In this document: positions 1-57,341 of the stretch, in pieces
Numbering within the stretch: the stretch's first letter is position 1
Layout: every line of letters begins with the position of its first letter
IMG/VR virus record: IMGVR_UViG_3300022745_000040
Location: 1 to 57,341 of that record
Strand: one strand, 5' to 3'
DNA from: a virus
Lineage: Duplodnaviria; Caudoviricetes
Length of the DNA stretch: 57,341 nt
Program-made: the position numbers and the translations under genes
Notes under the pieces: generated by a model
Databases searched by the model: none
What the model was told of the DNA's origin: nothing
The model's input: only the letters and a program-made list of their open reading frames with translations

Positions 1-5
1 AACCT

Positions 6-21
6 TGGCACATTTTTTGCA
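6..21 (+). promoter_or_regulatory. sigma54-type promoter (-24/-12)
   Basis: TGGCAC-ATTTT-TTGCA, exact consensus spacing. Confidence 0.7.
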
Positions 22-45
22 TCCGGCTAGCAACGCCCGCAGTCG

Positions 46-61
46 TGGCACGGTCCTTGCA
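46..61 (+). promoter_or_regulatory. sigma54-type promoter (-24/-12)
   Basis: TGGCACG-GTCC-TTGCA, full consensus. Confidence 0.78.
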
Positions 62-72
62 AAAAAAAAAAC

Positions 73-101
73 TTGCTTCTCAAGACTAGTCGTGTCATAA
101 T
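73..101 (+). promoter_or_regulatory. Possible sigma70 promoter overlapped by a palindromic site
   Basis: TTGCTT-N17-CATAAT with TGn extension; GTGTCATAATGAGAC (92..106) covers the -10 box. Confidence 0.45.
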
Positions 102-132
102 GAGACTTATCCAAACACGGGGGTTTTAACAC

Positions 133-378
133 ATGATAACGTCTATAAACGAGCTAAAAGACTTTTTACTATGGGCACGGGCGCAAAAGCTTAAGTCTAT
201 TGAAGTCGCTGGAATCAAAGCAGAATTTTCAGAACTTGCACACGTTGAGAGCCTGCCCAACGTACTAGACGAAACTTCGCCCGCTGGCGTCGATAGACCA
301 GCTGCATCGGCTAAACTGGCTGATGGCAACAAAGAAATACCTGAGGAAGAGCAATTACTATACTGGTCTACTCGATAA
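133..378 (+). CDS. Hypothetical protein upstream of the portal
   Basis: 81 aa ORF, first gene of the + strand block. Confidence 0.7.
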   Translation: MITSINELKDFLLWARAQKLKSIEVAGIKAEFSELAHVESLPNVLDETSPAGVDRPAASAKLADGNKEIPEEEQLLYWSTR

Positions 379-400
379 CTTAAAAGGATACTGCAACCAA

Positions 401-949
401 ATGAAAGTATGCACAACTTGCAAAACTGCAAAAGATTTTAGCTGCTTTTCTAGGGCCAAACAAGGCCGGCACGGCCTGCGAGCAGCATGCAAGAGTTGTA
501 CCAGCATTAAGTTTAAAAAGTACAGAGCAGCGCACAAGGAAAAACTTGCTTTGAATTGGGCCAACTGGAAACGTGCCAACTCAGAACATCGGACTGAATA
601 CGTCAGGGTATATTGCGCTAAAAAAAGAACCGAGAACCCCGCGTTCAAACTTGCCACTAACTTAAGAAACAGATTGGCTAAAGCTTTAAAAAAATGCAAG
701 GCCCAAAAGTCGCACGGCACATTTAAACTAGTCAGTTGCACACCAAAAGAGCTTAAGCATTATATAGAGCAGCAGTTCCAAACTGGCATGACTTGGGACA
801 ATTACGGCCAGTGGCACATTGACCACATTAAGCCGCTAACAAGTTTTGATTTAACTAAACAAGAAGAGCAGTTAGCTGCTAACCATTTTACAAACTTACA
901 GCCACTTTGGGCGGCTGACAACATACGAAAAGGAAACAAGTATGTCTAA
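401..949 (+). CDS. HNH endonuclease with N-terminal CxxC zinc finger
   Basis: CTTC...CKSC and NYGQWHIDHIKPL...NHFTNLQPLWAADNIRKG; start placed at the ATG at 401 rather than 323. Confidence 0.85.
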   Translation: MKVCTTCKTAKDFSCFSRAKQGRHGLRAACKSCTSIKFKKYRAAHKEKLALNWANWKRANSEHRTEYVRVYCAKKRTENPAFKLATNLRNRLAKALKKCKAQKSHGTFKLVSCTPKELKHYIEQQFQTGMTWDNYGQWHIDHIKPLTSFDLTKQEEQLAANHFTNLQPLWAADNIRKGNKYV

Positions 950-2819
950 TGACACTAATTTCTCTACATGGGATTCTCAGTGGTTTAAACAAAAGCATGA
1001 CGTAGAAAAAGCTATTTTTGCATATATTAAGAACCTAGACCAGCGTCAGGGATACAGACAAAGCGACAACTTACGCAACATGCGACTCTATGGCAACCAC
1101 GAGTTTCAAGGCATTAATGCTTATAACTATATGCGGACAGAGCAGTCTTACAACGTACAGAACAGAGTCACGCTTAACATCGTTCAATCCATGATTGACA
1201 CAGTCACTTCTAAAATCGGCCAAAACAACCCAAGACCTTACTTCTTGACAGATGACGGCAATTTTTCGCTAAAGCGTAGAGCTGAAAAGCTGAGCAAGTT
1301 TGCCGAAGGCTGCTTTTATGCTACCGACTACTACGACAAGGCCATTCAGGCGTTCCAAGACAGCTGCATCTTTGGCACAGGCGCTGTCAAAATTTACCGC
1401 GACGGCGACGAGATTAAAGCAGAACGCGTTTTCATCGACGAGCTGATGATAGACGATAACGAGTCCTACTACAGCTTGCCTAGACAATTGCACCAACGCA
1501 AGTGGATTCACAAAGACGTGCTGAAAGAAATGTTTCCGGGTTCTAAAGGCGCGATAGATGCTGCAGCCAACGATAGCGGGCGTCAAGATGAGTACAAAGA
1601 CAAACTCGGCGATATGTTGCTGGTCGTAGAATCGTGGCATCTGCCGTCGGGCGAGAAAGCTAAGGATGGTCGCCACACTATTTGCATCAACAACGAGCTG
1701 CTATATGACGGTGACTGGGACAAAGACTACTTTCCGTTCGTCTTCTTTCGCTGGAATTTAAAGCCACTGGGCTTCTGGGGCCAAGGCATTGCTGAGCAGT
1801 TGACCGGCCTTCAGCTAGAGATTAATAAACTGCTTCGAACTATTCAAGTCTCTATGCACTTAGTCAGCGTTCCAAAAATTTTCCTAGAAGCAAGTTCGAA
1901 AGTAGTCACCGCGCACCTTAACAACAAAATCGGCGGCATCATACGTTATGCTGGCACCGCACCGACGGAAGGCAAGCTTGGCTCTATACCGACCGAGTTA
2001 TTCACGCACGTAGACCGACTATACCAGCGAGCGTTCGAAATTGTCGGCGTCAGCCAAATGTCCGCACAAAGTCAAAAGCCAGCTGGCCTAGATTCCGGCA
2101 AAGCTTTGCGCACCTACAACGAAATAGAATCAGAGCGTTTTAAGGCCGTTTCTAAAAGATATGAAAAGACCTACCTAGACGCGGCTGAAATAATGATAGA
2201 CATTGCTAAAGACATTGCAGCAGATACCGGCAATTTTTCGGTGCAAGTTCCTGGCAGCGGCTTTCTCAAGACTATAAACTGGGAAGACGTTAACATGGAA
2301 GAAGACCAATACATTATGCAAGTTTTTCCAGCGTCTGCTCTTTCTCAAACGCCCGCAGCCAGATTGCAAGAAGTTCAAGAACTTATGCAGGCCGGCCTTG
2401 TTTCTAAAGAAGATGGCATGAAGCTGCTAGACTTTCCAGATTTAAAAGCGTATTACAATATGGCCAACGCGGGTGCGGAAGACATTGAACGCCAAATTGA
2501 GCTGATGATGGACACCGGCGAGTATGAAACGCCCGAGCCCTTCCAAAACCTGCAGTATGGTATTGTCAAAATGCAGCAGGCTTATCTAATGTACAGGTCG
2601 CAAAAAGCGCCGGAAGAAAATTTAGAACTGCTAAGACGCTGGATTTCTGACGCTAAAAACTTGCTGGACCAAGCTAACCAGGAAGCCCAAAACAGCGTTG
2701 CGCAAGCGCAGGCAGCCGCTAATCCCGTTGCTGGCGCTCCCGCACAGACAGGCGTTCCAGCAGCGCCGCCAACGTCTGACATGCAGGCACTACCGACCGC
2801 AGGAGCCCCCGTAGCCTAG
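942..2819 (+). CDS. Portal (head-tail connector) protein
   Basis: 625 aa, position before scaffold and capsid, P22-like portal features (YFPFVFF..WG.GIAE.L..LQ.EINK), Ala/Pro/Gln-rich C-terminus. Confidence 0.85.
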   Translation: MSNDTNFSTWDSQWFKQKHDVEKAIFAYIKNLDQRQGYRQSDNLRNMRLYGNHEFQGINAYNYMRTEQSYNVQNRVTLNIVQSMIDTVTSKIGQNNPRPYFLTDDGNFSLKRRAEKLSKFAEGCFYATDYYDKAIQAFQDSCIFGTGAVKIYRDGDEIKAERVFIDELMIDDNESYYSLPRQLHQRKWIHKDVLKEMFPGSKGAIDAAANDSGRQDEYKDKLGDMLLVVESWHLPSGEKAKDGRHTICINNELLYDGDWDKDYFPFVFFRWNLKPLGFWGQGIAEQLTGLQLEINKLLRTIQVSMHLVSVPKIFLEASSKVVTAHLNNKIGGIIRYAGTAPTEGKLGSIPTELFTHVDRLYQRAFEIVGVSQMSAQSQKPAGLDSGKALRTYNEIESERFKAVSKRYEKTYLDAAEIMIDIAKDIAADTGNFSVQVPGSGFLKTINWEDVNMEEDQYIMQVFPASALSQTPAARLQEVQELMQAGLVSKEDGMKLLDFPDLKAYYNMANAGAEDIERQIELMMDTGEYETPEPFQNLQYGIVKMQQAYLMYRSQKAPEENLELLRRWISDAKNLLDQANQEAQNSVAQAQAAANPVAGAPAQTGVPAAPPTSDMQALPTAGAPVA

Positions 2820-2821
2820 GC

Positions 2822-2843
2822 CAAACGCTTACGTTTCAATAGC
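2822..2843 (+). promoter_or_regulatory. Putative phage late-promoter motif
   Basis: CAAACG-N10-AATAGC; similar copies lie before other late genes. Confidence 0.55.
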
Positions 2844-2895
2844 TTGACCATGAAGGTCTCGCAGGCGTAAGCCTAACTAGCAACGAGGTATTAAA

Positions 2896-3807
2896 ATGTC
2901 AGAAGTATCTACACCCACCGCACCTATTTCAGCTGCCGAAACAAGCTCAGACAGTGCCGCAGAATTTAGCCCAGAAGTGATGGCTAAGCTCACAGGCGAG
3001 GCTGGCGAGACTACGGAAGCCAAAACTGAAGAAGCATCTGAAGGTAAGAAGGACTTTTTAGCCCCAAAATTTGCAGCGTTGACGCGCAAGCAAAAAGAAA
3101 TCAGGGCTTACGAACAAAGTGTGCGAGCGAAAGAAGCTGAGTTAAACAAAAGACTAGCAGAACTTGAGGGCAAGTCTAAAGATACTGAAGGCAAGTTGAA
3201 GACCTTTGAGCAAGCGTTTAAGGAAAATCCGCTAAAAGCTCTTAAAGAACGCGGCATTACAATGGAACAGCTCATTGAAATGCAGATGAACGACGAAAAT
3301 CCGACCGTTGACATGAAAATGAAGCGGCTGCAGGAAGAAATCGAGTCTAAAGCTCTTAGTAAAATTGAAGAGCTAGAGAAAAAGCTGAGAGAAAAAGAAG
3401 AAATGGAAGCAAATCAGCGTTATGAGCAAGCTGTAAACGGTTATAAAGCTGAAATCGGCAATTTTGTAAAGCAGAACGCCGACACTTACGAGCTTATTGC
3501 CGCGAATGGTGCGACCGACCTAATGTTCGAAGTCGCAGAAAACTTTTATCAACAGAATAAAACCGTCCCTGACATTAAAGAAGTCGCGGATGCAGTGGAA
3601 GCCCACTTAGAAGAAGAAGCGAAAAAAATATTCGAGCTAAAGAAGTTTAAGCAAACTTCACAACCTAAACCGCAAGCTACAAAGACAGCGCCAACCCTGT
3701 CGAATACGTCCGCAGCCAACGTACCAAGCAATGGCAGCCGCAAGTTATCAGCAGAGGAAAGTCTTCGCGAAGCAGCAAAGCTAATTCGCTGGGACGATGG
3801 TCAATAG
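2896..3807 (+). CDS. Capsid scaffolding protein
   Basis: Charged coiled-coil protein between portal and capsid, with a flexible Thr/Pro linker before a C-terminal helix. Confidence 0.75.
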   Translation: MSEVSTPTAPISAAETSSDSAAEFSPEVMAKLTGEAGETTEAKTEEASEGKKDFLAPKFAALTRKQKEIRAYEQSVRAKEAELNKRLAELEGKSKDTEGKLKTFEQAFKENPLKALKERGITMEQLIEMQMNDENPTVDMKMKRLQEEIESKALSKIEELEKKLREKEEMEANQRYEQAVNGYKAEIGNFVKQNADTYELIAANGATDLMFEVAENFYQQNKTVPDIKEVADAVEAHLEEEAKKIFELKKFKQTSQPKPQATKTAPTLSNTSAANVPSNGSRKLSAEESLREAAKLIRWDDGQ

Positions 3808-3920
3808 CCTATCTGCCAAACGCAACGGTTTAGAAAATATTAACAATAACGCGGCAAAACCGCAACTAACCCGGAAATCAGCCCACAGAGGCCCCATCCG
3901 GTACACAAAGGACACACATT

Positions 3921-5126
3921 ATGGCTCTCGATTTAACATCATTCGCATCGGCGCTTAAAGTACACTATACTAGCGACCGAGTTGAAAACATGGTTTACCA
4001 GGACAATCCCCTTTTGGCTCTTATGTCAAAGTATGAGCAATTCGGCGGAAAAAACCTGCCAATTCCAATAATCTATGGAAACCCACAAGGTCGTTCAGCG
4101 ACTTTCAGCACTGCTCAGTCTAACAAGACTAACAGCCAGTTGAAGGATTTCGTTCTTACTCGTGCTAGAGACTACTCTCTTGCATCAATTGACAACGAGA
4201 CCCTCGAAGCTTCTAAAGGCAATGCAAACGCGTTTCTTGAGGCTGCTACTACTGAGATTGACGGCGCTATCCACTCAGCTGCCCGTTCACTTGCAGTTGC
4301 TATGTACAGAAAAGGTTCTGGCTCAATCGGTCAAATCGCTTCTGGACAAGGAACTACTACTGTAACTTTGGCTGACGTAGAGTCTGTTACTAACTTCGAA
4401 AAAGGAATGACTGTTGTTGTTTCTTCTGCTGACGGCGGCGGGTCTGTAAAGTCTGGTTCTGCACAAATCACTGGCGTTGACCGTGACTTGGGAACTATCA
4501 GCTTTGCTAACGCTTTGTCTTCTAGCATTGCTACTGTTGCAGCTAACGACTACCTTTTCGTACAAGGTGACTATGACGCTAAGATTAAAGGTCTCCAAGC
4601 TTGGTTGCCAGATACTGCTCCAACTTCAGGCGATTCTTTCTTCTCAGTTGACCGTTCTTCTGACGCTACTCGATTGGCTGGTATCCGTTTCGACGGTTCT
4701 GCAATGCCTATCGAAGAAGCGCTTATTTCTGCAGCTAGCCGTGTAGCTCGTGAAGGTGGAAAACCTACTCACTGCTTCATGTCTTACAGCAAATACGCTG
4801 ACCTTGAAAAAGCTTTGGGAAGCAAAATCCAATACATCGACATGAAAGTAAACGCTGAAATCATGTTCCGAGGTATTCAGATTAACGGACCTCGTGGACC
4901 AATTAAAGTTGTTCCTGACCAAAACTGCCCTAATGACCGTGCTTTCATGCTTGAAATGGACGTATGGAAATTGTACAGCTTGGGTAAAGCGCCTAAAATC
5001 CTGGATACAGATGGACTTAAGATGCTTCGTGATAGCAACGCCGACTCAGTAGAAGTCCGTGTTGGTTATTACGCGCAGCTTGGGTGCAGGGCACCCGGCA
5101 GAAATGCTAATATCAAACTTGCTTAA
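3921..5126 (+). CDS. Major capsid protein
   Basis: 401 aa, strongly biased codons (GCT/ACT/TCT) typical of high expression, follows the scaffold, followed by a terminator. Confidence 0.88.
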   Translation: MALDLTSFASALKVHYTSDRVENMVYQDNPLLALMSKYEQFGGKNLPIPIIYGNPQGRSATFSTAQSNKTNSQLKDFVLTRARDYSLASIDNETLEASKGNANAFLEAATTEIDGAIHSAARSLAVAMYRKGSGSIGQIASGQGTTTVTLADVESVTNFEKGMTVVVSSADGGGSVKSGSAQITGVDRDLGTISFANALSSSIATVAANDYLFVQGDYDAKIKGLQAWLPDTAPTSGDSFFSVDRSSDATRLAGIRFDGSAMPIEEALISAASRVAREGGKPTHCFMSYSKYADLEKALGSKIQYIDMKVNAEIMFRGIQINGPRGPIKVVPDQNCPNDRAFMLEMDVWKLYSLGKAPKILDTDGLKMLRDSNADSVEVRVGYYAQLGCRAPGRNANIKLA

Positions 5127-5150
5127 TTAATTTAAAGCAATAATAGCCTA

Positions 5151-5181
5151 AAGGCCCTGGGGAAACCTGGGGCTTTTTTTT
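5151..5181 (+). terminator. Rho-independent terminator
   Basis: GCCCTGGG-GAAA-CCTGGGGC stem-loop followed by a T-run. Confidence 0.85.
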
Positions 5182-5189
5182 GCCTAAAA

Positions 5190-5211
5190 CAAACGGCAGG
5201 GCTGCTATAGA
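5190..5211 (+). promoter_or_regulatory. Putative phage late-promoter motif
   Basis: CAAACG-N10-TATAGA directly after the capsid terminator. Confidence 0.55.
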
Positions 5212-5265
5212 AGCAATAACGCTTCCCTCATGTTGCCCTTAATATTAGGGTTTTAGGAGTTTTAA

Positions 5266-5637
5266 ATGGCCAACAAATACCTCAACCAATTTCTTACCAC
5301 ACGAAAAAAAGGCATTGTAATCGAAGCCGGCACAATCAGCCTGTCTTCTGCAGGTGCAGTTCTTTCTACAACGCTTTCAGACCTTGTATCGTCTGTTACA
5401 CACTCTGCTACCGGCGAATACACGCTCACTTTGGCCGATAAATGGGTAGGCTGCCAATCTGTCCAATTGACTATGGAAAGCTCTTTGGCTACTGTAGACG
5501 CATTTATTTCGTCTGTAGACGTTACATCTGCAAAACAAATTGTAGTCTGCACATCACTTTCTAGTGTTAAAGCAGACGTTACCGCTGCATCAAAAATCCA
5601 CGTTCTAATCGTGCTTAAAAACTCTACAGCTAGATAG
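5266..5637 (+). CDS. Putative virion (decoration) protein
   Basis: 123 aa, beta-rich and Ser/Thr-rich, AGGAG RBS, follows the capsid gene. Confidence 0.6.
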   Translation: MANKYLNQFLTTRKKGIVIEAGTISLSSAGAVLSTTLSDLVSSVTHSATGEYTLTLADKWVGCQSVQLTMESSLATVDAFISSVDVTSAKQIVVCTSLSSVKADVTAASKIHVLIVLKNSTAR

Positions 5638-5645
5638 GACTTAAT

Positions 5646-5918
5646 ATGTTAATGCGAGATGATAAAAAGAAAATGGCCACTATTATCATGGCCAAAATGG
5701 GTAAAAAGCCCGAAGAGCAAGAAGTTCCGCAGTCTGAAGACGGCGCCGAGCAAGACGATTCTACCGCGCTTAAAACCGCTGGAGAAGAGTTTTTGCAGGC
5801 TATCGAGTCTAAAAGCCCGCTTGCAGTGGCAGAAGCGCTTAAAGCTCTTATCGAGCTTTGCGAATCACCTGAGCAGGAAGCTGCTGAACACGAGCAAGAG
5901 CCCGAAGAACAACCTTAA
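5646..5918 (+). CDS. Hypothetical acidic protein
   Basis: 90 aa with AGGA RBS. Confidence 0.7.
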   Translation: MLMRDDKKKMATIIMAKMGKKPEEQEVPQSEDGAEQDDSTALKTAGEEFLQAIESKSPLAVAEALKALIELCESPEQEAAEHEQEPEEQP

Positions 5919-5943
5919 TTTTAACAGGCCCTATCGGTCTCAC

Positions 5944-6025
5944 GTACCGTTTAGGGTCTACTTTTTTCATACCTTATTGGGTATAAAATCAGCGCTCGTA
6001 GCTCATTTCGTACCTTTTAGGGTAT
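5944..6025. repeat. Three short imperfect inverted repeats TACC-N5-GGGT
   Basis: GTACCGTTTAGGGT (5944), ATACCTTATTGGGTAT (5969), GTACCTTTTAGGGTAT (6010). Confidence 0.7.
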
Positions 6026-6039
6026 ATTTAGGTGCTTAA

Positions 6040-6720
6040 ATGATTACTTTACTTGAACTCCGTAATAGGGCTAGACAAAGGTCTGATATGGAGACTTCAG
6101 ATTTTGTGTCGGATGCCGAGCTTAATGGCTACATCAATAGCTCTATTGCGGAGCTTCATGATTTGCTAGTCTCTGCCTACGGGTCCGACTACTTTCTTTC
6201 AGATTACAGCTTTACCACGTCTTTAGGCACTAACGACTATAGTTTGCCGTCGGACTTTTATAAAATGAAGGGTCTCGACGTTAATATTCAGGGTAACAAC
6301 TGGTTCAGCGTTCGACCATTTAACTTTAACGAGCGTAATAGAAACCAGGACCTGACTTGGGGTTTGCTGCTAGGTCCATCTATTCGTTATCGCCTAATGG
6401 GCAGCAAGATTAAGTTTTCGCCAGCTCCAGACTCGTCGTACAACGCTCGGTTGTGGTATGTGCCCAAGGCTGCAGTTTTGACGGCAGACACAGACCAGTA
6501 TGATGATTTAAACCAGTATGCGGAGTATGTAATCGTTGACGCGGCTATAAAAATGCTGCAGAAGGAAGAGTCAGACGTCAGCGTTCTAATGGCGCAGAAA
6601 CAAGCGTTGAAAAAACGCCTGGAAGAAATGGCCGACAACCGCGATGCGGGGCAGCCAGAGACTATCAGCGATATTTACGCCGAAAATAATGAGTACTGGT
6701 TTTGGCGGAGTTCTAACTAA
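6040..6720 (+). CDS. Head-tail adaptor protein
   Basis: TL.ELR...R.R.D...FVSDAEL..YIN N-terminus, Y.LP.DF and I.F.P.PD motifs typical of podovirus adaptors. Confidence 0.72.
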   Translation: MITLLELRNRARQRSDMETSDFVSDAELNGYINSSIAELHDLLVSAYGSDYFLSDYSFTTSLGTNDYSLPSDFYKMKGLDVNIQGNNWFSVRPFNFNERNRNQDLTWGLLLGPSIRYRLMGSKIKFSPAPDSSYNARLWYVPKAAVLTADTDQYDDLNQYAEYVIVDAAIKMLQKEESDVSVLMAQKQALKKRLEEMADNRDAGQPETISDIYAENNEYWFWRSSN

Positions 6721-7022
6721 TGGCACAGCCGCGTAGTCTACGCAAGATTAATACAAACGACGTAACGTTGCAGCTTATTCAAGAAAACGTTGATGCGGCT
6801 TTGCGTACACTGTCAACTCCGCTGCAGAACGGAGTGCTAATTACCGGCATTACTTTGACAACCAACGATACAAAAGTATCTCACAAACTTGGCAGAATAC
6901 CAGTTGGTTATATCGTCGTAAAGCGGTCCACGGCAGCTACAGTATTTGACACCGCGCTAACAGACACATTTTTAACATTAAAAGCTACTACACCCACAAT
7001 AGTTTCTATTTGGGTTTTTTAA
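6720..7022 (+). CDS. Small virion protein
   Basis: 100 aa with an H.LGR.P.GY motif seen in small phage structural proteins. Confidence 0.6.
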   Translation: MAQPRSLRKINTNDVTLQLIQENVDAALRTLSTPLQNGVLITGITLTTNDTKVSHKLGRIPVGYIVVKRSTAATVFDTALTDTFLTLKATTPTIVSIWVF

Positions 7023-7079
7023 ACTAAACAACGACCGCGATAAGTCGTAAACTTTGAGAGCAATCGTAAAGGAGTTTAC

Positions 7080-10000
7080 ATGGCCCTTCAAAAACAGACC
7101 GTCCGCATGTCTATAGTAGACGGTCTTGACACAAAAACAGACGAAAAAAACGTAATACCTACGCGTTTTTTAGAAGCTGACAACGTTGTTTATACCAGAA
7201 CAGGGTCAGTTTCTAAGCGGTACGGATACGTACCAAAACCCACAAACATTTACCCGACGTCCTCTATTAATGTGGCCGGAGCAGCGCTGTCTACTTTTAA
7301 AAATGAGCTGCTACAGTATAACAATGGCAATTTATACACATACGGAGAAGGCGTTTCTAAGTGGTCCAATAAAGGCGCATACCCATCCGTAGCTATTTCT
7401 GAAAAAGTTATAAAATCGCAAGACACGTACTTGGGAAACCCAGACATTGCTGTCGGCAACGGGATAAAGTGTATTGTTTATAATTCTGTTGCACAATTTA
7501 GAGACGCGGCTACAGATTCGATATTGTCAGAAATAAACCTTGGCGGAGACGTGGCCAAAGTTAACTTTTTTAACAATAATTTTGTTGTTACATATACGGC
7601 CAATAATGGTGGCTGGAGAGTTTACACTTCTTGGATTTCTGCGTCTGACGTGTCTACAATTGCGGGAACTCTGCTTTTATATATAGAGCCGTTTGGCACA
7701 GGCGCGTTACTATATCTAGATACCGCAATATCAAACAATGTTCTTGGCGTAACTTTTTACGCTTCTGATGAAAATAGGATTTTTTGCGTTGGCGTATCTT
7801 CATCTTTTACAAAACTGTTTCAATCTGTTGCGTGGGACAATGCAGCAGGGGAAGTAACGTACTTTCCTAGTATTAATGCAGAAAATAATAAATTTAGAAT
7901 AATATATACAAGAAAACAAGTGTCAGGCATCCCTTCGTTTGAAACTGTACTTGTTACTACCTCTGGTTCTGTGTCTTCTAATTACACAATAGCAGGCTAT
8001 ACATCTTTAACTGTTACCTCGGCATATCCGGGGATTGCTCGTGCAGTTGGCAATACGTCTCCAAGCGACAGCACTAAAACAATCGTTTTTGCAGAATATG
8101 TTATAGCTGAAAGCACCACTGGCGGAGCCTGTCTAGACACGTTCGCATTGTCAGGCAATAACACAGTTTCGGCAGTTTCTACAATTGCGCACGGCTACCA
8201 CATTATCAGCAAAGCTATAAACGTAGGAGGAACGCTGCAATTTTGTGTTACCCCGAGAAAGTATGTGCGCTCTGCCGCATCTAGTTTTGTGCGAACAGAC
8301 AGTGCATACTTAATGGATGCCGCCGGCAACATAAAGGCACGAGCATTTGTCGATTCTGTTGTATATAATGATGACGGTACGTTGGGCGGAGTTGATTATA
8401 AGCAACTTCCAGCAATGGTTTCTGTCAACGGAAAATATGCAACTGTGGCTGTCCTTGTAAACGACGTAGTTACGGCACAAACAGCGTTCAACGGAAATAC
8501 AGTAAACACAAAAATTTCTGAAGTGGATTTTGATTTTTCAACTGCGGCTAACTTTTTTGACGTGGAAATGCTCAACAACTTGCACACTTCTGGCAGCATT
8601 ACAATGATGTACGATGGTCAGCAAATAGTTGAGCATAATTTTTTACAAGCACCACAAACTTGCTCTATGCCTACTACTACGTCAGCGACGCTAATTCAAA
8701 ATTCTGACGCAACTTTAACCGCCTCAATCAACACAACCTCGGGAATTACTACTACCGGAGGCTCTTATAGCTACGCAGCTGTGTGGTCATGGACTGACTC
8801 GCAAGGTAATTTACATCGCAGCTACCCAACGTTCTTGCCGCCTATAGCTCTTACAGCAACAAGCGGCAGCAATAAATGGCAAGTTGCTATTAATATTCAG
8901 CCGCTGCAGCCCACCTTTAAGTCTACGGTAGTACTGGAGATTTATCGAACAGAACTAAACGGGACGACGTACTATAAAACTAGCGGACTTTCCGGTTACG
9001 CAAGAAATACTAATTTTAAAAATTATCCGTATATTACAGTAATAGACGCTACGCCGGACGCAACACTAATATCAAAAGAAACTCTATACAACACTGGCGG
9101 CATTTTAGAAAATGAGGCAGCGCTACCAAACGTATTTATGGCACCATACAAAGGCCGCATATTTACTATACTGTCGGACAGAAAAACGCTGCAATATTCA
9201 AAAGCAAATGGGCAGGGGGAACCTGTAGAGTTTAACTCAGCACTCACAGTGCAGTTGGACCAATACGGCGGTGATGCGGTAGCGCTTGGGGTTATTGACG
9301 ATAACCTTATAGTGCTAAAAGAAGAAGCAATATTTGTAGAAAATGGCGAAGGTCCGCTTAACACTGGCGAACAAAATGATTACCGTAGGCCAGCGCTTAT
9401 TACTACAGATGTAGGCTGCAACAATCCCAATAGCGTTGTAAGAACGCCGGATGGGCTTATGTTTTCAACAAATAAGGGAATATACCTTTTAAACAGAAGC
9501 ATGACGGTTAACTACATTGGCGCGCCTGTGGAAGTGTATAAAAATTTAAATATAACGTCAGCAACACTGTTAGAAAGCACTAACCAAGTGCGGTTTACAA
9601 CAGCAGAAGGCACAGCTTTAGTATACGACTACTTGCACCGTAGGTGGGCAACATTCAGCAATATATTGGCAGCAGACGCGGTAATGTATAGTGGCATGTT
9701 TACGTATTTACGCAACAATACGGCAGAGACGTGGGTAGAAACTAAAGATGTTTACACTGATAACGGTGCGTTTATACCAATGAAACTAACGTCTGCTTGG
9801 ATTGCTTTTGGCGGCAATTCTAGCACCGGCGATATGGTACAAGGCATTCAAGGGTTTGAGCGCTTTTATAAAATGCTACTGCTCGGTACGTATAAAAGTA
9901 CTTGCAACTTTAAAGTCAGCATGGGCTACGACTACGACATTAACTATACTACTTCAGTCACAGTCACGGCTGGTAGCATTTTAGGGACGCCTGTTACAAC

Positions 10001-10226
10001 ATCGCTAGAGTCTTCGGCGGGCAGCCTATATATAGAATCGGACCCTCTGTTTCAATGGCGTATTTTCCCAAAACGTCAAAAGTGCGAAGCATTTAGGTTC
10101 AAAATTGAAGATATTAACAGCGGCGTTCCTGGTGAGAGCTTTAGTTTAAGCAATTTTGCAGCAGAAATTGGCTTAAAACCAGCACTTTACAAAAAAGGAA
10201 CTGGAAACAGTGCAGGAACTACTTGA
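7080..10226 (+). CDS. Tail nozzle / stabilisation protein (P22 gp10 / T7 gp12-like)
   Basis: 1048 aa beta-rich; N-terminal GLDTKTD...NV....G.V.KR.G and C-terminal DVGC.NPNSV......MF...KGIY motifs. Confidence 0.72.
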   Translation: MALQKQTVRMSIVDGLDTKTDEKNVIPTRFLEADNVVYTRTGSVSKRYGYVPKPTNIYPTSSINVAGAALSTFKNELLQYNNGNLYTYGEGVSKWSNKGAYPSVAISEKVIKSQDTYLGNPDIAVGNGIKCIVYNSVAQFRDAATDSILSEINLGGDVAKVNFFNNNFVVTYTANNGGWRVYTSWISASDVSTIAGTLLLYIEPFGTGALLYLDTAISNNVLGVTFYASDENRIFCVGVSSSFTKLFQSVAWDNAAGEVTYFPSINAENNKFRIIYTRKQVSGIPSFETVLVTTSGSVSSNYTIAGYTSLTVTSAYPGIARAVGNTSPSDSTKTIVFAEYVIAESTTGGACLDTFALSGNNTVSAVSTIAHGYHIISKAINVGGTLQFCVTPRKYVRSAASSFVRTDSAYLMDAAGNIKARAFVDSVVYNDDGTLGGVDYKQLPAMVSVNGKYATVAVLVNDVVTAQTAFNGNTVNTKISEVDFDFSTAANFFDVEMLNNLHTSGSITMMYDGQQIVEHNFLQAPQTCSMPTTTSATLIQNSDATLTASINTTSGITTTGGSYSYAAVWSWTDSQGNLHRSYPTFLPPIALTATSGSNKWQVAINIQPLQPTFKSTVVLEIYRTELNGTTYYKTSGLSGYARNTNFKNYPYITVIDATPDATLISKETLYNTGGILENEAALPNVFMAPYKGRIFTILSDRKTLQYSKANGQGEPVEFNSALTVQLDQYGGDAVALGVIDDNLIVLKEEAIFVENGEGPLNTGEQNDYRRPALITTDVGCNNPNSVVRTPDGLMFSTNKGIYLLNRSMTVNYIGAPVEVYKNLNITSATLLESTNQVRFTTAEGTALVYDYLHRRWATFSNILAADAVMYSGMFTYLRNNTAETWVETKDVYTDNGAFIPMKLTSAWIAFGGNSSTGDMVQGIQGFERFYKMLLLGTYKSTCNFKVSMGYDYDINYTTSVTVTAGSILGTPVTTSLESSAGSLYIESDPLFQWRIFPKRQKCEAFRFKIEDINSGVPGESFSLSNFAAEIGLKPALYKKGTGNSAGTT

Positions 10227-10251
10227 CATTAAGCAGCTTCTGGCTTACAAT
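10223..10251 (+). promoter_or_regulatory. sigma70 promoter
   Basis: TTGACA-N17-TACAAT overlapping the nozzle stop codon. Confidence 0.75.
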
Positions 10252-10270
10252 TGTAAGCTGGAGGCGTACA

Positions 10271-10597
10271 GTGTGGGCTGCGTACATTAAGGAGCTTTAT
10301 GGAAAAGAAATGTTGGAAACGGAATATGGCTTTGCTACTTACTTTATCGTTCCTGGGACTTCTGTTTGTTACCTTGAAGACATTTTTGTGGCTCCTGAAC
10401 ATCGTAAATCAAGGGCCGGTACTGAGTTGGAAAACGCGGTCATTGAGTGGGCAAAAGAGCGCAAATGCACGGAAATAATGGGGTCTGCGGCTGTAGGGCT
10501 GCCGACTACGGAGCGCTCTGTGGCCGTTTTAATAGCGCGAGGATATAAGTTGAGTAAAGTTACTGAAACTATGTTATATTTTAAGAAAAACATATAA
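10271..10597 (+). CDS. GNAT-family acetyltransferase
   Basis: YLEDIFVAPEHRKSRAG acetyl-CoA motif and GY near the C-terminus; GTG start at 10271 after GGAGG. Confidence 0.8.
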   Translation: MWAAYIKELYGKEMLETEYGFATYFIVPGTSVCYLEDIFVAPEHRKSRAGTELENAVIEWAKERKCTEIMGSAAVGLPTTERSVAVLIARGYKLSKVTETMLYFKKNI

Positions 10598-10621
10598 GCT
10601 TTTGTATATTTGGAGGTTTTA

Positions 10622-11788
10622 GTGGGCGGTTTTAATCCGATTAGCAGCATTGTAAACATGGGAAAACAGGCGCTTGGTATGAATCCAGACGGACATACCG
10701 GAGACGCTCCAAATCAGGGCGGGTTAGCAGAGTCGCAAGGTCTAGCGCTAGACATGTCTAGGCAAGCAGCGGCAGACTACGGCGCGCAGAACCAGAACCG
10801 CGCAGACTTTGCCAATCAACTGGCTGACAAAGCTATGGGAAAAGGACCATCTATAGCTCAAGCTCAGTTGCAGCAAGCCCAAGATAGAACGCTGGCTCAG
10901 CAGGTCGCAGCGGCAAAAGCTAACAGAGCTGTGAACCCAGCGCTAGCAGCTCGCCAAGCAGCTATGGCAGGCGCACAAATGCAACAAGCAACGGCACAAC
11001 AATCAGCAATTGCCCGCATGCAGGAGCAGCAACAGCAACAAGGCGCTTATCAGAACTATTTAAACTCTTTGCAAAACGCTCGCTCTGCAGGCGTTGGGGC
11101 AGCTACTGGGTCAGGCTCAGCGCTCGCGGCAAACATTGCTCAGCACGATAAGTCTCAAAAAGACATGTATGGTAATTTGATGAATACTGGGGCAAATCTG
11201 GCAATGATGGCTATGAATAAAGGAGGAGTTGTCCCTGGCGCCCAAAAAAAATCGGAAGGCGGACTTGTAGAAGACTCTATGCAAGGCATTGCCCAAGCAT
11301 ACGCAGACGGAGGAGTAGTTGAAGTGGACGCCAGCAGCTCTGCACCACACGATTTTAACTACTACGCTAACATGTTTAAGCCATCATCAGACACCGGTCC
11401 AGATACGTCAAAAGCTGGCGGGCAAATTGGCAGCATTATTAAAAAAATGTCTGCACCCACTGGCGGCGGGACTGCTGTTGGAGGCCCTATGGGCGGAGCA
11501 ATGGCAAATCCTGGCCTGTCTACAGGCGCGGTTGTGCCAGGAAAAGCGGAAGTCAAAGGCGATTCGCCTACTAATGACACTGTGCCAGCGGTACTATCGC
11601 CTGGTGAAATGGTTATTCCTAGGTCAGTAGTTGCTGCCGGCGCTAAAGAGATTCACAACTTTGCAGCTGAATTGCTAAAGCGGCAGCAGGCAGATAAAAA
11701 AGCCGAAAGCTCTTCATTAGGCGCGGCTCTTGCTGCAAAAGCCCACGCTAATTCAAAGTCTCAAGCAGAAAAAAAGAAGGAGCGATAA
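10622..11788 (+). CDS. Putative ejection / DNA-pilot internal virion protein
   Basis: Gln/Ala/Gly-rich, repeated GGxV motifs and a DTVPAVLSPGEMVIP motif; GTG start after GGAGG. Confidence 0.6.
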   Translation: MGGFNPISSIVNMGKQALGMNPDGHTGDAPNQGGLAESQGLALDMSRQAAADYGAQNQNRADFANQLADKAMGKGPSIAQAQLQQAQDRTLAQQVAAAKANRAVNPALAARQAAMAGAQMQQATAQQSAIARMQEQQQQQGAYQNYLNSLQNARSAGVGAATGSGSALAANIAQHDKSQKDMYGNLMNTGANLAMMAMNKGGVVPGAQKKSEGGLVEDSMQGIAQAYADGGVVEVDASSSAPHDFNYYANMFKPSSDTGPDTSKAGGQIGSIIKKMSAPTGGGTAVGGPMGGAMANPGLSTGAVVPGKAEVKGDSPTNDTVPAVLSPGEMVIPRSVVAAGAKEIHNFAAELLKRQQADKKAESSSLGAALAAKAHANSKSQAEKKKER

Positions 11789-11789
11789 T

Positions 11790-13346
11790 ATGGCAGACGA
11801 CGCTTCAAACTTAGTAGCACAACCTATTCCCCCAGCTCAGTATGAAGGCTCTACGCTTCAATCTGCTATAAATGGAGTTGGTAATTTTTTTCACAATTTA
11901 AGTGATTTAAACAATTTGCCAGCGCAGCTTCCACACGCTGACCAAATACAGGCAAATCTTGCAGGCCAGCAATTAGTGCCTCAAGACCAGGCCGCGCCAG
12001 TAGCCGCGCAAGAGCCGCAGCAGCCACAACAGCAGCAGATGCAGCCGCAGCAGGCACAGCCACAAATTCAAACAGCGCCCGTAGATAAATCAGCGTTCGC
12101 ACCTAGACCAGAGGCGGAGAAGCCGCTGGACCTGCCAAAATTGCCCGAGTACGAAACGCTGAATAAACTTGAGCAGGCGCACAACGCTCGATTGTCTGGC
12201 ATTCAAGCAGAAGCAGATGCCGGGGCCGCAAAAGCTACAGCTACTTCTAACTACTTGAACCATTTAGATGCCGAGTACGCAAAAAGAGCGTCTCAGGTAG
12301 AGCGTTATCAGAAAGATGCTACGGCTAAAGCCGACGAGCAAATGAACGCGCTGAAAGGCATCCAGCAGCAGCTGCTAAACCCTTCAGACTCTGACAAACT
12401 TAATGCAAACAGAGCCAATCCTTTTGTAAACGGCACTACGAGCCAAAAACTGGCTGCAGGTATTGCTGTGGCTCTCGGCGGTATCGGCGGAGCGCTTACA
12501 GGCAAAGGTGGCAACGTTGGTCTCGACATGATTAATAAGGTCATCGACCGCGATATTGACGCGCAGAAATTTAATATCGAACGCGATTTAATGCGCAAGC
12601 GAGCCGGCATGGAAGTGTCGCAGAACTTGCTGCAAGATTTGCACCAGCAGTTTGGCGATAAAATGCACGCAGAAACTGCTCTTCGCGCTATTATGCTTGA
12701 AAAGGCAAAAAATCAACTAGATGCTATTGCTGGTCGTTATCAAGCGCCAGAAATTAAAGCAAAGGCGCAGCAACTTAGTGCGCAATTGTCTGCAGAACAA
12801 GCAACACAAGTTGGTCAGCTGAAGCAGTCTATTTATCAGCGTGAGTTTATGAACAAATTGATGCAAGGCCAGACGTCTGAGGACCTGCACCCGCAAGTCA
12901 TAAAAATGTTGCCTAAAGAATATCAAGAAACTTATGTTCCTAAATATGGTTTTGCACCGACAAAAGAAGACCGCGAGGCGTTTCAGAAGACGCGGGCGGA
13001 GCTAGAGCCGCTGCAAAAGGGAATTTCAGACGCTATTAACTATGCAAACAGTGCAAAGTTTAACAAGCTTTCGCCCACAGAACATACAAAGATGCAAACC
13101 ATGATTGGCCTCCAGTATGGTCCTATGCGAGAGTTAATGGGCTTTAAATCGCTGACGGACGCCGACCAAAAGTTTTTAGATAAAATTGTAGGTCACCCAG
13201 AAAGTTTAACGTCTTTGAAGTCTATAGAAGTTGAAAAATTGAAAACCCTGCTGAAAAACACAAACCAAAAATTAAACATGGAAGCAAAAATCCGTGGACT
13301 TCAGCCAAAAAATAATGTAGACTTAGGATTTAAACCATCGAGGTAA
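11790..13346 (+). CDS. Putative internal virion (ejection) protein
   Basis: Helical Gln-rich protein with a Gly-rich hydrophobic segment (LAAGIAVALGGIGGALTG); ATG at 11790 after AGGAG. Confidence 0.55.
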   Translation: MADDASNLVAQPIPPAQYEGSTLQSAINGVGNFFHNLSDLNNLPAQLPHADQIQANLAGQQLVPQDQAAPVAAQEPQQPQQQQMQPQQAQPQIQTAPVDKSAFAPRPEAEKPLDLPKLPEYETLNKLEQAHNARLSGIQAEADAGAAKATATSNYLNHLDAEYAKRASQVERYQKDATAKADEQMNALKGIQQQLLNPSDSDKLNANRANPFVNGTTSQKLAAGIAVALGGIGGALTGKGGNVGLDMINKVIDRDIDAQKFNIERDLMRKRAGMEVSQNLLQDLHQQFGDKMHAETALRAIMLEKAKNQLDAIAGRYQAPEIKAKAQQLSAQLSAEQATQVGQLKQSIYQREFMNKLMQGQTSEDLHPQVIKMLPKEYQETYVPKYGFAPTKEDREAFQKTRAELEPLQKGISDAINYANSAKFNKLSPTEHTKMQTMIGLQYGPMRELMGFKSLTDADQKFLDKIVGHPESLTSLKSIEVEKLKTLLKNTNQKLNMEAKIRGLQPKNNVDLGFKPSR

Positions 13347-13349
13347 TAC

Positions 13350-15788
13350 ATGGACGAAACTCCAATAGTTAATACGGCGCAAGCGGGCGAGCCGTCTACT
13401 CCGCTTTATGACCACGTTAATAATGCTGTTGTGAACGTGCCGCTGTCTGATTTGCAAACTAAGCTGGCTACAGGCAATTATACAATGCACAACGACGAAG
13501 AGCTGCACGTCATTTCTCCAGACGGCGAGGCTGGAACGTTGCCGGCTGCCAATGCTTATAAAGCTATAAAATCTGGCTACACGGTTGAAGACGCACATCA
13601 ACGCGCTGACCGTATTTTAAACGAAAAGTACGGCGACAGTGAGGGCACTGCGGCAGTTTTAGGTGCTGCCCGAGGCATGACTGGCGGCCTATCAGACTTG
13701 GCCCTTAGAAAGCTCGGCGTTCCTGCAGAGACATTAAGCGGCTTAGCAGAAGCAAATCCTGTAGCATCTGGTTTGGGCGAATACGGCACTATGGCTGCCA
13801 GCATGTTTACAGGTCTAGGCGAGGCCAATATCGGTATTAAAGCTGCCGAAGGTGCTGGCGCAGTAATGGAAAAAACGCTGGCAAAAGGCTTAACAAAAGC
13901 TACCGAGAAACTGGGCGCTAGTGGCTCAGTTGCAAAATCACTTGCCGCTAAAATCATTCCAACGGCTACAAAAATGGCCGCTGAAGGCGCGGTATTTGCG
14001 GCGGAAGACTTAATCTCTGAACATGCTTTAGGCCACGCAGATTTTAACGCTGAAAATATTATGGCGACGTTGGGCACCGGAGCGCTTATTGGCGCGGTCG
14101 GCGGCGGCGCGCTGCATGGCGTTTTAGGTGCGGCGGAAGCTGTTGGTTCTAGAGTTGCTGAAGGCGTTGGTGCAAAAGCTGAAGGTCTTTTGGATAAGTC
14201 TAAAGCGGGCGCAGAGTTGTTAGGCTTTGACACGCCGTCAAAAATTTCTAAGCTGCAAGAAAGAAATCCTAAGTTTTACAACGAGCTTCCAGAATATTTA
14301 AAAAATGATATTGGGCTTACGATAAAAGACAGCCCGCAAGAAGTTTTAAATAAGATTGAAGCTTCACATAAGGCAGCTGGTGAAAAAATCGGCCAAATAT
14401 CTGATGATGTGCAAGCCGTAATGGAAGCAGCACACCCAGGAACAATGCCCACAAAAACAGAAGTATTTGGTGACATGGCTAAAAAACTTCGAGAAGAGTT
14501 TGTAAAACCAGCCGAGGGCGTTCCTGGTTATGAGCATATTTTAAAACCTGTTAATGAGTATATTACAAAATTGGAAGAGCAGGCTGCTATTGGCGGCGAG
14601 TTAAATATTAAAGATTTGATGAAACTGCGACAGCAGACTGATGCCCTTATTAAGTATGAAAAAGTTCCTGGTCAATTTACAATGAAAGAAAATATGTTGT
14701 ATAAGGCACGAACAATGTTAAGAGAAGAGATTTATAACATTGCAGATGCTGCAGCAACTGTAGATTCTAGGGCCGCAAAAATGAGTTCTGAGTTGAAAGC
14801 CGCTAACCGACTTTACAGCAATGCAGAAACTATTTTTGATAATTTAGAGAAAAAAATTGATAAAGATAAGCTGGTATCGTTTAAAGACATGGTATTTGGT
14901 CACCTAATGACTGGCAGCAAGCTCGGGGCAATTTTAGGCTCCGCTAAAGTTTTTGCAGATTCAGACCTGCGTCGCAAAATGGTCGTATTGTCGCAGATTG
15001 AAAAATCGCAGCAGACTATTGGCAAATCCATGGAGAAAGCGGTTAAAAACTTTTTCTTAAAGACTAAGGAGACCGTTGCTCCATTAACGCTTAAAGGCAT
15101 GACTGGGACCGCGCTGTCTTTGGGCGATAACGGCAGAAAACCAAAGACTCGGCAAGAAGCGTTTTTAAACATTCAAGATAATTTACACGCAGCAGTAGCA
15201 GACCCAGACCGGGCGTTAGAGCGCTCTAATAAGCGAACTGCCGGCCTATATGCCGTGGCCCCAGCGACTTCAACAGCCCTAGACGCCGCAGCGCTACGAG
15301 GTGCGTCTTTCTTACAGTCGAAGCTGCCTAAGCAGGCGTCGGCGCCCAGCGCAATTGACGTGCTTAAGCGGCCAAAACTGCCATCAAACTTCGAAATGGC
15401 TAAATTTGAGCGTTACGTAGATGCAGTCGAAAACCCAATCCACGTTCTAAACGAGCTTGGTCACGGTAAATTGACACATGAACATGTAGAAGCGCTGCAA
15501 GCCGTTTATCCAAATTTGTACAAAAAGCTGGTAGACCACGTTACAGACGTTGTTACTAAGAAGCCTGACGCAGTGCCTTACAATAAGCGCATTGCACTAA
15601 GCACGCTGCTAGGAGTGTCTCTAGATGAGTCAATGCTGCCCCAGAATTTATTAGCGCTGCAAGGTAATTTCCAATCCCAGCCTGAATCTGGCGACGCCGG
15701 AACGCCGGTAATTAAACCGAACCAAAAAGGCTTGCAAAATCTAGGAAAAGCTGACAGAATGGCCGTAGATACTAAAACGGAGGTATGA
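13350..15788 (+). CDS. Putative large internal virion (ejection) protein
   Basis: 812 aa with Gly/Ala-rich amphipathic segments, third gene of the post-nozzle trio. Confidence 0.55.
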   Translation: MDETPIVNTAQAGEPSTPLYDHVNNAVVNVPLSDLQTKLATGNYTMHNDEELHVISPDGEAGTLPAANAYKAIKSGYTVEDAHQRADRILNEKYGDSEGTAAVLGAARGMTGGLSDLALRKLGVPAETLSGLAEANPVASGLGEYGTMAASMFTGLGEANIGIKAAEGAGAVMEKTLAKGLTKATEKLGASGSVAKSLAAKIIPTATKMAAEGAVFAAEDLISEHALGHADFNAENIMATLGTGALIGAVGGGALHGVLGAAEAVGSRVAEGVGAKAEGLLDKSKAGAELLGFDTPSKISKLQERNPKFYNELPEYLKNDIGLTIKDSPQEVLNKIEASHKAAGEKIGQISDDVQAVMEAAHPGTMPTKTEVFGDMAKKLREEFVKPAEGVPGYEHILKPVNEYITKLEEQAAIGGELNIKDLMKLRQQTDALIKYEKVPGQFTMKENMLYKARTMLREEIYNIADAAATVDSRAAKMSSELKAANRLYSNAETIFDNLEKKIDKDKLVSFKDMVFGHLMTGSKLGAILGSAKVFADSDLRRKMVVLSQIEKSQQTIGKSMEKAVKNFFLKTKETVAPLTLKGMTGTALSLGDNGRKPKTRQEAFLNIQDNLHAAVADPDRALERSNKRTAGLYAVAPATSTALDAAALRGASFLQSKLPKQASAPSAIDVLKRPKLPSNFEMAKFERYVDAVENPIHVLNELGHGKLTHEHVEALQAVYPNLYKKLVDHVTDVVTKKPDAVPYNKRIALSTLLGVSLDESMLPQNLLALQGNFQSQPESGDAGTPVIKPNQKGLQNLGKADRMAVDTKTEV

Positions 15789-15789
15789 T

Positions 15790-15900
15790 ATGGCTAAGAT
15801 AGGGATAGCGGCAGCAATTGTGATGTTATCGGCACTTGTTGCTAGTATCTATGGTGTTAGTGGCTTTGCAATTTTAATCTGTTTAAAGCTTTTACTGTAA
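15790..15900 (+). CDS. Small hydrophobic peptide (36 aa), absent from the ORF track
   Basis: MAKIGIAAAIVMLSALVASIYGVSGFAILICLKLLL, GGAGG RBS upstream, fills the intergenic gap. Confidence 0.55.
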   Translation: MAKIGIAAAIVMLSALVASIYGVSGFAILICLKLLL

Positions 15901-15901
15901 C

Positions 15902-15923
15902 CAAACGCGGTTGCCTTTATGAG
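15902..15923 (+). promoter_or_regulatory. Putative phage late-promoter motif
   Basis: CAAACG-N10-TATGAG in front of the tail-appendage cluster. Confidence 0.55.
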
Positions 15924-15964
15924 CTTTTAGGTTTATAAGACCTTTAACCCATAAAGGAGATTTC

Positions 15965-16309
15965 GTGGCACGTAAGAGTCTTGTCCACAGCTATAAAATG
16001 CTTAATGCAGTAGCTGCTGGGTCTAATCAAACGTCGGCAGCTACAAACGTAGAACAAATCGACAAATTATCTATTCATTGCTTGTTTTCGGCAGCCGCTA
16101 GCGGTACTTTTGTTGTCCAAGCCCGAAACGGGTCTTCTGACAGCTGGTACAACCTTGTTTTTGGTGCGGCCTTGACTATAACCTCAGAAACAGACGTTCA
16201 AATACTACTAAATGAGTGCCCTTTTACAGACATTAGGCTGCTTTGGGCGCCTTCTTCTGCTTCTGGAACGCTGACTGCTACTTTAACCATGAAATCTGTG
16301 GGGGCGTAA
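15965..16309 (+). CDS. Small beta-sandwich virion protein (paralog family)
   Basis: GTG start after AAGGAG; shares a pattern with the 20103 and 20472 proteins. Confidence 0.65.
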   Translation: MARKSLVHSYKMLNAVAAGSNQTSAATNVEQIDKLSIHCLFSAAASGTFVVQARNGSSDSWYNLVFGAALTITSETDVQILLNECPFTDIRLLWAPSSASGTLTATLTMKSVGA

Positions 16310-16564
16310 ATGGCTACTGTTTTTACATACCCAGCTTCTCAAGCTTCTATTCCGGGCGTTGCGACTGATGCTACACTAAGTGCGCTATCAGCTAAAACGG
16401 CCAGCGCCTTGGTAACCGTGCCTTACGACAACACGGTTGTTACTTATGTTGGTTCGACCAGCCTTATTTCTACGGTTGTTTACAAACTTGGTGCTACTAC
16501 GGTCGCTACAGTTACTTTGGGCTACGACGGTTCTAACAGACTGACTTCAGTCGTAAGGACATAA
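16310..16564 (+). CDS. Small virion protein
   Basis: Thr/Val-rich, ends VATVTLGYDGSNRLTSVVRT. Confidence 0.6.
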   Translation: MATVFTYPASQASIPGVATDATLSALSAKTASALVTVPYDNTVVTYVGSTSLISTVVYKLGATTVATVTLGYDGSNRLTSVVRT

Positions 16565-16565
16565 C

Positions 16566-18137
16566 ATGGGCAAAAGTTTTCAACTTAATCCGCTTACGGG
16601 TAATTTAGACCTCATAAGCGAAGTGTCTATTGGCACGGCTAACGGCTTATCGGTTACTGCGGACCAGGCGCTGTCTTTGGCTGCGGCGGACACTTCAACT
16701 ACTGGAGCGCTGACATCCACAGACTGGAACGCGTTTAATAACAAAGCTAATAGCGCTCTTAACAATCTGACTACTACTGCTATAAACGCTGATTTACTGC
16801 CAGCACCTAGCAGTACTTATTCCCTCGGTAGCACAACTGCAGCTTGGGCAAATATTTACGGCGATATTATTGTTTCTAATTCTGAGCTTCACGTTAACAG
16901 AATTTTGCGTTTCTACGACTACACCAACACTTTTGTTGGCGGTATCTGGGACATTGCAGACGGCACGGCGGGTCTCGTAGACTCTGCTATTCATACTTCT
17001 TTAAATTTTGGCCATAGAACGCTTGTTCGAACTGATGGCACTACTACGGCACTGGACTGGTCTGTTCCTGGAACGCTAAATGCGTCTGGCAGTGTTGTTT
17101 CCAATTTAGGAACGCCGACTAATCCAGACGATGCGGCGCCAAAGACTTATGTTGATTCAGCAATTTTAGGCGTTACTTCGCTTTATGGCGCGGCTAACGG
17201 TATTGCAACGCTTGACGGCAGCGGTCTTATTCCAATTACACAAATTCCTCCTTCAGCTATTGAGCGACTAGTGATAGTTGCTAATCAGGCAGCGCGATTT
17301 GCGCTCACGACTGCGACCGTTCAGAACGGCGACACAGTTAAGCAGACAGACACTGGTGAAATGTGGTACGTTTACGACCAGACCCAGCTGTCTTCAAACG
17401 CCGGATACCGAGTGTACACTGCAGGCACGGCAAGCAGCGTTCCTTATTCCGGAGTCACTGGTGTGCCAACAGCATCTGGCTCTACTACTGGCGTTTTAAC
17501 TTCTACAGACTGGACAACTTTTAACAACAAAGTGTCTTCGGTAGCTGCCACTGTTCCAGGTTTTTTATCTATAAGCGGTTCGCCAATTACGTCTTCTGGT
17601 ACGCTGGCAATTAGCTATAGCGGCACAGCGCTTCCAGTTGCCAACGGCGGAACAAATTCTACTACGGCTTTAAACAATAACCGCGTTATGGTATCGTCTG
17701 GCGGAGCTATTGTTGAAACTGCAGCAATTACGGCAAATAGGGCGCTGGCATCTAACGCTTCTGGCCTTCCGGTTGCGTCTGCTACTACGGACACAGAACT
17801 TGGGTACGTAAGCGGCGTTACTTCGGCTATACAGACGCAGCTTAATGCAAAGCAGAATATATTGCAGGCAGTAACTACGCAGACCGGGACTACGTATAGC
17901 GCGACTACGACTGACAACGTGATTTTGGCGAACCCATCTGCAACGCAGACTATCACGCTTTACACTGCTGTCGGAAACACTGGCCGAACTGTTACTATTA
18001 AAAACATTTCTTCGCAAATTGTTATTATTGCAACTACTAGCGCTCAAACAATTGACGGAGCTTCACAGCGAACCTTGACAACCCAATATGACGGGGTTAC
18101 ACTGGTTTCTGACGGTTCCAACTGGTACATTATTTAA
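16566..18137 (+). CDS. Tail fibre protein
   Basis: Thr/Ser/Gly-rich, NLGTPT..DAA.K.YVD and LPVANGGT fibre motifs, internal repeat TTG.LTSTDW..FNNK twice. Confidence 0.75.
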   Translation: MGKSFQLNPLTGNLDLISEVSIGTANGLSVTADQALSLAAADTSTTGALTSTDWNAFNNKANSALNNLTTTAINADLLPAPSSTYSLGSTTAAWANIYGDIIVSNSELHVNRILRFYDYTNTFVGGIWDIADGTAGLVDSAIHTSLNFGHRTLVRTDGTTTALDWSVPGTLNASGSVVSNLGTPTNPDDAAPKTYVDSAILGVTSLYGAANGIATLDGSGLIPITQIPPSAIERLVIVANQAARFALTTATVQNGDTVKQTDTGEMWYVYDQTQLSSNAGYRVYTAGTASSVPYSGVTGVPTASGSTTGVLTSTDWTTFNNKVSSVAATVPGFLSISGSPITSSGTLAISYSGTALPVANGGTNSTTALNNNRVMVSSGGAIVETAAITANRALASNASGLPVASATTDTELGYVSGVTSAIQTQLNAKQNILQAVTTQTGTTYSATTTDNVILANPSATQTITLYTAVGNTGRTVTIKNISSQIVIIATTSAQTIDGASQRTLTTQYDGVTLVSDGSNWYII

Positions 18138-18146
18138 GGAGTATAC

Positions 18147-20087
18147 ATGTCTTTTGTAACACCGCTGCCCAGCATTAAAAATTATTTCAGCAATCCTAAG
18201 TTGGAAAACGGCCTAACTACTGAATGGTCACTCGGCACTATTGGCACTTTGACCAACGGTTTACCAACAGCTACTCCTACGTTCGGAAGCGGTGCTGCTG
18301 GAACGCTGGCTTTGTCTGCAGTATCGAGCGGTCAATTGTCTGGAAAATATTCTTTAAGCTTAGCAAGCTCTGCAGCTACGACTGCAGGTAATATGATGGC
18401 TTCTAGTGTTCTTAACTTGGATATTGAAGACCAAGCTAAGGTTTTAACATTCAGCTGTAGTTATAAATTGGTAACAGGTATTGCTGGCACTAACTGTAAC
18501 TTCTCGGGCACATCTGCCAATTCACTAGCTTATGCTGTGTGGGATGTAACGAATTCGGTTTGGCTTACATCTCAAGGCAATTTCAACTTCGTGCAAGCGA
18601 CTGGTGTCGGTCAGTGCGTGGGCACCTTCCAGACTGGGGCTTCAACTGCTCAAGTAAGAATTTGCGTTTATTTTCCTACCGCGACTAGTGCTGCTTTTGC
18701 TACTTATTTTGATTCTTTTGCTTGCAGTCCGCAGACAATTCAAAAAGGTTCTCAAATTTCGGACTGGATTGCGTACACTCCCACAGTGAGCGCGGGTTTT
18801 GGTACTGCAACAAACATAGCGTTTTTCTACCGTCGTGACGGCGATATGATGTCTGTACAAGGCACTTTTACCGTTGGTACTACAGCCGCATCACTGGCTA
18901 CCCTAACCTTACCTAGCGGATTATCGCTTGATAGTTCAAAAATTAGCATAAATAATACTTCATCTAATCCAGGGACAATGGTTGGATACTATGATAACTC
19001 TGAGGCGCTCGCTAATACTCAAGGAAATATTGTAACAGCGCCTGCAACCAGTACAACACTTGTTTATTTTGGAACAGGACAAACTACTGGAACTAGTTCA
19101 CTTACCCCTGCAAACGGTAACGTGGTCACTGCTTCGTCAGTAGTAATGTCTGTAAACTTTTCCGTGCCAATAGCTGGATGGTCGTCAAACTCTGTAATGA
19201 GTAGCGACACAGACACTAGAATTATTGATTTACAAGTAAACGACGCCTCCTCAATTACACCAACTGGCACAATCAGCACCACATTTGCCGGCTCTGGCAC
19301 AATCAATTTCAACAAAACTCCTGTTAAGGATTCTGCGGGCGCTTACTCTAGCGGTGTCTACACGGTACCAGTAGCCGGTGACTATGATTGTTCTGCATTT
19401 AGTGAAATTTCATGCACTGGAAATACTGGTTCTTTTGTAGCGATTGGATTTGCGGTTAATGGAGTTCAAAAAAGCGTTAATGCTGTAAAACAAGCAACAA
19501 ACCCAAATCTTTATCCGTATGGGCAAACATTACTGACTAATTTAAAAGCTGGGGATTTAATTACGGTTAGATTGTGGACAGATGTTACTTCTCCGGCATT
19601 TGCCGCATCGTCAGTGCATAATCTATCTATTAAAAGAGTATCTGGTCCTGCTGTAGTCACTGCTACAGAATCAGTCGGGTGCAAATACACTTCTAGCACC
19701 ACTACAGTCGGCACTACAGGTACTACTGTTACCATGCCAACAAAAGTTCAAGATACACACAATGCATACTCTACAAGTACAGGACTTTACACTGTGCCTG
19801 TAAGCGGAGCTTATGCTATTAACTTTAAAGTTCAAACTGCCGGTGAGACGGTAGCTACCAATACATGGGCTTTATATTTATCAATTACTAAAAATGGAAC
19901 TATTACTGACTCTACTTATGTAGTTGGAAGCGGCGGAGCAACAATCAACTATATAGGTTCAATTTATGCAGAAAATACCTTTTTAGCAGGTGAAACTATA
20001 GGTTTTAAAGCTTCTGTTGGAACAGCCGGAGCTTTAACGGGAACCGCACCAGAAAATTGTATAACGGTCAGAAGAATTGGAAACTAA
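18147..20087 (+). CDS. Tail fibre / receptor-binding protein with two C1q-like modules
   Basis: Two D...AY...G.YTVPV.G.Y motifs in a Thr/Ser-rich beta protein. Confidence 0.68.
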   Translation: MSFVTPLPSIKNYFSNPKLENGLTTEWSLGTIGTLTNGLPTATPTFGSGAAGTLALSAVSSGQLSGKYSLSLASSAATTAGNMMASSVLNLDIEDQAKVLTFSCSYKLVTGIAGTNCNFSGTSANSLAYAVWDVTNSVWLTSQGNFNFVQATGVGQCVGTFQTGASTAQVRICVYFPTATSAAFATYFDSFACSPQTIQKGSQISDWIAYTPTVSAGFGTATNIAFFYRRDGDMMSVQGTFTVGTTAASLATLTLPSGLSLDSSKISINNTSSNPGTMVGYYDNSEALANTQGNIVTAPATSTTLVYFGTGQTTGTSSLTPANGNVVTASSVVMSVNFSVPIAGWSSNSVMSSDTDTRIIDLQVNDASSITPTGTISTTFAGSGTINFNKTPVKDSAGAYSSGVYTVPVAGDYDCSAFSEISCTGNTGSFVAIGFAVNGVQKSVNAVKQATNPNLYPYGQTLLTNLKAGDLITVRLWTDVTSPAFAASSVHNLSIKRVSGPAVVTATESVGCKYTSSTTTVGTTGTTVTMPTKVQDTHNAYSTSTGLYTVPVSGAYAINFKVQTAGETVATNTWALYLSITKNGTITDSTYVVGSGGATINYIGSIYAENTFLAGETIGFKASVGTAGALTGTAPENCITVRRIGN

Positions 20088-20102
20088 TAAAGGAAAAATA
20101 AT

Positions 20103-20471
20103 ATGAGAATAGCACATTGCGATTTACTACAAGGTTCTGCAATTACTGCAGCAAATTTTACGTCCGAAGGCTACTACTTAGGCCACATTACCAATTACGC
20201 GGTGCAAGTCGTTTTTACAGGCTCACCAGTCGGCGTTCTTAAGGTGCAAGTATCTTGTGACGTTGGCAACCCTAACGCACCTTTTCCACACAGCGATGAC
20301 TCAGTGCAAAACTGGGTAGACTTGTCAGGCGCTACTGCAAACATTAGCGGTGCCGGAACAGTTTTAATGAATTTAGTAGACGCCGGTTATTCTTGGGCTA
20401 GGTTGGCCTACATTCACACTTCGGGTTCTGGGAGCATCACAGTAGCGCAGTTAAATTTAAAGGGGCTATAA
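20103..20471 (+). CDS. Small beta-sandwich virion protein (paralog family)
   Basis: NYAVQ..G...VQVS.D...W.D....AGY.W.R....SGSG pattern. Confidence 0.65.
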   Translation: MRIAHCDLLQGSAITAANFTSEGYYLGHITNYAVQVVFTGSPVGVLKVQVSCDVGNPNAPFPHSDDSVQNWVDLSGATANISGAGTVLMNLVDAGYSWARLAYIHTSGSGSITVAQLNLKGL

Positions 20472-20840
20472 GTGAGAGTAGGTTCTGATAGTCTTATATC
20501 AGCGCCCGTAGACTGGAGTACCGCATGGGTTTCTCCGGCTTTATCACTACGTCACGTTGTTAATTATAATATTCAGGTAGCTTGGAATGGAACGCTGGCT
20601 GGCATGCTTCACCTGCAGCTCAGCAATGACGCTGGCAATACCGACCAGTCCGGCACCATAGCATCTACAGCTTTAACCACATGGACAGATGTTACTGGTT
20701 CTGAGCAGCTAGTAGCAGGCGCCGGTGACCACAGCTGGCAAGTTCAAAACGCAGGTTACTTGTGGGTGCGCGTAGTCTGGTCTCCGACGTCTGGCAGCGG
20801 TAACTTAAACAGCGCTCGCTTTGCAACGAAAGGCTTTTAA
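20472..20840 (+). CDS. Small beta-sandwich virion protein (paralog family)
   Basis: Tandem paralog of 20103 (NYNIQ...LQLSND...WTD...AGYLWVR...SGSG...KG). Confidence 0.65.
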   Translation: MRVGSDSLISAPVDWSTAWVSPALSLRHVVNYNIQVAWNGTLAGMLHLQLSNDAGNTDQSGTIASTALTTWTDVTGSEQLVAGAGDHSWQVQNAGYLWVRVVWSPTSGSGNLNSARFATKGF

Positions 20841-21406
20841 TGTCTTCAACGTACATCGAACTACCACAGTCCGGCGGGTCTTCGGTAAGCGGTGTTACGT
20901 CGTTTAATGGGCGCGTCGGCACAGTAACGTCGCAGGCAGGAGATTACAGCAGCGTTCAAATTTCATATAGCAATTTAGCGTCTGGAATACCTGCTGCAAA
21001 TGTTCAGGTAGCTGTAGACTACTTGGCAAACAAAGTCGCGACTTCTGCAAGCCCTGGCTTTAGCTTTGGAAGGTCGGGCGCTATTGCAGCCGGCACGTTT
21101 TTGCAATGTGAGACCGTGCCTTCTAATGTGGCTGGCCGTTGGGTGTTTATAAATTCAGCGGTCGTAACGGCAGTTTTTGCTAGCAACGAATTGGTTGGGC
21201 CTTTTAATTTAGAATTTCTGTACCACGATGGCAACGCTATAAACTTGACTTCTTTAGGCACGGTGACCGTAGCCGCTGCAACATACGGCGGCGCCTATAG
21301 TGTGGCCTGGAACGTGCCTACTGGCAAGCAGCTGGCGGTGCGTGTAGCTTCTGGTAGCGCTAAAAACTTAATTTGCGGCCTTCAATTAACAGGGACTGGT
21401 ATATGA
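20840..21406 (+). CDS. Tail-appendage protein
   Basis: GVTSFNGRVGTVTSQAGDY motif also present in the 23750 protein. Confidence 0.6.
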   Translation: MSSTYIELPQSGGSSVSGVTSFNGRVGTVTSQAGDYSSVQISYSNLASGIPAANVQVAVDYLANKVATSASPGFSFGRSGAIAAGTFLQCETVPSNVAGRWVFINSAVVTAVFASNELVGPFNLEFLYHDGNAINLTSLGTVTVAAATYGGAYSVAWNVPTGKQLAVRVASGSAKNLICGLQLTGTGI

Positions 21407-21978
21407 GTAAAATTTTAATAAATTCTACTGCGTCTACAGTTTTTGTCAACGATACTGGCGTTTCTATAGCCGGACTAGGCTCGTACACCATACCTCCGCA
21501 GGACTACTTGCTGTGGGCGGCGTCTAGCGACGTTATTACTGCGGTTGGAGCAGCGACGCTAATTGTTAATGACGGGTCGGTTAATTTATCTATCTCAGAT
21601 GGTATAGATTTAATTAAAGGTTTATTTCCCGCAAAAATTCTAACTAATCAATCTGGTACTGAGATTTATGAATATAACGAGGTATCTGCAGTAGTTTCGG
21701 GAATAACAACTACAATTGTTACCAAAACCACATCAATTACAAAAAAATTAACAAAAGTATTGTATAGCGGCTCTAACGTGGCTATTTTTTCTATTTTAGT
21801 AAATGGGCAAATTATTGCAAGGCGCAGAACCATGTTTGGATGCGACTTGAGTGGAGAGGTAGATTTTGGTTCTGGATTAGAAATACCGTCAGGACAAACG
21901 ATAGAGCTTAAGGTACTGCATAGCCGACCATTTGTAGGGGACTTTGAGGGTTCTCTAATTTTTATTACAAATTATTAG
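21403..21978 (+). CDS. Putative virion protein
   Basis: ATGA overlap with the previous stop codon; beta-rich. Confidence 0.6.
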   Translation: MSKILINSTASTVFVNDTGVSIAGLGSYTIPPQDYLLWAASSDVITAVGAATLIVNDGSVNLSISDGIDLIKGLFPAKILTNQSGTEIYEYNEVSAVVSGITTTIVTKTTSITKKLTKVLYSGSNVAIFSILVNGQIIARRRTMFGCDLSGEVDFGSGLEIPSGQTIELKVLHSRPFVGDFEGSLIFITNY

Positions 21979-21986
21979 GAGTCAAA

Positions 21987-22163
21987 ATGAGTTTAGATAT
22001 AAAACGTAAAAAAGTAGAATTGGCGCAGGTACAAGCGGCCCGCATGGCTTTAGAGCTTAAAATCGACGAAAAAATGGAAGAGATTAAGCGTTTGGAAGAG
22101 CATGTAAAAACACAAGTAGAAAAAGAAACCCAGCTAGCGAAGGAGCTAGCGGAGAAACAATAA
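21987..22163 (+). CDS. Small coiled-coil protein (58 aa), absent from the ORF track
   Basis: MSLDIKRKKVELAQVQAARMALELKIDEKMEEIKRLEEH..., AGGAG RBS, fills the gap. Confidence 0.7.
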   Translation: MSLDIKRKKVELAQVQAARMALELKIDEKMEEIKRLEEHVKTQVEKETQLAKELAEKQ

Positions 22164-22174
22164 GGAGAAGATAA

Positions 22175-23146
22175 ATGTCAGATTTTAACAGTTCGCTACC
22201 AGTAAGAACAGAAAGTGCCGGAGACTTAGCAGTCAAGATTGTTGACGCAAGTATAACGTCCCAGCAGCTAGCTGTCAATGCCGATGGTAGTATTAATTCG
22301 GTAGTTTCGGCAACGAATTTAGATATTCGCGATTTATCGCATTCGCAAGATTCCATTAAGATTGGTGATGGTACGGACTTTTTAGCAATTAATGCTGACG
22401 GTTCGTTAAACATTGCAGACGGCGGCGGTTCTATTACTGTTGACGGTTCTGTGACTGTTTCTGCGACTAACTTAGACATTCGCGATTTGGCAGCGGCTAC
22501 AGACTCTGTTGCTGCGTGGATGAAAGACGGTTCAGGTAACGCTATTAGCTCTACTACTGGCGCTCTTGATGTTCATTTGACAAATTCAAGCATTGCGGTC
22601 ACTGGTCCGCTTACTGACGCTCAATTGAGGGCTTCAGATGTTAACGTACATTTAACAAATTCGTCTGTGACTGTTTCTGCTACTGCTTTGGACATTCGCG
22701 CAATTAGTGCTGCGTCTGACAGTATTGCAATTAAAAACGGTTCTAACCAAATGGCAGTTAATGCTGACGGTTCATTAAACGTTGTTGTTACTTCTAGCGT
22801 TGCAGGAACGCCTGTTTGTGATTACAATGACGCTGCGGCTGTTGCTGCTGGGTCTTCCTCTAACCACGACTACACTGTCACTGCAGGAAAACAGCTTAAG
22901 CTTACTGGTGTTTTGGCGTCTGCTTCAGGCAAATGCAAAATTGAAGTTAAAGTAGAGTCTGCAGCTGGTTCTGGAACTTTTAATACTAAGTTTGTAGCTT
23001 TCAACTCTACAGCTAATCCAAATATGCAAGTTTTTCCAACTGGCGATATTATGGTTCCTGCTGGAGCTAAAGTTCGCGTTGTTAAAACAAACAAAGACAA
23101 TCAGGCGCAAGATTTATACTCAACTATTGAAGGTTCTGAAGTCTAA
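22175..23146 (+). CDS. Repetitive virion fibre / decoration protein
   Basis: Three A[VI]NADGS[IL]N and three LDIR repeats; codon bias similar to the capsid gene. Confidence 0.65.
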   Translation: MSDFNSSLPVRTESAGDLAVKIVDASITSQQLAVNADGSINSVVSATNLDIRDLSHSQDSIKIGDGTDFLAINADGSLNIADGGGSITVDGSVTVSATNLDIRDLAAATDSVAAWMKDGSGNAISSTTGALDVHLTNSSIAVTGPLTDAQLRASDVNVHLTNSSVTVSATALDIRAISAASDSIAIKNGSNQMAVNADGSLNVVVTSSVAGTPVCDYNDAAAVAAGSSSNHDYTVTAGKQLKLTGVLASASGKCKIEVKVESAAGSGTFNTKFVAFNSTANPNMQVFPTGDIMVPAGAKVRVVKTNKDNQAQDLYSTIEGSEV

Positions 23147-23544
23147 TGGCTGATTTGACGGGTTTGGAAGCATCACAGTCTGTTAAAATTGCTGGCGCGG
23201 ATAGCGCTGGCAGTGAAACTAATTATGTAAATGCTACTGCACTCGGCGAGCTTAAGACTACGGACACTATAACGGGGGCAGGCGCTGAAGGAGCTTTGAC
23301 AGTGGGAACATCTGCTGTTGAAGCCAGAGTAGGCGCCTCGGCCCTAACAAACCGAAAACTACTGACCGTTTTCAACAATTCTGGTACTACCATTTATTGG
23401 GGTCGAACGTCGAGCGTTACTACAAGTACAGGAACGCCGATTTATGAAAAACAATTTTTTACTTTTGATTTTGCTTCCGATGCTCCTGTGTATTTAATTG
23501 CAGGAATAGCTGGAAATAATGTAAGAATAACGGAGTCTGTATGA
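23146..23544 (+). CDS. Putative virion protein
   Basis: Stop/start overlap; RK.L...NNS...IYWG motif. Confidence 0.6.
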   Translation: MADLTGLEASQSVKIAGADSAGSETNYVNATALGELKTTDTITGAGAEGALTVGTSAVEARVGASALTNRKLLTVFNNSGTTIYWGRTSSVTTSTGTPIYEKQFFTFDFASDAPVYLIAGIAGNNVRITESV

Positions 23545-23750
23545 GTGGAAAAATTCAAGCAACTCCCGTGGCTGTGACCGTGCCTTTTGACAATAGCACT
23601 AATGGGTTTACAGCTACGAACGTGCAGACCGCGATTGAGGAGGCTAAGGCTTCGGGCGGCGGTGGGTCTTACGATGAAGATAAAATTGCCGTGGACTATG
23701 AAGGCAATGTTGCAGTTAATTATGAATTTAATGTATCGAGGGTATACTAA
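23541..23750 (+). CDS. Small appendage protein
   Basis: ATNVQTAIEE motif typical of fibre segments. Confidence 0.55.
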   Translation: MSGKIQATPVAVTVPFDNSTNGFTATNVQTAIEEAKASGGGGSYDEDKIAVDYEGNVAVNYEFNVSRVY

Positions 23751-26308
23751 TGGCTCAAATGTGGTTTACAGGAACAGGCGCTCCTACTACGACTCCTTCA
23801 AAGCTTGGTCAAACTTACGTGGACAGCGCGTCTGGTAATGTTTATATTTCCAAAGGTACTGCTAGTAGCGCTGACTGGACATTAATGGCTACCGGAGCAT
23901 CTGGCGTATCTTCTTTTAATGGTCGTACTGGAGCAGTGACTCCGCAATCCGGCGATTATACTCCAACATTAGTAGGCGCTGACCCGGCTGGAGCAAGTGC
24001 CACTGTACAAAGTAACTTGAACGCGCACATTGCAGACACGGCAAATCCACACGCAACTACTAAGGCACAAGTTGGACTGCCTAACGTAGATAATACATCG
24101 GATTTAAATAAACCTATTTCCACAGCAACACAAACAGCACTCAATGCCAAAGTTACTGCAAATACAGTAATTACTGGTGCAACAAACACAAAAATTACTT
24201 ACGATTCAAAAGGTCTGGTCATTGCCGGAAGCGCTGCAAATTTAGATGATTTGGGCGACGTTATCATTACTACACCGGCTTTAGGCGACGTTGTTAAGTA
24301 TAATGGCTCAAACTGGGTAAACGGCTCAATTACCACGCAGACCAGCGCCGGTAGCGGAGTCGATTATTTTCTTACGGCGTCATTATCTGGAATAACTGGA
24401 TACGATTTAATGTCAAAGACGCCGGATAATGCTGCAGAAGTTGACGAGTCTATTATAATTACTTCAGCTTCTGGTCATACTTTATTTGAATCTTACATTG
24501 CCGATGTAGAACTTGGTGATGCAGTAATTGACGGCGGTATTTGGAATTTTAACGTTTACAACTATGTTTCTGCAGCTAGCGGTACAACTAACATGACAAT
24601 TCATGTTTATAAACGTACTACTGGTGGAACAGAAACGCAGCTTTTTCAGGTTGCCTTACCTACAATTGGCAATACATCAGTAGCACTTCAAACTTTAGCT
24701 ACCGTTCAACCATCATTTTCTTGTAATGCTACAGATAAACTTGTTTTCAAATTTTATGTAGATACTACTAGTGGGTCCAGCGTTACGGTGCATTTGGTGC
24801 ATTCTGGCACTGCACATTATACATACGTTAACACTCCACTTGTCACGCACCACAATGATTTGGCGGGTCTTCAAGGCGGTACTACTGCGCAATATTACCA
24901 TTTAACAAATACAGAATATACAGGCACTGGAACAGGCGCTTTTGTTCGAACTAATTCTCCTACTATCACAACACCTGTTGGCATAGTTAAGGGGGATGTT
25001 GGTTTAAATTTAGTAGATAACACTTCGGACCTAAGTAAGCCTATTTCTACTGCTACTCAGACCGCGTTAAATGCAAAAGAACCTACAATTACAGCAGGAA
25101 CTACTACCCAATACTGGCGCGGTGACAAAAGCTGGCAAACTCACGATAAGGCTTCAGTTGGTTTATCTAACGTTGACAATACTGCTGATGCGGCAAAAAC
25201 TATTGCTGGAGACGTTACTGGCACACTTAGCGCTTCAGTTTTGTCTAACACAACAGTAACCGCGGGTTCATATACAAGCGCTAATATTACAGTAGATTCT
25301 AAAGGTAGAATTACAGCAGCTAGCAATGGAACTGGGGGCGGAGGCGGAACAACGCCAGCTACAGTTCAAACTTGCACTAATTCTCAACTTGTAATGACTT
25401 CTGCAAGCAACACTCAATACTGTTTTATTGGGTCAACGCCGGGCCAAAGTATTAAATTACCAAATGCAACTACTCTTACCGCAGGAACGCAGTACAAATA
25501 CAGCAATAAATCAACCGTTTTAATTCCAATTTACTTAAACGGCGGAACATTGCTCGCCTATTTATTTCCTGAAACGGACATTGAGCTTTTAATCACTGAT
25601 ATTACTACAACAGATGGTACTTGGTACAAAGATAATGGAGTTTACATCACTCCTGAGAAAATAGTGTTATTTGATGATTTCATTTCAACAGGAACTACTT
25701 CCGGAACTATTGGCGAGCTACCATGGACACTCATCACAGCAACAGGACATACGCCTTCTTACGCCACATCAACAGTAAATGAGCGTGGAGTTTTTGTTTT
25801 AGGAACTGGAACTGCAATCGGAGCAGGTGGTGGTATTCATTTAGGACAGACCTCGAATGTCCTTGGGGGAGGAGTTCAGGTATTAAATTGGAGAATTAGA
25901 CCATTGACTCTTTCTACTACCGCGCAAGAATATGAGTTATATTTTGGACTACTTGGAACTGTAAACGTCACTGCAGAACCGACAAGCGGCCTTTACTTCT
26001 CATATCAACGATTAACGACTGGTGTAAACTGGCAATTTAAATCGGCGCAAACTACTAGAACAACCGTCAATACCGGAGTCGCTGTTGCAATCAATACTTG
26101 GTACAACTGCACACTAGTTGTAAATGCAGCAGGAACTCAAGTAGATGCCTATATTAACGGCACATTTGTTGGCACAAGTATTACTACAACGCTCCCAACT
26201 GTCCCAATGTCTCCTGCGTCTATAGCTTTTAAAACAGCCGGGGCTACTAATATCACATACCAAGCAGACTTTTGTTACTATCAAGTTAGTTTAAGTACGG
26301 TGAGATAA
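23750..26308 (+). CDS. Long tail fibre protein
   Basis: VGL.NVDNT[SA]D repeat three times, ITVDSKGRITAAS motif, lectin/LamG-like C-terminus. Confidence 0.78.
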   Translation: MAQMWFTGTGAPTTTPSKLGQTYVDSASGNVYISKGTASSADWTLMATGASGVSSFNGRTGAVTPQSGDYTPTLVGADPAGASATVQSNLNAHIADTANPHATTKAQVGLPNVDNTSDLNKPISTATQTALNAKVTANTVITGATNTKITYDSKGLVIAGSAANLDDLGDVIITTPALGDVVKYNGSNWVNGSITTQTSAGSGVDYFLTASLSGITGYDLMSKTPDNAAEVDESIIITSASGHTLFESYIADVELGDAVIDGGIWNFNVYNYVSAASGTTNMTIHVYKRTTGGTETQLFQVALPTIGNTSVALQTLATVQPSFSCNATDKLVFKFYVDTTSGSSVTVHLVHSGTAHYTYVNTPLVTHHNDLAGLQGGTTAQYYHLTNTEYTGTGTGAFVRTNSPTITTPVGIVKGDVGLNLVDNTSDLSKPISTATQTALNAKEPTITAGTTTQYWRGDKSWQTHDKASVGLSNVDNTADAAKTIAGDVTGTLSASVLSNTTVTAGSYTSANITVDSKGRITAASNGTGGGGGTTPATVQTCTNSQLVMTSASNTQYCFIGSTPGQSIKLPNATTLTAGTQYKYSNKSTVLIPIYLNGGTLLAYLFPETDIELLITDITTTDGTWYKDNGVYITPEKIVLFDDFISTGTTSGTIGELPWTLITATGHTPSYATSTVNERGVFVLGTGTAIGAGGGIHLGQTSNVLGGGVQVLNWRIRPLTLSTTAQEYELYFGLLGTVNVTAEPTSGLYFSYQRLTTGVNWQFKSAQTTRTTVNTGVAVAINTWYNCTLVVNAAGTQVDAYINGTFVGTSITTTLPTVPMSPASIAFKTAGATNITYQADFCYYQVSLSTVR

Positions 26309-26703
26309 TGAAATATCTTTTTGTTGGTGAAAACATAGAAATCGAGTTCTTAACTAAAGAAGAAGCTCTAGCCTATGCTGCAAATCATAAAGGTACAGTG
26401 CTAGCTGACTATGAAAAAGAAGAGCGCGTTCTTGCAAAAAAGAAGCGCGAGCATGGGCTTTATATATCAAATGAAATGATTGAGCTGTTGGGTGCCAGAA
26501 ACAAAGTGCTTGGTTTAACTGGTCAACAAGTTACAGCTATGCTTTCTCAGCTAGCCCCTGTCAAAGCACTACTTGAGACTGGCGCACTTGGTACTGCTAG
26601 AAGCTATATGGTCCAATTTAAAGCGGCTTTTCCAAATCATGCCGATATCTTTCAAGACGGGATAAGCGACGTTAACGACTTTGAAGCGGAGTGGGGGCTA
26701 TAG
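26308..26703 (+). CDS. Putative tail fibre assembly protein
   Basis: 131 aa directly after the fibre gene; call is positional. Confidence 0.45.
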   Translation: MKYLFVGENIEIEFLTKEEALAYAANHKGTVLADYEKEERVLAKKKREHGLYISNEMIELLGARNKVLGLTGQQVTAMLSQLAPVKALLETGALGTARSYMVQFKAAFPNHADIFQDGISDVNDFEAEWGL

Positions 26704-27242
26704 TGGCTGCTGGTTTACCTGCTAACAAGCACGTTTTAATACTGTTTTCAAAATCTAGAAGCCCGCTAGCACTTTTTAGCAAGGCCATCATGGCTATAGA
26801 AAAACGCGGTTTTAGTCATGCGGCTGTAGAACTTGCAGAGCCCGTTACTAGGGCGCCACTGGTATTTCAGGCGTCGCATAGCCTAGTAAACTTTTTCTAC
26901 AAACCAACGTTCTTGCAGCATAATGAGGTTGTAGAAGCTTGGCTAGTCGAAGTAACGCCGCTTGAGTATTTAAGTATATGGTCTTATGCAGTCCACAAAA
27001 TGGGCTCAGACTACGGCTGGCTTGAAATACTGTCAATATTTGTGGCCAAGCTGCTAAGGGCTCGGTCCTGGTTTTCAGACGGCGATAAGACTAATATTTG
27101 TAGCGAGCTGGCAGCCAGAGTCTGTAAAATAGCCGGGTTAATTGTGCCCGAACGCCTGGACGGCCTGACGCCTTCTGACCTTCAAACATTGCTGCTTAAG
27201 TGTGAAAATGGGTCTACTGTAAGGCGGGTAAAACATGTCTGA
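26703..27242 (+). CDS. Permuted papain-like NlpC/P60 amidase (YiiX/YebB-like)
   Basis: FSHAAV comes before ICSEL, with C-terminal LTPSDL, which is the permuted His-then-Cys order. Confidence 0.78.
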   Translation: MAAGLPANKHVLILFSKSRSPLALFSKAIMAIEKRGFSHAAVELAEPVTRAPLVFQASHSLVNFFYKPTFLQHNEVVEAWLVEVTPLEYLSIWSYAVHKMGSDYGWLEILSIFVAKLLRARSWFSDGDKTNICSELAARVCKIAGLIVPERLDGLTPSDLQTLLLKCENGSTVRRVKHV

Positions 27243-27474
27243 TTGGTTAAAGTCTTTGTTCAGCGCTAGCGGCGGCGTTTCTATGATGCGGTTATTGTCG
27301 TTTATATGCGTTTTAACGGCTTGTGGCATTGCGGCTAAGGTGACTGTGGCAGGCGGCGATTTGAACGCGGCTTCCATGCTTTGTAGCACGTTTTTAGGCT
27401 TTGGAATTGGCGGAAAAGTTTCACAAAAATTTGCCGAGAATAAGCTTGAGCAAGTAACGGAGGCCAAGCCATGA
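27235..27474 (+). CDS. Holin-like membrane protein
   Basis: 79 aa, S.MR motif and two hydrophobic helices. Confidence 0.55.
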   Translation: MSDWLKSLFSASGGVSMMRLLSFICVLTACGIAAKVTVAGGDLNAASMLCSTFLGFGIGGKVSQKFAENKLEQVTEAKP

Positions 27475-27755
27475 AGACCGCTGACTTCTTGCAGTATTTG
27501 TCGGACAAGCTTGATGCAATGGACCATAGACTTGACGATATGAGCCAGATTTTGGCAGTACAGCAAGAGCAGCTGAAGGAACACATGCGGCGTTCTGAAC
27601 TTAATGAAGAAGCGGTGGAACTGCTTAAAAGCGAGCTTAGACCGATACATGAGGACTGGTTGCGATTTCGTTTTCTAGGAAAAATTGCAGGCGCGGTTGT
27701 GGGTTTTGCGGCTTTTGGTTACTATGTTTTAAGAATTTTTAAGGGCGGTGCTTAG
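27471..27755 (+). CDS. Coiled-coil protein with C-terminal TM helix (lysis-associated?)
   Basis: Coiled coil followed by IAGAVVGFAAFGYYVL. Confidence 0.55.
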   Translation: MKTADFLQYLSDKLDAMDHRLDDMSQILAVQQEQLKEHMRRSELNEEAVELLKSELRPIHEDWLRFRFLGKIAGAVVGFAAFGYYVLRIFKGGA

Positions 27756-28951
27756 TGGCAGATATTAAGGCAAAAGCTTTACAGATTTTAGAAAAAATGC
27801 TGCCAACTAAAGGCGTGTCTTTAGCGGAGCGCGAAGCTGCGCAGGCTGCTTTACGTGAAAATCCTGAAAAATATTCTGAGTACTTGAAACAGTTGGATAG
27901 CGCTTATGGTAAACCAGACGTAAGAAGTAAACTCACAGGACACACTGACTCTGTTTATCACGGCACCGACCAAAATATAAACGTATTTAAGCCTTCAAAA
28001 GATGGCCGTTACGGAAAAGGTATATACACTGCAAATTTTACAGACCTTCCAAATGCGTATGCGGGGGAAGGTGTTAATGGAAATGTCATGCCTTTAAAAA
28101 TTAATCCGGGGAACACATTATTGGCAAATAACCCTGCCTCAACTGCAGTTATGGAAAACATAAAAAACAAAAATCCGGATTTGTATAAAAAAATGAAAAA
28201 TAACGGTGATTTTGTAAATAATGCTACTATGGAAAGGGTTTTTAGAAGGGAAGTTGGTCCAGATGCTTCTCAAAAATTGCTAAAAGATAGCGGTTATAAT
28301 TCTATTTCCGATAAATTTGGGGAAGCTGTAGTATTTGAACCAAAACAAGTTCGTTCTACAAATGCTGCTTTTGACCCTCGCATGACAGATTCGAGTCATA
28401 TTTTGGCTGGAGTGGCTGCTGTTCCGTTGGCTGACGAATCTGTTTTTGATAAGCTTAAATCGACCGCTAAAGATTTATACAGCAAATATAATTCAATGTT
28501 GCAAAATGCCGACAAAGCAAAAGAAAGCTGGCAAAACGAGCGTTTAAATACTATTTACAAGTTATCCGGGCAGCAGCCTTCTGCAGCAGAGCGCCAAAAA
28601 GCGCTTGAGGATTTAAAATTTAAGGACGAAATGTCTGAAGGCGCCGGAAACTCTATGGCTTCTATTTCTGATTCGGGTAAAAAGGCAGCCTCAATTGCTG
28701 AAAAAATGGCTGCTAAATTTGAAAACTCTAAGTCCACTGCAGAAAAATTGCAAAATTTGCCTTATAAAAAAGACTGGGAAAATATGGGCAATATTGTAAG
28801 GGCTGCAGACAATGCGCCTGGTGCCGGGGCTGTGAAAGTCGTTGAGGACGTTGCACCAAAAACAGGCACGGTTTATAAGTCTGTGGCTGAAAAAATTGCT
28901 GCTGAGAAAATGGCTGCAGACAAATTAAAAGGTACAAAATATTTAAAATAA
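27755..28951 (+). CDS. ADP-ribosyltransferase-like protein (polyvalent-protein ART type)
   Basis: VYHGT....F......G.GIY...AY...GNVMPL...GY.SI....EAVVF...QVRS..AAFD. Confidence 0.62.
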   Translation: MADIKAKALQILEKMLPTKGVSLAEREAAQAALRENPEKYSEYLKQLDSAYGKPDVRSKLTGHTDSVYHGTDQNINVFKPSKDGRYGKGIYTANFTDLPNAYAGEGVNGNVMPLKINPGNTLLANNPASTAVMENIKNKNPDLYKKMKNNGDFVNNATMERVFRREVGPDASQKLLKDSGYNSISDKFGEAVVFEPKQVRSTNAAFDPRMTDSSHILAGVAAVPLADESVFDKLKSTAKDLYSKYNSMLQNADKAKESWQNERLNTIYKLSGQQPSAAERQKALEDLKFKDEMSEGAGNSMASISDSGKKAASIAEKMAAKFENSKSTAEKLQNLPYKKDWENMGNIVRAADNAPGAGAVKVVEDVAPKTGTVYKSVAEKIAAEKMAADKLKGTKYLK

Positions 28952-28970
28952 CGAACGCTGCGGCTACTGT

Positions 28971-29444
28971 ATGCGCAAGACGTTTGTAATTCCTTTGCCA
29001 ACAGTGTCTATCAATAGCTTTTACTATGCCAATAAAAGACACGGCATAAGAGCTGAAGCCCGAGAGTGGCAACACAAATTTTTTCACTACCTATCACAAG
29101 ACCACAATGCTACTAAGCTTGAAGAATTGCGCAATGCCTTTAACGAGACAAAGCACGGGTATACTGTAGACTTTATATTCGGCGTTCCAGAGGCTAAACT
29201 TGTTAATAAAGCTGGTAGCCTTAGCAGCCGCGCTATTGATTTAAGTAATTGTGAAAAGTCTATTATTGATGTGCTATTTTTGCCTAAGCATTTTGATGAA
29301 AAGCCGCCTTATGGCTGCCGCAATTTGAACATTGATGACAAATTTTTGTTGGGCTTAAGTAGCAAGAAAATAATTGCGGAAGATGAAGGCATGATTATTA
29401 CAGTGTCTATTGTAGACCGTGATGAATTTTTAAAAACGTTTTAA
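28971..29444 (+). CDS. RusA-like Holliday junction resolvase
   Basis: P...S.N.YY start, DLSNCEK.IID.L and IDD motifs. Confidence 0.65.
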   Translation: MRKTFVIPLPTVSINSFYYANKRHGIRAEAREWQHKFFHYLSQDHNATKLEELRNAFNETKHGYTVDFIFGVPEAKLVNKAGSLSSRAIDLSNCEKSIIDVLFLPKHFDEKPPYGCRNLNIDDKFLLGLSSKKIIAEDEGMIITVSIVDRDEFLKTF

Positions 29445-31927
29445 AACTCATCGTCCTGGGAATAAAAGTCCGCTATACCATACACAGCGTTCAAATCCTC
29501 GTCTTCAACGCCCCACTCTAAGTCGTGGCCTTGTTGTCGCAGTTCTAGTTCTTCTGCTTCTTTTTCTTCCATTTTTTGCATATAAACATCAGTGTTCTTA
29601 GCAGGCTCAACTTTGGTAGACTTTGGAATATAGTGCTTGCTTTCGCGCCACGCATACAGGACCGCGTCGTTAATATCGCTGTGATATGTGTCAGATACGA
29701 CTAGCTTGCCTGGCTCGCTGCGGTCCCACTGCACTAGGTAACAGTCTTCCTCGAAACGCGAGTTTGGCAGCGCTTTCAGTCGCCCGGTGCGCAAATCATC
29801 GTTCATAAGCTCGATAAACTCAAATTTTCGATGTTTGTCAGCCGCTTCTACGGGAATAGCGTGACGCTGCCTTATTTCTTCTTGAATTTTTTTGCCAAGC
29901 GCGCCCGCGTCCATGACCATCTTGACGGGTTTATACTTGGCATCCAGGCGTTCAATTTCTTTTACAAGGTCTGTAATAGTCTGCTTATCTTTAATAAATT
30001 CTTCAACTAAATAAACAGTATCGTGTTTGTAGTCAAAGCCCACGACCGCTATAGCGTCCGAATCTTCATAACCTATGTCTATGCCAAAAATGTATGTCAA
30101 ATTGGGCGGCAAGGTTGTTGTAATATTTCGGTCTTTATTAAATTTAAAAACTAGCGCATTAGAATCTTCTACCCAGCGGCCATAAGTCTCTCGGATGTAG
30201 CCCGGGTCGTTTTCGTCGATGCCTTTCATTAGCCGTTCTTCCGCCAAAGTTATATGTAAATCGCGGTCTGGTGGATTGTGCATGTGCGGATTATCGAACG
30301 CGGTCCAAGCGTGGTGCGCCATGTTAGGGCTTTGGCTGTATTCATAAAATGGGCCGGCAGGAATAGGCCCCGGCGTTCCAGTTATAATTAAAGACCCACG
30401 TAAGTCTCGCAACGCTGGGAGTAAAATGTCGTTTATTAAGTACTTTACATATGGACGAAAAGATTGCATTTCGTCGATATATACTTTTTTAAGTTTTAAT
30501 CCTCGAAATTTTTCTATTTCTGTTTCATCTTTTGCTCCGCTTAGCCTTACTTCAGACCCATTAGGAAAACGAATTTCAAGACGTTGGTCGTCCACTTTGC
30601 ATTTTATATTATATTCTCTGATTAATCTCTTTAAATCTGGCCACAAGATACTGCGGGCGCCTTTAAATGTTAAAGTAATGTATAAGCAAATTACATTAGG
30701 TTCTTTAGTGCATGTGTCTAAAACATCTGCAGCTATTCCTATGGTTTTTCCTGAGTTGTGGGTTACAATTCCGTTTGCCAGTAAATAAAGATTAGTATTT
30801 GACCGTACGCTTATATCGTATGTTTTTACTACCTCTAACTTTCCTTTAATAACACCTACGCGGTCCGGTCTGTAATTATTTTCCAGTTTGCATTCATATT
30901 GAGGTTTCCACTTTTTCTGCGGACTGACTAAGTAAGGGTCTAGTTCTTTTAGTGCTTTTTTGCAAAAATAGTTATTTTTTACATTTAAATTATATACTGG
31001 GCCATTTTTGTATTTATTTCTGGAATCTGTGAGTATTGTTGGTAAGTAGCCCCATAAATCTAAAAATAGCATTTGTGCTGCTTTTATTACAGACAGTGCC
31101 TGCATGGATATTCTAAGTTGAAGCCCATCGGTGGCATTTGATATACTTCCATCAGTATCTAACAAGCCGGCAAAAAACTGAAGTCTTGACTCTCTGTTCC
31201 ACGAAAGAATTTTGTCTAAGTCTGCAATTTTTTGGTGAGCCTTGCGGTCTTTGCACCACAAATCATATTCATTAGGGCGCTTATTTGTATGAATTGCCCA
31301 AGTATATGTGTGTTGTGATTTTTTGTATTTATCCGTTTCAAGTTGTTCTGCAACTTTTTTCGGAATTTTATCGTCATTAGAAGAAATGTATATTCTATTT
31401 GTGGACCCGTGAGTAGAACATCCATCGCCTAGTAATGCTGCCAATGCGTAAGCAGAGCTGTTATGTATACCATGTTCTCTAAATATTTCTACTCGTACTA
31501 ATTTATCTCGGGAATTAAAATCTTTTATCGCTTTTTGCTCTTTTTTATTTTTATAAGAGTTTTCAACTAAAAACACATGGTCTTCGGTGGCTGTTATATA
31601 CTCTCTTTTGTTGTGTATTAAAGTCCTTGCTTCTCTAATTCCATTGTCATACGTAGCTATAACTTCTACGGGTTTTCCGTTTTCATCGTAGACGTATTCT
31701 CCTGCTCTAATTTCTTCTATTTTTTTAGGTCCTTTTGTTGTATATACTAACGTGCCTTTTGCTAAACAACGTCTTGAACATACGGCTGTTTTAAACCTTG
31801 TTGGATTTTTTATGAAATTTAGCTGTTCTGGAAAGCAGAACTCTTCAAGCACAAAAGCAGGGCCGGCGTTTTCACGCTCCTTAACCCGCTTTTGCAACTC
31901 TCGAAGAATCCGACGCTTGTCAGCCAT
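29441..31927 (-). CDS. terL: Terminase large subunit containing an intein
   Basis: Walker A CSRR|SGKT split by the intein, Walker B VYIDE, coupling motif TGTP, nuclease GIDIG..D and HSD..DA. Confidence 0.93.
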   Translation of the reverse strand: MADKRRILRELQKRVKERENAGPAFVLEEFCFPEQLNFIKNPTRFKTAVCSRRCLAKGTLVYTTKGPKKIEEIRAGEYVYDENGKPVEVIATYDNGIREARTLIHNKREYITATEDHVFLVENSYKNKKEQKAIKDFNSRDKLVRVEIFREHGIHNSSAYALAALLGDGCSTHGSTNRIYISSNDDKIPKKVAEQLETDKYKKSQHTYTWAIHTNKRPNEYDLWCKDRKAHQKIADLDKILSWNRESRLQFFAGLLDTDGSISNATDGLQLRISMQALSVIKAAQMLFLDLWGYLPTILTDSRNKYKNGPVYNLNVKNNYFCKKALKELDPYLVSPQKKWKPQYECKLENNYRPDRVGVIKGKLEVVKTYDISVRSNTNLYLLANGIVTHNSGKTIGIAADVLDTCTKEPNVICLYITLTFKGARSILWPDLKRLIREYNIKCKVDDQRLEIRFPNGSEVRLSGAKDETEIEKFRGLKLKKVYIDEMQSFRPYVKYLINDILLPALRDLRGSLIITGTPGPIPAGPFYEYSQSPNMAHHAWTAFDNPHMHNPPDRDLHITLAEERLMKGIDENDPGYIRETYGRWVEDSNALVFKFNKDRNITTTLPPNLTYIFGIDIGYEDSDAIAVVGFDYKHDTVYLVEEFIKDKQTITDLVKEIERLDAKYKPVKMVMDAGALGKKIQEEIRQRHAIPVEAADKHRKFEFIELMNDDLRTGRLKALPNSRFEEDCYLVQWDRSEPGKLVVSDTYHSDINDAVLYAWRESKHYIPKSTKVEPAKNTDVYMQKMEEKEAEELELRQQGHDLEWGVEDEDLNAVYGIADFYSQDDEF
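30755..31768 (-). mobile_element. Intein (338 aa) with LAGLIDADG homing endonuclease
   Basis: Begins CLAKGT, contains TEDH block B, ends LYLLANGIVTHN before Ser; motifs LAALLGDG and FAGLLDTDG; AT-richer than flanks. Confidence 0.93.
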
Positions 31928-32178
31928 TATTTAGCCTTTTTAAGACTCGCAACTTTTACCATTTTTAAAAAAGCCACGTTATTGAAAGGCACGATTATCT
32001 CTTCGCCAGACTTTTCGTTGCTTACTCTAACTCCGATACCGTCAGCAACTTCTGCTGTATTGCCGCGCTTAAGCGTTGCATCACTGAACGCGGAATCTAG
32101 GCTGATAAAGCGGATTACGGACCCGCCAAATTTAACGCCTTGGTAAAAATGAACTTCTGAAATTTGTTTACTTTCCAT
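31927..32178 (-). CDS. Hypothetical protein
   Basis: MESKQ start after AGGAG; stop codon abuts the terL start. Confidence 0.65.
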   Translation of the reverse strand: MESKQISEVHFYQGVKFGGSVIRFISLDSAFSDATLKRGNTAEVADGIGVRVSNEKSGEEIIVPFNNVAFLKMVKVASLKKAK

Positions 32179-32956
32179 TTGATGCTCCTTGTTTTGAAGA
32201 GTTTGAAATTTTCTTAACAATGCTCATTGCTTCTTTCAGGTTTTTGGCATCTTCGTCAGTGTCTGGAGTACCGCTTTTGATTAGCGGGCACTTAGAAACT
32301 TTAAACTTGATTGAAAAAATGCCTAAGTTCATAGTCATAGTTTCTGAAACTTTTAGCAAGTCCCGACTGCATTTTAGTGCTACAATTTTGTCAGCCGCTT
32401 TCTGCTCGATAGAATTTTCAGCCTGAATCCACATTTCATTTTGGATTTTAGCTTTGTACTCTTCAAGCTTTAGGCCCAAGCGCTTTGCATTGCGGCGCTC
32501 CAAACGCAAAACTTCCTGTTTAGCCATTGTCAATCGCGTTTCTAGCTCGCCCGTTTCAAACTGACCTTGAAACCCGCCTCTAGCCCTATGAAACATGAGC
32601 ATGCCCGATTCGATAATGTATCTGCGGCCTGGCAAAGCTTCGACAATTGCGGACGCCATTGACGCTGCAAAAATTGTAACTGTGTTCAAATTCTGCACGG
32701 TTTTAAGCGCTTCAATCAACGACTCGCCTGCAGAAATATCGCCGCCTGGGCTGTCCAGGACTAGATAAATGGGCGTTGTAAACGTGCGTTTTGAGTCTAA
32801 CAGCAAAACTTCTGTAACTGCCTTATCTACGCTTTCTTGCGTGATTTCGCCTCGCAAAGTAACGCTGTTGCTTGGCGTTAATGTAATTGCTGGCATTTCT
32901 GCGGCAGTTGCAGCCAGGCTAATTGCTAGTAGCAGGATTGGTAAAATAATTTTCAC
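32168..32956 (-). CDS. ClpP/S49-like serine protease with signal peptide
   Basis: LVLDSPGG, AASMAS, MFH; N-terminus MKIILPILLLAISLAATA. Confidence 0.8.
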   Translation of the reverse strand: MKIILPILLLAISLAATAAEMPAITLTPSNSVTLRGEITQESVDKAVTEVLLLDSKRTFTTPIYLVLDSPGGDISAGESLIEALKTVQNLNTVTIFAASMASAIVEALPGRRYIIESGMLMFHRARGGFQGQFETGELETRLTMAKQEVLRLERRNAKRLGLKLEEYKAKIQNEMWIQAENSIEQKAADKIVALKCSRDLLKVSETMTMNLGIFSIKFKVSKCPLIKSGTPDTDEDAKNLKEAMSIVKKISNSSKQGASNGK

Positions 32957-33147
32957 GTGTTTGTCCCTTCGTTTTGTGTTTGTTGTGACTTGCTTATTTC
33001 TTTTTTTAAATCTTCGACCATTTTTAACAGAATAATGTTTTGGGCTTTTTGGTCCTCTGCATAGTTGCTAATTTTGACAACCATTTCTACTAATTGGTTT
33101 TTGGTCTGTCTTCTAATCTCTTTTAACGCGGTTTTGCTAAAGCTCAT
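32953..33147 (-). CDS. Hypothetical protein
   Basis: 64 aa with AAGGAG RBS. Confidence 0.6.
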   Translation of the reverse strand: MSFSKTALKEIRRQTKNQLVEMVVKISNYAEDQKAQNIILLKMVEDLKKEISKSQQTQNEGTNT

Positions 33148-33156
33148 TTTTGCTCC

Positions 33157-33729
33157 TTAAAAAATTTCGTCAATTATTCCTAAACGTTTACATTCCTCTG
33201 CATCTAAATACCAGTCTCGGCCTAGTTTGCCTTTTTCGGCCCACACATCGGCACTAGTCCCGGTAAACTTTTCCATGTTTGCGCACCACATGCGCTCTTC
33301 GCGCTCTATTTGCGTGACTAAGTGCTTTACCTGGCTGTGTGTGCCTTCCGCATCGTAAGCCGCTTCATGGTGCATGACCATTGCAATGTTAGACATGCGG
33401 CGTTTTTTGCCGGCTGCCAAAATCATAGTTGCAGCGCTCATGCAAGCTCCGTATGCTTCGGTAATAATTTGGCACTTTGAGCTTCTAATGCGCGATACTA
33501 TGGCAAGAGCATCGTACACGGACCCGCCAGTGCTGTTAATTTTAATAGTAATTGCAGCTTTGGACTTAGCCTCAAGCAAAGTAAGCCCGGTTTCCAGCAT
33601 ACAAAACATACCTAAATCAATTTCACCCACAAGCTGGATTGTGCGAGATTGCATGTCAATGCCGTGTTTAAGGGCAATGTCCACTTCCATTTCGTAAATC
33701 TGCAGCGCTATGTCAACGTTTTGTGCCAC
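33157..33729 (-). CDS. clpP: ClpP-like protease
   Basis: INSTGGSV.D.LAI, GACMSAAT.ILAAG, MHH, RDWYL...LGIID. Confidence 0.85.
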   Translation of the reverse strand: MAQNVDIALQIYEMEVDIALKHGIDMQSRTIQLVGEIDLGMFCMLETGLTLLEAKSKAAITIKINSTGGSVYDALAIVSRIRSSKCQIITEAYGACMSAATMILAAGKKRRMSNIAMVMHHEAAYDAEGTHSQVKHLVTQIEREERMWCANMEKFTGTSADVWAEKGKLGRDWYLDAEECKRLGIIDEIF

Positions 33730-33737
33730 AATTGCTC

Positions 33738-34178
33738 CTATTTGTTGATAAGTACGTATGGGTGATAGATTAGGTTGTATTTCAGTGATAAGCGGTTGAA
33801 AATTTCGGTGCTATGGGTATGGATGCCGGCTGTGTTAAAATCGTGGTTTGTGTTTTTTAAAATTTGTCTAAGAACGCCGAGACCACGAAACGTGTGTTTT
33901 GTGTATGCGTAGTGTAGTGCAAAAACGCTGTCAATTTGACCGTAGCATGCGTAGCCTAGAATGTCTCTGTCGTCTTCCAAGCTTACTGCGACTTTGCATT
34001 CGCTTTCTTTAAGCAGGCGTTCGATAACTTTGTGGTGTTCAGTAAAGTAAATAGTATTATCCACGCCTCGGCACAAATTACCTTGTCTGAAGGACCGTAG
34101 CCAGCTGTTAAAAATAAACGGTGCATCGGCCTCGTTTGCGTCTCTAATAACTATTGGAATATTCCTATTAATCGACAT
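33738..34178 (-). CDS. GNAT-like protein
   Basis: IR.A...D..FI, ILGY and LHYAYTKHTFRGLG motifs. Confidence 0.6.
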   Translation of the reverse strand: MSINRNIPIVIRDANEADAPFIFNSWLRSFRQGNLCRGVDNTIYFTEHHKVIERLLKESECKVAVSLEDDRDILGYACYGQIDSVFALHYAYTKHTFRGLGVLRQILKNTNHDFNTAGIHTHSTEIFNRLSLKYNLIYHPYVLINK

Positions 34179-34416
34179 CTTCGTCTTCCTCATCCATGAA
34201 AGCGTCTAGTTCAATTTGTTCTAGTTCTTTAGACTCGTCCCATTCAAAATCTATTTTCACTATTAAGTCTACATTTTTATAAGACTTTTGTCCAACAGAA
34301 TCTGCTAATTCTGAGTAAGGTATGCGAATTTTTGTGCTTTTAAGCTTACCGGATACGGTAGCTTTTGTAATTAGATATTCCAGTACTCTGTGTACTGAAA
34401 GTAAGCTTTCGTTCAT
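34168..34416 (-). CDS. Hypothetical protein with acidic tail
   Basis: 82 aa, packed in the operon. Confidence 0.6.
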   Translation of the reverse strand: MNESLLSVHRVLEYLITKATVSGKLKSTKIRIPYSELADSVGQKSYKNVDLIVKIDFEWDESKELEQIELDAFMDEEDEDVD

Positions 34417-34448
34417 AGCCTTGCCTTTGCCGAAGTTAAATTGCTGTT

Positions 34449-34470
34449 GCTATTAAGGCGTATCCGTTTG
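34449..34470 (-). promoter_or_regulatory. Putative phage late-promoter motif
   Basis: CAAACG-N10-AATAGC on the - strand, both boxes identical to the 2822 copy, upstream of the operon ending in terL. Confidence 0.6.
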
Positions 34471-34803
34471 TTTGATTTTTGTCAACTTGGCCTGAGCCAG
34501 TTCTATAAGTTCTTGGTCAGTAAGGCCAGCCAAATCTCCTAGCTTGTCGGACTTTTCACGCTCGCGCTCTTCTTTGCTTAAATTAACTAGCGAAGATATG
34601 TAGCCCTGCAAAACTTTAGCATCTTTTTCATCAAATGACGAAACGCGTGATTTTATTGAAAGCCTGTCAAGCTGCTCAGACAGCGTTCTTAGCGCGTTGT
34701 CCAGCATTGTAGAAATATCAGACACCCGAGACACCTGGGTCACCGCGTGTTTTGCTGCTTGGCCTTTTACAATTATTCTGCGTTTTTCGTCACTCATTTT
34801 CAT
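34453..34803 (-). CDS. Possible terminase small subunit
   Basis: Helical protein with C-terminal DL..LTD.EL motif, upstream of terL. Confidence 0.4.
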   Translation of the reverse strand: MKMSDEKRRIIVKGQAAKHAVTQVSRVSDISTMLDNALRTLSEQLDRLSIKSRVSSFDEKDAKVLQGYISSLVNLSKEEREREKSDKLGDLAGLTDQELIELAQAKLTKIKQTDTP

Positions 34804-35038
34804 CCTCGACAATTTCGTACTTAGTTGCATTGCCGTATTGGTCAATATAGTATACAACGTTTTTAGGCACTGCGGAAGACAATTTTAGCTCCGGCCTAAC
34901 TTCTTCAATTTGCTTTAAAATCGCTTCTTGCATTTCTTTGGCCCTTGCATACGAACAGATAAAGCAGTTTCGCGGGCTGTAAATCCTGCTGGCGACTCTC
35001 GCTGAAACTGGTATGTTAAAAAGCGAGCCTTTCTTCAC
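34790..35038 (-). CDS. Hypothetical protein
   Basis: 82 aa, overlapping neighbours in operon fashion. Confidence 0.55.
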   Translation of the reverse strand: MKKGSLFNIPVSARVASRIYSPRNCFICSYARAKEMQEAILKQIEEVRPELKLSSAVPKNVVYYIDQYGNATKYEIVEDENE

Positions 35039-35241
35039 AATACACCGATGAATTTTAATTTGTTTTTATCACAAAGTTCTACAAGTCTGGTTCCGCCAAG
35101 AAAGCCATAAGAAATGCAACCGGTTTCGTCATACACCCATGTTTCGTAGGAGCCAAAACTAGGCGAGTACACAATGTGGTAAATCTGATTAAGCTGCTCG
35201 TCGTAGTAGGCCATTTCTGGCTTTTGATTTGGTAGTTCCAT
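35035..35241 (-). CDS. Hypothetical protein
   Basis: 68 aa. Confidence 0.55.
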   Translation of the reverse strand: MELPNQKPEMAYYDEQLNQIYHIVYSPSFGSYETWVYDETGCISYGFLGGTRLVELCDKNKLKFIGVL

Positions 35242-35355
35242 TACTTTTTGCTTCCTAGTTTAATAGCGCTGTCGTTTTGTGATTTTACCAAAAGCAGTTT
35301 TAAGTCTCTAAGTTGATTGTGCCTTGAGCCGCAAGCCTTGCCTGCAAACGCAGCG

Positions 35356-35628
35356 TTAGAAACTAAAAGAATAATTAATACCTTGCCCATTTTTACTAAC
35401 CTCCCAATTTAGACCTTTGTACAAGTGTACGGTGCTTTTATAACCAGCGCTCCAAGCCAGAGTCGGAGTTGCAATTTTAATGAACATGTCGGGAAGGTTT
35501 TGTCTAATGGTGTTTTCTCCGACCTGAAGCGCTGTTTGTAGTTCTTTATGTGTTTTATAATACTGGGAATACGTTTCAGTACAGCCAGCACCTTGTAAAC
35601 ATGCAAGCGCTACCAAAATTTCTTCCAT
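35356..35628 (-). CDS. Hypothetical protein
   Basis: 90 aa, AGGAG RBS, ends YSFSF. Confidence 0.6.
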   Translation of the reverse strand: MEEILVALACLQGAGCTETYSQYYKTHKELQTALQVGENTIRQNLPDMFIKIATPTLAWSAGYKSTVHLYKGLNWEVSKNGQGINYSFSF

Positions 35629-35630
35629 GG

Positions 35631-35861
35631 CTACTCCTTTTTCATGTCACATGATTTGCAGTATGTGTAAGACTCCAGCAGCCCTACATATTCTGTCCAA
35701 TCATGGTTGCAGGCCGTTTCCGTGGCCTTGTTTGCTGCCGTTCGTGGTAGGTCCGCTCCGTGGTAGGACTCGTTGTCGTAGCCTGGCAACAGACCGTCAT
35801 AGTCATAGAAACCAGTATAATCTGCTTCGTAAATATCGTTAATGGGTTTGTTCTGATTCAT
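35631..35861 (-). CDS. Small zinc-ribbon protein
   Basis: CNHDW...YCKSC; start placed at MNQNK. Confidence 0.55.
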   Translation of the reverse strand: MNQNKPINDIYEADYTGFYDYDGLLPGYDNESYHGADLPRTAANKATETACNHDWTEYVGLLESYTYCKSCDMKKE

Positions 35862-36060
35862 CTGGAGTCTCCGTGAAAGTTCTGTAAGTTTTTTCGTAGT
35901 GGACGTCAAAATCGAACTCGGCGTCTGCCAAAGAACGCTTGACTTCTAACTTTGTCAAAAAGTCTTGCAGCTCTTGCGCTGAATTTACGATTCTGGACGC
36001 TGACCCTGCTAGCTGGTCATTGATATACTTTTCTACGTTTACTTTCATTGCATGGTTCAT
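35839..36060 (-). CDS. Hypothetical protein
   Basis: 73 aa with AAGGAG RBS. Confidence 0.6.
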   Translation of the reverse strand: MNHAMKVNVEKYINDQLAGSASRIVNSAQELQDFLTKLEVKRSLADAEFDFDVHYEKTYRTFTETPDESEQTH

Positions 36061-36073
36061 TTTCGCTCCTTTG

Positions 36074-36838
36074 TTAAATTGCTTTTAAAACTGCTACCAT
36101 TAATTCACCGAGCGGTCTAATACCGTTGCGGCTTATATCTTCACTATAGTATCTTCTAAGCCCAATTGTCAAGTCTTCTTGTTTCTTTTCTAACAATTCT
36201 GCGGCTTTTCTGGCGCTGTTACTGGGCTGCAACTTTAGTGCCACGGCCAGGTGCAACAAGACTTGTCCTTCTCTGATACGGTCAGCATTACAACGCTTGA
36301 CTTCCCACAAAAGTAGTGCATCTAGCAGCGGTAGGGTCCAGTATAGCCACGTTACGGACAAACCTCTAACAATAGAAGCCAGTTCTTGCGGCGAAGGCAG
36401 GTCTGGCAGCTTTAACTTAACTTTGCCTGGTTGGCCTTCAACTTGGTCATGCGTCGAGAAGTGCAGCATGCAGCGCTTTAGTCTACGCTTTACGTGCGCT
36501 GCCAGCGTTCTGTCTGTACCCAGCAGAGCCATGGCTGCAATCATCGGCGACATTTGGTCCCTAGTAACATTGTCTGGGTCATTGTACCACTTGCTGCTAT
36601 CTGGGTTTCGCCTAAACCGGCCAAAGGGTAATAGCGCGGTTAATCGGGCTAGTGAAATGTGAAAGCCGTCATAAGGCGGGCGGTTTAAATCGTCTTGCGG
36701 CGCGCCTAAAATTTCTAACGCTGCGTAGTAGTGTGCTAGCCGATTGCAGCTGTCGCCGCCGTCGCCATTGGCTTGCACAATAACGCCGTGTTGGTCTCTG
36801 TACTTTGCCATTTGCTGTATTAGTTCTGCAACGCTCAT
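36074..36838 (-). CDS. Hypothetical helical enzyme-like protein
   Basis: 254 aa with DGGDS, RR.P and RDQ motifs; family not recognised. Confidence 0.7.
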   Translation of the reverse strand: MSVAELIQQMAKYRDQHGVIVQANGDGGDSCNRLAHYYAALEILGAPQDDLNRPPYDGFHISLARLTALLPFGRFRRNPDSSKWYNDPDNVTRDQMSPMIAAMALLGTDRTLAAHVKRRLKRCMLHFSTHDQVEGQPGKVKLKLPDLPSPQELASIVRGLSVTWLYWTLPLLDALLLWEVKRCNADRIREGQVLLHLAVALKLQPSNSARKAAELLEKKQEDLTIGLRRYYSEDISRNGIRPLGELMVAVLKAI

Positions 36839-37001
36839 AGTTCACCCACTGCAAAAAGTTCGTAGCAGTTCATTGTAGATTCTTCTCCAGAGGGTGAAGT
36901 AATGGTCAGTACAACCTCAGCTGGCAATTCTTTTTTAGGAATTTTAGGCCCTTTCAATACTACTAGCTCATCGGTTTCTGGCATGTAAACAACATAGTCA
37001 A

Positions 37002-37175
37002 TCATTTTTTACCTCCACAACGTTTAAAAAAATCTTCTTTGCTCATTATTCCGCTACTGGTCACTGCGCAGTTTACATACGCTTCATGACACGCTCTTAT
37101 AGTGTCAAAAGTATTTGTAGTCGTAAGCTGGCCGCACAACGCGGTTATTAAATAGATTAAGGCTGCTTGGCTCAT
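37002..37175 (-). CDS. Small Cys-rich, possibly exported protein
   Basis: Hydrophobic N-terminus and four Cys. Confidence 0.45.
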   Translation of the reverse strand: MSQAALIYLITALCGQLTTTNTFDTIRACHEAYVNCAVTSSGIMSKEDFFKRCGGKK

Positions 37176-37278
37176 TTGCGGTCCAATATTGCTTCTACGA
37201 TTATGTAGGTAAATAGCGCTGCCCAGCATAGCATTGTGACCATAGTATCGTAGTAGTCTGTTATAATCGCTTGTTCCA

Positions 37279-37488
37279 TTAAAAACGCTCCGATTTTGTA
37301 ATTTTGTCGAACCCGCCGCTAGATTCTTCGGCTAATTCGATAATTACAGTGTCTCCAGCCAGGTTTTTAAACTGCAGCACCGCACGCTCAATTCCGGCAA
37401 TGTTTACGAGTTTTAAAGACACTGTGGGCGCATGAGCTTTTTTAATGTAGTCCAGCGCCTTTTCTAAGCTTTTAGTTTCTAATTTCAT
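37279..37488 (-). CDS. Hypothetical protein
   Basis: 69 aa with ATGA overlap. Confidence 0.6.
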   Translation of the reverse strand: MKLETKSLEKALDYIKKAHAPTVSLKLVNIAGIERAVLQFKNLAGDTVIIELAEESSGGFDKITKSERF

Positions 37489-37772
37489 GATTCAAACCTG
37501 CGTCTTTCTTCTTTATTTTGGTAGTGTTCTTCGGCAATTTCGTCAAGATTGTCAGCAATATGCTCTTCAATAACTTGCTTAATTTCTTCCGAAAAATTTA
37601 CAAACGTGTTGTAATCCAGCAATGCCAAGTTTACGCGCTGCAAATTTTGGTCAATAACGTACCAGCGGCAGACTTCAACTTCTTCTAGCTTCTCATTATA
37701 AAACAAATCAGCGCAGATTGTATAGTTGGGTACGACTTCAGAATCTATTGAAACAAAATTTCCGTTTTTCAT
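37485..37772 (-). CDS. Hypothetical acidic protein
   Basis: 95 aa with AGGAGG RBS. Confidence 0.65.
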   Translation of the reverse strand: MKNGNFVSIDSEVVPNYTICADLFYNEKLEEVEVCRWYVIDQNLQRVNLALLDYNTFVNFSEEIKQVIEEHIADNLDEIAEEHYQNKEERRRFES

Positions 37773-38371
37773 TTGGCCTCCTGCTTAGATACTGATGCAG
37801 TATTTGTGCCAACTGCAAGTGCGTTTAATTTGAGTTCAGTCAATAATTTTGTAAAACTTTTAGCAAGTGTATCTGAAGTTTGCCACTTTTCCGACATTGT
37901 CAGCAAGTAGTCCTTTGGTGCAGCTTCTAAAAACGCTTCTAATTGAAACACTAGCAGCTTTGCGGCAAATAAGTGCGTAATGTCTTGCTTTGATACGTAG
38001 TCGGTGACTTTAAAAGGCAATTTGGTATCCATAAGCACGTGAATTACTTTAAGCATGGGCATGTAGCGGCGCGTTAATGGGCTGTATATTAAACGCGATT
38101 TTGGGTAGTATGTAAGCTCAAGCGTTTCGGTATTGGGCTTTTTTTTCTTATGCACGTAGCCTTTGGCTGCAGACTTCTGTGCCGATTTGAGAGTATGCTT
38201 GTAATCGCGGATAATTCTTTTAGACAACCACGGATTTTCCTGTCTAATTTTTTTACGAAAATGTGGTGTTGAATTTCGATACAGCTCAATAATTGCTTGT
38301 CGTTTAAGCTCTTCTTGCCTTTTGCTGTAGTCTGAATATTTTTCGTGGCCTGGTAATAATACGTCGCTCAT
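37769..38371 (-). CDS. Protein with PhaR-like (PHB_acc_N) DNA-binding domain
   Basis: YYPKSRLIYSPLTRRYM....I......F.V.D..S.QDIT matches the PhaR N-terminal pattern Y.NR.LY....S.Y......F.V.D..T..D[LI]T. Confidence 0.55.
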   Translation of the reverse strand: MSDVLLPGHEKYSDYSKRQEELKRQAIIELYRNSTPHFRKKIRQENPWLSKRIIRDYKHTLKSAQKSAAKGYVHKKKKPNTETLELTYYPKSRLIYSPLTRRYMPMLKVIHVLMDTKLPFKVTDYVSKQDITHLFAAKLLVFQLEAFLEAAPKDYLLTMSEKWQTSDTLAKSFTKLLTELKLNALAVGTNTASVSKQEAK

Positions 38372-38485
38372 AGAACCCTCGCTTAGTATGTGGGCCGTCC
38401 GTGGCCCCGGTTCTGCTGTTTACGCCCGCAGTCTCGTTTTGGGCGGCCTCTCGTCGTATTCGCAATTGTATGCCGCTTGTTTATT

Positions 38486-38514
38486 ACTATAGCGCTGTTT
38501 TAAAGCTTTGTCAA
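38486..38514 (-). promoter_or_regulatory. sigma70 promoter
   Basis: TTGACA-N17-TATAGT in an intergenic gap. Confidence 0.8.
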
Positions 38515-38520
38515 CAAAAA

Positions 38521-38838
38521 TTATTGCAGCTGGTCCATTAATATAGCTACCAAATCTTTTCCGTCGGTTGTTTTTGCCAGCATAATTGGCGTGTCTTCAT
38601 ATTGAGACAGAATTTTTAACAGCGCTTTTTTTGAACGCGGTAGTTCAATTTCTGTAGTCTTGTTCCACTTTTTTACAAGTTGTCTTTCGCAAAACGCAAT
38701 CATGCGGTTCATTTTAAGCATGTCTAGCTTTGCCCTTTCAGCGCATTTGTCATACATTGCTTTGAACTCGCAGTCATAGTTTTCGCGGTCTTCCAGAGCA
38801 ACCGGGCTGCCACTTTGACGAAAAATTTTTAATTTCAT
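38521..38838 (-). CDS. Hypothetical protein
   Basis: 105 aa with AGGAG RBS. Confidence 0.65.
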   Translation of the reverse strand: MKLKIFRQSGSPVALEDRENYDCEFKAMYDKCAERAKLDMLKMNRMIAFCERQLVKKWNKTTEIELPRSKKALLKILSQYEDTPIMLAKTTDGKDLVAILMDQLQ

Positions 38839-38969
38839 TTATCTAACTCCTGCGTTTCAAATGTTTGTGAATAGTGTTCGAATCTTATTTTAAACTTTGG
38901 TCTATACTGCCATTCGGTATATTTTCTGAAGCCTAGTTTGTATTTTATTTTATTTATAAACTTTAACAT

Positions 38970-39368
38970 TTAAAACTCCATTCCTACTACTAAGCCAACA
39001 GTTTGTTTAGTGTCTACAGTTATACCAGCGTGAACAGGCCCAAGCATTCTACGCTCTATTGTCAACGCGTAAATATCTGGTCCGGTCAGCGACTCACGTT
39101 TTAAGGCCGCAGACACGTGCCACTGCGGAACAGCTGTAGCAACGCTGCTGGCCTTATCGGCTACAGATTGCGATTTGTCTGTGCTAGTGGTAATAGTTTC
39201 TTTAGTGCCATCGGGCCGCACAACTTCTTTCGTTACCGTTACCACGTCTCGTTTTACAACTTCTTTCTCAACTACTTTTGTCTCTGTACGCGGAAACTGA
39301 GACTTGCCGAGCCACAAGCCGAGTACAAGCGCTGCTAGTACAGATATTGCAAATATTTTAATATTCAT
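38970..39368 (-). CDS. Membrane-anchored protein (spanin/Rz-like?)
   Basis: N-terminal TM helix, Val/Thr/Lys-rich stalk, beta-strand C-terminus ending in Phe. Confidence 0.5.
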   Translation of the reverse strand: MNIKIFAISVLAALVLGLWLGKSQFPRTETKVVEKEVVKRDVVTVTKEVVRPDGTKETITTSTDKSQSVADKASSVATAVPQWHVSAALKRESLTGPDIYALTIERRMLGPVHAGITVDTKQTVGLVVGMEF

Positions 39369-39592
39369 TTTTTCTCCTTTTTGTCTATTTTACGCTTTTT
39401 TGGGTCAAATGGCAAGATTTTTGTGTCATACATTGGCTTTTTTGTTGCAAATTTTAGCGGCGTTGCTACGGCTACCAATTGTATTCGCGGTTTTGGGTAT
39501 TTGGGCGAGAGCAGTATGGTTAGAAAGTAGGCAATGGCTACAGTGTTAATAATTACGAGCGTAAGCATTACAATGTCGATAGTGTCTAGCAT
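39365..39592 (-). CDS. Small membrane protein
   Basis: MLDTIDIVMLTLVIINTVAIAYFLTILL; start overlaps the polymerase stop codon. Confidence 0.6.
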   Translation of the reverse strand: MLDTIDIVMLTLVIINTVAIAYFLTILLSPKYPKPRIQLVAVATPLKFATKKPMYDTKILPFDPKKRKIDKKEKK

Positions 39593-41850
39593 TATTTGGA
39601 CTCCAAAAAGTTTTTTCCGTGTGAAGGCGGCGCTGGTAAGGCTACTGAAATTGGGTAAGCGGTTTCCATGCAGCGTCCTAGAATTTCCATGCAGCGTTCT
39701 AATTCTGTGTCTGGACAATGTACGGTAATTTGGTCATGGATTACGTTGCAAACGTACCCTTTAAGTCCAGCAGCTTTTAACTCTGCTGCTGTTTTAATTG
39801 CTGCCCTATTCGTAATAGATGCTGCCAAACCTTGAATTTGAATGTTAGCGGCATTATTTAGGTAGTTTTTAGCTGTTTTAGATAAAGATTTAACGTATTT
39901 ATAAATTTCAGGAGCATCGTGATACTGTTTCCAACACTCAAGCCCATCGTAAAGTGCTTTTCCGTATTTGGCGTTCCATGCCACAAGATTTGGAAATCTA
40001 CGGACGCGGCCTGCTTGGGTTCTGATAAAGCCTTTTTGCAACGCGGTTTGAATTGACGCATCTAGCCATTTTTTTAAATTTGGGAACGCTCTGAAGTAAT
40101 TGTCGTATATCTGCTGTGCCACTTCTTCGGAACAATTTAGTTCAAATTTTAGCTTATATGGGCTCATGTTAAACGCAAGACCTAGGGCATAAGCTTTTGC
40201 ACGCTGCCTGGCAGCTTTATTTACTTTACCTAAATAGTTATCGGCTTTTTTATTAGCGCTATAGCCCTCCAAACCCTCTGCCATTATGCAAATAGCGCTG
40301 TAAAAATCGTTGCCTTCCGCAAAAATGTTTTTAATTGCTTGCTCTTCAGATACGTGGGCAAAAACTTTAACTTCTTGCGAATCGTAGTCAAAGTCAGCAA
40401 ATGACCAGTCTGGTGCAGAAACAAAAAACGCTCTAATCTGGTTATTATAGTGTCTGATAAGCTCATTTGGTTCTTCTTCTGCTCCAAGCGGTCTTGGAAG
40501 TTGCTGCGTGTCTCCAGAGTACCTGCCGCTGACTGTGCGGTGTTGGTGAAATTGGGGGTAAAAGATGCCATCTTCTTGCGATTCTAGTAATCGGTCGATG
40601 TATGTCGATTTAATTTTATTAAGCCGGTTAAACGTGCGGAGCTTATCGGCCCAGCTGTACTTGGCTGCCATTAGCTCTAGAAACTCGTCGTCAACCTGCG
40701 GGCTTCCTTTGTCTGTAGTGGACAGCGGTTTTTCGTTAAGCAACGATTTGGTATTGCCGTAGCCGAAGAACAAGCGTTTTAGGTGGTCCTTAGACAGCAG
40801 GTTAAACGCGTGCGAGCCTGTTTCTTCCCTAAAAAGCTGCATTTGCAGTTCCTGCTGCAGCGTTTCTGGCACGCGGTCTAGCTTAGTCACTGCGTATCGC
40901 TCTAAGACCGTGTCTGCTGGCACTAAGCCTTTCTTAACGGCTTTAGCTACTTCAGCCTTGCTAAAGCTGTAGCCGCCGGTGTCTGTGCGTGGCCAGCCTG
41001 CAGGCGCTAATCGCTCTGCCAGTTTATTGAAAAATTTTGAAGATGCTTGAAAGGGAAATTTCGTTTCTACGTACCATTTGTTAAAAGGAACTAGTAGCGG
41101 TGCTATTTCGGCTTGAATTTCTGCCTCAATGCGGAGAATGTCAGCGCTAATTTCAGCAGACGCTTGTTGCAGCTTGGGCACGTTTACTGGAACGCCTCTG
41201 TACTGCATAGGTATAGTTACAGATTTATAAAGCGGTATTACTTCTTGTGTATAATAAAAGTCTCTTAGGTTTTCTTTGTCTAATTGTCTATCTAAATCTT
41301 TCCAAATTTTATAAGTTAAAATGGCGTCTTGGATACCGTATTTTGCCATTAAAGTGCTGTCAGCTTTGTAGTACTCATTTTTGGTTCCGCCATTAGTTTT
41401 GATAGATTCAAGCATGTCTTGTTGTGCGGATACTGCGCTATCGCCGTACATTTCTTTTGCTATTGATTTTAAACCGTATTCGTAGCGGTTTTCGTTTAGA
41501 GTGTGGGCCAGAAGCATTCCGTCCGCATGTATGGAATTTATTAAATTTATGCCTGTTTGGTGTAGTGTAAATCGAGTGTCAAAGTCTCCATTCCAAGTTA
41601 TAAGGCGTTTGGGTTTTAGTGCAGACAATAGCGGTTCAACTTCTTTTTCTGATAGTCTTGTGACTAATTCTCCGTTTAACCATTCTCTCATTATAATATA
41701 TGCGGAAATTTTATCGTTTGCTATTGAAAACCCTATCATCTTTCCTTTTCTTGGGTTTAAAGAATTTGTCTCAATATCATAAGCTAAATATAGGTGGTTT
41801 TTTAACTGTTTTACGAGCGCCTCTAATTCGGTAGTATTTCTTATAATCAT
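39592..41850 (-). CDS. polA: Family A DNA polymerase with 3'-5' exonuclease
   Basis: Exo YDIET, WN..FD, Y...DA; polymerase HRTVSGR.S, DYDSQE, R..AK, N..IQG, IHDQ. Confidence 0.93.
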   Translation of the reverse strand: MIIRNTTELEALVKQLKNHLYLAYDIETNSLNPRKGKMIGFSIANDKISAYIIMREWLNGELVTRLSEKEVEPLLSALKPKRLITWNGDFDTRFTLHQTGINLINSIHADGMLLAHTLNENRYEYGLKSIAKEMYGDSAVSAQQDMLESIKTNGGTKNEYYKADSTLMAKYGIQDAILTYKIWKDLDRQLDKENLRDFYYTQEVIPLYKSVTIPMQYRGVPVNVPKLQQASAEISADILRIEAEIQAEIAPLLVPFNKWYVETKFPFQASSKFFNKLAERLAPAGWPRTDTGGYSFSKAEVAKAVKKGLVPADTVLERYAVTKLDRVPETLQQELQMQLFREETGSHAFNLLSKDHLKRLFFGYGNTKSLLNEKPLSTTDKGSPQVDDEFLELMAAKYSWADKLRTFNRLNKIKSTYIDRLLESQEDGIFYPQFHQHRTVSGRYSGDTQQLPRPLGAEEEPNELIRHYNNQIRAFFVSAPDWSFADFDYDSQEVKVFAHVSEEQAIKNIFAEGNDFYSAICIMAEGLEGYSANKKADNYLGKVNKAARQRAKAYALGLAFNMSPYKLKFELNCSEEVAQQIYDNYFRAFPNLKKWLDASIQTALQKGFIRTQAGRVRRFPNLVAWNAKYGKALYDGLECWKQYHDAPEIYKYVKSLSKTAKNYLNNAANIQIQGLAASITNRAAIKTAAELKAAGLKGYVCNVIHDQITVHCPDTELERCMEILGRCMETAYPISVALPAPPSHGKNFLESK

Positions 41851-41851
41851 T

Positions 41852-42487
41852 TTACATTTCCTTAATGACATCTAGCATTTTTTGAAGGTGTTCTTTTAAA
41901 AATGAAATATTATATTTGTTTTTTATTTTATTGCATATTGTACAACAGGGAACAACGTTTTGCTCGGTATATCCTTCAACTGGACAAATTCTATCTAAAC
42001 CATATCCTACTTCCGGCAATATATTTTTACAATAATGACAATTTTTGGATATTATCTCTGTCCACGCGCCAAATGATATTGGAGTGCTTTTAAAACCTTT
42101 TCTGTGTTTATTTATCATTACCGCATATCTATATTCTGATTTTCTTGCTCTAATTTTTCTTTCTATCTGTATTTTTTCTTTGTGTTTATTTCTATATTTT
42201 TTAGCTTTTTCGTTTACTTTTTCTCTATTTTTTTCGGCCCAAATTCTTGAGCGCTTGTTTACTTCTTTTTTGTTTTCTTGATAGTATTTTTTGCTTCTGT
42301 ATTGTCTTTTTTCTTTGTTATTTTGTTCGTAGATTTTACAGCAATTTTTACAAACTGTAAGGTGGCCACCTTTACATTTTTTATTTTTTGAAAAATTTTG
42401 TATGTCTTGTTCTACTTTGCACTTGCTGCAAGTTTTAAGCTTCGGCCCTGTTAAAATCACGGAACCATTTGTATTGCTCACTATCAT
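41852..42487 (-). CDS. HNH endonuclease with zinc finger
   Basis: CSKC...CKNC, CHYC...GLDR....GY...NVVPCC..CN..K; very AT-rich. Confidence 0.82.
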   Translation of the reverse strand: MIVSNTNGSVILTGPKLKTCSKCKVEQDIQNFSKNKKCKGGHLTVCKNCCKIYEQNNKEKRQYRSKKYYQENKKEVNKRSRIWAEKNREKVNEKAKKYRNKHKEKIQIERKIRARKSEYRYAVMINKHRKGFKSTPISFGAWTEIISKNCHYCKNILPEVGYGLDRICPVEGYTEQNVVPCCTICNKIKNKYNISFLKEHLQKMLDVIKEM

Positions 42488-42962
42488 ATTTCACTCCTAT
42501 GTCGCTTAGCTCTAGCATTAAATCAGTTACTAAGTCCCTATGCACCTTAAGACCGCGTGTTGTGTATCCTTTGTTGCCTACAGACGTTAGGGTAAGGTTT
42601 CTACTATCATGCAGCAATTCAAGGCGTTCTGCAAGCGCTTTTGTGTCGAAGGCATAAACTACTGCATTTGGTGAAAAACAATATAAAAAGTATTTGCAGC
42701 CGTGTTCGAGCGCCTGAAATGCACCGCCTGGCCTGTTCCCGCTGCGGTAGACTTCGAAGAAAAAGTTTTCAGTTTTATCCATGTCGTACATGTCTGTTTT
42801 TAGCTCTAGTTTAATTTTAGTTCCTGTAACAACAAAATCGCCTTCTCTGCCATCAGTCGGCGTTACAGAACCCGCAGTCGCATGTAAGAACGCGAGTTCG
42901 CCGATGCGGCCCCGAGCTAGGTCTGTTTTGAAGTCTGCATTTATCGTTTTGCGCCATTTCAT
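42435..42962 (-). CDS. PD-(D/E)XK nuclease-like protein
   Basis: G..GE, GDF.......ELKTD, N.FFE motifs; start placed at MKWRK after GAGG. Confidence 0.6.
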   Translation of the reverse strand: MKWRKTINADFKTDLARGRIGELAFLHATAGSVTPTDGREGDFVVTGTKIKLELKTDMYDMDKTENFFFEVYRSGNRPGGAFQALEHGCKYFLYCFSPNAVVYAFDTKALAERLELLHDSRNLTLTSVGNKGYTTRGLKVHRDLVTDLMLELSDIGVKYDSEQYKWFRDFNRAEA

Positions 42963-42969
42963 AATTACC

Positions 42970-43419
42970 TCATTTGTCAAATTTTGAGTCGTAGCGGCCA
43001 TCCCAGATACTAGGTGCAATTGGCAGGGCTGCTGAAGGTACGTAAATTCTTTTTTTAGATTTTGGTGGCAGATTTTGAAAATGTGTCCACGAAGGACTCC
43101 AGCGTTTGTCTTCCATGTATAAACCTAAATCGGCCATTAGCTGCAAGTTCTGCACTACCCACTTCCACAGCTCGCCGTCAGCGTCTGCAATGTCCGCAGC
43201 GTGACCAGTCATGTGATTACTGTTGGGTGCAGCATTTTTGGTAGACGCGTTTACTGCTGGCGGTCTCCAGCCTGATGCGACTTTCATTGGTTTACCATAA
43301 GCTTCACGCACTTTGTTCAGTTTCAAAAGCAGTTCGTCTAAGTTATCAGAAATTTGTTGGGTGTAGTCCTGTGGAAAAAGCTTGTCACGGCCCATTAGCA
43401 ATTCGTCTTTAGTTATCAC
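42970..43419 (-). CDS. Peptidase M15 family (D-Ala-D-Ala carboxypeptidase / endolysin-like)
   Basis: SGWR...N......NSNHMTGHAADI...WTH zinc motifs. Confidence 0.85.
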   Translation of the reverse strand: MITKDELLMGRDKLFPQDYTQQISDNLDELLLKLNKVREAYGKPMKVASGWRPPAVNASTKNAAPNSNHMTGHAADIADADGELWKWVVQNLQLMADLGLYMEDKRWSPSWTHFQNLPPKSKKRIYVPSAALPIAPSIWDGRYDSKFDK

Positions 43420-43660
43420 TTTTTTCGCTCCTTCTATATTCTTTCCAAATACATTGCCTAACGCGTTCTCGGGTTACTACCGCTTTGGTAGCTATGTCTT
43501 CTATAGAAGCGCCGGCTAACCATTCTGCCGCAAACTGCTGCGACCGTAGCTTCATGGGTTTTCCTGTGTATATGCTGTTATATGGCGTTATTGTGAAGCG
43601 CGGAGGTAGGTCCGGCGTTCCAGTTATTTTCCACCAAAGTCTTCTTAATTTTTTAAGCAT
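43409..43660 (-). CDS. Small protein with sigma70 region-4-like HTH
   Basis: SIEDIA....VTRERVRQ. Confidence 0.65.
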   Translation of the reverse strand: MLKKLRRLWWKITGTPDLPPRFTITPYNSIYTGKPMKLRSQQFAAEWLAGASIEDIATKAVVTRERVRQCIWKEYRRSEKSDN

Positions 43661-43858
43661 TGGGCGTTCCTTAGTAAAGAAAGAACTTACTGCGACGGTT
43701 TAATCCGCAGTCTTACGGCGATGAACAAACGCCTGCCAACCCTGGTTCGCTCAAGTTCTTAGGTATTGAAAAAAAGCCCTGACCACAGTAGGAGAAGACT
43801 GAGGCCAGAGCGATAAAGCGTCCGTGCTTATATGCAGCGTCCTGCTGCGGTTACTAAA

Positions 43859-44290
43859 TTATTCTGCGTCTTCAGCGAGTTGAACGTCGAAATTGTGTGC
43901 CAATTTTCCGGCCATGCGCCCCTTTTTAATCTTCGCTTGTCCAAGATAAACGATACGTACTAGCGAGCCCAAGGACACATCAGACATGCGACTGCCCAAG
44001 TTTCCTGCTGCGTTAATAACGATTGTCTTGCCTGTTTTTTCGCCGTTGTCATCAACTTCTTCGATTTTGTAATCTCTTTTAGCATCGTCAAAGCGCGAAA
44101 CAAGTGCTTCGACGTATTCGCCTTGCACTGCTTGGCCTTCTGACATTTGATTCGCTCGTAAGAACGAAATGCTGCTGTCTGAAGCAGTTGTTGATTTGAA
44201 TGTTAATTTACCTGTTGTAGCTGTTTGTGCCATGATTGACTCCTTGGCTGGTTGTTGCTGCGTAATTGCAGTTTTTGTTTTTTTACTCAT
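43859..44290 (-). CDS. Putative single-stranded DNA-binding (OB-fold) protein
   Basis: G..V.G.Y...G..VRI.Y.G...H.F.V pattern with acidic end; a second in-frame start at 44233 also has an RBS. Confidence 0.5.
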   Translation of the reverse strand: MSKKTKTAITQQQPAKESIMAQTATTGKLTFKSTTASDSSISFLRANQMSEGQAVQGEYVEALVSRFDDAKRDYKIEEVDDNGEKTGKTIVINAAGNLGSRMSDVSLGSLVRIVYLGQAKIKKGRMAGKLAHNFDVQLAEDAE

Positions 44291-44519
44291 TTTGGTCTCC
44301 TTTAATTACTTTAAATATGTTTAGTCTTACCACATTTTCTCTATTTTGCACTTCTTTATACATCGTATCAAGGTTGTTACCCTTTGTCAACTGAATTTTT
44401 CGAAAATTATCGAGCGCGTTAACGCAATTAGTGGTCATGGGAACGCTGAGTCGCAAACACTGCTCAACCTCGTTAGCTAATGCAATTGCTGCGGCTTCCA
44501 TCGGGCTTATTTTTTCCAT
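44283..44519 (-). CDS. Hypothetical protein
   Basis: 78 aa in the operon. Confidence 0.6.
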   Translation of the reverse strand: MEKISPMEAAAIALANEVEQCLRLSVPMTTNCVNALDNFRKIQLTKGNNLDTMYKEVQNRENVVRLNIFKVIKGDQNE

Positions 44520-44731
44520 TTTACGGTTCCGCCTAGTTGGTTCACTAAAAAGTTTACAGCGGTCCTGGCTTGTTCAATGGATACAAAATCTTCACCAAAA
44601 GAAACTTCGCTGCCAACGACTTCTAGTGTTAGGCCGCGACTGCCTTCAGTTGGAAAAACGCGCTTAACTTCCCACGGTACTTCGTCTACTTTTAACTTCT
44701 GCACTTCATTAAATGCTTCAATTAGTTTCAT
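44507..44731 (-). CDS. Hypothetical protein
   Basis: 74 aa with GGAGG RBS. Confidence 0.6.
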   Translation of the reverse strand: MKLIEAFNEVQKLKVDEVPWEVKRVFPTEGSRGLTLEVVGSEVSFGEDFVSIEQARTAVNFLVNQLGGTVKWKK

Positions 44732-45057
44732 GATTCCTCCGTTTCTTTGCCCATTCTGTTGTCTGTTCCTGTGTTAGTCGCCTGAAAGTGTAGCAGCATC
44801 ATTAAGCAACAAGCGGCGTGTGCCAGGTGCGAGTAGCCGCTTTCGGGGTCCAGGTCTTCACCACGTAGCCACGCAGTAATATGTCGCAAAGCTGCGGCAG
44901 CTGGTCTGCGCCACAAAAAACCTTTTGACCAATTGAAAGCCTGATATTTGCGTTGCCCAAAGCTCCACACTTTTGCGATTTCTTCCAGCGCTATTGGCGG
45001 GTGCAGGCTGTGGTCCGGCTTCCCGTCGTCATACTTAATGCCTCCATTAGCAGTCAT
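44728..45057 (-). CDS. dATP/dGTP diphosphohydrolase domain protein (DUF5664-like)
   Basis: G.KYD.GK, FG..KY...NW.KG, A.LRH..AW..GED.DPESG..HLAHA.C. Confidence 0.85.
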   Translation of the reverse strand: MTANGGIKYDDGKPDHSLHPPIALEEIAKVWSFGQRKYQAFNWSKGFLWRRPAAAALRHITAWLRGEDLDPESGYSHLAHAACCLMMLLHFQATNTGTDNRMGKETEES

Positions 45058-45244
45058 TTTGTCTCCTTAGTTGTTGAATTTTTTTAGCTACTGCAGCGCG
45101 TTCTTTTAGCACTTTTGTCAAGTTTAGCTTCAAAAACGCGTCGTCGTGGAAAGGGCTGTCGCCGTTATTAATTACAAGCATTAATTTATTGGCGGCGTTT
45201 TCCAATTCTTTAATCCGTTCTTGTAAAAGTTCAATCTCGTTCAT
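45047..45244 (-). CDS. Small coiled-coil protein
   Basis: 65 aa. Confidence 0.55.
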   Translation of the reverse strand: MNEIELLQERIKELENAANKLMLVINNGDSPFHDDAFLKLNLTKVLKERAAVAKKIQQLRRQNDC

Positions 45245-45262
45245 TAATCTTCCCTCTCGCGG

Positions 45263-46075
45263 CTACACTTCTTCTATAGCCGTATTAGCTTCTAGCTTAG
45301 CAGCTTTCATCGGCTCTGTCCAGTTGTTTGTGGCTTTCGCTTTCAAAAACTTCTGGCACGCGGTTTGCACTAGTCTTAAACCTGCGGCGGCAGTGGCCTC
45401 AGATGTTTTATAAACGCGGCATTCTTCTGGCTGTTGCTTACTTAAAACGATGTAGTAAAATGTAAAAGGCTTATTGTAGTAAGCTTCTGCCATTGCGCAG
45501 TATAGCGCTCCGCTGAGTGGGTAGCTTAAGTCTTTCATCGTTTGCTTAAAGCTGTCAGCGTCTGCAGAGTAGCCGGTAGTTTTAACGTCCAGTATTCGCC
45601 CGTTGGCGACATCTATCGCATCAAAGCGGACCTTGATGGGAACGCCGAATAATTCGCCAACAATAGTCTGCTCGCATTCAACGTTTTGCATGAGTTTGAC
45701 AGCAGCGGCGTTGCGACGGTAGGCGGCGACTAGTGTGTCTGCTTGAACCTTTTGCGGCATGGAAATAATTGGAAGGCTAGCGCGGTCTTCTGGTAGAAAA
45801 GCTACAAAAGACTCAAACTCTTTGCCGGCTTTACGAAAGCCTGAAAAGAAGTTGTAGCTGCTAGCAACCGTTTCTGGTTCTAAAATCAAACTATGAACTA
45901 AGGAGCCTACATCTAGCGCGTTGCGGTTACCAAAGGCCTTAGTCTCGCCGTCGATGTACTGCTTCTTATACTCGTCTAGCGATTTTAGCACGGTTTTCAG
46001 AACGCTACTGCTGAGATAGCTGCGGTCTGCATGATACTCAGCGTTGCTACAATGGTTTAGTCCGGGTTTTAACAT
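45263..46075 (-). CDS. RecE/exonuclease VIII-like PD-(D/E)XK nuclease (DUF3799-like)
   Basis: N.EYHA...LSSS.LK, GS.VH..ILEP, K.RFD, DVKTT, Y....A.Y. Confidence 0.82.
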   Translation of the reverse strand: MLKPGLNHCSNAEYHADRSYLSSSVLKTVLKSLDEYKKQYIDGETKAFGNRNALDVGSLVHSLILEPETVASSYNFFSGFRKAGKEFESFVAFLPEDRASLPIISMPQKVQADTLVAAYRRNAAAVKLMQNVECEQTIVGELFGVPIKVRFDAIDVANGRILDVKTTGYSADADSFKQTMKDLSYPLSGALYCAMAEAYYNKPFTFYYIVLSKQQPEECRVYKTSEATAAAGLRLVQTACQKFLKAKATNNWTEPMKAAKLEANTAIEEV

Positions 46076-46224
46076 GACTTTAATTCCTCAATGGTTTGTA
46101 GTCTGGTGACAAATTGGATAATAAAAACGCCAACGGCTGCAGCAATAATGTTTTGGTCTTGAACGGCCATACCTATAAGACTGCCCGCCGCTGCTCGAAT
46201 TAAGATGTATTGTAATTTTTTCAT
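46069..46224 (-). CDS. Small membrane protein (51 aa), absent from the ORF track
   Basis: MKKLQYILIRAAAGSLIGMAVQDQNIIAAAVGVFIIQFV..., AGGGGA RBS. Confidence 0.5.
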   Translation of the reverse strand: MKKLQYILIRAAAGSLIGMAVQDQNIIAAAVGVFIIQFVTRLQTIEELKSC

Positions 46225-46245
46225 TATTTCCCCTACGGTAATTAG

Positions 46246-46485
46246 TTATTCAAACTCGTCATTAACAACAGTTTTATATCTTTGGGCCAGTAGGTCTATC
46301 AACCGTCTGCCGTTTTTAGACTCTGCCAATGTCTGTAGCTCTTCGTCTGGATAGCCATGCTTATAGTGAGGTCTAAAAACGTGGTTCCATACGTCGTCCA
46401 GCTTTTGCGCGGCTTTTGCTCCATTCATAGCTAGCTCATATTCTTCAGTTTCTTCTGGTAAGGTAAATTCTAAAATAGCTTTCAC
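46246..46485 (-). CDS. Hypothetical phage protein
   Basis: KAILEF.LPEE N-terminus typical of small phage proteins; GTGA overlap. Confidence 0.65.
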   Translation of the reverse strand: MKAILEFTLPEETEEYELAMNGAKAAQKLDDVWNHVFRPHYKHGYPDEELQTLAESKNGRRLIDLLAQRYKTVVNDEFE

Positions 46486-46730
46486 TTTGACTCCTTTAAT
46501 TTAATATGTCGCATAGTCGCTTTTTGAGCTTCGGAAGGCCACACGTTTAAACAGTCTGGACATTTCCATTCCCATACTCCGTCATAGAGTTTTGGGTACT
46601 CTATACCTATTTCGCGTTTAAAATGTGTTGCTCCGTCTCGATAGTAGTGTAAGTGTTCTGCGGGAATAGACTCGCCTAGTAACGAAACGTTGCAGTGGGG
46701 GCAGTTTAGTAGTGAGTGTGGATTATTCAT
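46482..46730 (-). CDS. Zinc-finger protein
   Basis: CPHC...YDGVWEWKCPDC. Confidence 0.65.
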   Translation of the reverse strand: MNNPHSLLNCPHCNVSLLGESIPAEHLHYYRDGATHFKREIGIEYPKLYDGVWEWKCPDCLNVWPSEAQKATMRHIKLKESK

Positions 46731-46732
46731 CT

Positions 46733-46969
46733 TCAGGCTCCCACTTTCTTTCTGAGGTCTGCGAGTGCTTGTTCTGCTGGTTTTCCGACTGCATATATTT
46801 GCCCGTTTATTTCAAATGCTGCACTTTTATATTTTTCCAAAGCCTCAACCAAAGGCAGCATCAGCTCGATTGCTTGGTTGAATCCCTGCTCGAAACTAAT
46901 TTCATCCGAGTTATTAGTGGCTAGTTTTTCGCCATACGTTTGCAGGGATTTTTGTAGTTGTGTGGTCAT
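46733..46969 (-). CDS. Hypothetical protein
   Basis: 78 aa with ATGA overlap. Confidence 0.6.
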   Translation of the reverse strand: MTTQLQKSLQTYGEKLATNNSDEISFEQGFNQAIELMLPLVEALEKYKSAAFEINGQIYAVGKPAEQALADLRKKVGA

Positions 46970-47154
46970 AGTTCAATCCATTTCGAAAGATACATCTCAA
47001 TTTGAGCTTCATTATCAAAAGAAATGTAGGCCGTTTCTGCACCTTTTTTGCCCCACTCTAAAAGTAAGTCGTGTGGATGACATGAGCATAAATTCTGAAC
47101 TACATAGTACATCATATCTCTTTTTTCAGAATAAAAGATTCTTTCCTTAATCAT
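46966..47154 (-). CDS. Hypothetical protein
   Basis: Start placed at MIKERIF. Confidence 0.5.
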   Translation of the reverse strand: MIKERIFYSEKRDMMYYVVQNLCSCHPHDLLLEWGKKGAETAYISFDNEAQIEMYLSKWIEL

Positions 47155-47158
47155 CCCC

Positions 47159-47377
47159 TCATTCTCCCTCAATTCCATATTCTTCCATAAGTTCATTGAC
47201 AGCATCCTGTAATTCACCCTTTGCTTTACAATAAGCATCTATTAAAGGACGCAATATGGTCCCATCTGTCTCTTTTTTCCATTCGGAATACTCTGTGAAG
47301 CAATAGTCAAAGCCTTCGGCGTCTATTTTGTAGCAAATTAGTTCCACATCTTTTTTAGATACTTTTTTCATCTTCAT
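47159..47377 (-). CDS. Hypothetical protein
   Basis: 72 aa with AAGGAG RBS. Confidence 0.6.
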   Translation of the reverse strand: MKMKKVSKKDVELICYKIDAEGFDYCFTEYSEWKKETDGTILRPLIDAYCKAKGELQDAVNELMEEYGIEGE

Positions 47378-47474
47378 TCTCCTTGTTTAGTTTCGTTCAT
47401 AATTTTGTCTGCTGATTCGAGTGCGGCTCTGGCCCATTCTTTGTTGGATTGAATTCAACGTAATAGAGTTTCAT
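47374..47474 (-). pseudogene. Probable deletion scar / gene remnant
   Basis: A gene start (MKLYYVEF) is joined out of frame to a gene end (ARAALESADKIMNETKQGE*) that resembles the end of 47699..48010. Confidence 0.5.
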
Positions 47475-47698
47475 AGCTTTTTCTCGCCAACTGCCAGTTC
47501 TAGGTCGTTGCCAAGAGCGGCTCTAATGTCTGGGCTGTCTATGTCTTTGTTATAATATGTTAGGTCAGAATCTTTGCCAAGTTTTGTTCTAGTGACCTTG
47601 CGATATTGATGGGTAAGCTCCCAGAAAGCTTTGTTGCCTTCATTTACCTTGTCAATCAATGATTGGACATGCTTTAATTCTTCTGAAAATGTCTTCAT
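47471..47698 (-). CDS. Hypothetical protein
   Basis: 75 aa with GGGAG RBS. Confidence 0.6.
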   Translation of the reverse strand: MKTFSEELKHVQSLIDKVNEGNKAFWELTHQYRKVTRTKLGKDSDLTYYNKDIDSPDIRAALGNDLELAVGEKKL

Positions 47699-48010
47699 TT
47701 AATCTCCCTTCATAATTTTGTCTGCTGATTCGAGTGCTTTTCGCCCCATGAAATCATTGTTAATCATGCAAGACTCAAGTATTTCCCTTGGTTCTTCTCT
47801 GACATCAAACCCGCAATCATCAATGCAGCAATTTTCCTCTACCACTTTTTGCAGCACTTCATTCGCAGCGCGGAGTTTCTGGTTTTCAGACTCAAGCTGC
47901 TCGATTCTCCCATTAGCCAGCTCCATATTTACGCTAAACGTGATGCTCGCGGCGTTGCCGGACTCAATCATCTCTGTCATCTTAGCAAAAATCTCTACTG
48001 AATTACTCAC
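47699..48010 (-). CDS. Hypothetical coiled-coil protein
   Basis: GTG start inside GGAGGCTGCGGAGTGA. Confidence 0.6.
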   Translation of the reverse strand: MSNSVEIFAKMTEMIESGNAASITFSVNMELANGRIEQLESENQKLRAANEVLQKVVEENCCIDDCGFDVREEPREILESCMINNDFMGRKALESADKIMKGD

Positions 48011-48288
48011 TCCGCAGCCTCCACTAATTGCATTTTGTCATCAAATCTTTCAGGGTATTTGAGTTTTGCATAGTTCAAGCAAACTTCTCTTGGGACCTCT
48101 TTAATGTAACCATCCAGTCCTATTGGAGATGCCTCAATACGCATGGTATATTTTCCTGCTCTACATTGTTCATGCTCAAGACCCTCAATTACTGCTTCCG
48201 CAAGACAGGAATGGATATTTAAATTGTAGTGATGTCCCTCTCTATTTTCTTCTCTCTCCATTGAAAGGATATAAAGTAGTTTGTTCAC
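48007..48288 (-). CDS. Hypothetical protein
   Basis: GTG start inside the second GGAGGCTGCGGAGTGA copy; ends EAAE. Confidence 0.6.
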   Translation of the reverse strand: MNKLLYILSMEREENREGHHYNLNIHSCLAEAVIEGLEHEQCRAGKYTMRIEASPIGLDGYIKEVPREVCLNYAKLKYPERFDDKMQLVEAAE

Positions 48289-48662
48289 TCCGCAGCCTCC
48301 CATGTTGCCTTCAGTTTGATTCCGCAGTGTTTGCATTGTGTTGACCAGTTCCCAGTGTCAGGTCCAATGAAAACGTGAGTCGGCTCGTGCTTACACTCTT
48401 CCTTCACCATCTCCTCGATGTTGAACAGCACTGCTTTGTGGTCAGCTCCTTCATATTTAAACTCAGTTACATCAGAAAGAGTTGCCCCATCCATGTAGCC
48501 ATAAACCACTGGGCATTTAGCTAGATGCTCGTCTAATATCTGGTTGGCTCTGTCTGCGGCTTCTGAACACAAAACAGCTGCTTCTGGCGTATAGTTATAA
48601 TAGATAAGCTGCGTAGAGCCTGTGTTTCGAAAATCTTCTGGCTTAAATCTGAATTTACTCAT
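48285..48662 (-). CDS. Hypothetical protein with C-terminal zinc ribbon
   Basis: AGGAG RBS; CKHEP...CKHCG; ends EAAE. Confidence 0.65.
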   Translation of the reverse strand: MSKFRFKPEDFRNTGSTQLIYYNYTPEAAVLCSEAADRANQILDEHLAKCPVVYGYMDGATLSDVTEFKYEGADHKAVLFNIEEMVKEECKHEPTHVFIGPDTGNWSTQCKHCGIKLKATWEAAE

Positions 48663-48685
48663 AACATCTCCTTGTTTAAAAAAAA

Positions 48686-48865
48686 TGTGGTAGGCCAGTC
48701 GCTACTCTGGCTGACAGGACATCGAAGGAATGACCTTCAGTTCTTTCTTAGAGTCACCTGTCGGAACCTGAACCTGCGTGTCTCCAGTGGCTAGGGTCTA
48801 AGGCCGTTTAGATTCCCAGTTTCACAGTGGCTTACCTGCCCACAGCTTTCCACGCCGCTACCACA
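48686..48865 (-). ncRNA. tRNA-like structured RNA (180 nt)
   Basis: Terminal stem TGTGGTAG/CTACCACA, D-like stem GCGTG/CACGC, T-like arm GCCAG-N8-CTGGC beside the 3' strand, further internal helices; fills an ORF-free gap. Confidence 0.7.
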
Positions 48866-48871
48866 AAAATA

Positions 48872-49117
48872 TTAATTCTTACTCCAGTGTAACGCAGACT
48901 TGCAGTCTGGGCAAGTCGTTTCGCTTCTAACTTTTGTCTTTGGCTTCTTGGCACAACGCGTTTTTAGCAGCTTGCCTTTTCGCACGATTTCGTAACCGCA
49001 GCATTTGTCGGACATGCAGTAGCCTGTAAATTCTGGTCTTGTAGCTGCAGCCAGGCTGCCATAATCTTCCGAGTAAGTGTTAGTGTAACCTGCTGCTATT
49101 AGTTTTCCTAAGTTCAT
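48872..49117 (-). CDS. Cys-rich zinc-binding protein
   Basis: C....CC...CPDC, AGGAGG RBS. Confidence 0.6.
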   Translation of the reverse strand: MNLGKLIAAGYTNTYSEDYGSLAAATRPEFTGYCMSDKCCGYEIVRKGKLLKTRCAKKPKTKVRSETTCPDCKSALHWSKN

Positions 49118-49142
49118 AATTCCTCCTGCTTATGATTGTAAG

Positions 49143-49583
49143 TTACTCGTGGCCGTATGGCAACTTTTTTCCGTGTTGCGCTTCAATTTGAGACTTCCAC
49201 TCTTGCAGCAGCTCTGCTTCATTAGCTTTAAATTCTGCAGAACTTAGAACAATTGGGTACATGATGCCGCTGTTGGTATGAGGCAGGCTAAAAACGCAGT
49301 GTCCGATTTCGTGCAGCAGCAGTGCTTTTTTGGCTGCATCATCTGACTTTGACCAGTACGTTCGGTCAAACTTAATCAAATTGCGGCTGCGGAAGCATAG
49401 GCCGGCTTTGCGGTCTGACAGGTCTGCAAATTCTACGATAGTAGTTGGTAAAACGCCTGTTTCTTGCCTGATATAGTTGTAGTAGTTTTTAATTTCTGTA
49501 GTATTTTCTACCTTGCGGCAACAGCTGCTGCAGCTGAGGATTAGTAATGCTGCCAAAAGTGTTAAATTTACATATTTAGTCAT
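49143..49583 (-). CDS. Lipoprotein zinc metalloprotease (metzincin-like)
   Basis: Lipobox-like LILSC; HEIGHCVFSLPH...IMYP Met-turn. Confidence 0.78.
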   Translation of the reverse strand: MTKYVNLTLLAALLILSCSSCCRKVENTTEIKNYYNYIRQETGVLPTTIVEFADLSDRKAGLCFRSRNLIKFDRTYWSKSDDAAKKALLLHEIGHCVFSLPHTNSGIMYPIVLSSAEFKANEAELLQEWKSQIEAQHGKKLPYGHE

Positions 49584-49600
49584 AGTATCTCCTTTGTTAA

Positions 49601-49780
49601 TTAAGTCCAGTGGTGACCGTTAATCTCGTCTTGACATTCTGCTTCCATTTCGTCAAGTTCTTTTTCTGTCAAATCTTCCATTTCGCCGTCTAGGTAATGC
49701 GCTGATATTGGGTAGCGGCTGCCGTCGCGGTTAGATTCCATTTCTACGTAAATTTTTCGACCTCTGTAAGTGAATTTCAT
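49601..49780 (-). CDS. Small acidic protein (59 aa), absent from the ORF track
   Basis: MKFTYRGRKIYVEMESNRDGSRYPISAHYLDGEMEDLTEKELDEMEAECQDEINGHHWT, AGGAGGT RBS. Confidence 0.75.
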   Translation of the reverse strand: MKFTYRGRKIYVEMESNRDGSRYPISAHYLDGEMEDLTEKELDEMEAECQDEINGHHWT

Positions 49781-49803
49781 TTTTACCTCCTAGCTTACAC
49801 TAC

Positions 49804-49819
49804 TGCAATGCTGGTGCCA
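49804..49819 (-). promoter_or_regulatory. sigma54-type promoter
   Basis: TGGCAC-CAGCA-TTGCA just upstream of the RBS; TGT-N10-ACA at 49856..49871. Confidence 0.78.
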
Positions 49820-49888
49820 CGGTTATGAACGTTGTGTTGGACTTGGGGCACTGAGTGTCTATTTTATTACATACAGTGGCTGAAAGTT

Positions 49889-51343
49889 CTACAAGTCGCC
49901 GGCCAAATCGTCTTCGGTCAAAACTTCATACTTGGGCTGGTCTTCCAGTTTTTCAATGACTAAGCAGTATAATCGCTTGTTATTCACGTTTTTGACTTCT
50001 CTAAGTCCTTCAACTGTAAAGTCTGTTGTAAATTCTGAAAAAACGTCGGCTCTGCGAATGTCAAAAATTCTCGGAAATTTTTTGCTGACATTTTTTAAAG
50101 TGTTTATGGAAATAGATGCTTTTTGCCTTGGCAGCTTATGCCCTATGTATTCTGTAGCAGACCTGCAAGTAATGGTTTTGCCAGCAAAGTCTTTGCAGAA
50201 ATCGTCAATAACAAACTTTTCCCAGTCAAAGGCTGATGAGTTTAAAATATTTATAGCATTAGAAGACTTATATCCTTCGACAAGATTTACAGGATTAGGA
50301 GCGCGGTTCATTAATGCGCTTCCTAGTGCTGCAATGTTTTTGTTATCTTCTGACATTGACACGATTTCTTTGTTGCTGAAAACGTGTTGCAGTTTAATTT
50401 TGTTGATATTGATAATTCCGTGGCGTCTGTCGTCTGGGTCTAGTCTTAAAGAGTCGTAGTTGTTGCTGGCAATGTAAATATTGTTGTGGTTTTCTACAAC
50501 CTCGCTGTCCACGCCTTTCAACTCAATTTCGATAATATCATCTTCTTGCTTTTTTAGCGTGTTTATTTCGTCGTTGGTTGCTTTAATAACTTCGTCAAGA
50601 AATATGAAGGTTTTGTCTGCAAATTGCTTGTTAAACTGTTTTCTAATGGATTGAAAAAGCAAATTGCTGCTGTTTTCTTGGCCGTGTAGTGCAGCGATTA
50701 TTTTGCCTAAAACGCCTTTGCCTATGCCTTGTGCGCCGATTGCGGTTATAAACGTTTTGTTCTTTGGTCCTGGCTGAACGCTGTAGGCCATCCAGTCTAG
50801 AATATAGTTGATAGAGCCTTCGTCGTTGGCAGTTAAGTGTCGCAGAAATCGCATGTACAGCTCTGGCACTTCTGTTACGGTATAGGTTCCAGTCTTCCAG
50901 AATGGCGGTTTATACTTGTTTAGTTTGGTCTCTCCATTTTCAGTAATTAGGCCAGTAGGCTTTTTTGGAGTATAGCATATTGGTATGGCCATGCTGCTGC
51001 GAAGATAGTCTTGTCTGTTGAGAAAGTCTTGCGTTAAAACGTCTTTTTTTACTAACTTAATGGTAGAAGTAGCTTCGTCTAACAAAAACCAGTCTTTGCG
51101 GTTTGGCGGCATGATTAGTCTGCAACGCAGTACTTCTTGTATGCGAGCATAAGGTGCGAACTCGTCGCAGATTTTTTTAACAGAGCCGGGAACGTCTGTA
51201 GTCGCTGAAACGCTAATCATGTATAATGCTGCGCTTGTAAGCATTGAAATAATGCTGTCGATGTCGTAGGCTTGCATTGCTAACAGCTCTACTTCTCTTC
51301 TTAATGCCATTGGGCTTGAAATCATTTTGGGGGCTCTAGTCAT
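49889..51343 (-). CDS. SF3-type helicase (DUF5906 / primase-associated)
   Basis: YILDWMA..Q.., GAQGIGKG Walker A, FLDE, ASN, DDRR. Confidence 0.82.
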   Translation of the reverse strand: MTRAPKMISSPMALRREVELLAMQAYDIDSIISMLTSAALYMISVSATTDVPGSVKKICDEFAPYARIQEVLRCRLIMPPNRKDWFLLDEATSTIKLVKKDVLTQDFLNRQDYLRSSMAIPICYTPKKPTGLITENGETKLNKYKPPFWKTGTYTVTEVPELYMRFLRHLTANDEGSINYILDWMAYSVQPGPKNKTFITAIGAQGIGKGVLGKIIAALHGQENSSNLLFQSIRKQFNKQFADKTFIFLDEVIKATNDEINTLKKQEDDIIEIELKGVDSEVVENHNNIYIASNNYDSLRLDPDDRRHGIININKIKLQHVFSNKEIVSMSEDNKNIAALGSALMNRAPNPVNLVEGYKSSNAINILNSSAFDWEKFVIDDFCKDFAGKTITCRSATEYIGHKLPRQKASISINTLKNVSKKFPRIFDIRRADVFSEFTTDFTVEGLREVKNVNNKRLYCLVIEKLEDQPKYEVLTEDDLAGDL

Positions 51344-51360
51344 GGTTTCTCCTTACTGCT

Positions 51361-51389
51361 ACTTTAGCGGGTGATAGCGGCGCTGTCAA
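51361..51389 (-). promoter_or_regulatory. sigma70 promoter
   Basis: TTGACA-N17-TAAAGT between the primase and helicase genes. Confidence 0.7.
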
Positions 51390-51391
51390 CG

Positions 51392-52357
51392 TTAAATTAG
51401 GTTTTTCCATTTATATGCGTTGAATGCACCTATTGATACATTTCGTGCATACCCGGTCCTTATAATCGCTGGGTAAACCTTCTTTTGCAAATAAAGTTCT
51501 AAAGTGTTGTAGGGAACGCCGGTGCTGTCGCATGCCCATAACGCGAGCTTAAACAGCTCATGATACATGCCTTCAGAGCTGGCCCAGGCTTCCGGCTCTT
51601 CTAGCTTTTTCCTTAGCCATTGTAGCGAAGTTTTAACGCGCAACTCACGTTCGAAAGCTGCAACGCTCATCGTCGGGTCTGCGGTAGTTACCGGGCCGTG
51701 TTTGGCCATAGATACTTCTGCGGCCAGTGCAATTATTTGGTCTGCAGTAGCTAATGGCCCTTCATAAACTATTTCTTGTTTAGTCGGTGGTCTGTCATCG
51801 CTGAATGTTCTAACGCCGTTGGGTAGTCGGGCCAGGCGAACAACGTCTTTTGTTGACTGGTCAAAGACTACGTCTGGCGGCGCTTCTAAGGCTTGTTGTA
51901 TTGTAGTAGTGGCCAGCTGTTCAAGACCTTTCCAATACTGCTTGTATAAGGCGGCTGCTTCGGGGCTGCCGGGCTTTCCACACCATAACTCGTCACTTAC
52001 GCTTATCAGAAAATGGAAGGATTTGGACCCGCTATAAACAATGCTTCTGATTGGCATAACTTCTGCTAATACCGGGATGATAGAGCGCTGCTGTTGCAAC
52101 GTCATAGAATCGCTTTCGAGCAGGAAGTTTCGGTAGGCTGCGACATTCTGGCTGTGTCTGCGGCTGCCTTCTGGATTCGGATTAGCATTTGTAACGCTGA
52201 GAGGATTGACGCAGAACTGAGTGTGACTTAAAAGCAACAGCGGGTCTGCATCTATTGCTGCGGCTGTCAAAACGCGTGGATTGCTGTAACCGCCTTCGGC
52301 TTTTAACGCGCCACAAATGTATACAAGGTCGGAAGGCTTGAAAAGCTTCGTAATCAT
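51392..52357 (-). CDS. Primase of the AEP/RepB-like superfamily
   Basis: FLLESD, YSGSKSFH, D...KD..RLARLP motifs. Confidence 0.75.
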   Translation of the reverse strand: MITKLFKPSDLVYICGALKAEGGYSNPRVLTAAAIDADPLLLLSHTQFCVNPLSVTNANPNPEGSRRHSQNVAAYRNFLLESDSMTLQQQRSIIPVLAEVMPIRSIVYSGSKSFHFLISVSDELWCGKPGSPEAAALYKQYWKGLEQLATTTIQQALEAPPDVVFDQSTKDVVRLARLPNGVRTFSDDRPPTKQEIVYEGPLATADQIIALAAEVSMAKHGPVTTADPTMSVAAFERELRVKTSLQWLRKKLEEPEAWASSEGMYHELFKLALWACDSTGVPYNTLELYLQKKVYPAIIRTGYARNVSIGAFNAYKWKNLI

Positions 52358-52635
52358 TTCATCGCCTCCAACTGTTGTTGCAGTTTTTTAAGCTCTTGCT
52401 CTGCGCTTGCCAGTTGCTTATTTATTAAGCTTGCCTCAGTTTTTAAAACTTCTTGCCGCTTTTCAATGTTCTTTAATTGGGCGCGGTACTGGCTCATAAG
52501 ATTTCGGCGCCTGCTTATATTGGTCTTGATTTCGGCCTCACACCCGTTGCAGTAGCGTGGAAAGCCTTCGGCCCGCTGAACCATGTCTATCGTTGGCTTT
52601 TCTTTTTTACATTTTCGGCAAATTCGCGTAATCAT
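52354..52635 (-). CDS. Zinc-finger plus coiled-coil protein
   Basis: CRKC...CNGC; start at MITRIC after AAGGAG. Confidence 0.65.
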   Translation of the reverse strand: MITRICRKCKKEKPTIDMVQRAEGFPRYCNGCEAEIKTNISRRRNLMSQYRAQLKNIEKRQEVLKTEASLINKQLASAEQELKKLQQQLEAMK

Positions 52636-52654
52636 AATTGCTCCTTTAAAGTTA

Positions 52655-52683
52655 AATATACTACATAATTTCAATAAACACAA
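52655..52683 (-). promoter_or_regulatory. Possible sigma70 promoter
   Basis: TTGTGT-N17-TATATT upstream of the RBS. Confidence 0.45.
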
Positions 52684-52695
52684 GAAAAAACTTTT

Positions 52696-52950
52696 GTGGT
52701 CACGGTGGTCACGGTGTGGTCACGGTGCAGACTGCTTTCTAACTACTTAACTTTACTCATTCTTACCTCTATATGGTCATGTGGTCATGCTTTTTTAAGA
52801 AAATTATTTATAAACACTAATATATTACTACTATAGGAGATTTCTGATTTTTGTATTTGACCAGAGACCATTTTTTGTTCTTTTTAAGTTTCTTAAGTGT
52901 TTTTATGTAGTTAACCACACTTTGCGGTCCATTATCGTGGTTTTGGTCAT
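52696..52950. repeat. Iteron-like TGGTCA repeats around an AT-rich core (candidate replication origin)
   Basis: GTGGTCACGG three times (52696, 52705, 52716), TGGTCATG twice near 52774..52789, inverted TGACCA/AGACCA near 52858..52870, TGGTCATG near 52944. Confidence 0.7.
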
Positions 52951-52959
52951 GAAACCAGC

Positions 52960-53265
52960 TCATTTTTCCACCAGCTTCAATATATGCGATTTGAAGACGG
53001 TGGGCGTGTTGCGGCTGCGGACAAGTTCTACAGCTACGGCACCCGGTACTTCGACGGCTGTGACATAGTCCTTGAATAAGCGTTTATAGGCCCGCAGCGC
53101 GTCGATTGTCATTAGGCAGCCATCTGGGTAGGCATCGCAGTAAACGAAGAATAGCGAGGCTTTTGGTGCGTTTTGGCTATCGTTGTCGTCGTTGCCGCTG
53201 TTGGCCTCGTTATATAGCCTGGCATTAAGGTTTAAGTTTATAACGTTGCTGGTAGGCTTATTCAT
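52960..53265 (-). CDS. Hypothetical protein
   Basis: 101 aa. Confidence 0.6.
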   Translation of the reverse strand: MNKPTSNVINLNLNARLYNEANSGNDDNDSQNAPKASLFFVYCDAYPDGCLMTIDALRAYKRLFKDYVTAVEVPGAVAVELVRSRNTPTVFKSHILKLVEK

Positions 53266-53470
53266 GGCTTTTGCCTTTCTGTAGGCTTTGGAAGCCTTGC
53301 TTTGTTAAGAAGTCGTTAAGAGCTGATAGAAGACTGCGGGTGGCTGACGGCGTGCCGTGGTCTACGTAATGTCTGATGGCAGCTTCCCGCAGCTGCTCAA
53401 TATCTGCTGCCGTGATGGTAATGTTTAAAAGTTGCACACTTCTATTTTCGGACGATTTTGCACGGTCCAT
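53258..53470 (-). CDS. Possible ribbon-helix-helix DNA-binding protein
   Basis: LNITIT strand followed by two helices; AAGGAG RBS. Confidence 0.45.
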   Translation of the reverse strand: MDRAKSSENRSVQLLNITITAADIEQLREAAIRHYVDHGTPSATRSLLSALNDFLTKQGFQSLQKGKSHE

Positions 53471-53472
53471 TT

Positions 53473-53748
53473 TTAAAACTCCTTTTTTAGCAATGCTAAA
53501 TTTTTATAGCTGCTATTAGTGTTGTTAATGTTTAAAAAATCTGGTATTGTAAACTTTTTTTCCAAAATTGCTTTTTTTAGCGATTCAAAATTTGAAAAAC
53601 CAAAATCTCTTTTTAAGCCTAAAAAAATAGGGCAAAACTTTTTAAAAACGACGGTCGATGTTGTCAGACGTGGTAAGACCGCGCTTTTTGAAAATAACGC
53701 AATGGCTGGGCGATTAGGCGTGATTAAAGGCATTGTCAGCAAGGTCAT
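53473..53748 (-). CDS. Hypothetical protein
   Basis: ATGA overlap with the upstream gene; low-complexity Lys/Phe-rich sequence. Confidence 0.4.
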   Translation of the reverse strand: MTLLTMPLITPNRPAIALFSKSAVLPRLTTSTVVFKKFCPIFLGLKRDFGFSNFESLKKAILEKKFTIPDFLNINNTNSSYKNLALLKKEF

Positions 53749-54209
53749 AAATCACCCGCAATTGACCTGAGCTTCGCGTTTACTTTTTGCACGTACTTAA
53801 GGCAGGCTCGACTTTTTGCACCGTTTAGCCTCGTCCCGATGTTATAGCGACAAAACCAGGATTGTGGCTCCTTTGCCTGGTATTTGGATTGAAAGTCTGA
53901 CAATATTTTTGCCGAGGCCGCAAGATTGTAGTTAACGTCCGTTTTTAAGCGCTGCAAGTCTAAGCCATAGCGCCTGGCAGTGTTAATGTTTATTTGACCT
54001 ATACCGTAGTCTTTAGTTTTGTGATTGACAGCGGCCTGGTCGTGCCCGGACTCTACGGCAAGGATAGCATTGAATAACTCGGGGTCCAAGTTATAGTAGA
54101 CTGCAACCGCGCTTATTTTGGTCGGTAAGTCTGCAGCGTCGGCAGTTTGACTGAAAACGTACGCCAATGCGAGAAGACTAATAAAAAACGCAATTTTACG
54201 CCGCATCAT
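53745..54209 (-). CDS. Exported SLT-domain lytic transglycosylase
   Basis: Signal peptide, AILAVES catalytic Glu, DYGIGQIN, N....A.IL, RYN. Confidence 0.85.
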   Translation of the reverse strand: MMRRKIAFFISLLALAYVFSQTADAADLPTKISAVAVYYNLDPELFNAILAVESGHDQAAVNHKTKDYGIGQININTARRYGLDLQRLKTDVNYNLAASAKILSDFQSKYQAKEPQSWFCRYNIGTRLNGAKSRACLKYVQKVNAKLRSIAGDL

Positions 54210-54405
54210 TGGATTCCCCTTTTTTAAGAGGTTTTAACTCTGTTTCTAGAAATTGAATAAGGCAGTCCTTAAGCACGGCACGTTGAGTCGATAGCCTGAC
54301 AAGCTCAGCGCCCACAGACTCGCCGGCCTTAGAACGCCGCAATAAGTCGAGCGTTTTTAGCTCATTTTCCTTAAGCAATTTCTGGTAACCGCTTTTTGTT
54401 AACAT
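54196..54405 (-). CDS. Hypothetical protein
   Basis: ATG at 54405 after GAAAGGG. Confidence 0.55.
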   Translation of the reverse strand: MLTKSGYQKLLKENELKTLDLLRRSKAGESVGAELVRLSTQRAVLKDCLIQFLETELKPLKKGESNDAA

Positions 54406-54501
54406 AAACACGCCCTTTCATTAAGAAGTCTTAACAATTTTTTTAAAATGCAAAAAGTCCTTAACAGGACTAAAAACTTTTTGCGTTTTTTTAACACTGT
54501 A

Positions 54502-54738
54502 CTACTTTCGTTTTGGAAAACTTGACTGGCAGTGTTTAAAGCGCCGGTCCAGTCGTCCATCGGACGTTACCGCAAAACTTGTATTTTCAAGCCACTCACT
54601 GTCTGACAAAAACATGGCCATTTGACCAGATTCCTTTGCCCATCGCGGCATTTTACCTAGGACCAAGCGATTGACATAAGCCGATAACACATAATTACGG
54701 TCGTTAATATGCAATTGACTGCCTTTTAGCATTTTCAT
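54502..54738 (-). CDS. Hypothetical protein
   Basis: Start MKMLKG after AAAGGAA. Confidence 0.6.
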   Translation of the reverse strand: MKMLKGSQLHINDRNYVLSAYVNRLVLGKMPRWAKESGQMAMFLSDSEWLENTSFAVTSDGRLDRRFKHCQSSFPKRK

Positions 54739-54763
54739 AAAACGTTCCTTTGTTAAAAAAAAA

Positions 54764-55444
54764 TTAAGCTGCCTTTTTGCTAATAACAAAACCTGACTCA
54801 TCTTTTTTTGCCTTACCTTTTGCAATTAAAGCTACAATTTTTCCTGGCGCATCAAGAAAACGCAAGTCGTGGGCATCGCCTTTAACAATCAAGTCATGCA
54901 TTTTTTCAGAATCATAAACGACTGCAACATTTCGACCGGCTTTTAACGCGGTTTTAATTTCCGACAAGCTTGTAGTTTCAGAACGCGAATAAGTTAAATG
55001 ATAATTTTTTGGCAATTTTTCTTTAGGTCTTACAGAGTAAGGCGCTTTAGTATAATCATAAAACTGGATGTGACTAAACTCAGTAAAAAGTTCAGGCGCC
55101 ACAATTTCCCAACGGATATCTGAAGTCCCATTCAATCTAATAGCGACTTTAAGACCTTCACGCGCCGCTCGACGTTCAATTGCTCGAATATCATGTTTTA
55201 ATTGTTCTATAAAACCTTCCCTATTATTTAGGAAGTGAAGCGTTTTAATTATTCTCGCGTCTTGTATTGATTGAAAACACCCACGCCCCGCAGTATTTAG
55301 GCACGCTTTTTTACAGCCTTCACTCGCAAACGGGCACAAATTGACGCCGCTTAAATCAGCCGGCGCCAGATATAGAATGCCCGTCAAATAGCCCAAAGAC
55401 TCGCCTTTTGTTGTTTTCGCATTTTCGACTGTCAATAGTTTCAT
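54764..55444 (-). CDS. Phage gp88-like / DUF7227-like Cys-motif protein
   Basis: NLCP.AS.GC...CL, RLNGTSDI, FYDYTK, NYHLT.S, GD.HDLRFLD. Confidence 0.7.
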   Translation of the reverse strand: MKLLTVENAKTTKGESLGYLTGILYLAPADLSGVNLCPFASEGCKKACLNTAGRGCFQSIQDARIIKTLHFLNNREGFIEQLKHDIRAIERRAAREGLKVAIRLNGTSDIRWEIVAPELFTEFSHIQFYDYTKAPYSVRPKEKLPKNYHLTYSRSETTSLSEIKTALKAGRNVAVVYDSEKMHDLIVKGDAHDLRFLDAPGKIVALIAKGKAKKDESGFVISKKAA

Positions 55445-55469
55445 AAAATATTCTCCTTTGTTAGTAATC

Positions 55470-55497
55470 TTATCGGTTAATGCTTAAAAAAACTTTA
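55470..55497 (-). promoter_or_regulatory. sigma28 (FliA)-type promoter
   Basis: TAAAGTTT-N12-ACCGATAA. Confidence 0.72.
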
Positions 55498-55499
55498 AT

Positions 55500-55742
55500 T
55501 TAAAAATTAAGAATTTTACAACTGCTCACTTGTGTAAAATGAGAATCTTCAAATAATTCAAATTCACATTCCATATTATTAATTTTACTTAGTTTTTCAT
55601 TGTCTGTTTTTGATGGGTAATGGTAATTGTTTTTGTCAATTCCTTGAATTGCTGTAAAATGAACATAATAGCATGCACCATTTTGAGACCTAACTACACC
55701 TTCGCCGCGTAAACTATCAAACCAACGAATTTGACCTTTCAT
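55500..55742 (-). CDS. Cold-shock domain protein
   Basis: MKG.IRWFD...G.G........YVHFTAI (RNP1/RNP2-like). Confidence 0.8.
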   Translation of the reverse strand: MKGQIRWFDSLRGEGVVRSQNGACYYVHFTAIQGIDKNNYHYPSKTDNEKLSKINNMECEFELFEDSHFTQVSSCKILNF

Positions 55743-55767
55743 AAAATATTCTCCTTTGTTATTAATC

Positions 55768-55794
55768 TTCTCGGTAAAACTTTTAAAAACTTTA
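55768..55794 (-). promoter_or_regulatory. sigma28 (FliA)-type promoter
   Basis: TAAAGTTT-N11-ACCGAGAA. Confidence 0.72.
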
Positions 55795-55797
55795 GCC

Positions 55798-55890
55798 TTA
55801 ATTCAAAAAATAATCTATTAGCAAAATTGTCTCAATACTAACCACAACCATAAAACCCAAAACCGCAAAATATTCTACTAAATATTCCAT
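55798..55890 (-). CDS. Small hydrophobic peptide (30 aa)
   Basis: MEYLVEYFAVLGFMVVVSIETILLIDYFLN; GAAAGG RBS; fills the gap between two sigma28 boxes. Confidence 0.65.
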   Translation of the reverse strand: MEYLVEYFAVLGFMVVVSIETILLIDYFLN

Positions 55891-55912
55891 GGAGCCGCCT
55901 TTCATAATTAGC

Positions 55913-55939
55913 TTATCGGCCAATGCTTAAAAAACTTTA
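55913..55939 (-). promoter_or_regulatory. sigma28 (FliA)-type promoter
   Basis: TAAAGTTT-N11-GCCGATAA, perfect consensus. Confidence 0.85.
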
Positions 55940-55947
55940 GAACTATT

Positions 55948-56037
55948 TTAAAAAATTCCTGCAACAAACATATAAATAACTGAAATTGTTGTTGAAAACA
56001 TGAATAAAAAGATTATTAATTCTGTCATTTTTGTCAT
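55948..56037 (-). CDS. Small hydrophobic peptide (29 aa)
   Basis: MTKMTELIIFLFMFSTTISVIYMFVAGIF; GAAGGG RBS. Confidence 0.62.
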   Translation of the reverse strand: MTKMTELIIFLFMFSTTISVIYMFVAGIF

Positions 56038-56063
56038 AAAACCGCCCTTCATACTAAATTAAT

Positions 56064-56080
56064 AAGCAATACTAATGCCA
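56064..56080 (-). promoter_or_regulatory. sigma54-type promoter
   Basis: TGGCAT-TAGTA-TTGCT upstream of the RBS of the 29 aa peptide. Confidence 0.72.
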
Positions 56081-56097
56081 GTTTTATAACAATTATA

Positions 56098-56126
56098 TTG
56101 CAATTAAGCTTTGTCCATTGTATATT
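56098..56126 (+). promoter_or_regulatory. Possible sigma70 promoter (divergent)
   Basis: TTGCAA-N17-TATATT upstream of 56170. Confidence 0.5.
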
Positions 56127-56169
56127 ATGCTTAACACGACTGAAAAATTGACAAAACAAGGACGTTACA

Positions 56170-56703
56170 ATGTCAAAATATAGAAACTTTAAAGGCTCAC
56201 TTAAGCCTTTTGGCCTCGGCGCTATAAATTCTTCCTCATCCTTCACAAGTCTTCACAAAACTTGGATGGCCAAGCTCGCCAAAAGCGGTTTTAACGACAT
56301 AGAGCTGTCTTCGTACCAGGACCCTGGTCAAGTTTTACCAATTTTTCGCTACGGCGGCAGTTCATACGACCTTGGCCAAGCTTATAGTCCCGAGACTGCT
56401 GAGTACTATAACCAAGCCAGAGCGTTCCTGCACGCGATAAGCTGGCGCAAACACTTTGGAAACGATGCCAAACTGCTTAAATATATCTGGCGCTTATATT
56501 CTGAAGGCATATCAATTCGAAACACGGCCAAAGCGCTTGAAGGCCTGCCCCTTGCTTATCCATATAATAGTCTTAATACCAAGCCGCATCCAAGCTTTAA
56601 GCAACGTCGTGGCATTTGGTGGATTCATAAGCAGATTCACAGAGTTATGCCGGCTTTTAAAGCTTGGCAAGCTACTTTAAATAGTGAAGAATTATCAGAT
56701 TAA
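56170..56703 (+). CDS. HTH protein, candidate phage transcription factor
   Basis: IWRLYSEGISIRNTAKAL resembles a sigma region-4/LuxR HTH start; AAGGA RBS; lone + strand gene in the early region. Confidence 0.55.
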   Translation: MSKYRNFKGSLKPFGLGAINSSSSFTSLHKTWMAKLAKSGFNDIELSSYQDPGQVLPIFRYGGSSYDLGQAYSPETAEYYNQARAFLHAISWRKHFGNDAKLLKYIWRLYSEGISIRNTAKALEGLPLAYPYNSLNTKPHPSFKQRRGIWWIHKQIHRVMPAFKAWQATLNSEELSD

Positions 56704-56734
56704 TAACCGTCGACAGTATTATCGGCGTTAACAT
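56672..56734 (-). CDS. Small hydrophobic peptide (20 aa)
   Basis: MLTPIILSTVINLIILHYLK; AAAGGAGA RBS. Confidence 0.55.
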   Translation of the reverse strand: MLTPIILSTVINLIILHYLK

Positions 56735-56767
56735 ATCTTCTCCTTTCTGCAAAACAAGCGCAAACTC

Positions 56768-56783
56768 TGCAATAATCATGCCA
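56768..56783 (-). promoter_or_regulatory. sigma54-type promoter
   Basis: TGGCAT-GATTA-TTGCA upstream of the RBS of the 20 aa peptide. Confidence 0.72.
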
Positions 56784-56925
56784 AGGCTTATCCCCCCTGC
56801 AAGATTTATTCCAGCGATTTTAAGGCCTTACGGCTACCTAAGACTAGGCAAGACTGCCATCGTTCAATAGCGGCGCCGCTGAACACGTTTAAACTGCTCT
56901 TCCTATAATGCTACACTAAAAACGC

Positions 56926-57112
56926 GACTCATTGCAAGACAAATCATTTTGAGACTGACCCTGTTATTGCAACGCTGCATGGTCTTAGACAAGCGACGAG
57001 GATTGAACGTGTCTTTTTTTGACGCGCCCCATTTTGAGCCGACTTTTGAAACGGTCATATTGAGATTGTGCCTTGAGCGTTTGTTATAGGCTTGCCACGG
57101 CTTCATGAGACA
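56926..57112. promoter_or_regulatory. Cluster of CAWWWTGAGAC-like sites (enhancer/operator candidates)
   Basis: TCATTTTGAGAC (56944), CCATTTTGAGCC (57029), TCATATTGAGAT (57055), TTCATGAGACA (57102), GACTCATTGCAAGAC (56926). Confidence 0.55.
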
Positions 57113-57154
57113 GTCGCGCTTGTAGAAGCAGGGGCGGCGGAAGACAGCGTTGTC

Positions 57155-57341
57155 AACCTTGGCACATTTTTTGCATCCGGCTAGCAACGCCCGCAGTCGT
57201 GGCACGGTCCTTGCAAAAAAAAAACTTGCTTCTCAAGACTAGTCGTGTCATAATGAGACTTATCCAAACACGGGGGTTTTAACACATGATAACGTCTATA
57301 AACGAGCTAAAAGACTTTTTACTATGGGCACGGGCGCAAAA
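57155..57341. repeat. Terminal direct repeat / circular overlap, right copy
   Basis: Starts aaccttggcacatttt at 57155 and matches the window start to the last base. Confidence 0.97.

Follow-up and report, generated by a model that had tools for sequence, protein, structure and literature searches.

Three tandem sigma28-type promoter candidates before leftward-arm genes of an uncultivated freshwater phage

Genes and predicted promoters where the leftward arm starts

The phage described here is uncultivated and carries the source label of a freshwater metagenome. Its genome of 57.3 kb is complete and circularly closed (CheckV 100%), and the window, that is, the whole stretch of 57,341 nucleotides that was analyzed, covers it from end to end. 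The GC content is 43.3%, the region 54001-56000 is AT-rich (GC 0.373), and neither tRNA genes nor Rfam families were found anywhere across the window. Many proteins of the leftward arm are without any family match. Close to the head of this arm lie three sigma28-type sites, P1, P2 and P3, all inside 470 bp and each followed by a gene (Table 1). The gene behind P1 would encode a short hydrophobic peptide and that behind P3 a GP88-family protein. The 80-aa protein behind P2 is cold-shock-like in its first 35 residues, where the Pfam CSD profile matches with E 0.0039 and 17.5 bits, below the 27-bit cut-off; a search against the PDB returned CspB with E 9e-6. In one metatranscriptome run 15% of the sampled phage words were present. 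Contigs of the same run cover scattered pieces of the phage, including 55608-55741 inside the cold-shock-like gene, a signal that consists of assembled contigs only, shows neither starts nor strand and may reflect DNA carry-over.

Table 1. Coordinates of the genes behind P1-P3 and of the predicted promoter sites in the window.
Feature	Position	Strand	Details
P1, sigma28-type promoter (predicted)	55913..55939	-	TAAAGTTT (55939-55932), N11, GCCGATAA (55920-55913); 16/16
P2, sigma28-type promoter (predicted)	55768..55794	-	TAAAGTTT (55794-55787), N11, ACCGAGAA (55775-55768); 14/16
P3, sigma28-type promoter (predicted)	55470..55497	-	TAAAGTTT (55497-55490), N12, ACCGATAA (55477-55470); 15/16
30-aa hydrophobic peptide ORF, behind P1	55798..55890	-	ATG 55890; RBS GAAAGGCGG; alternative ATG 55905
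80-aa protein, behind P2	55500..55742	-	RBS AAAGGAG; ATG 25 nt past the -10 box
GP88-family protein, behind P3	54764..55444	-	PF17338, E 1.6e-45; phrog_1617; 25-nt leader as at P2
Candidate fourth sigma28-type site	27414..27440	+	AAAAGTTT-N11-GCCGAGAA, 14/16
Sigma54-type site, head of leftward arm	56065..56080	-	TGGCATTAGTATTGCT; just upstream of P1-P3
Two tandem sigma54-type sites	57160..57215	+	TGGCACATTTTTTGCA and TGGCACGGTCCTTGCA; repeated at 6-61
Sigma54-type site	49804..49819	-	TGGCACCAGCATTGCA; 22 nt upstream of TAGGAGG-N6-ATG, 59-aa ORF
Sigma54-type site	36228..36243	-	within 3' part of a 254-aa ORF; ~55 nt upstream of TTGACA-N18-TATAGT
Sigma54-type site	56768..56783	-	TGGCATGATTATTGCA; then AAAGGAG-ATG, 20-aa hydrophobic ORF
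Sigma70-type promoter (predicted)	51361..51389	-	TTGACA-N17-TAAAGT; precedes primase/helicase gene
Sigma70-type promoter (predicted)	38486..38514	-	TTGACA-N17-TATAGT; then ~110-nt leader

P1, P2 and P3 share the -35 octamer at 8/8 positions. Their -10 octamers agree with GCCGATAA at 8/8 (P1), 6/8 (P2) and 7/8 (P3) positions, and the CCGA core is intact in all three. The octamers are separated by 11 (P1), 11 (P2) and 12 nt (P3), compared to ~11 nt expected. The orientation is correct, and between the -10 box and the ATG, which are 22-25 nt apart, lies a Shine-Dalgarno site. The -35 box of P3 begins 3 nt past the stop codon of the preceding gene. An earlier note on this DNA had described three minus strand copies of the motif, one of them perfect and each just upstream of a ribosome binding site and ATG, and this description holds in match counts, spacing, orientation and position. 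The consensus given there, TAAAGTTT-n11-GCCGATAA, agrees with the sigma28 entry in the table of PMC2859248. A reading of P1-P3 as sigma70-type sites (TTGACA/TATAAT, 16-18 nt apart) called no promoter at any of the three.

The scan of the whole genome with shuffled controls bears out the motif. TAAAGTTT-N10-13-CCGA matches the window three times, exactly at P1-P3, where 0.07 matches are expected, and 0/100 dinucleotide shuffles reach three. When mismatches in both octamers were allowed, four distinct sites with at most 2/16 mismatches were recovered, namely P1-P3 and a plus strand site at 27414-27440, while in first-order Markov shuffles such sites averaged 0.38 and never exceeded 2. At most one mismatch is found in two sites of the window, compared to 0.0 in 100 shuffles, and a perfect 16/16 match is expected ~1e-4 times per genome by our own estimate. 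Taken by itself, TAAAGTTT is not enriched in the genome (10 vs 7.65); CCGATAA by itself is enriched (11 vs 4.65). The plus strand site lies 30 nt upstream of ACGGAGG-ATG and a 94-aa ORF that precedes an ART-PolyVal gene, and could be a chance match.

A repeat search and alignment identified P1-P3 as copies of one module of ~53 nt spanning the -35 box through the start codon (identities 100/87/64%). The three sites are therefore not three independent events, and the alignment indicates that they arose through duplication of one promoter-leader module. The spacer of P2 has diverged from the spacers of P1 and P3, and both boxes have been retained.

A mixed set of predicted promoters and its recurrence

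Exact sigma54-type sites (TGGCAC-N5-TTGCW, GG and GC 10 nt apart) occur nine times in the genome (seven unique matches), compared to 0.30 expected, and 0/100 shuffles reach nine. The site that heads the leftward arm is followed by a ribosome binding site and an ORF for a hydrophobic peptide of 29 to 34 aa (55948-56052). The tandem pair is located ~70 nt upstream of the structural arm with its 81-aa, HNH and portal genes, and the site at 56768-56783 is antisense to the end of a 177-aa plus strand gene. Judging from these motifs, the sigma28-type sites belong to a mixed promoter set that also includes sigma54-type and sigma70-type promoters. Within it, one sigma54-type site heads the leftward arm and a tandem pair stands upstream of the structural arm, and predicted sigma70-type promoters precede the replication genes. 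The earlier note had proposed that the phage starts its programme with the motility sigma factor. What stands of this proposal is the presence of sigma28-type sites before the first leftward genes, which would be early genes if judged by their position. A simple sigma28 start does not stand: a sigma54-type site heads the arm, and the genome also contains the other sigma54-type sites and sigma70-type promoters. Elsewhere, exact sigma54 matches number 21 in 1.11 Mb of loci with sigma28 hits and 7 in 0.44 Mb of GP88 loci, and the density in this phage is about tenfold over both. A general pairing of sigma28 and sigma54 sites in phages was considered and dropped, because sigma54 matches are no commoner in the sigma28-hit loci than in the GP88 loci.

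Sigma28-type arrays recur in other phage contigs. The exact consensus retrieved 120 stretches from IMG/VR, of which 27 contain at least two sites with at most one mismatch and 13 contain at least three. A Shine-Dalgarno-like site and a start codon follow within 70 nt at 114 of the 172 sites (66%), compared to 23% of 2000 random windows, and as a background 170 unrelated phage loci (0.87 Mb) hold only three single sites with at most two mismatches. Five array contigs examined whole carry 3 to 11 sites each, span a GC content of 33% to 56% and have no gene in common except a DNA methylase (3/5 only) and a nuclease homolog (2/5). Sigma factor matches were found in 0/5 of these contigs, which are 20-59% complete. 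In contig G003, 11 sites are placed upstream of most genes on both strands; contig G004 has three sites 92-95 bp apart within a long non-coding leader. Contig G001 and the Bdellovibrio phage phi1422 have a replication module in common, with 8 matching ORFs and an identity of 40% in the helicase and 35% in the primase, and of 50,697 phage records phi1422 is the one that matches G001 best. In the literature searched, no description of sigma28-type promoters in lytic phages was found.

Conservation in related phages, which the earlier note had named as a check, was not observed among the nearest relatives. Neither a sigma28 site with at most one mismatch nor a homologous cassette is present in the loci whose portal is 29-66% identical (L081-L090) or in a contig of 36.9 kb whose capsid protein is 63% identical. 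GP88 homologs in 160 loci (at best 60% identical) stand in other gene contexts, with no sigma28 site upstream of GP88. IMG/VR yielded no relatives of the cold-shock-like protein or of the primase, and the 50,697 phage records yielded no match to the portal, the capsid protein or the 4.3-kb end region. For the DNA polymerase, the best matches, to Flavobacterium phages, reach no more than 33% identity, and the Atlas neighbours of the phage are viral only.

Likely reader of the sites and the host

We consider it probable that P1-P3 are promoters in tandem and that the RNA polymerase of the host reads them with a sigma28 of the FliA/SigD class. Profile searches of the complete phage genome with Sigma70_r2, FliA_WhiG, sigma70-ECF, FlgM, Sigma54_DBD and Sigma54_activat returned no match at E<=1; the Sigma54_activat control was positive in 14/14 genomes, and such searches would miss a sigma-appropriating factor or a phage sigma that has diverged very far. 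A single-subunit (T7-type) RNA polymerase was not detected either, in a profile search that had no working control. Because the controlled searches found no phage sigma gene, host sigma28 would be the simplest reader of P1-P3, and since no single-subunit polymerase was detected as well, host RNA polymerase with the flagellar sigma is the likely one. The consensus is also that of E. coli sigma28. Each predicted promoter would bring its own Shine-Dalgarno site and start codon, and P1-P3, if they fire, would express the genes with which the leftward arm opens, from small hydrophobic peptides, the cold-shock-like protein and GP88 onward towards a lytic transglycosylase.

An unrecognised phage factor, either a divergent sigma or a redirector of the holoenzyme, or another host group-3 sigma could read the sites instead, but this seems unlikely. 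It is true that many leftward-arm proteins are without a family match, that a weak Sigma70_r4-like helix-turn-helix (13.8 bits) is encoded at 43454-43519, and that the distribution of the motif in G003 resembles a general promoter of that phage. Phage-encoded sigma-like proteins are known, as the available part of PMC8948821 describes. However, P1-P3 stand at the start of the arm, too early for a factor that this arm itself encodes to act on them, and the motif is identical to the bacterial sigma28 consensus at every position. It is also found in unrelated phages that differ widely in GC content and have only the methylase and the nuclease in common. No sigma model matched at E<=1, and the 254-aa unknown protein has no sigma-like neighbours. 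That the sites are no promoters at all, and instead a duplicated AT-rich leader with an accidental likeness to sigma28 sites or with the binding site of another protein, appears very improbable to us. The three copies from one module do reduce the effective sample to one or two, the region is AT-rich, and the -35 octamer alone is not enriched. This explanation has to account, however, for a 16/16 match with the right spacing, for shuffles that gave no site with at most one mismatch, for a conserved part that starts exactly at the -35 box, and for two boxes kept despite divergence of the spacer. The recurrence of the arrangement in other phage contigs, mostly before Shine-Dalgarno-like sites and start codons, likewise argues for promoters.

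Sigma28 is present in most flagellated bacteria, and the motif therefore does not point to a predator. The earlier note had invoked Bdellovibrio, with FliA promoters that would allow expression in non-growing attack-phase cells. Its premise of FliA dominance in attack-phase transcription is sound: according to the available part of PMC3627812, FliA-type boxes (TTAAG-N16-CCGATA) are found at 92/140 attack-phase promoters of B. bacteriovorus. Nothing ties this phage to Bdellovibrio, however. Only a collagen-like stretch of the tail fibre, whose matches are all to collagen-like repeats, resembles phi1422, with no homology beyond it, and phi1422 itself lacks sigma28 sites with at most one mismatch, Bdellovibrio-type sites and sigma54 sites (0 of each). 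The printed Bdellovibrio consensus, TTAAG-N16, fits the boxes of P1-P3 no better than the enterobacterial TAAAG-N15 does. In favour of a Bdellovibrio-like predator are the GC content of 43.3%, which is near that of phi1422 (44.3%), the replication module that G001 has in common with phi1422, and the portal profile, for which 4/5 best bacterial-genome matches are Myxococcota or 'delta proteobacterium' MAGs; the best portal-bearing MAG encodes FliA (209 bits, above cut-off). These portal relatives, however, reside in DNA with a GC content of 61-71%, far from 43%, and overall we regard a predator host as highly doubtful. When bacterial genomes were scanned with single proteins, each protein found one weak match, and a comparison of the DNA at 38000-57341 with 401 genomes from the phylum of the best portal-bearing MAG gave no match, which carries no weight either way.

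Relation to known systems

Phage early promoters are usually taken to be of the housekeeping (sigma70) type or to serve phage-made polymerases or sigma factors. One phage-brought sigma factor is gp28 of SPO1. In T7, the tandem strong early sigma70 promoters A1, A2 and A3 are located at the entry end. P1-P3 are similar to these in being closely spaced predicted promoters for host polymerase that head an arm of small genes of unknown function. In contrast to the sigma70 promoters of T7, they are of the flagellar sigma class and preceded by a sigma54-type site.

The class 3 flagellar promoters of E. coli and Salmonella (aer, trg, fliC) have both octamers and the 11-nt spacer in common with the sites described here, are likewise placed shortly upstream of the gene, and P1 equals their consensus as tabulated in PMC2859248. 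P1-P3 differ in that they lie on a phage, before non-motility phage genes and in three tandem copies of a module, and their FliA dependence is putative. Sigma28-type boxes before a broad set of non-flagellar genes are a feature of the Bdellovibrio attack-phase FliA regulon as well (PMC3627812, available part); there, however, the consensus is TTAAG-N16-CCGATA, and phi1422 has no such sites. Phage-carried DNA is tied to the host flagellar regulon in the prophage-borne flagellin/TldR loci of enterobacteria, but as far as the accessible text of these reports goes, these loci contain genes for lysogenic conversion, which remodel the flagellum, and not promoter arrays before the first genes of the phage itself (10.1101/2023.11.30.569447; PMC13418256). 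The phages phiEco32 and 7-11, which have their own sigma factors, also use promoters unlike the host housekeeping type; these match the phage-encoded sigma (PMC8948821, available part), whereas here a conserved host consensus meets no detectable phage sigma.

It is possible, and we put this forward tentatively, that unrelated uncultivated phages follow an undescribed and perhaps widespread strategy, in which arrays for host sigma28, here together with sigma54 sites, are placed before their own genes and tie expression to motile cells, with sigma54 as a late switch in this phage. Expression would then be linked to the flagellar sigma and hence to motile cells that have completed their flagellum and contain free sigma28. 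This would suit phages that enter via the flagellum or infect swimming, slow-growing cells. If a lytic-type phage starts part of its programme on a flagellar sigma, the success of infection would be tied to the motility state of the host, and arrays of TAAAGTTT-N11-GCCGATAA would serve as a sequence marker to find such phages and to narrow the range of hosts to flagellated bacteria. Upstream of the structural arm, the activator-dependent sigma54 sites could be a late switch without a recognisable phage activator, and they raise the question of how such sites fire in a phage in which no enhancer-binding protein was detected. The tandem pair is accompanied by a 14-nt repeat, TCATWWTGAGAYTG, which is located 105 and 216 nt upstream of it.

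Sigma28-type sites heading the minus-strand arm

An earlier note on this DNA had proposed that three tandem FliA promoters drive an early cassette, and the three minus-strand sigma28-type sites (P1-P3) with their boxes are borne out at the match levels listed in the table. Scoring was done against the E. coli sigma28 consensus, TAAAGTTT-n11-GCCGATAA (PMC2859248). The motif also holds up against its shuffle control: a scan of the whole window for TAAAGTTT-N10-13-CCGA returns three matches, P1-P3 only, where 0.07 are expected, and none of 100 shuffles reached three. Allowing at most two mismatches over both octamers yields four distinct sites in the window (0.38 in shuffles), and the fourth, 340 nt upstream of the ART-PolyVal gene, is by its sequence a possible sigma28-type site. 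The -35 word by itself is not enriched in the window (10 vs 7.65 expected); the -10 word CCGATAA by itself is (11 vs 4.65 expected). Repeat search and alignment show that P1-P3 are copies of a single module extending from the -35 box as far as the start codon. P2 and P3 have the leader GATTAMTAACAAAGGAGAATATTTTATG in common, P1 and P3 the spacer, while the P2 spacer differs with both boxes kept; the -10 box lies 22, 25 and 25 nt from the ATG in P1, P2 and P3, respectively. No sigma70-type promoter was called at P1-P3 by a simple sigma70 scan.

Relatives of the phage were compared through portal and capsid genes. Portal proteins of the contigs L081-L090 are 29-66% identical to that of the window, and a 36.9-kb contig, assigned to a MAG that is labelled Candidatus Peribacteria, encodes a capsid protein with 63% identity. 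ClpP-like genes, terminase and portal share one strand in L081-L090 and in the 36.9-kb contig, and in L081, L082, L085-L088 and the relative contig G006:C22 they follow one another in this sequence. In the window (29441-34857 compared with 133-2819), by contrast, the terminase arm has the opposite orientation to the portal arm, and the arms are convergent. The P1-P3 cassette is absent from L081-L090 and the 36.9-kb contig, as are sigma28 sites with at most one mismatch and exact sigma54 sites; the 36.9-kb contig has one sigma28 site with two mismatches and three with three. Since cassette and sites are missing from the portal and capsid relatives examined, conservation in related phages cannot be shown, and the promoter use looks lineage-specific. 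Homologues of GP88, the PF17338-family protein behind P3, occur elsewhere in 160 loci (0.74 Mb) with differing gene contexts. Adding the ten portal loci brings the set to 170 loci and 0.87 Mb, in which only three isolated sites with at most two mismatches occur, hence a background of about 0.2 per 57 kb.

Genome layout and the mixed promoter set

The window is the entire assembly, a single contig of 57,341 bases with a CheckV completeness of 100%; the source label of runs containing its sequence is freshwater metagenome, and searches of phage records found no close cultured phage. Bases 1-188 are duplicated at 57155-57341 (the last 187), the sole difference being an extra A in an A10/A11 run, so that the assembly either closes into a circle or carries a short terminal repeat. 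The IMG/VR label "linear" is probably due to this indel. The A10/A11 run is variable in one run too. Two gene arms diverge from 56053-56169 and meet tail to tail, their stop codons overlapping at 29441-29444.

Coordinates of predicted promoters and genes; P1-P3 are scored against the E. coli consensus
Feature	Position	Strand	Remarks
P1	55939-55913	-	TAAAGTTT-N11-GCCGATAA, 16/16
P2	55794-55768	-	TAAAGTTT-N11-ACCGAGAA, 14/16
P3	55497-55470	-	TAAAGTTT-N12-ACCGATAA, 15/16
Possible sigma28-type site	27414	+
sigma54-type site	56065-56080	-	before 29- to 34-aa peptide, just upstream of P1
sigma54-type site	49804-49819	-	before 59-aa ORF
sigma54-type tandem pair (57160, 57200)	57160-57215 = 6-61	+	about 70 nt before 81-aa/HNH/portal operon
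sigma54-type site	56768-56783	-	before 20-aa ORF; antisense to 177-aa gene end
sigma54-type site	36228-36243	-	within an ORF
sigma54-type site	45354-45369	+	antisense
TCATWWTGAGAYTG copies	56944-56961, 57055-57072, 57248-57265	+	around tandem sigma54-type sites
sigma70-type site	51389		gene-oriented, RBS and start codon; before primase
sigma70-type site	49163		gene-oriented, RBS and start codon; before 146-aa gene
sigma70-type site	39415		gene-oriented, RBS and start codon; before 132-aa gene
sigma70-type site	18075		gene-oriented, RBS and start codon; before 646-aa structural gene
TTGACA-N17-TATAGT	38514		followed by leader of about 110 nt
Plus-strand arm	56170 through contig end to 29444	+
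177-aa protein, 81-aa protein, HNH endonuclease	start of plus-strand arm	+
Portal	942-2819	+
Major capsid protein	3921-5126	+
Tail proteins	plus-strand arm	+
ART-PolyVal ADP-ribosyltransferase-domain protein	27755-28951	+	398 aa, end of structural arm
Minus-strand arm	56052 to 29441	-
Small peptides, cold-shock-like protein, GP88, SLT transglycosylase	minus-strand arm	-
Primase/helicase, exonuclease, family A DNA polymerase	minus-strand arm	-
Two ClpP-like proteases	minus-strand arm	-
Large terminase	29441-31927	-	828 aa
dATP/dGTP diphosphohydrolase N-terminal domain	44728-45057	-	109 aa; PF18909, E 1.3e-32
Iteron-like direct repeats	52684-52816		intergenic; CCGTGACCAC x3, CATGACCA x2

Exact matches to TGGCAY-N5-TTGCW number nine in the window (0.30 expected; nine reached in 0/100 shuffles), or seven unique sites after removal of the end repeat, four of which lie on the coding strand and directly precede an RBS and start codon. 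Copies of a 14-nt repeat precede the tandem pair by 105 and 216 nt, and TCATWWTGAGAYTG occurs nine times genome-wide at up to two mismatches (2.4 expected); an activator or repressor may bind at its copies. Pfam recognises no enhancer-binding protein in the phage genome. Sigma70-type sites are likewise in excess (20 vs 9.0 expected), with no strong one at the start of the P1-P3 arm; the site at 38514, unlike the RBS-adjacent ones, has a long leader. P1-P3 are part of a mixed set of predicted sigma28-, sigma54- and sigma70-type promoters in one phage.

Several other features were observed. The large terminase is split by an intein carrying a LAGLIDADG endonuclease (Pfam Intein_splicing, LAGLIDADG_3, Hint_2), compared with terminases of about 490 aa in relatives. 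The iteron-like repeats may be an origin or operator. The PF18909 domain is linked to purine-modifying phages. Long GC-rich non-coding intergenic stretches at 38372-38485, 43661-43858 and 48663-48871 (-) appear structured and match no Rfam family; one of the three sits behind a perfect sigma70-type promoter.

Candidate readers of the sites and the host

Profile searches in all six frames covered the complete genome, with working controls, and gave no match at E<=1 for Sigma70 region 2, FliA/WhiG, ECF sigma, FlgM, the sigma54 DNA-binding domain or the sigma54 activator domain. The sigma region 4 profile had a single 13.8-bit match, in a small helix-turn-helix ORF (43454-43519). The T7-type polymerase profile found no match in the window and carries zero weight, as its control matched nowhere either; the largest unknown proteins of the window matched no polymerase-like family. 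Since a phage sigma was not detected and the sites stand at the very head of the arm, host RNA polymerase holoenzyme with sigma28 would be the simplest reader, and reading of P1-P3 by this holoenzyme is our best interpretation, held with moderate confidence. That the arm is early is suggested by its position and gene content; which promoter class fires first is not decidable from sequence. In the wider picture, the phage combines three predicted promoter classes without a recognisable transcription factor of its own.

The suggestion of a predatory, Bdellovibrio-like host is unsupported, and no line of evidence identifies a host. The Bdellovibrio phage phi1422 (NC_019525.1; GC 44.3%, window 43%) lacks any sigma28 site at up to one mismatch, any sigma54 site and any copy of TTAAG-N16-CCGATA, the form printed for 92 of 140 B. 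bacteriovorus attack-phase promoters (PMC3627812), and a collagen-like repeat is all that it has in common with the window. Two observations point weakly to the former delta-proteobacteria. G001 (L215-L217), a contig with a sigma28-site array, has phi1422 as its best match among all phage records, with eight replication-module ORFs in common at 30-43% identity, including helicase, primase, RecE-like and Sak4-like genes; and four of the best five portal-profile matches in bacterial genomes are Myxococcota or 'delta proteobacterium' MAGs. FliA scored above cut-off in the best of these MAGs but not in the other two tested, and the GC content of the portal-bearing bacterial loci (61-71% vs 43% in the window) counts against this lead. 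Strong Shine-Dalgarno and canonical TTGACA/TATAAT sites speak for a host whose translation and sigma70 signals are ordinary; should both the sigma28 and the sigma54 reading be right, it would have both factors and so most likely be flagellated.

Sigma28-site arrays in other phages

Literature searches, in which subscription journals were thinly covered, found no lytic-phage promoters read by sigma28 or sigma54; the nearest items were prophage-borne flagellin and TldR loci. An exact TAAAGTTT-N11/12-GCCGATAA scan of IMG/VR matched at least 120 stretches. Among the matches listed, 27 of 120 stretches carry at least two sites with at most one mismatch and 13 at least three, and an SD-like site plus start codon follows within 70 nt at 114 of 172 sites, against 23% of 2000 random windows. 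Five array contigs, G001-G005, were read whole, and are tailed phages to judge by primase, tape measure, terminase and portal genes. In G002 (GC 37%), 11 sites lie within the initial 5 kb (L218 1-5100) and a small ORF follows each one; G003 (GC 33%; L220/L221) has 11 sites on both strands. G001 (GC 41%) has four in a 2.5-kb stretch (L216 3059-5604) plus two isolated 2-mismatch sites elsewhere, G004 (GC 39%) three spaced 92-95 bp in a non-coding leader (L187 8937-9124) with a sigma54-type site upstream, and G005 (GC 56%) three perfect ones. A general pairing of sigma28 with sigma54 in phages was considered and rejected, exact sigma54 matches being no commoner in the loci with sigma28 matches than in other phage loci. 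The only genes common among the five are a DNA methylase (3/5) and a nuclease homolog (G001 and G002), and none of these contigs, which are 20-59% complete, has a sigma gene match; a conserved host factor therefore explains the arrays better than a common phage factor. Sigma28-site arrays are a recurrent pattern in uncultivated phages.
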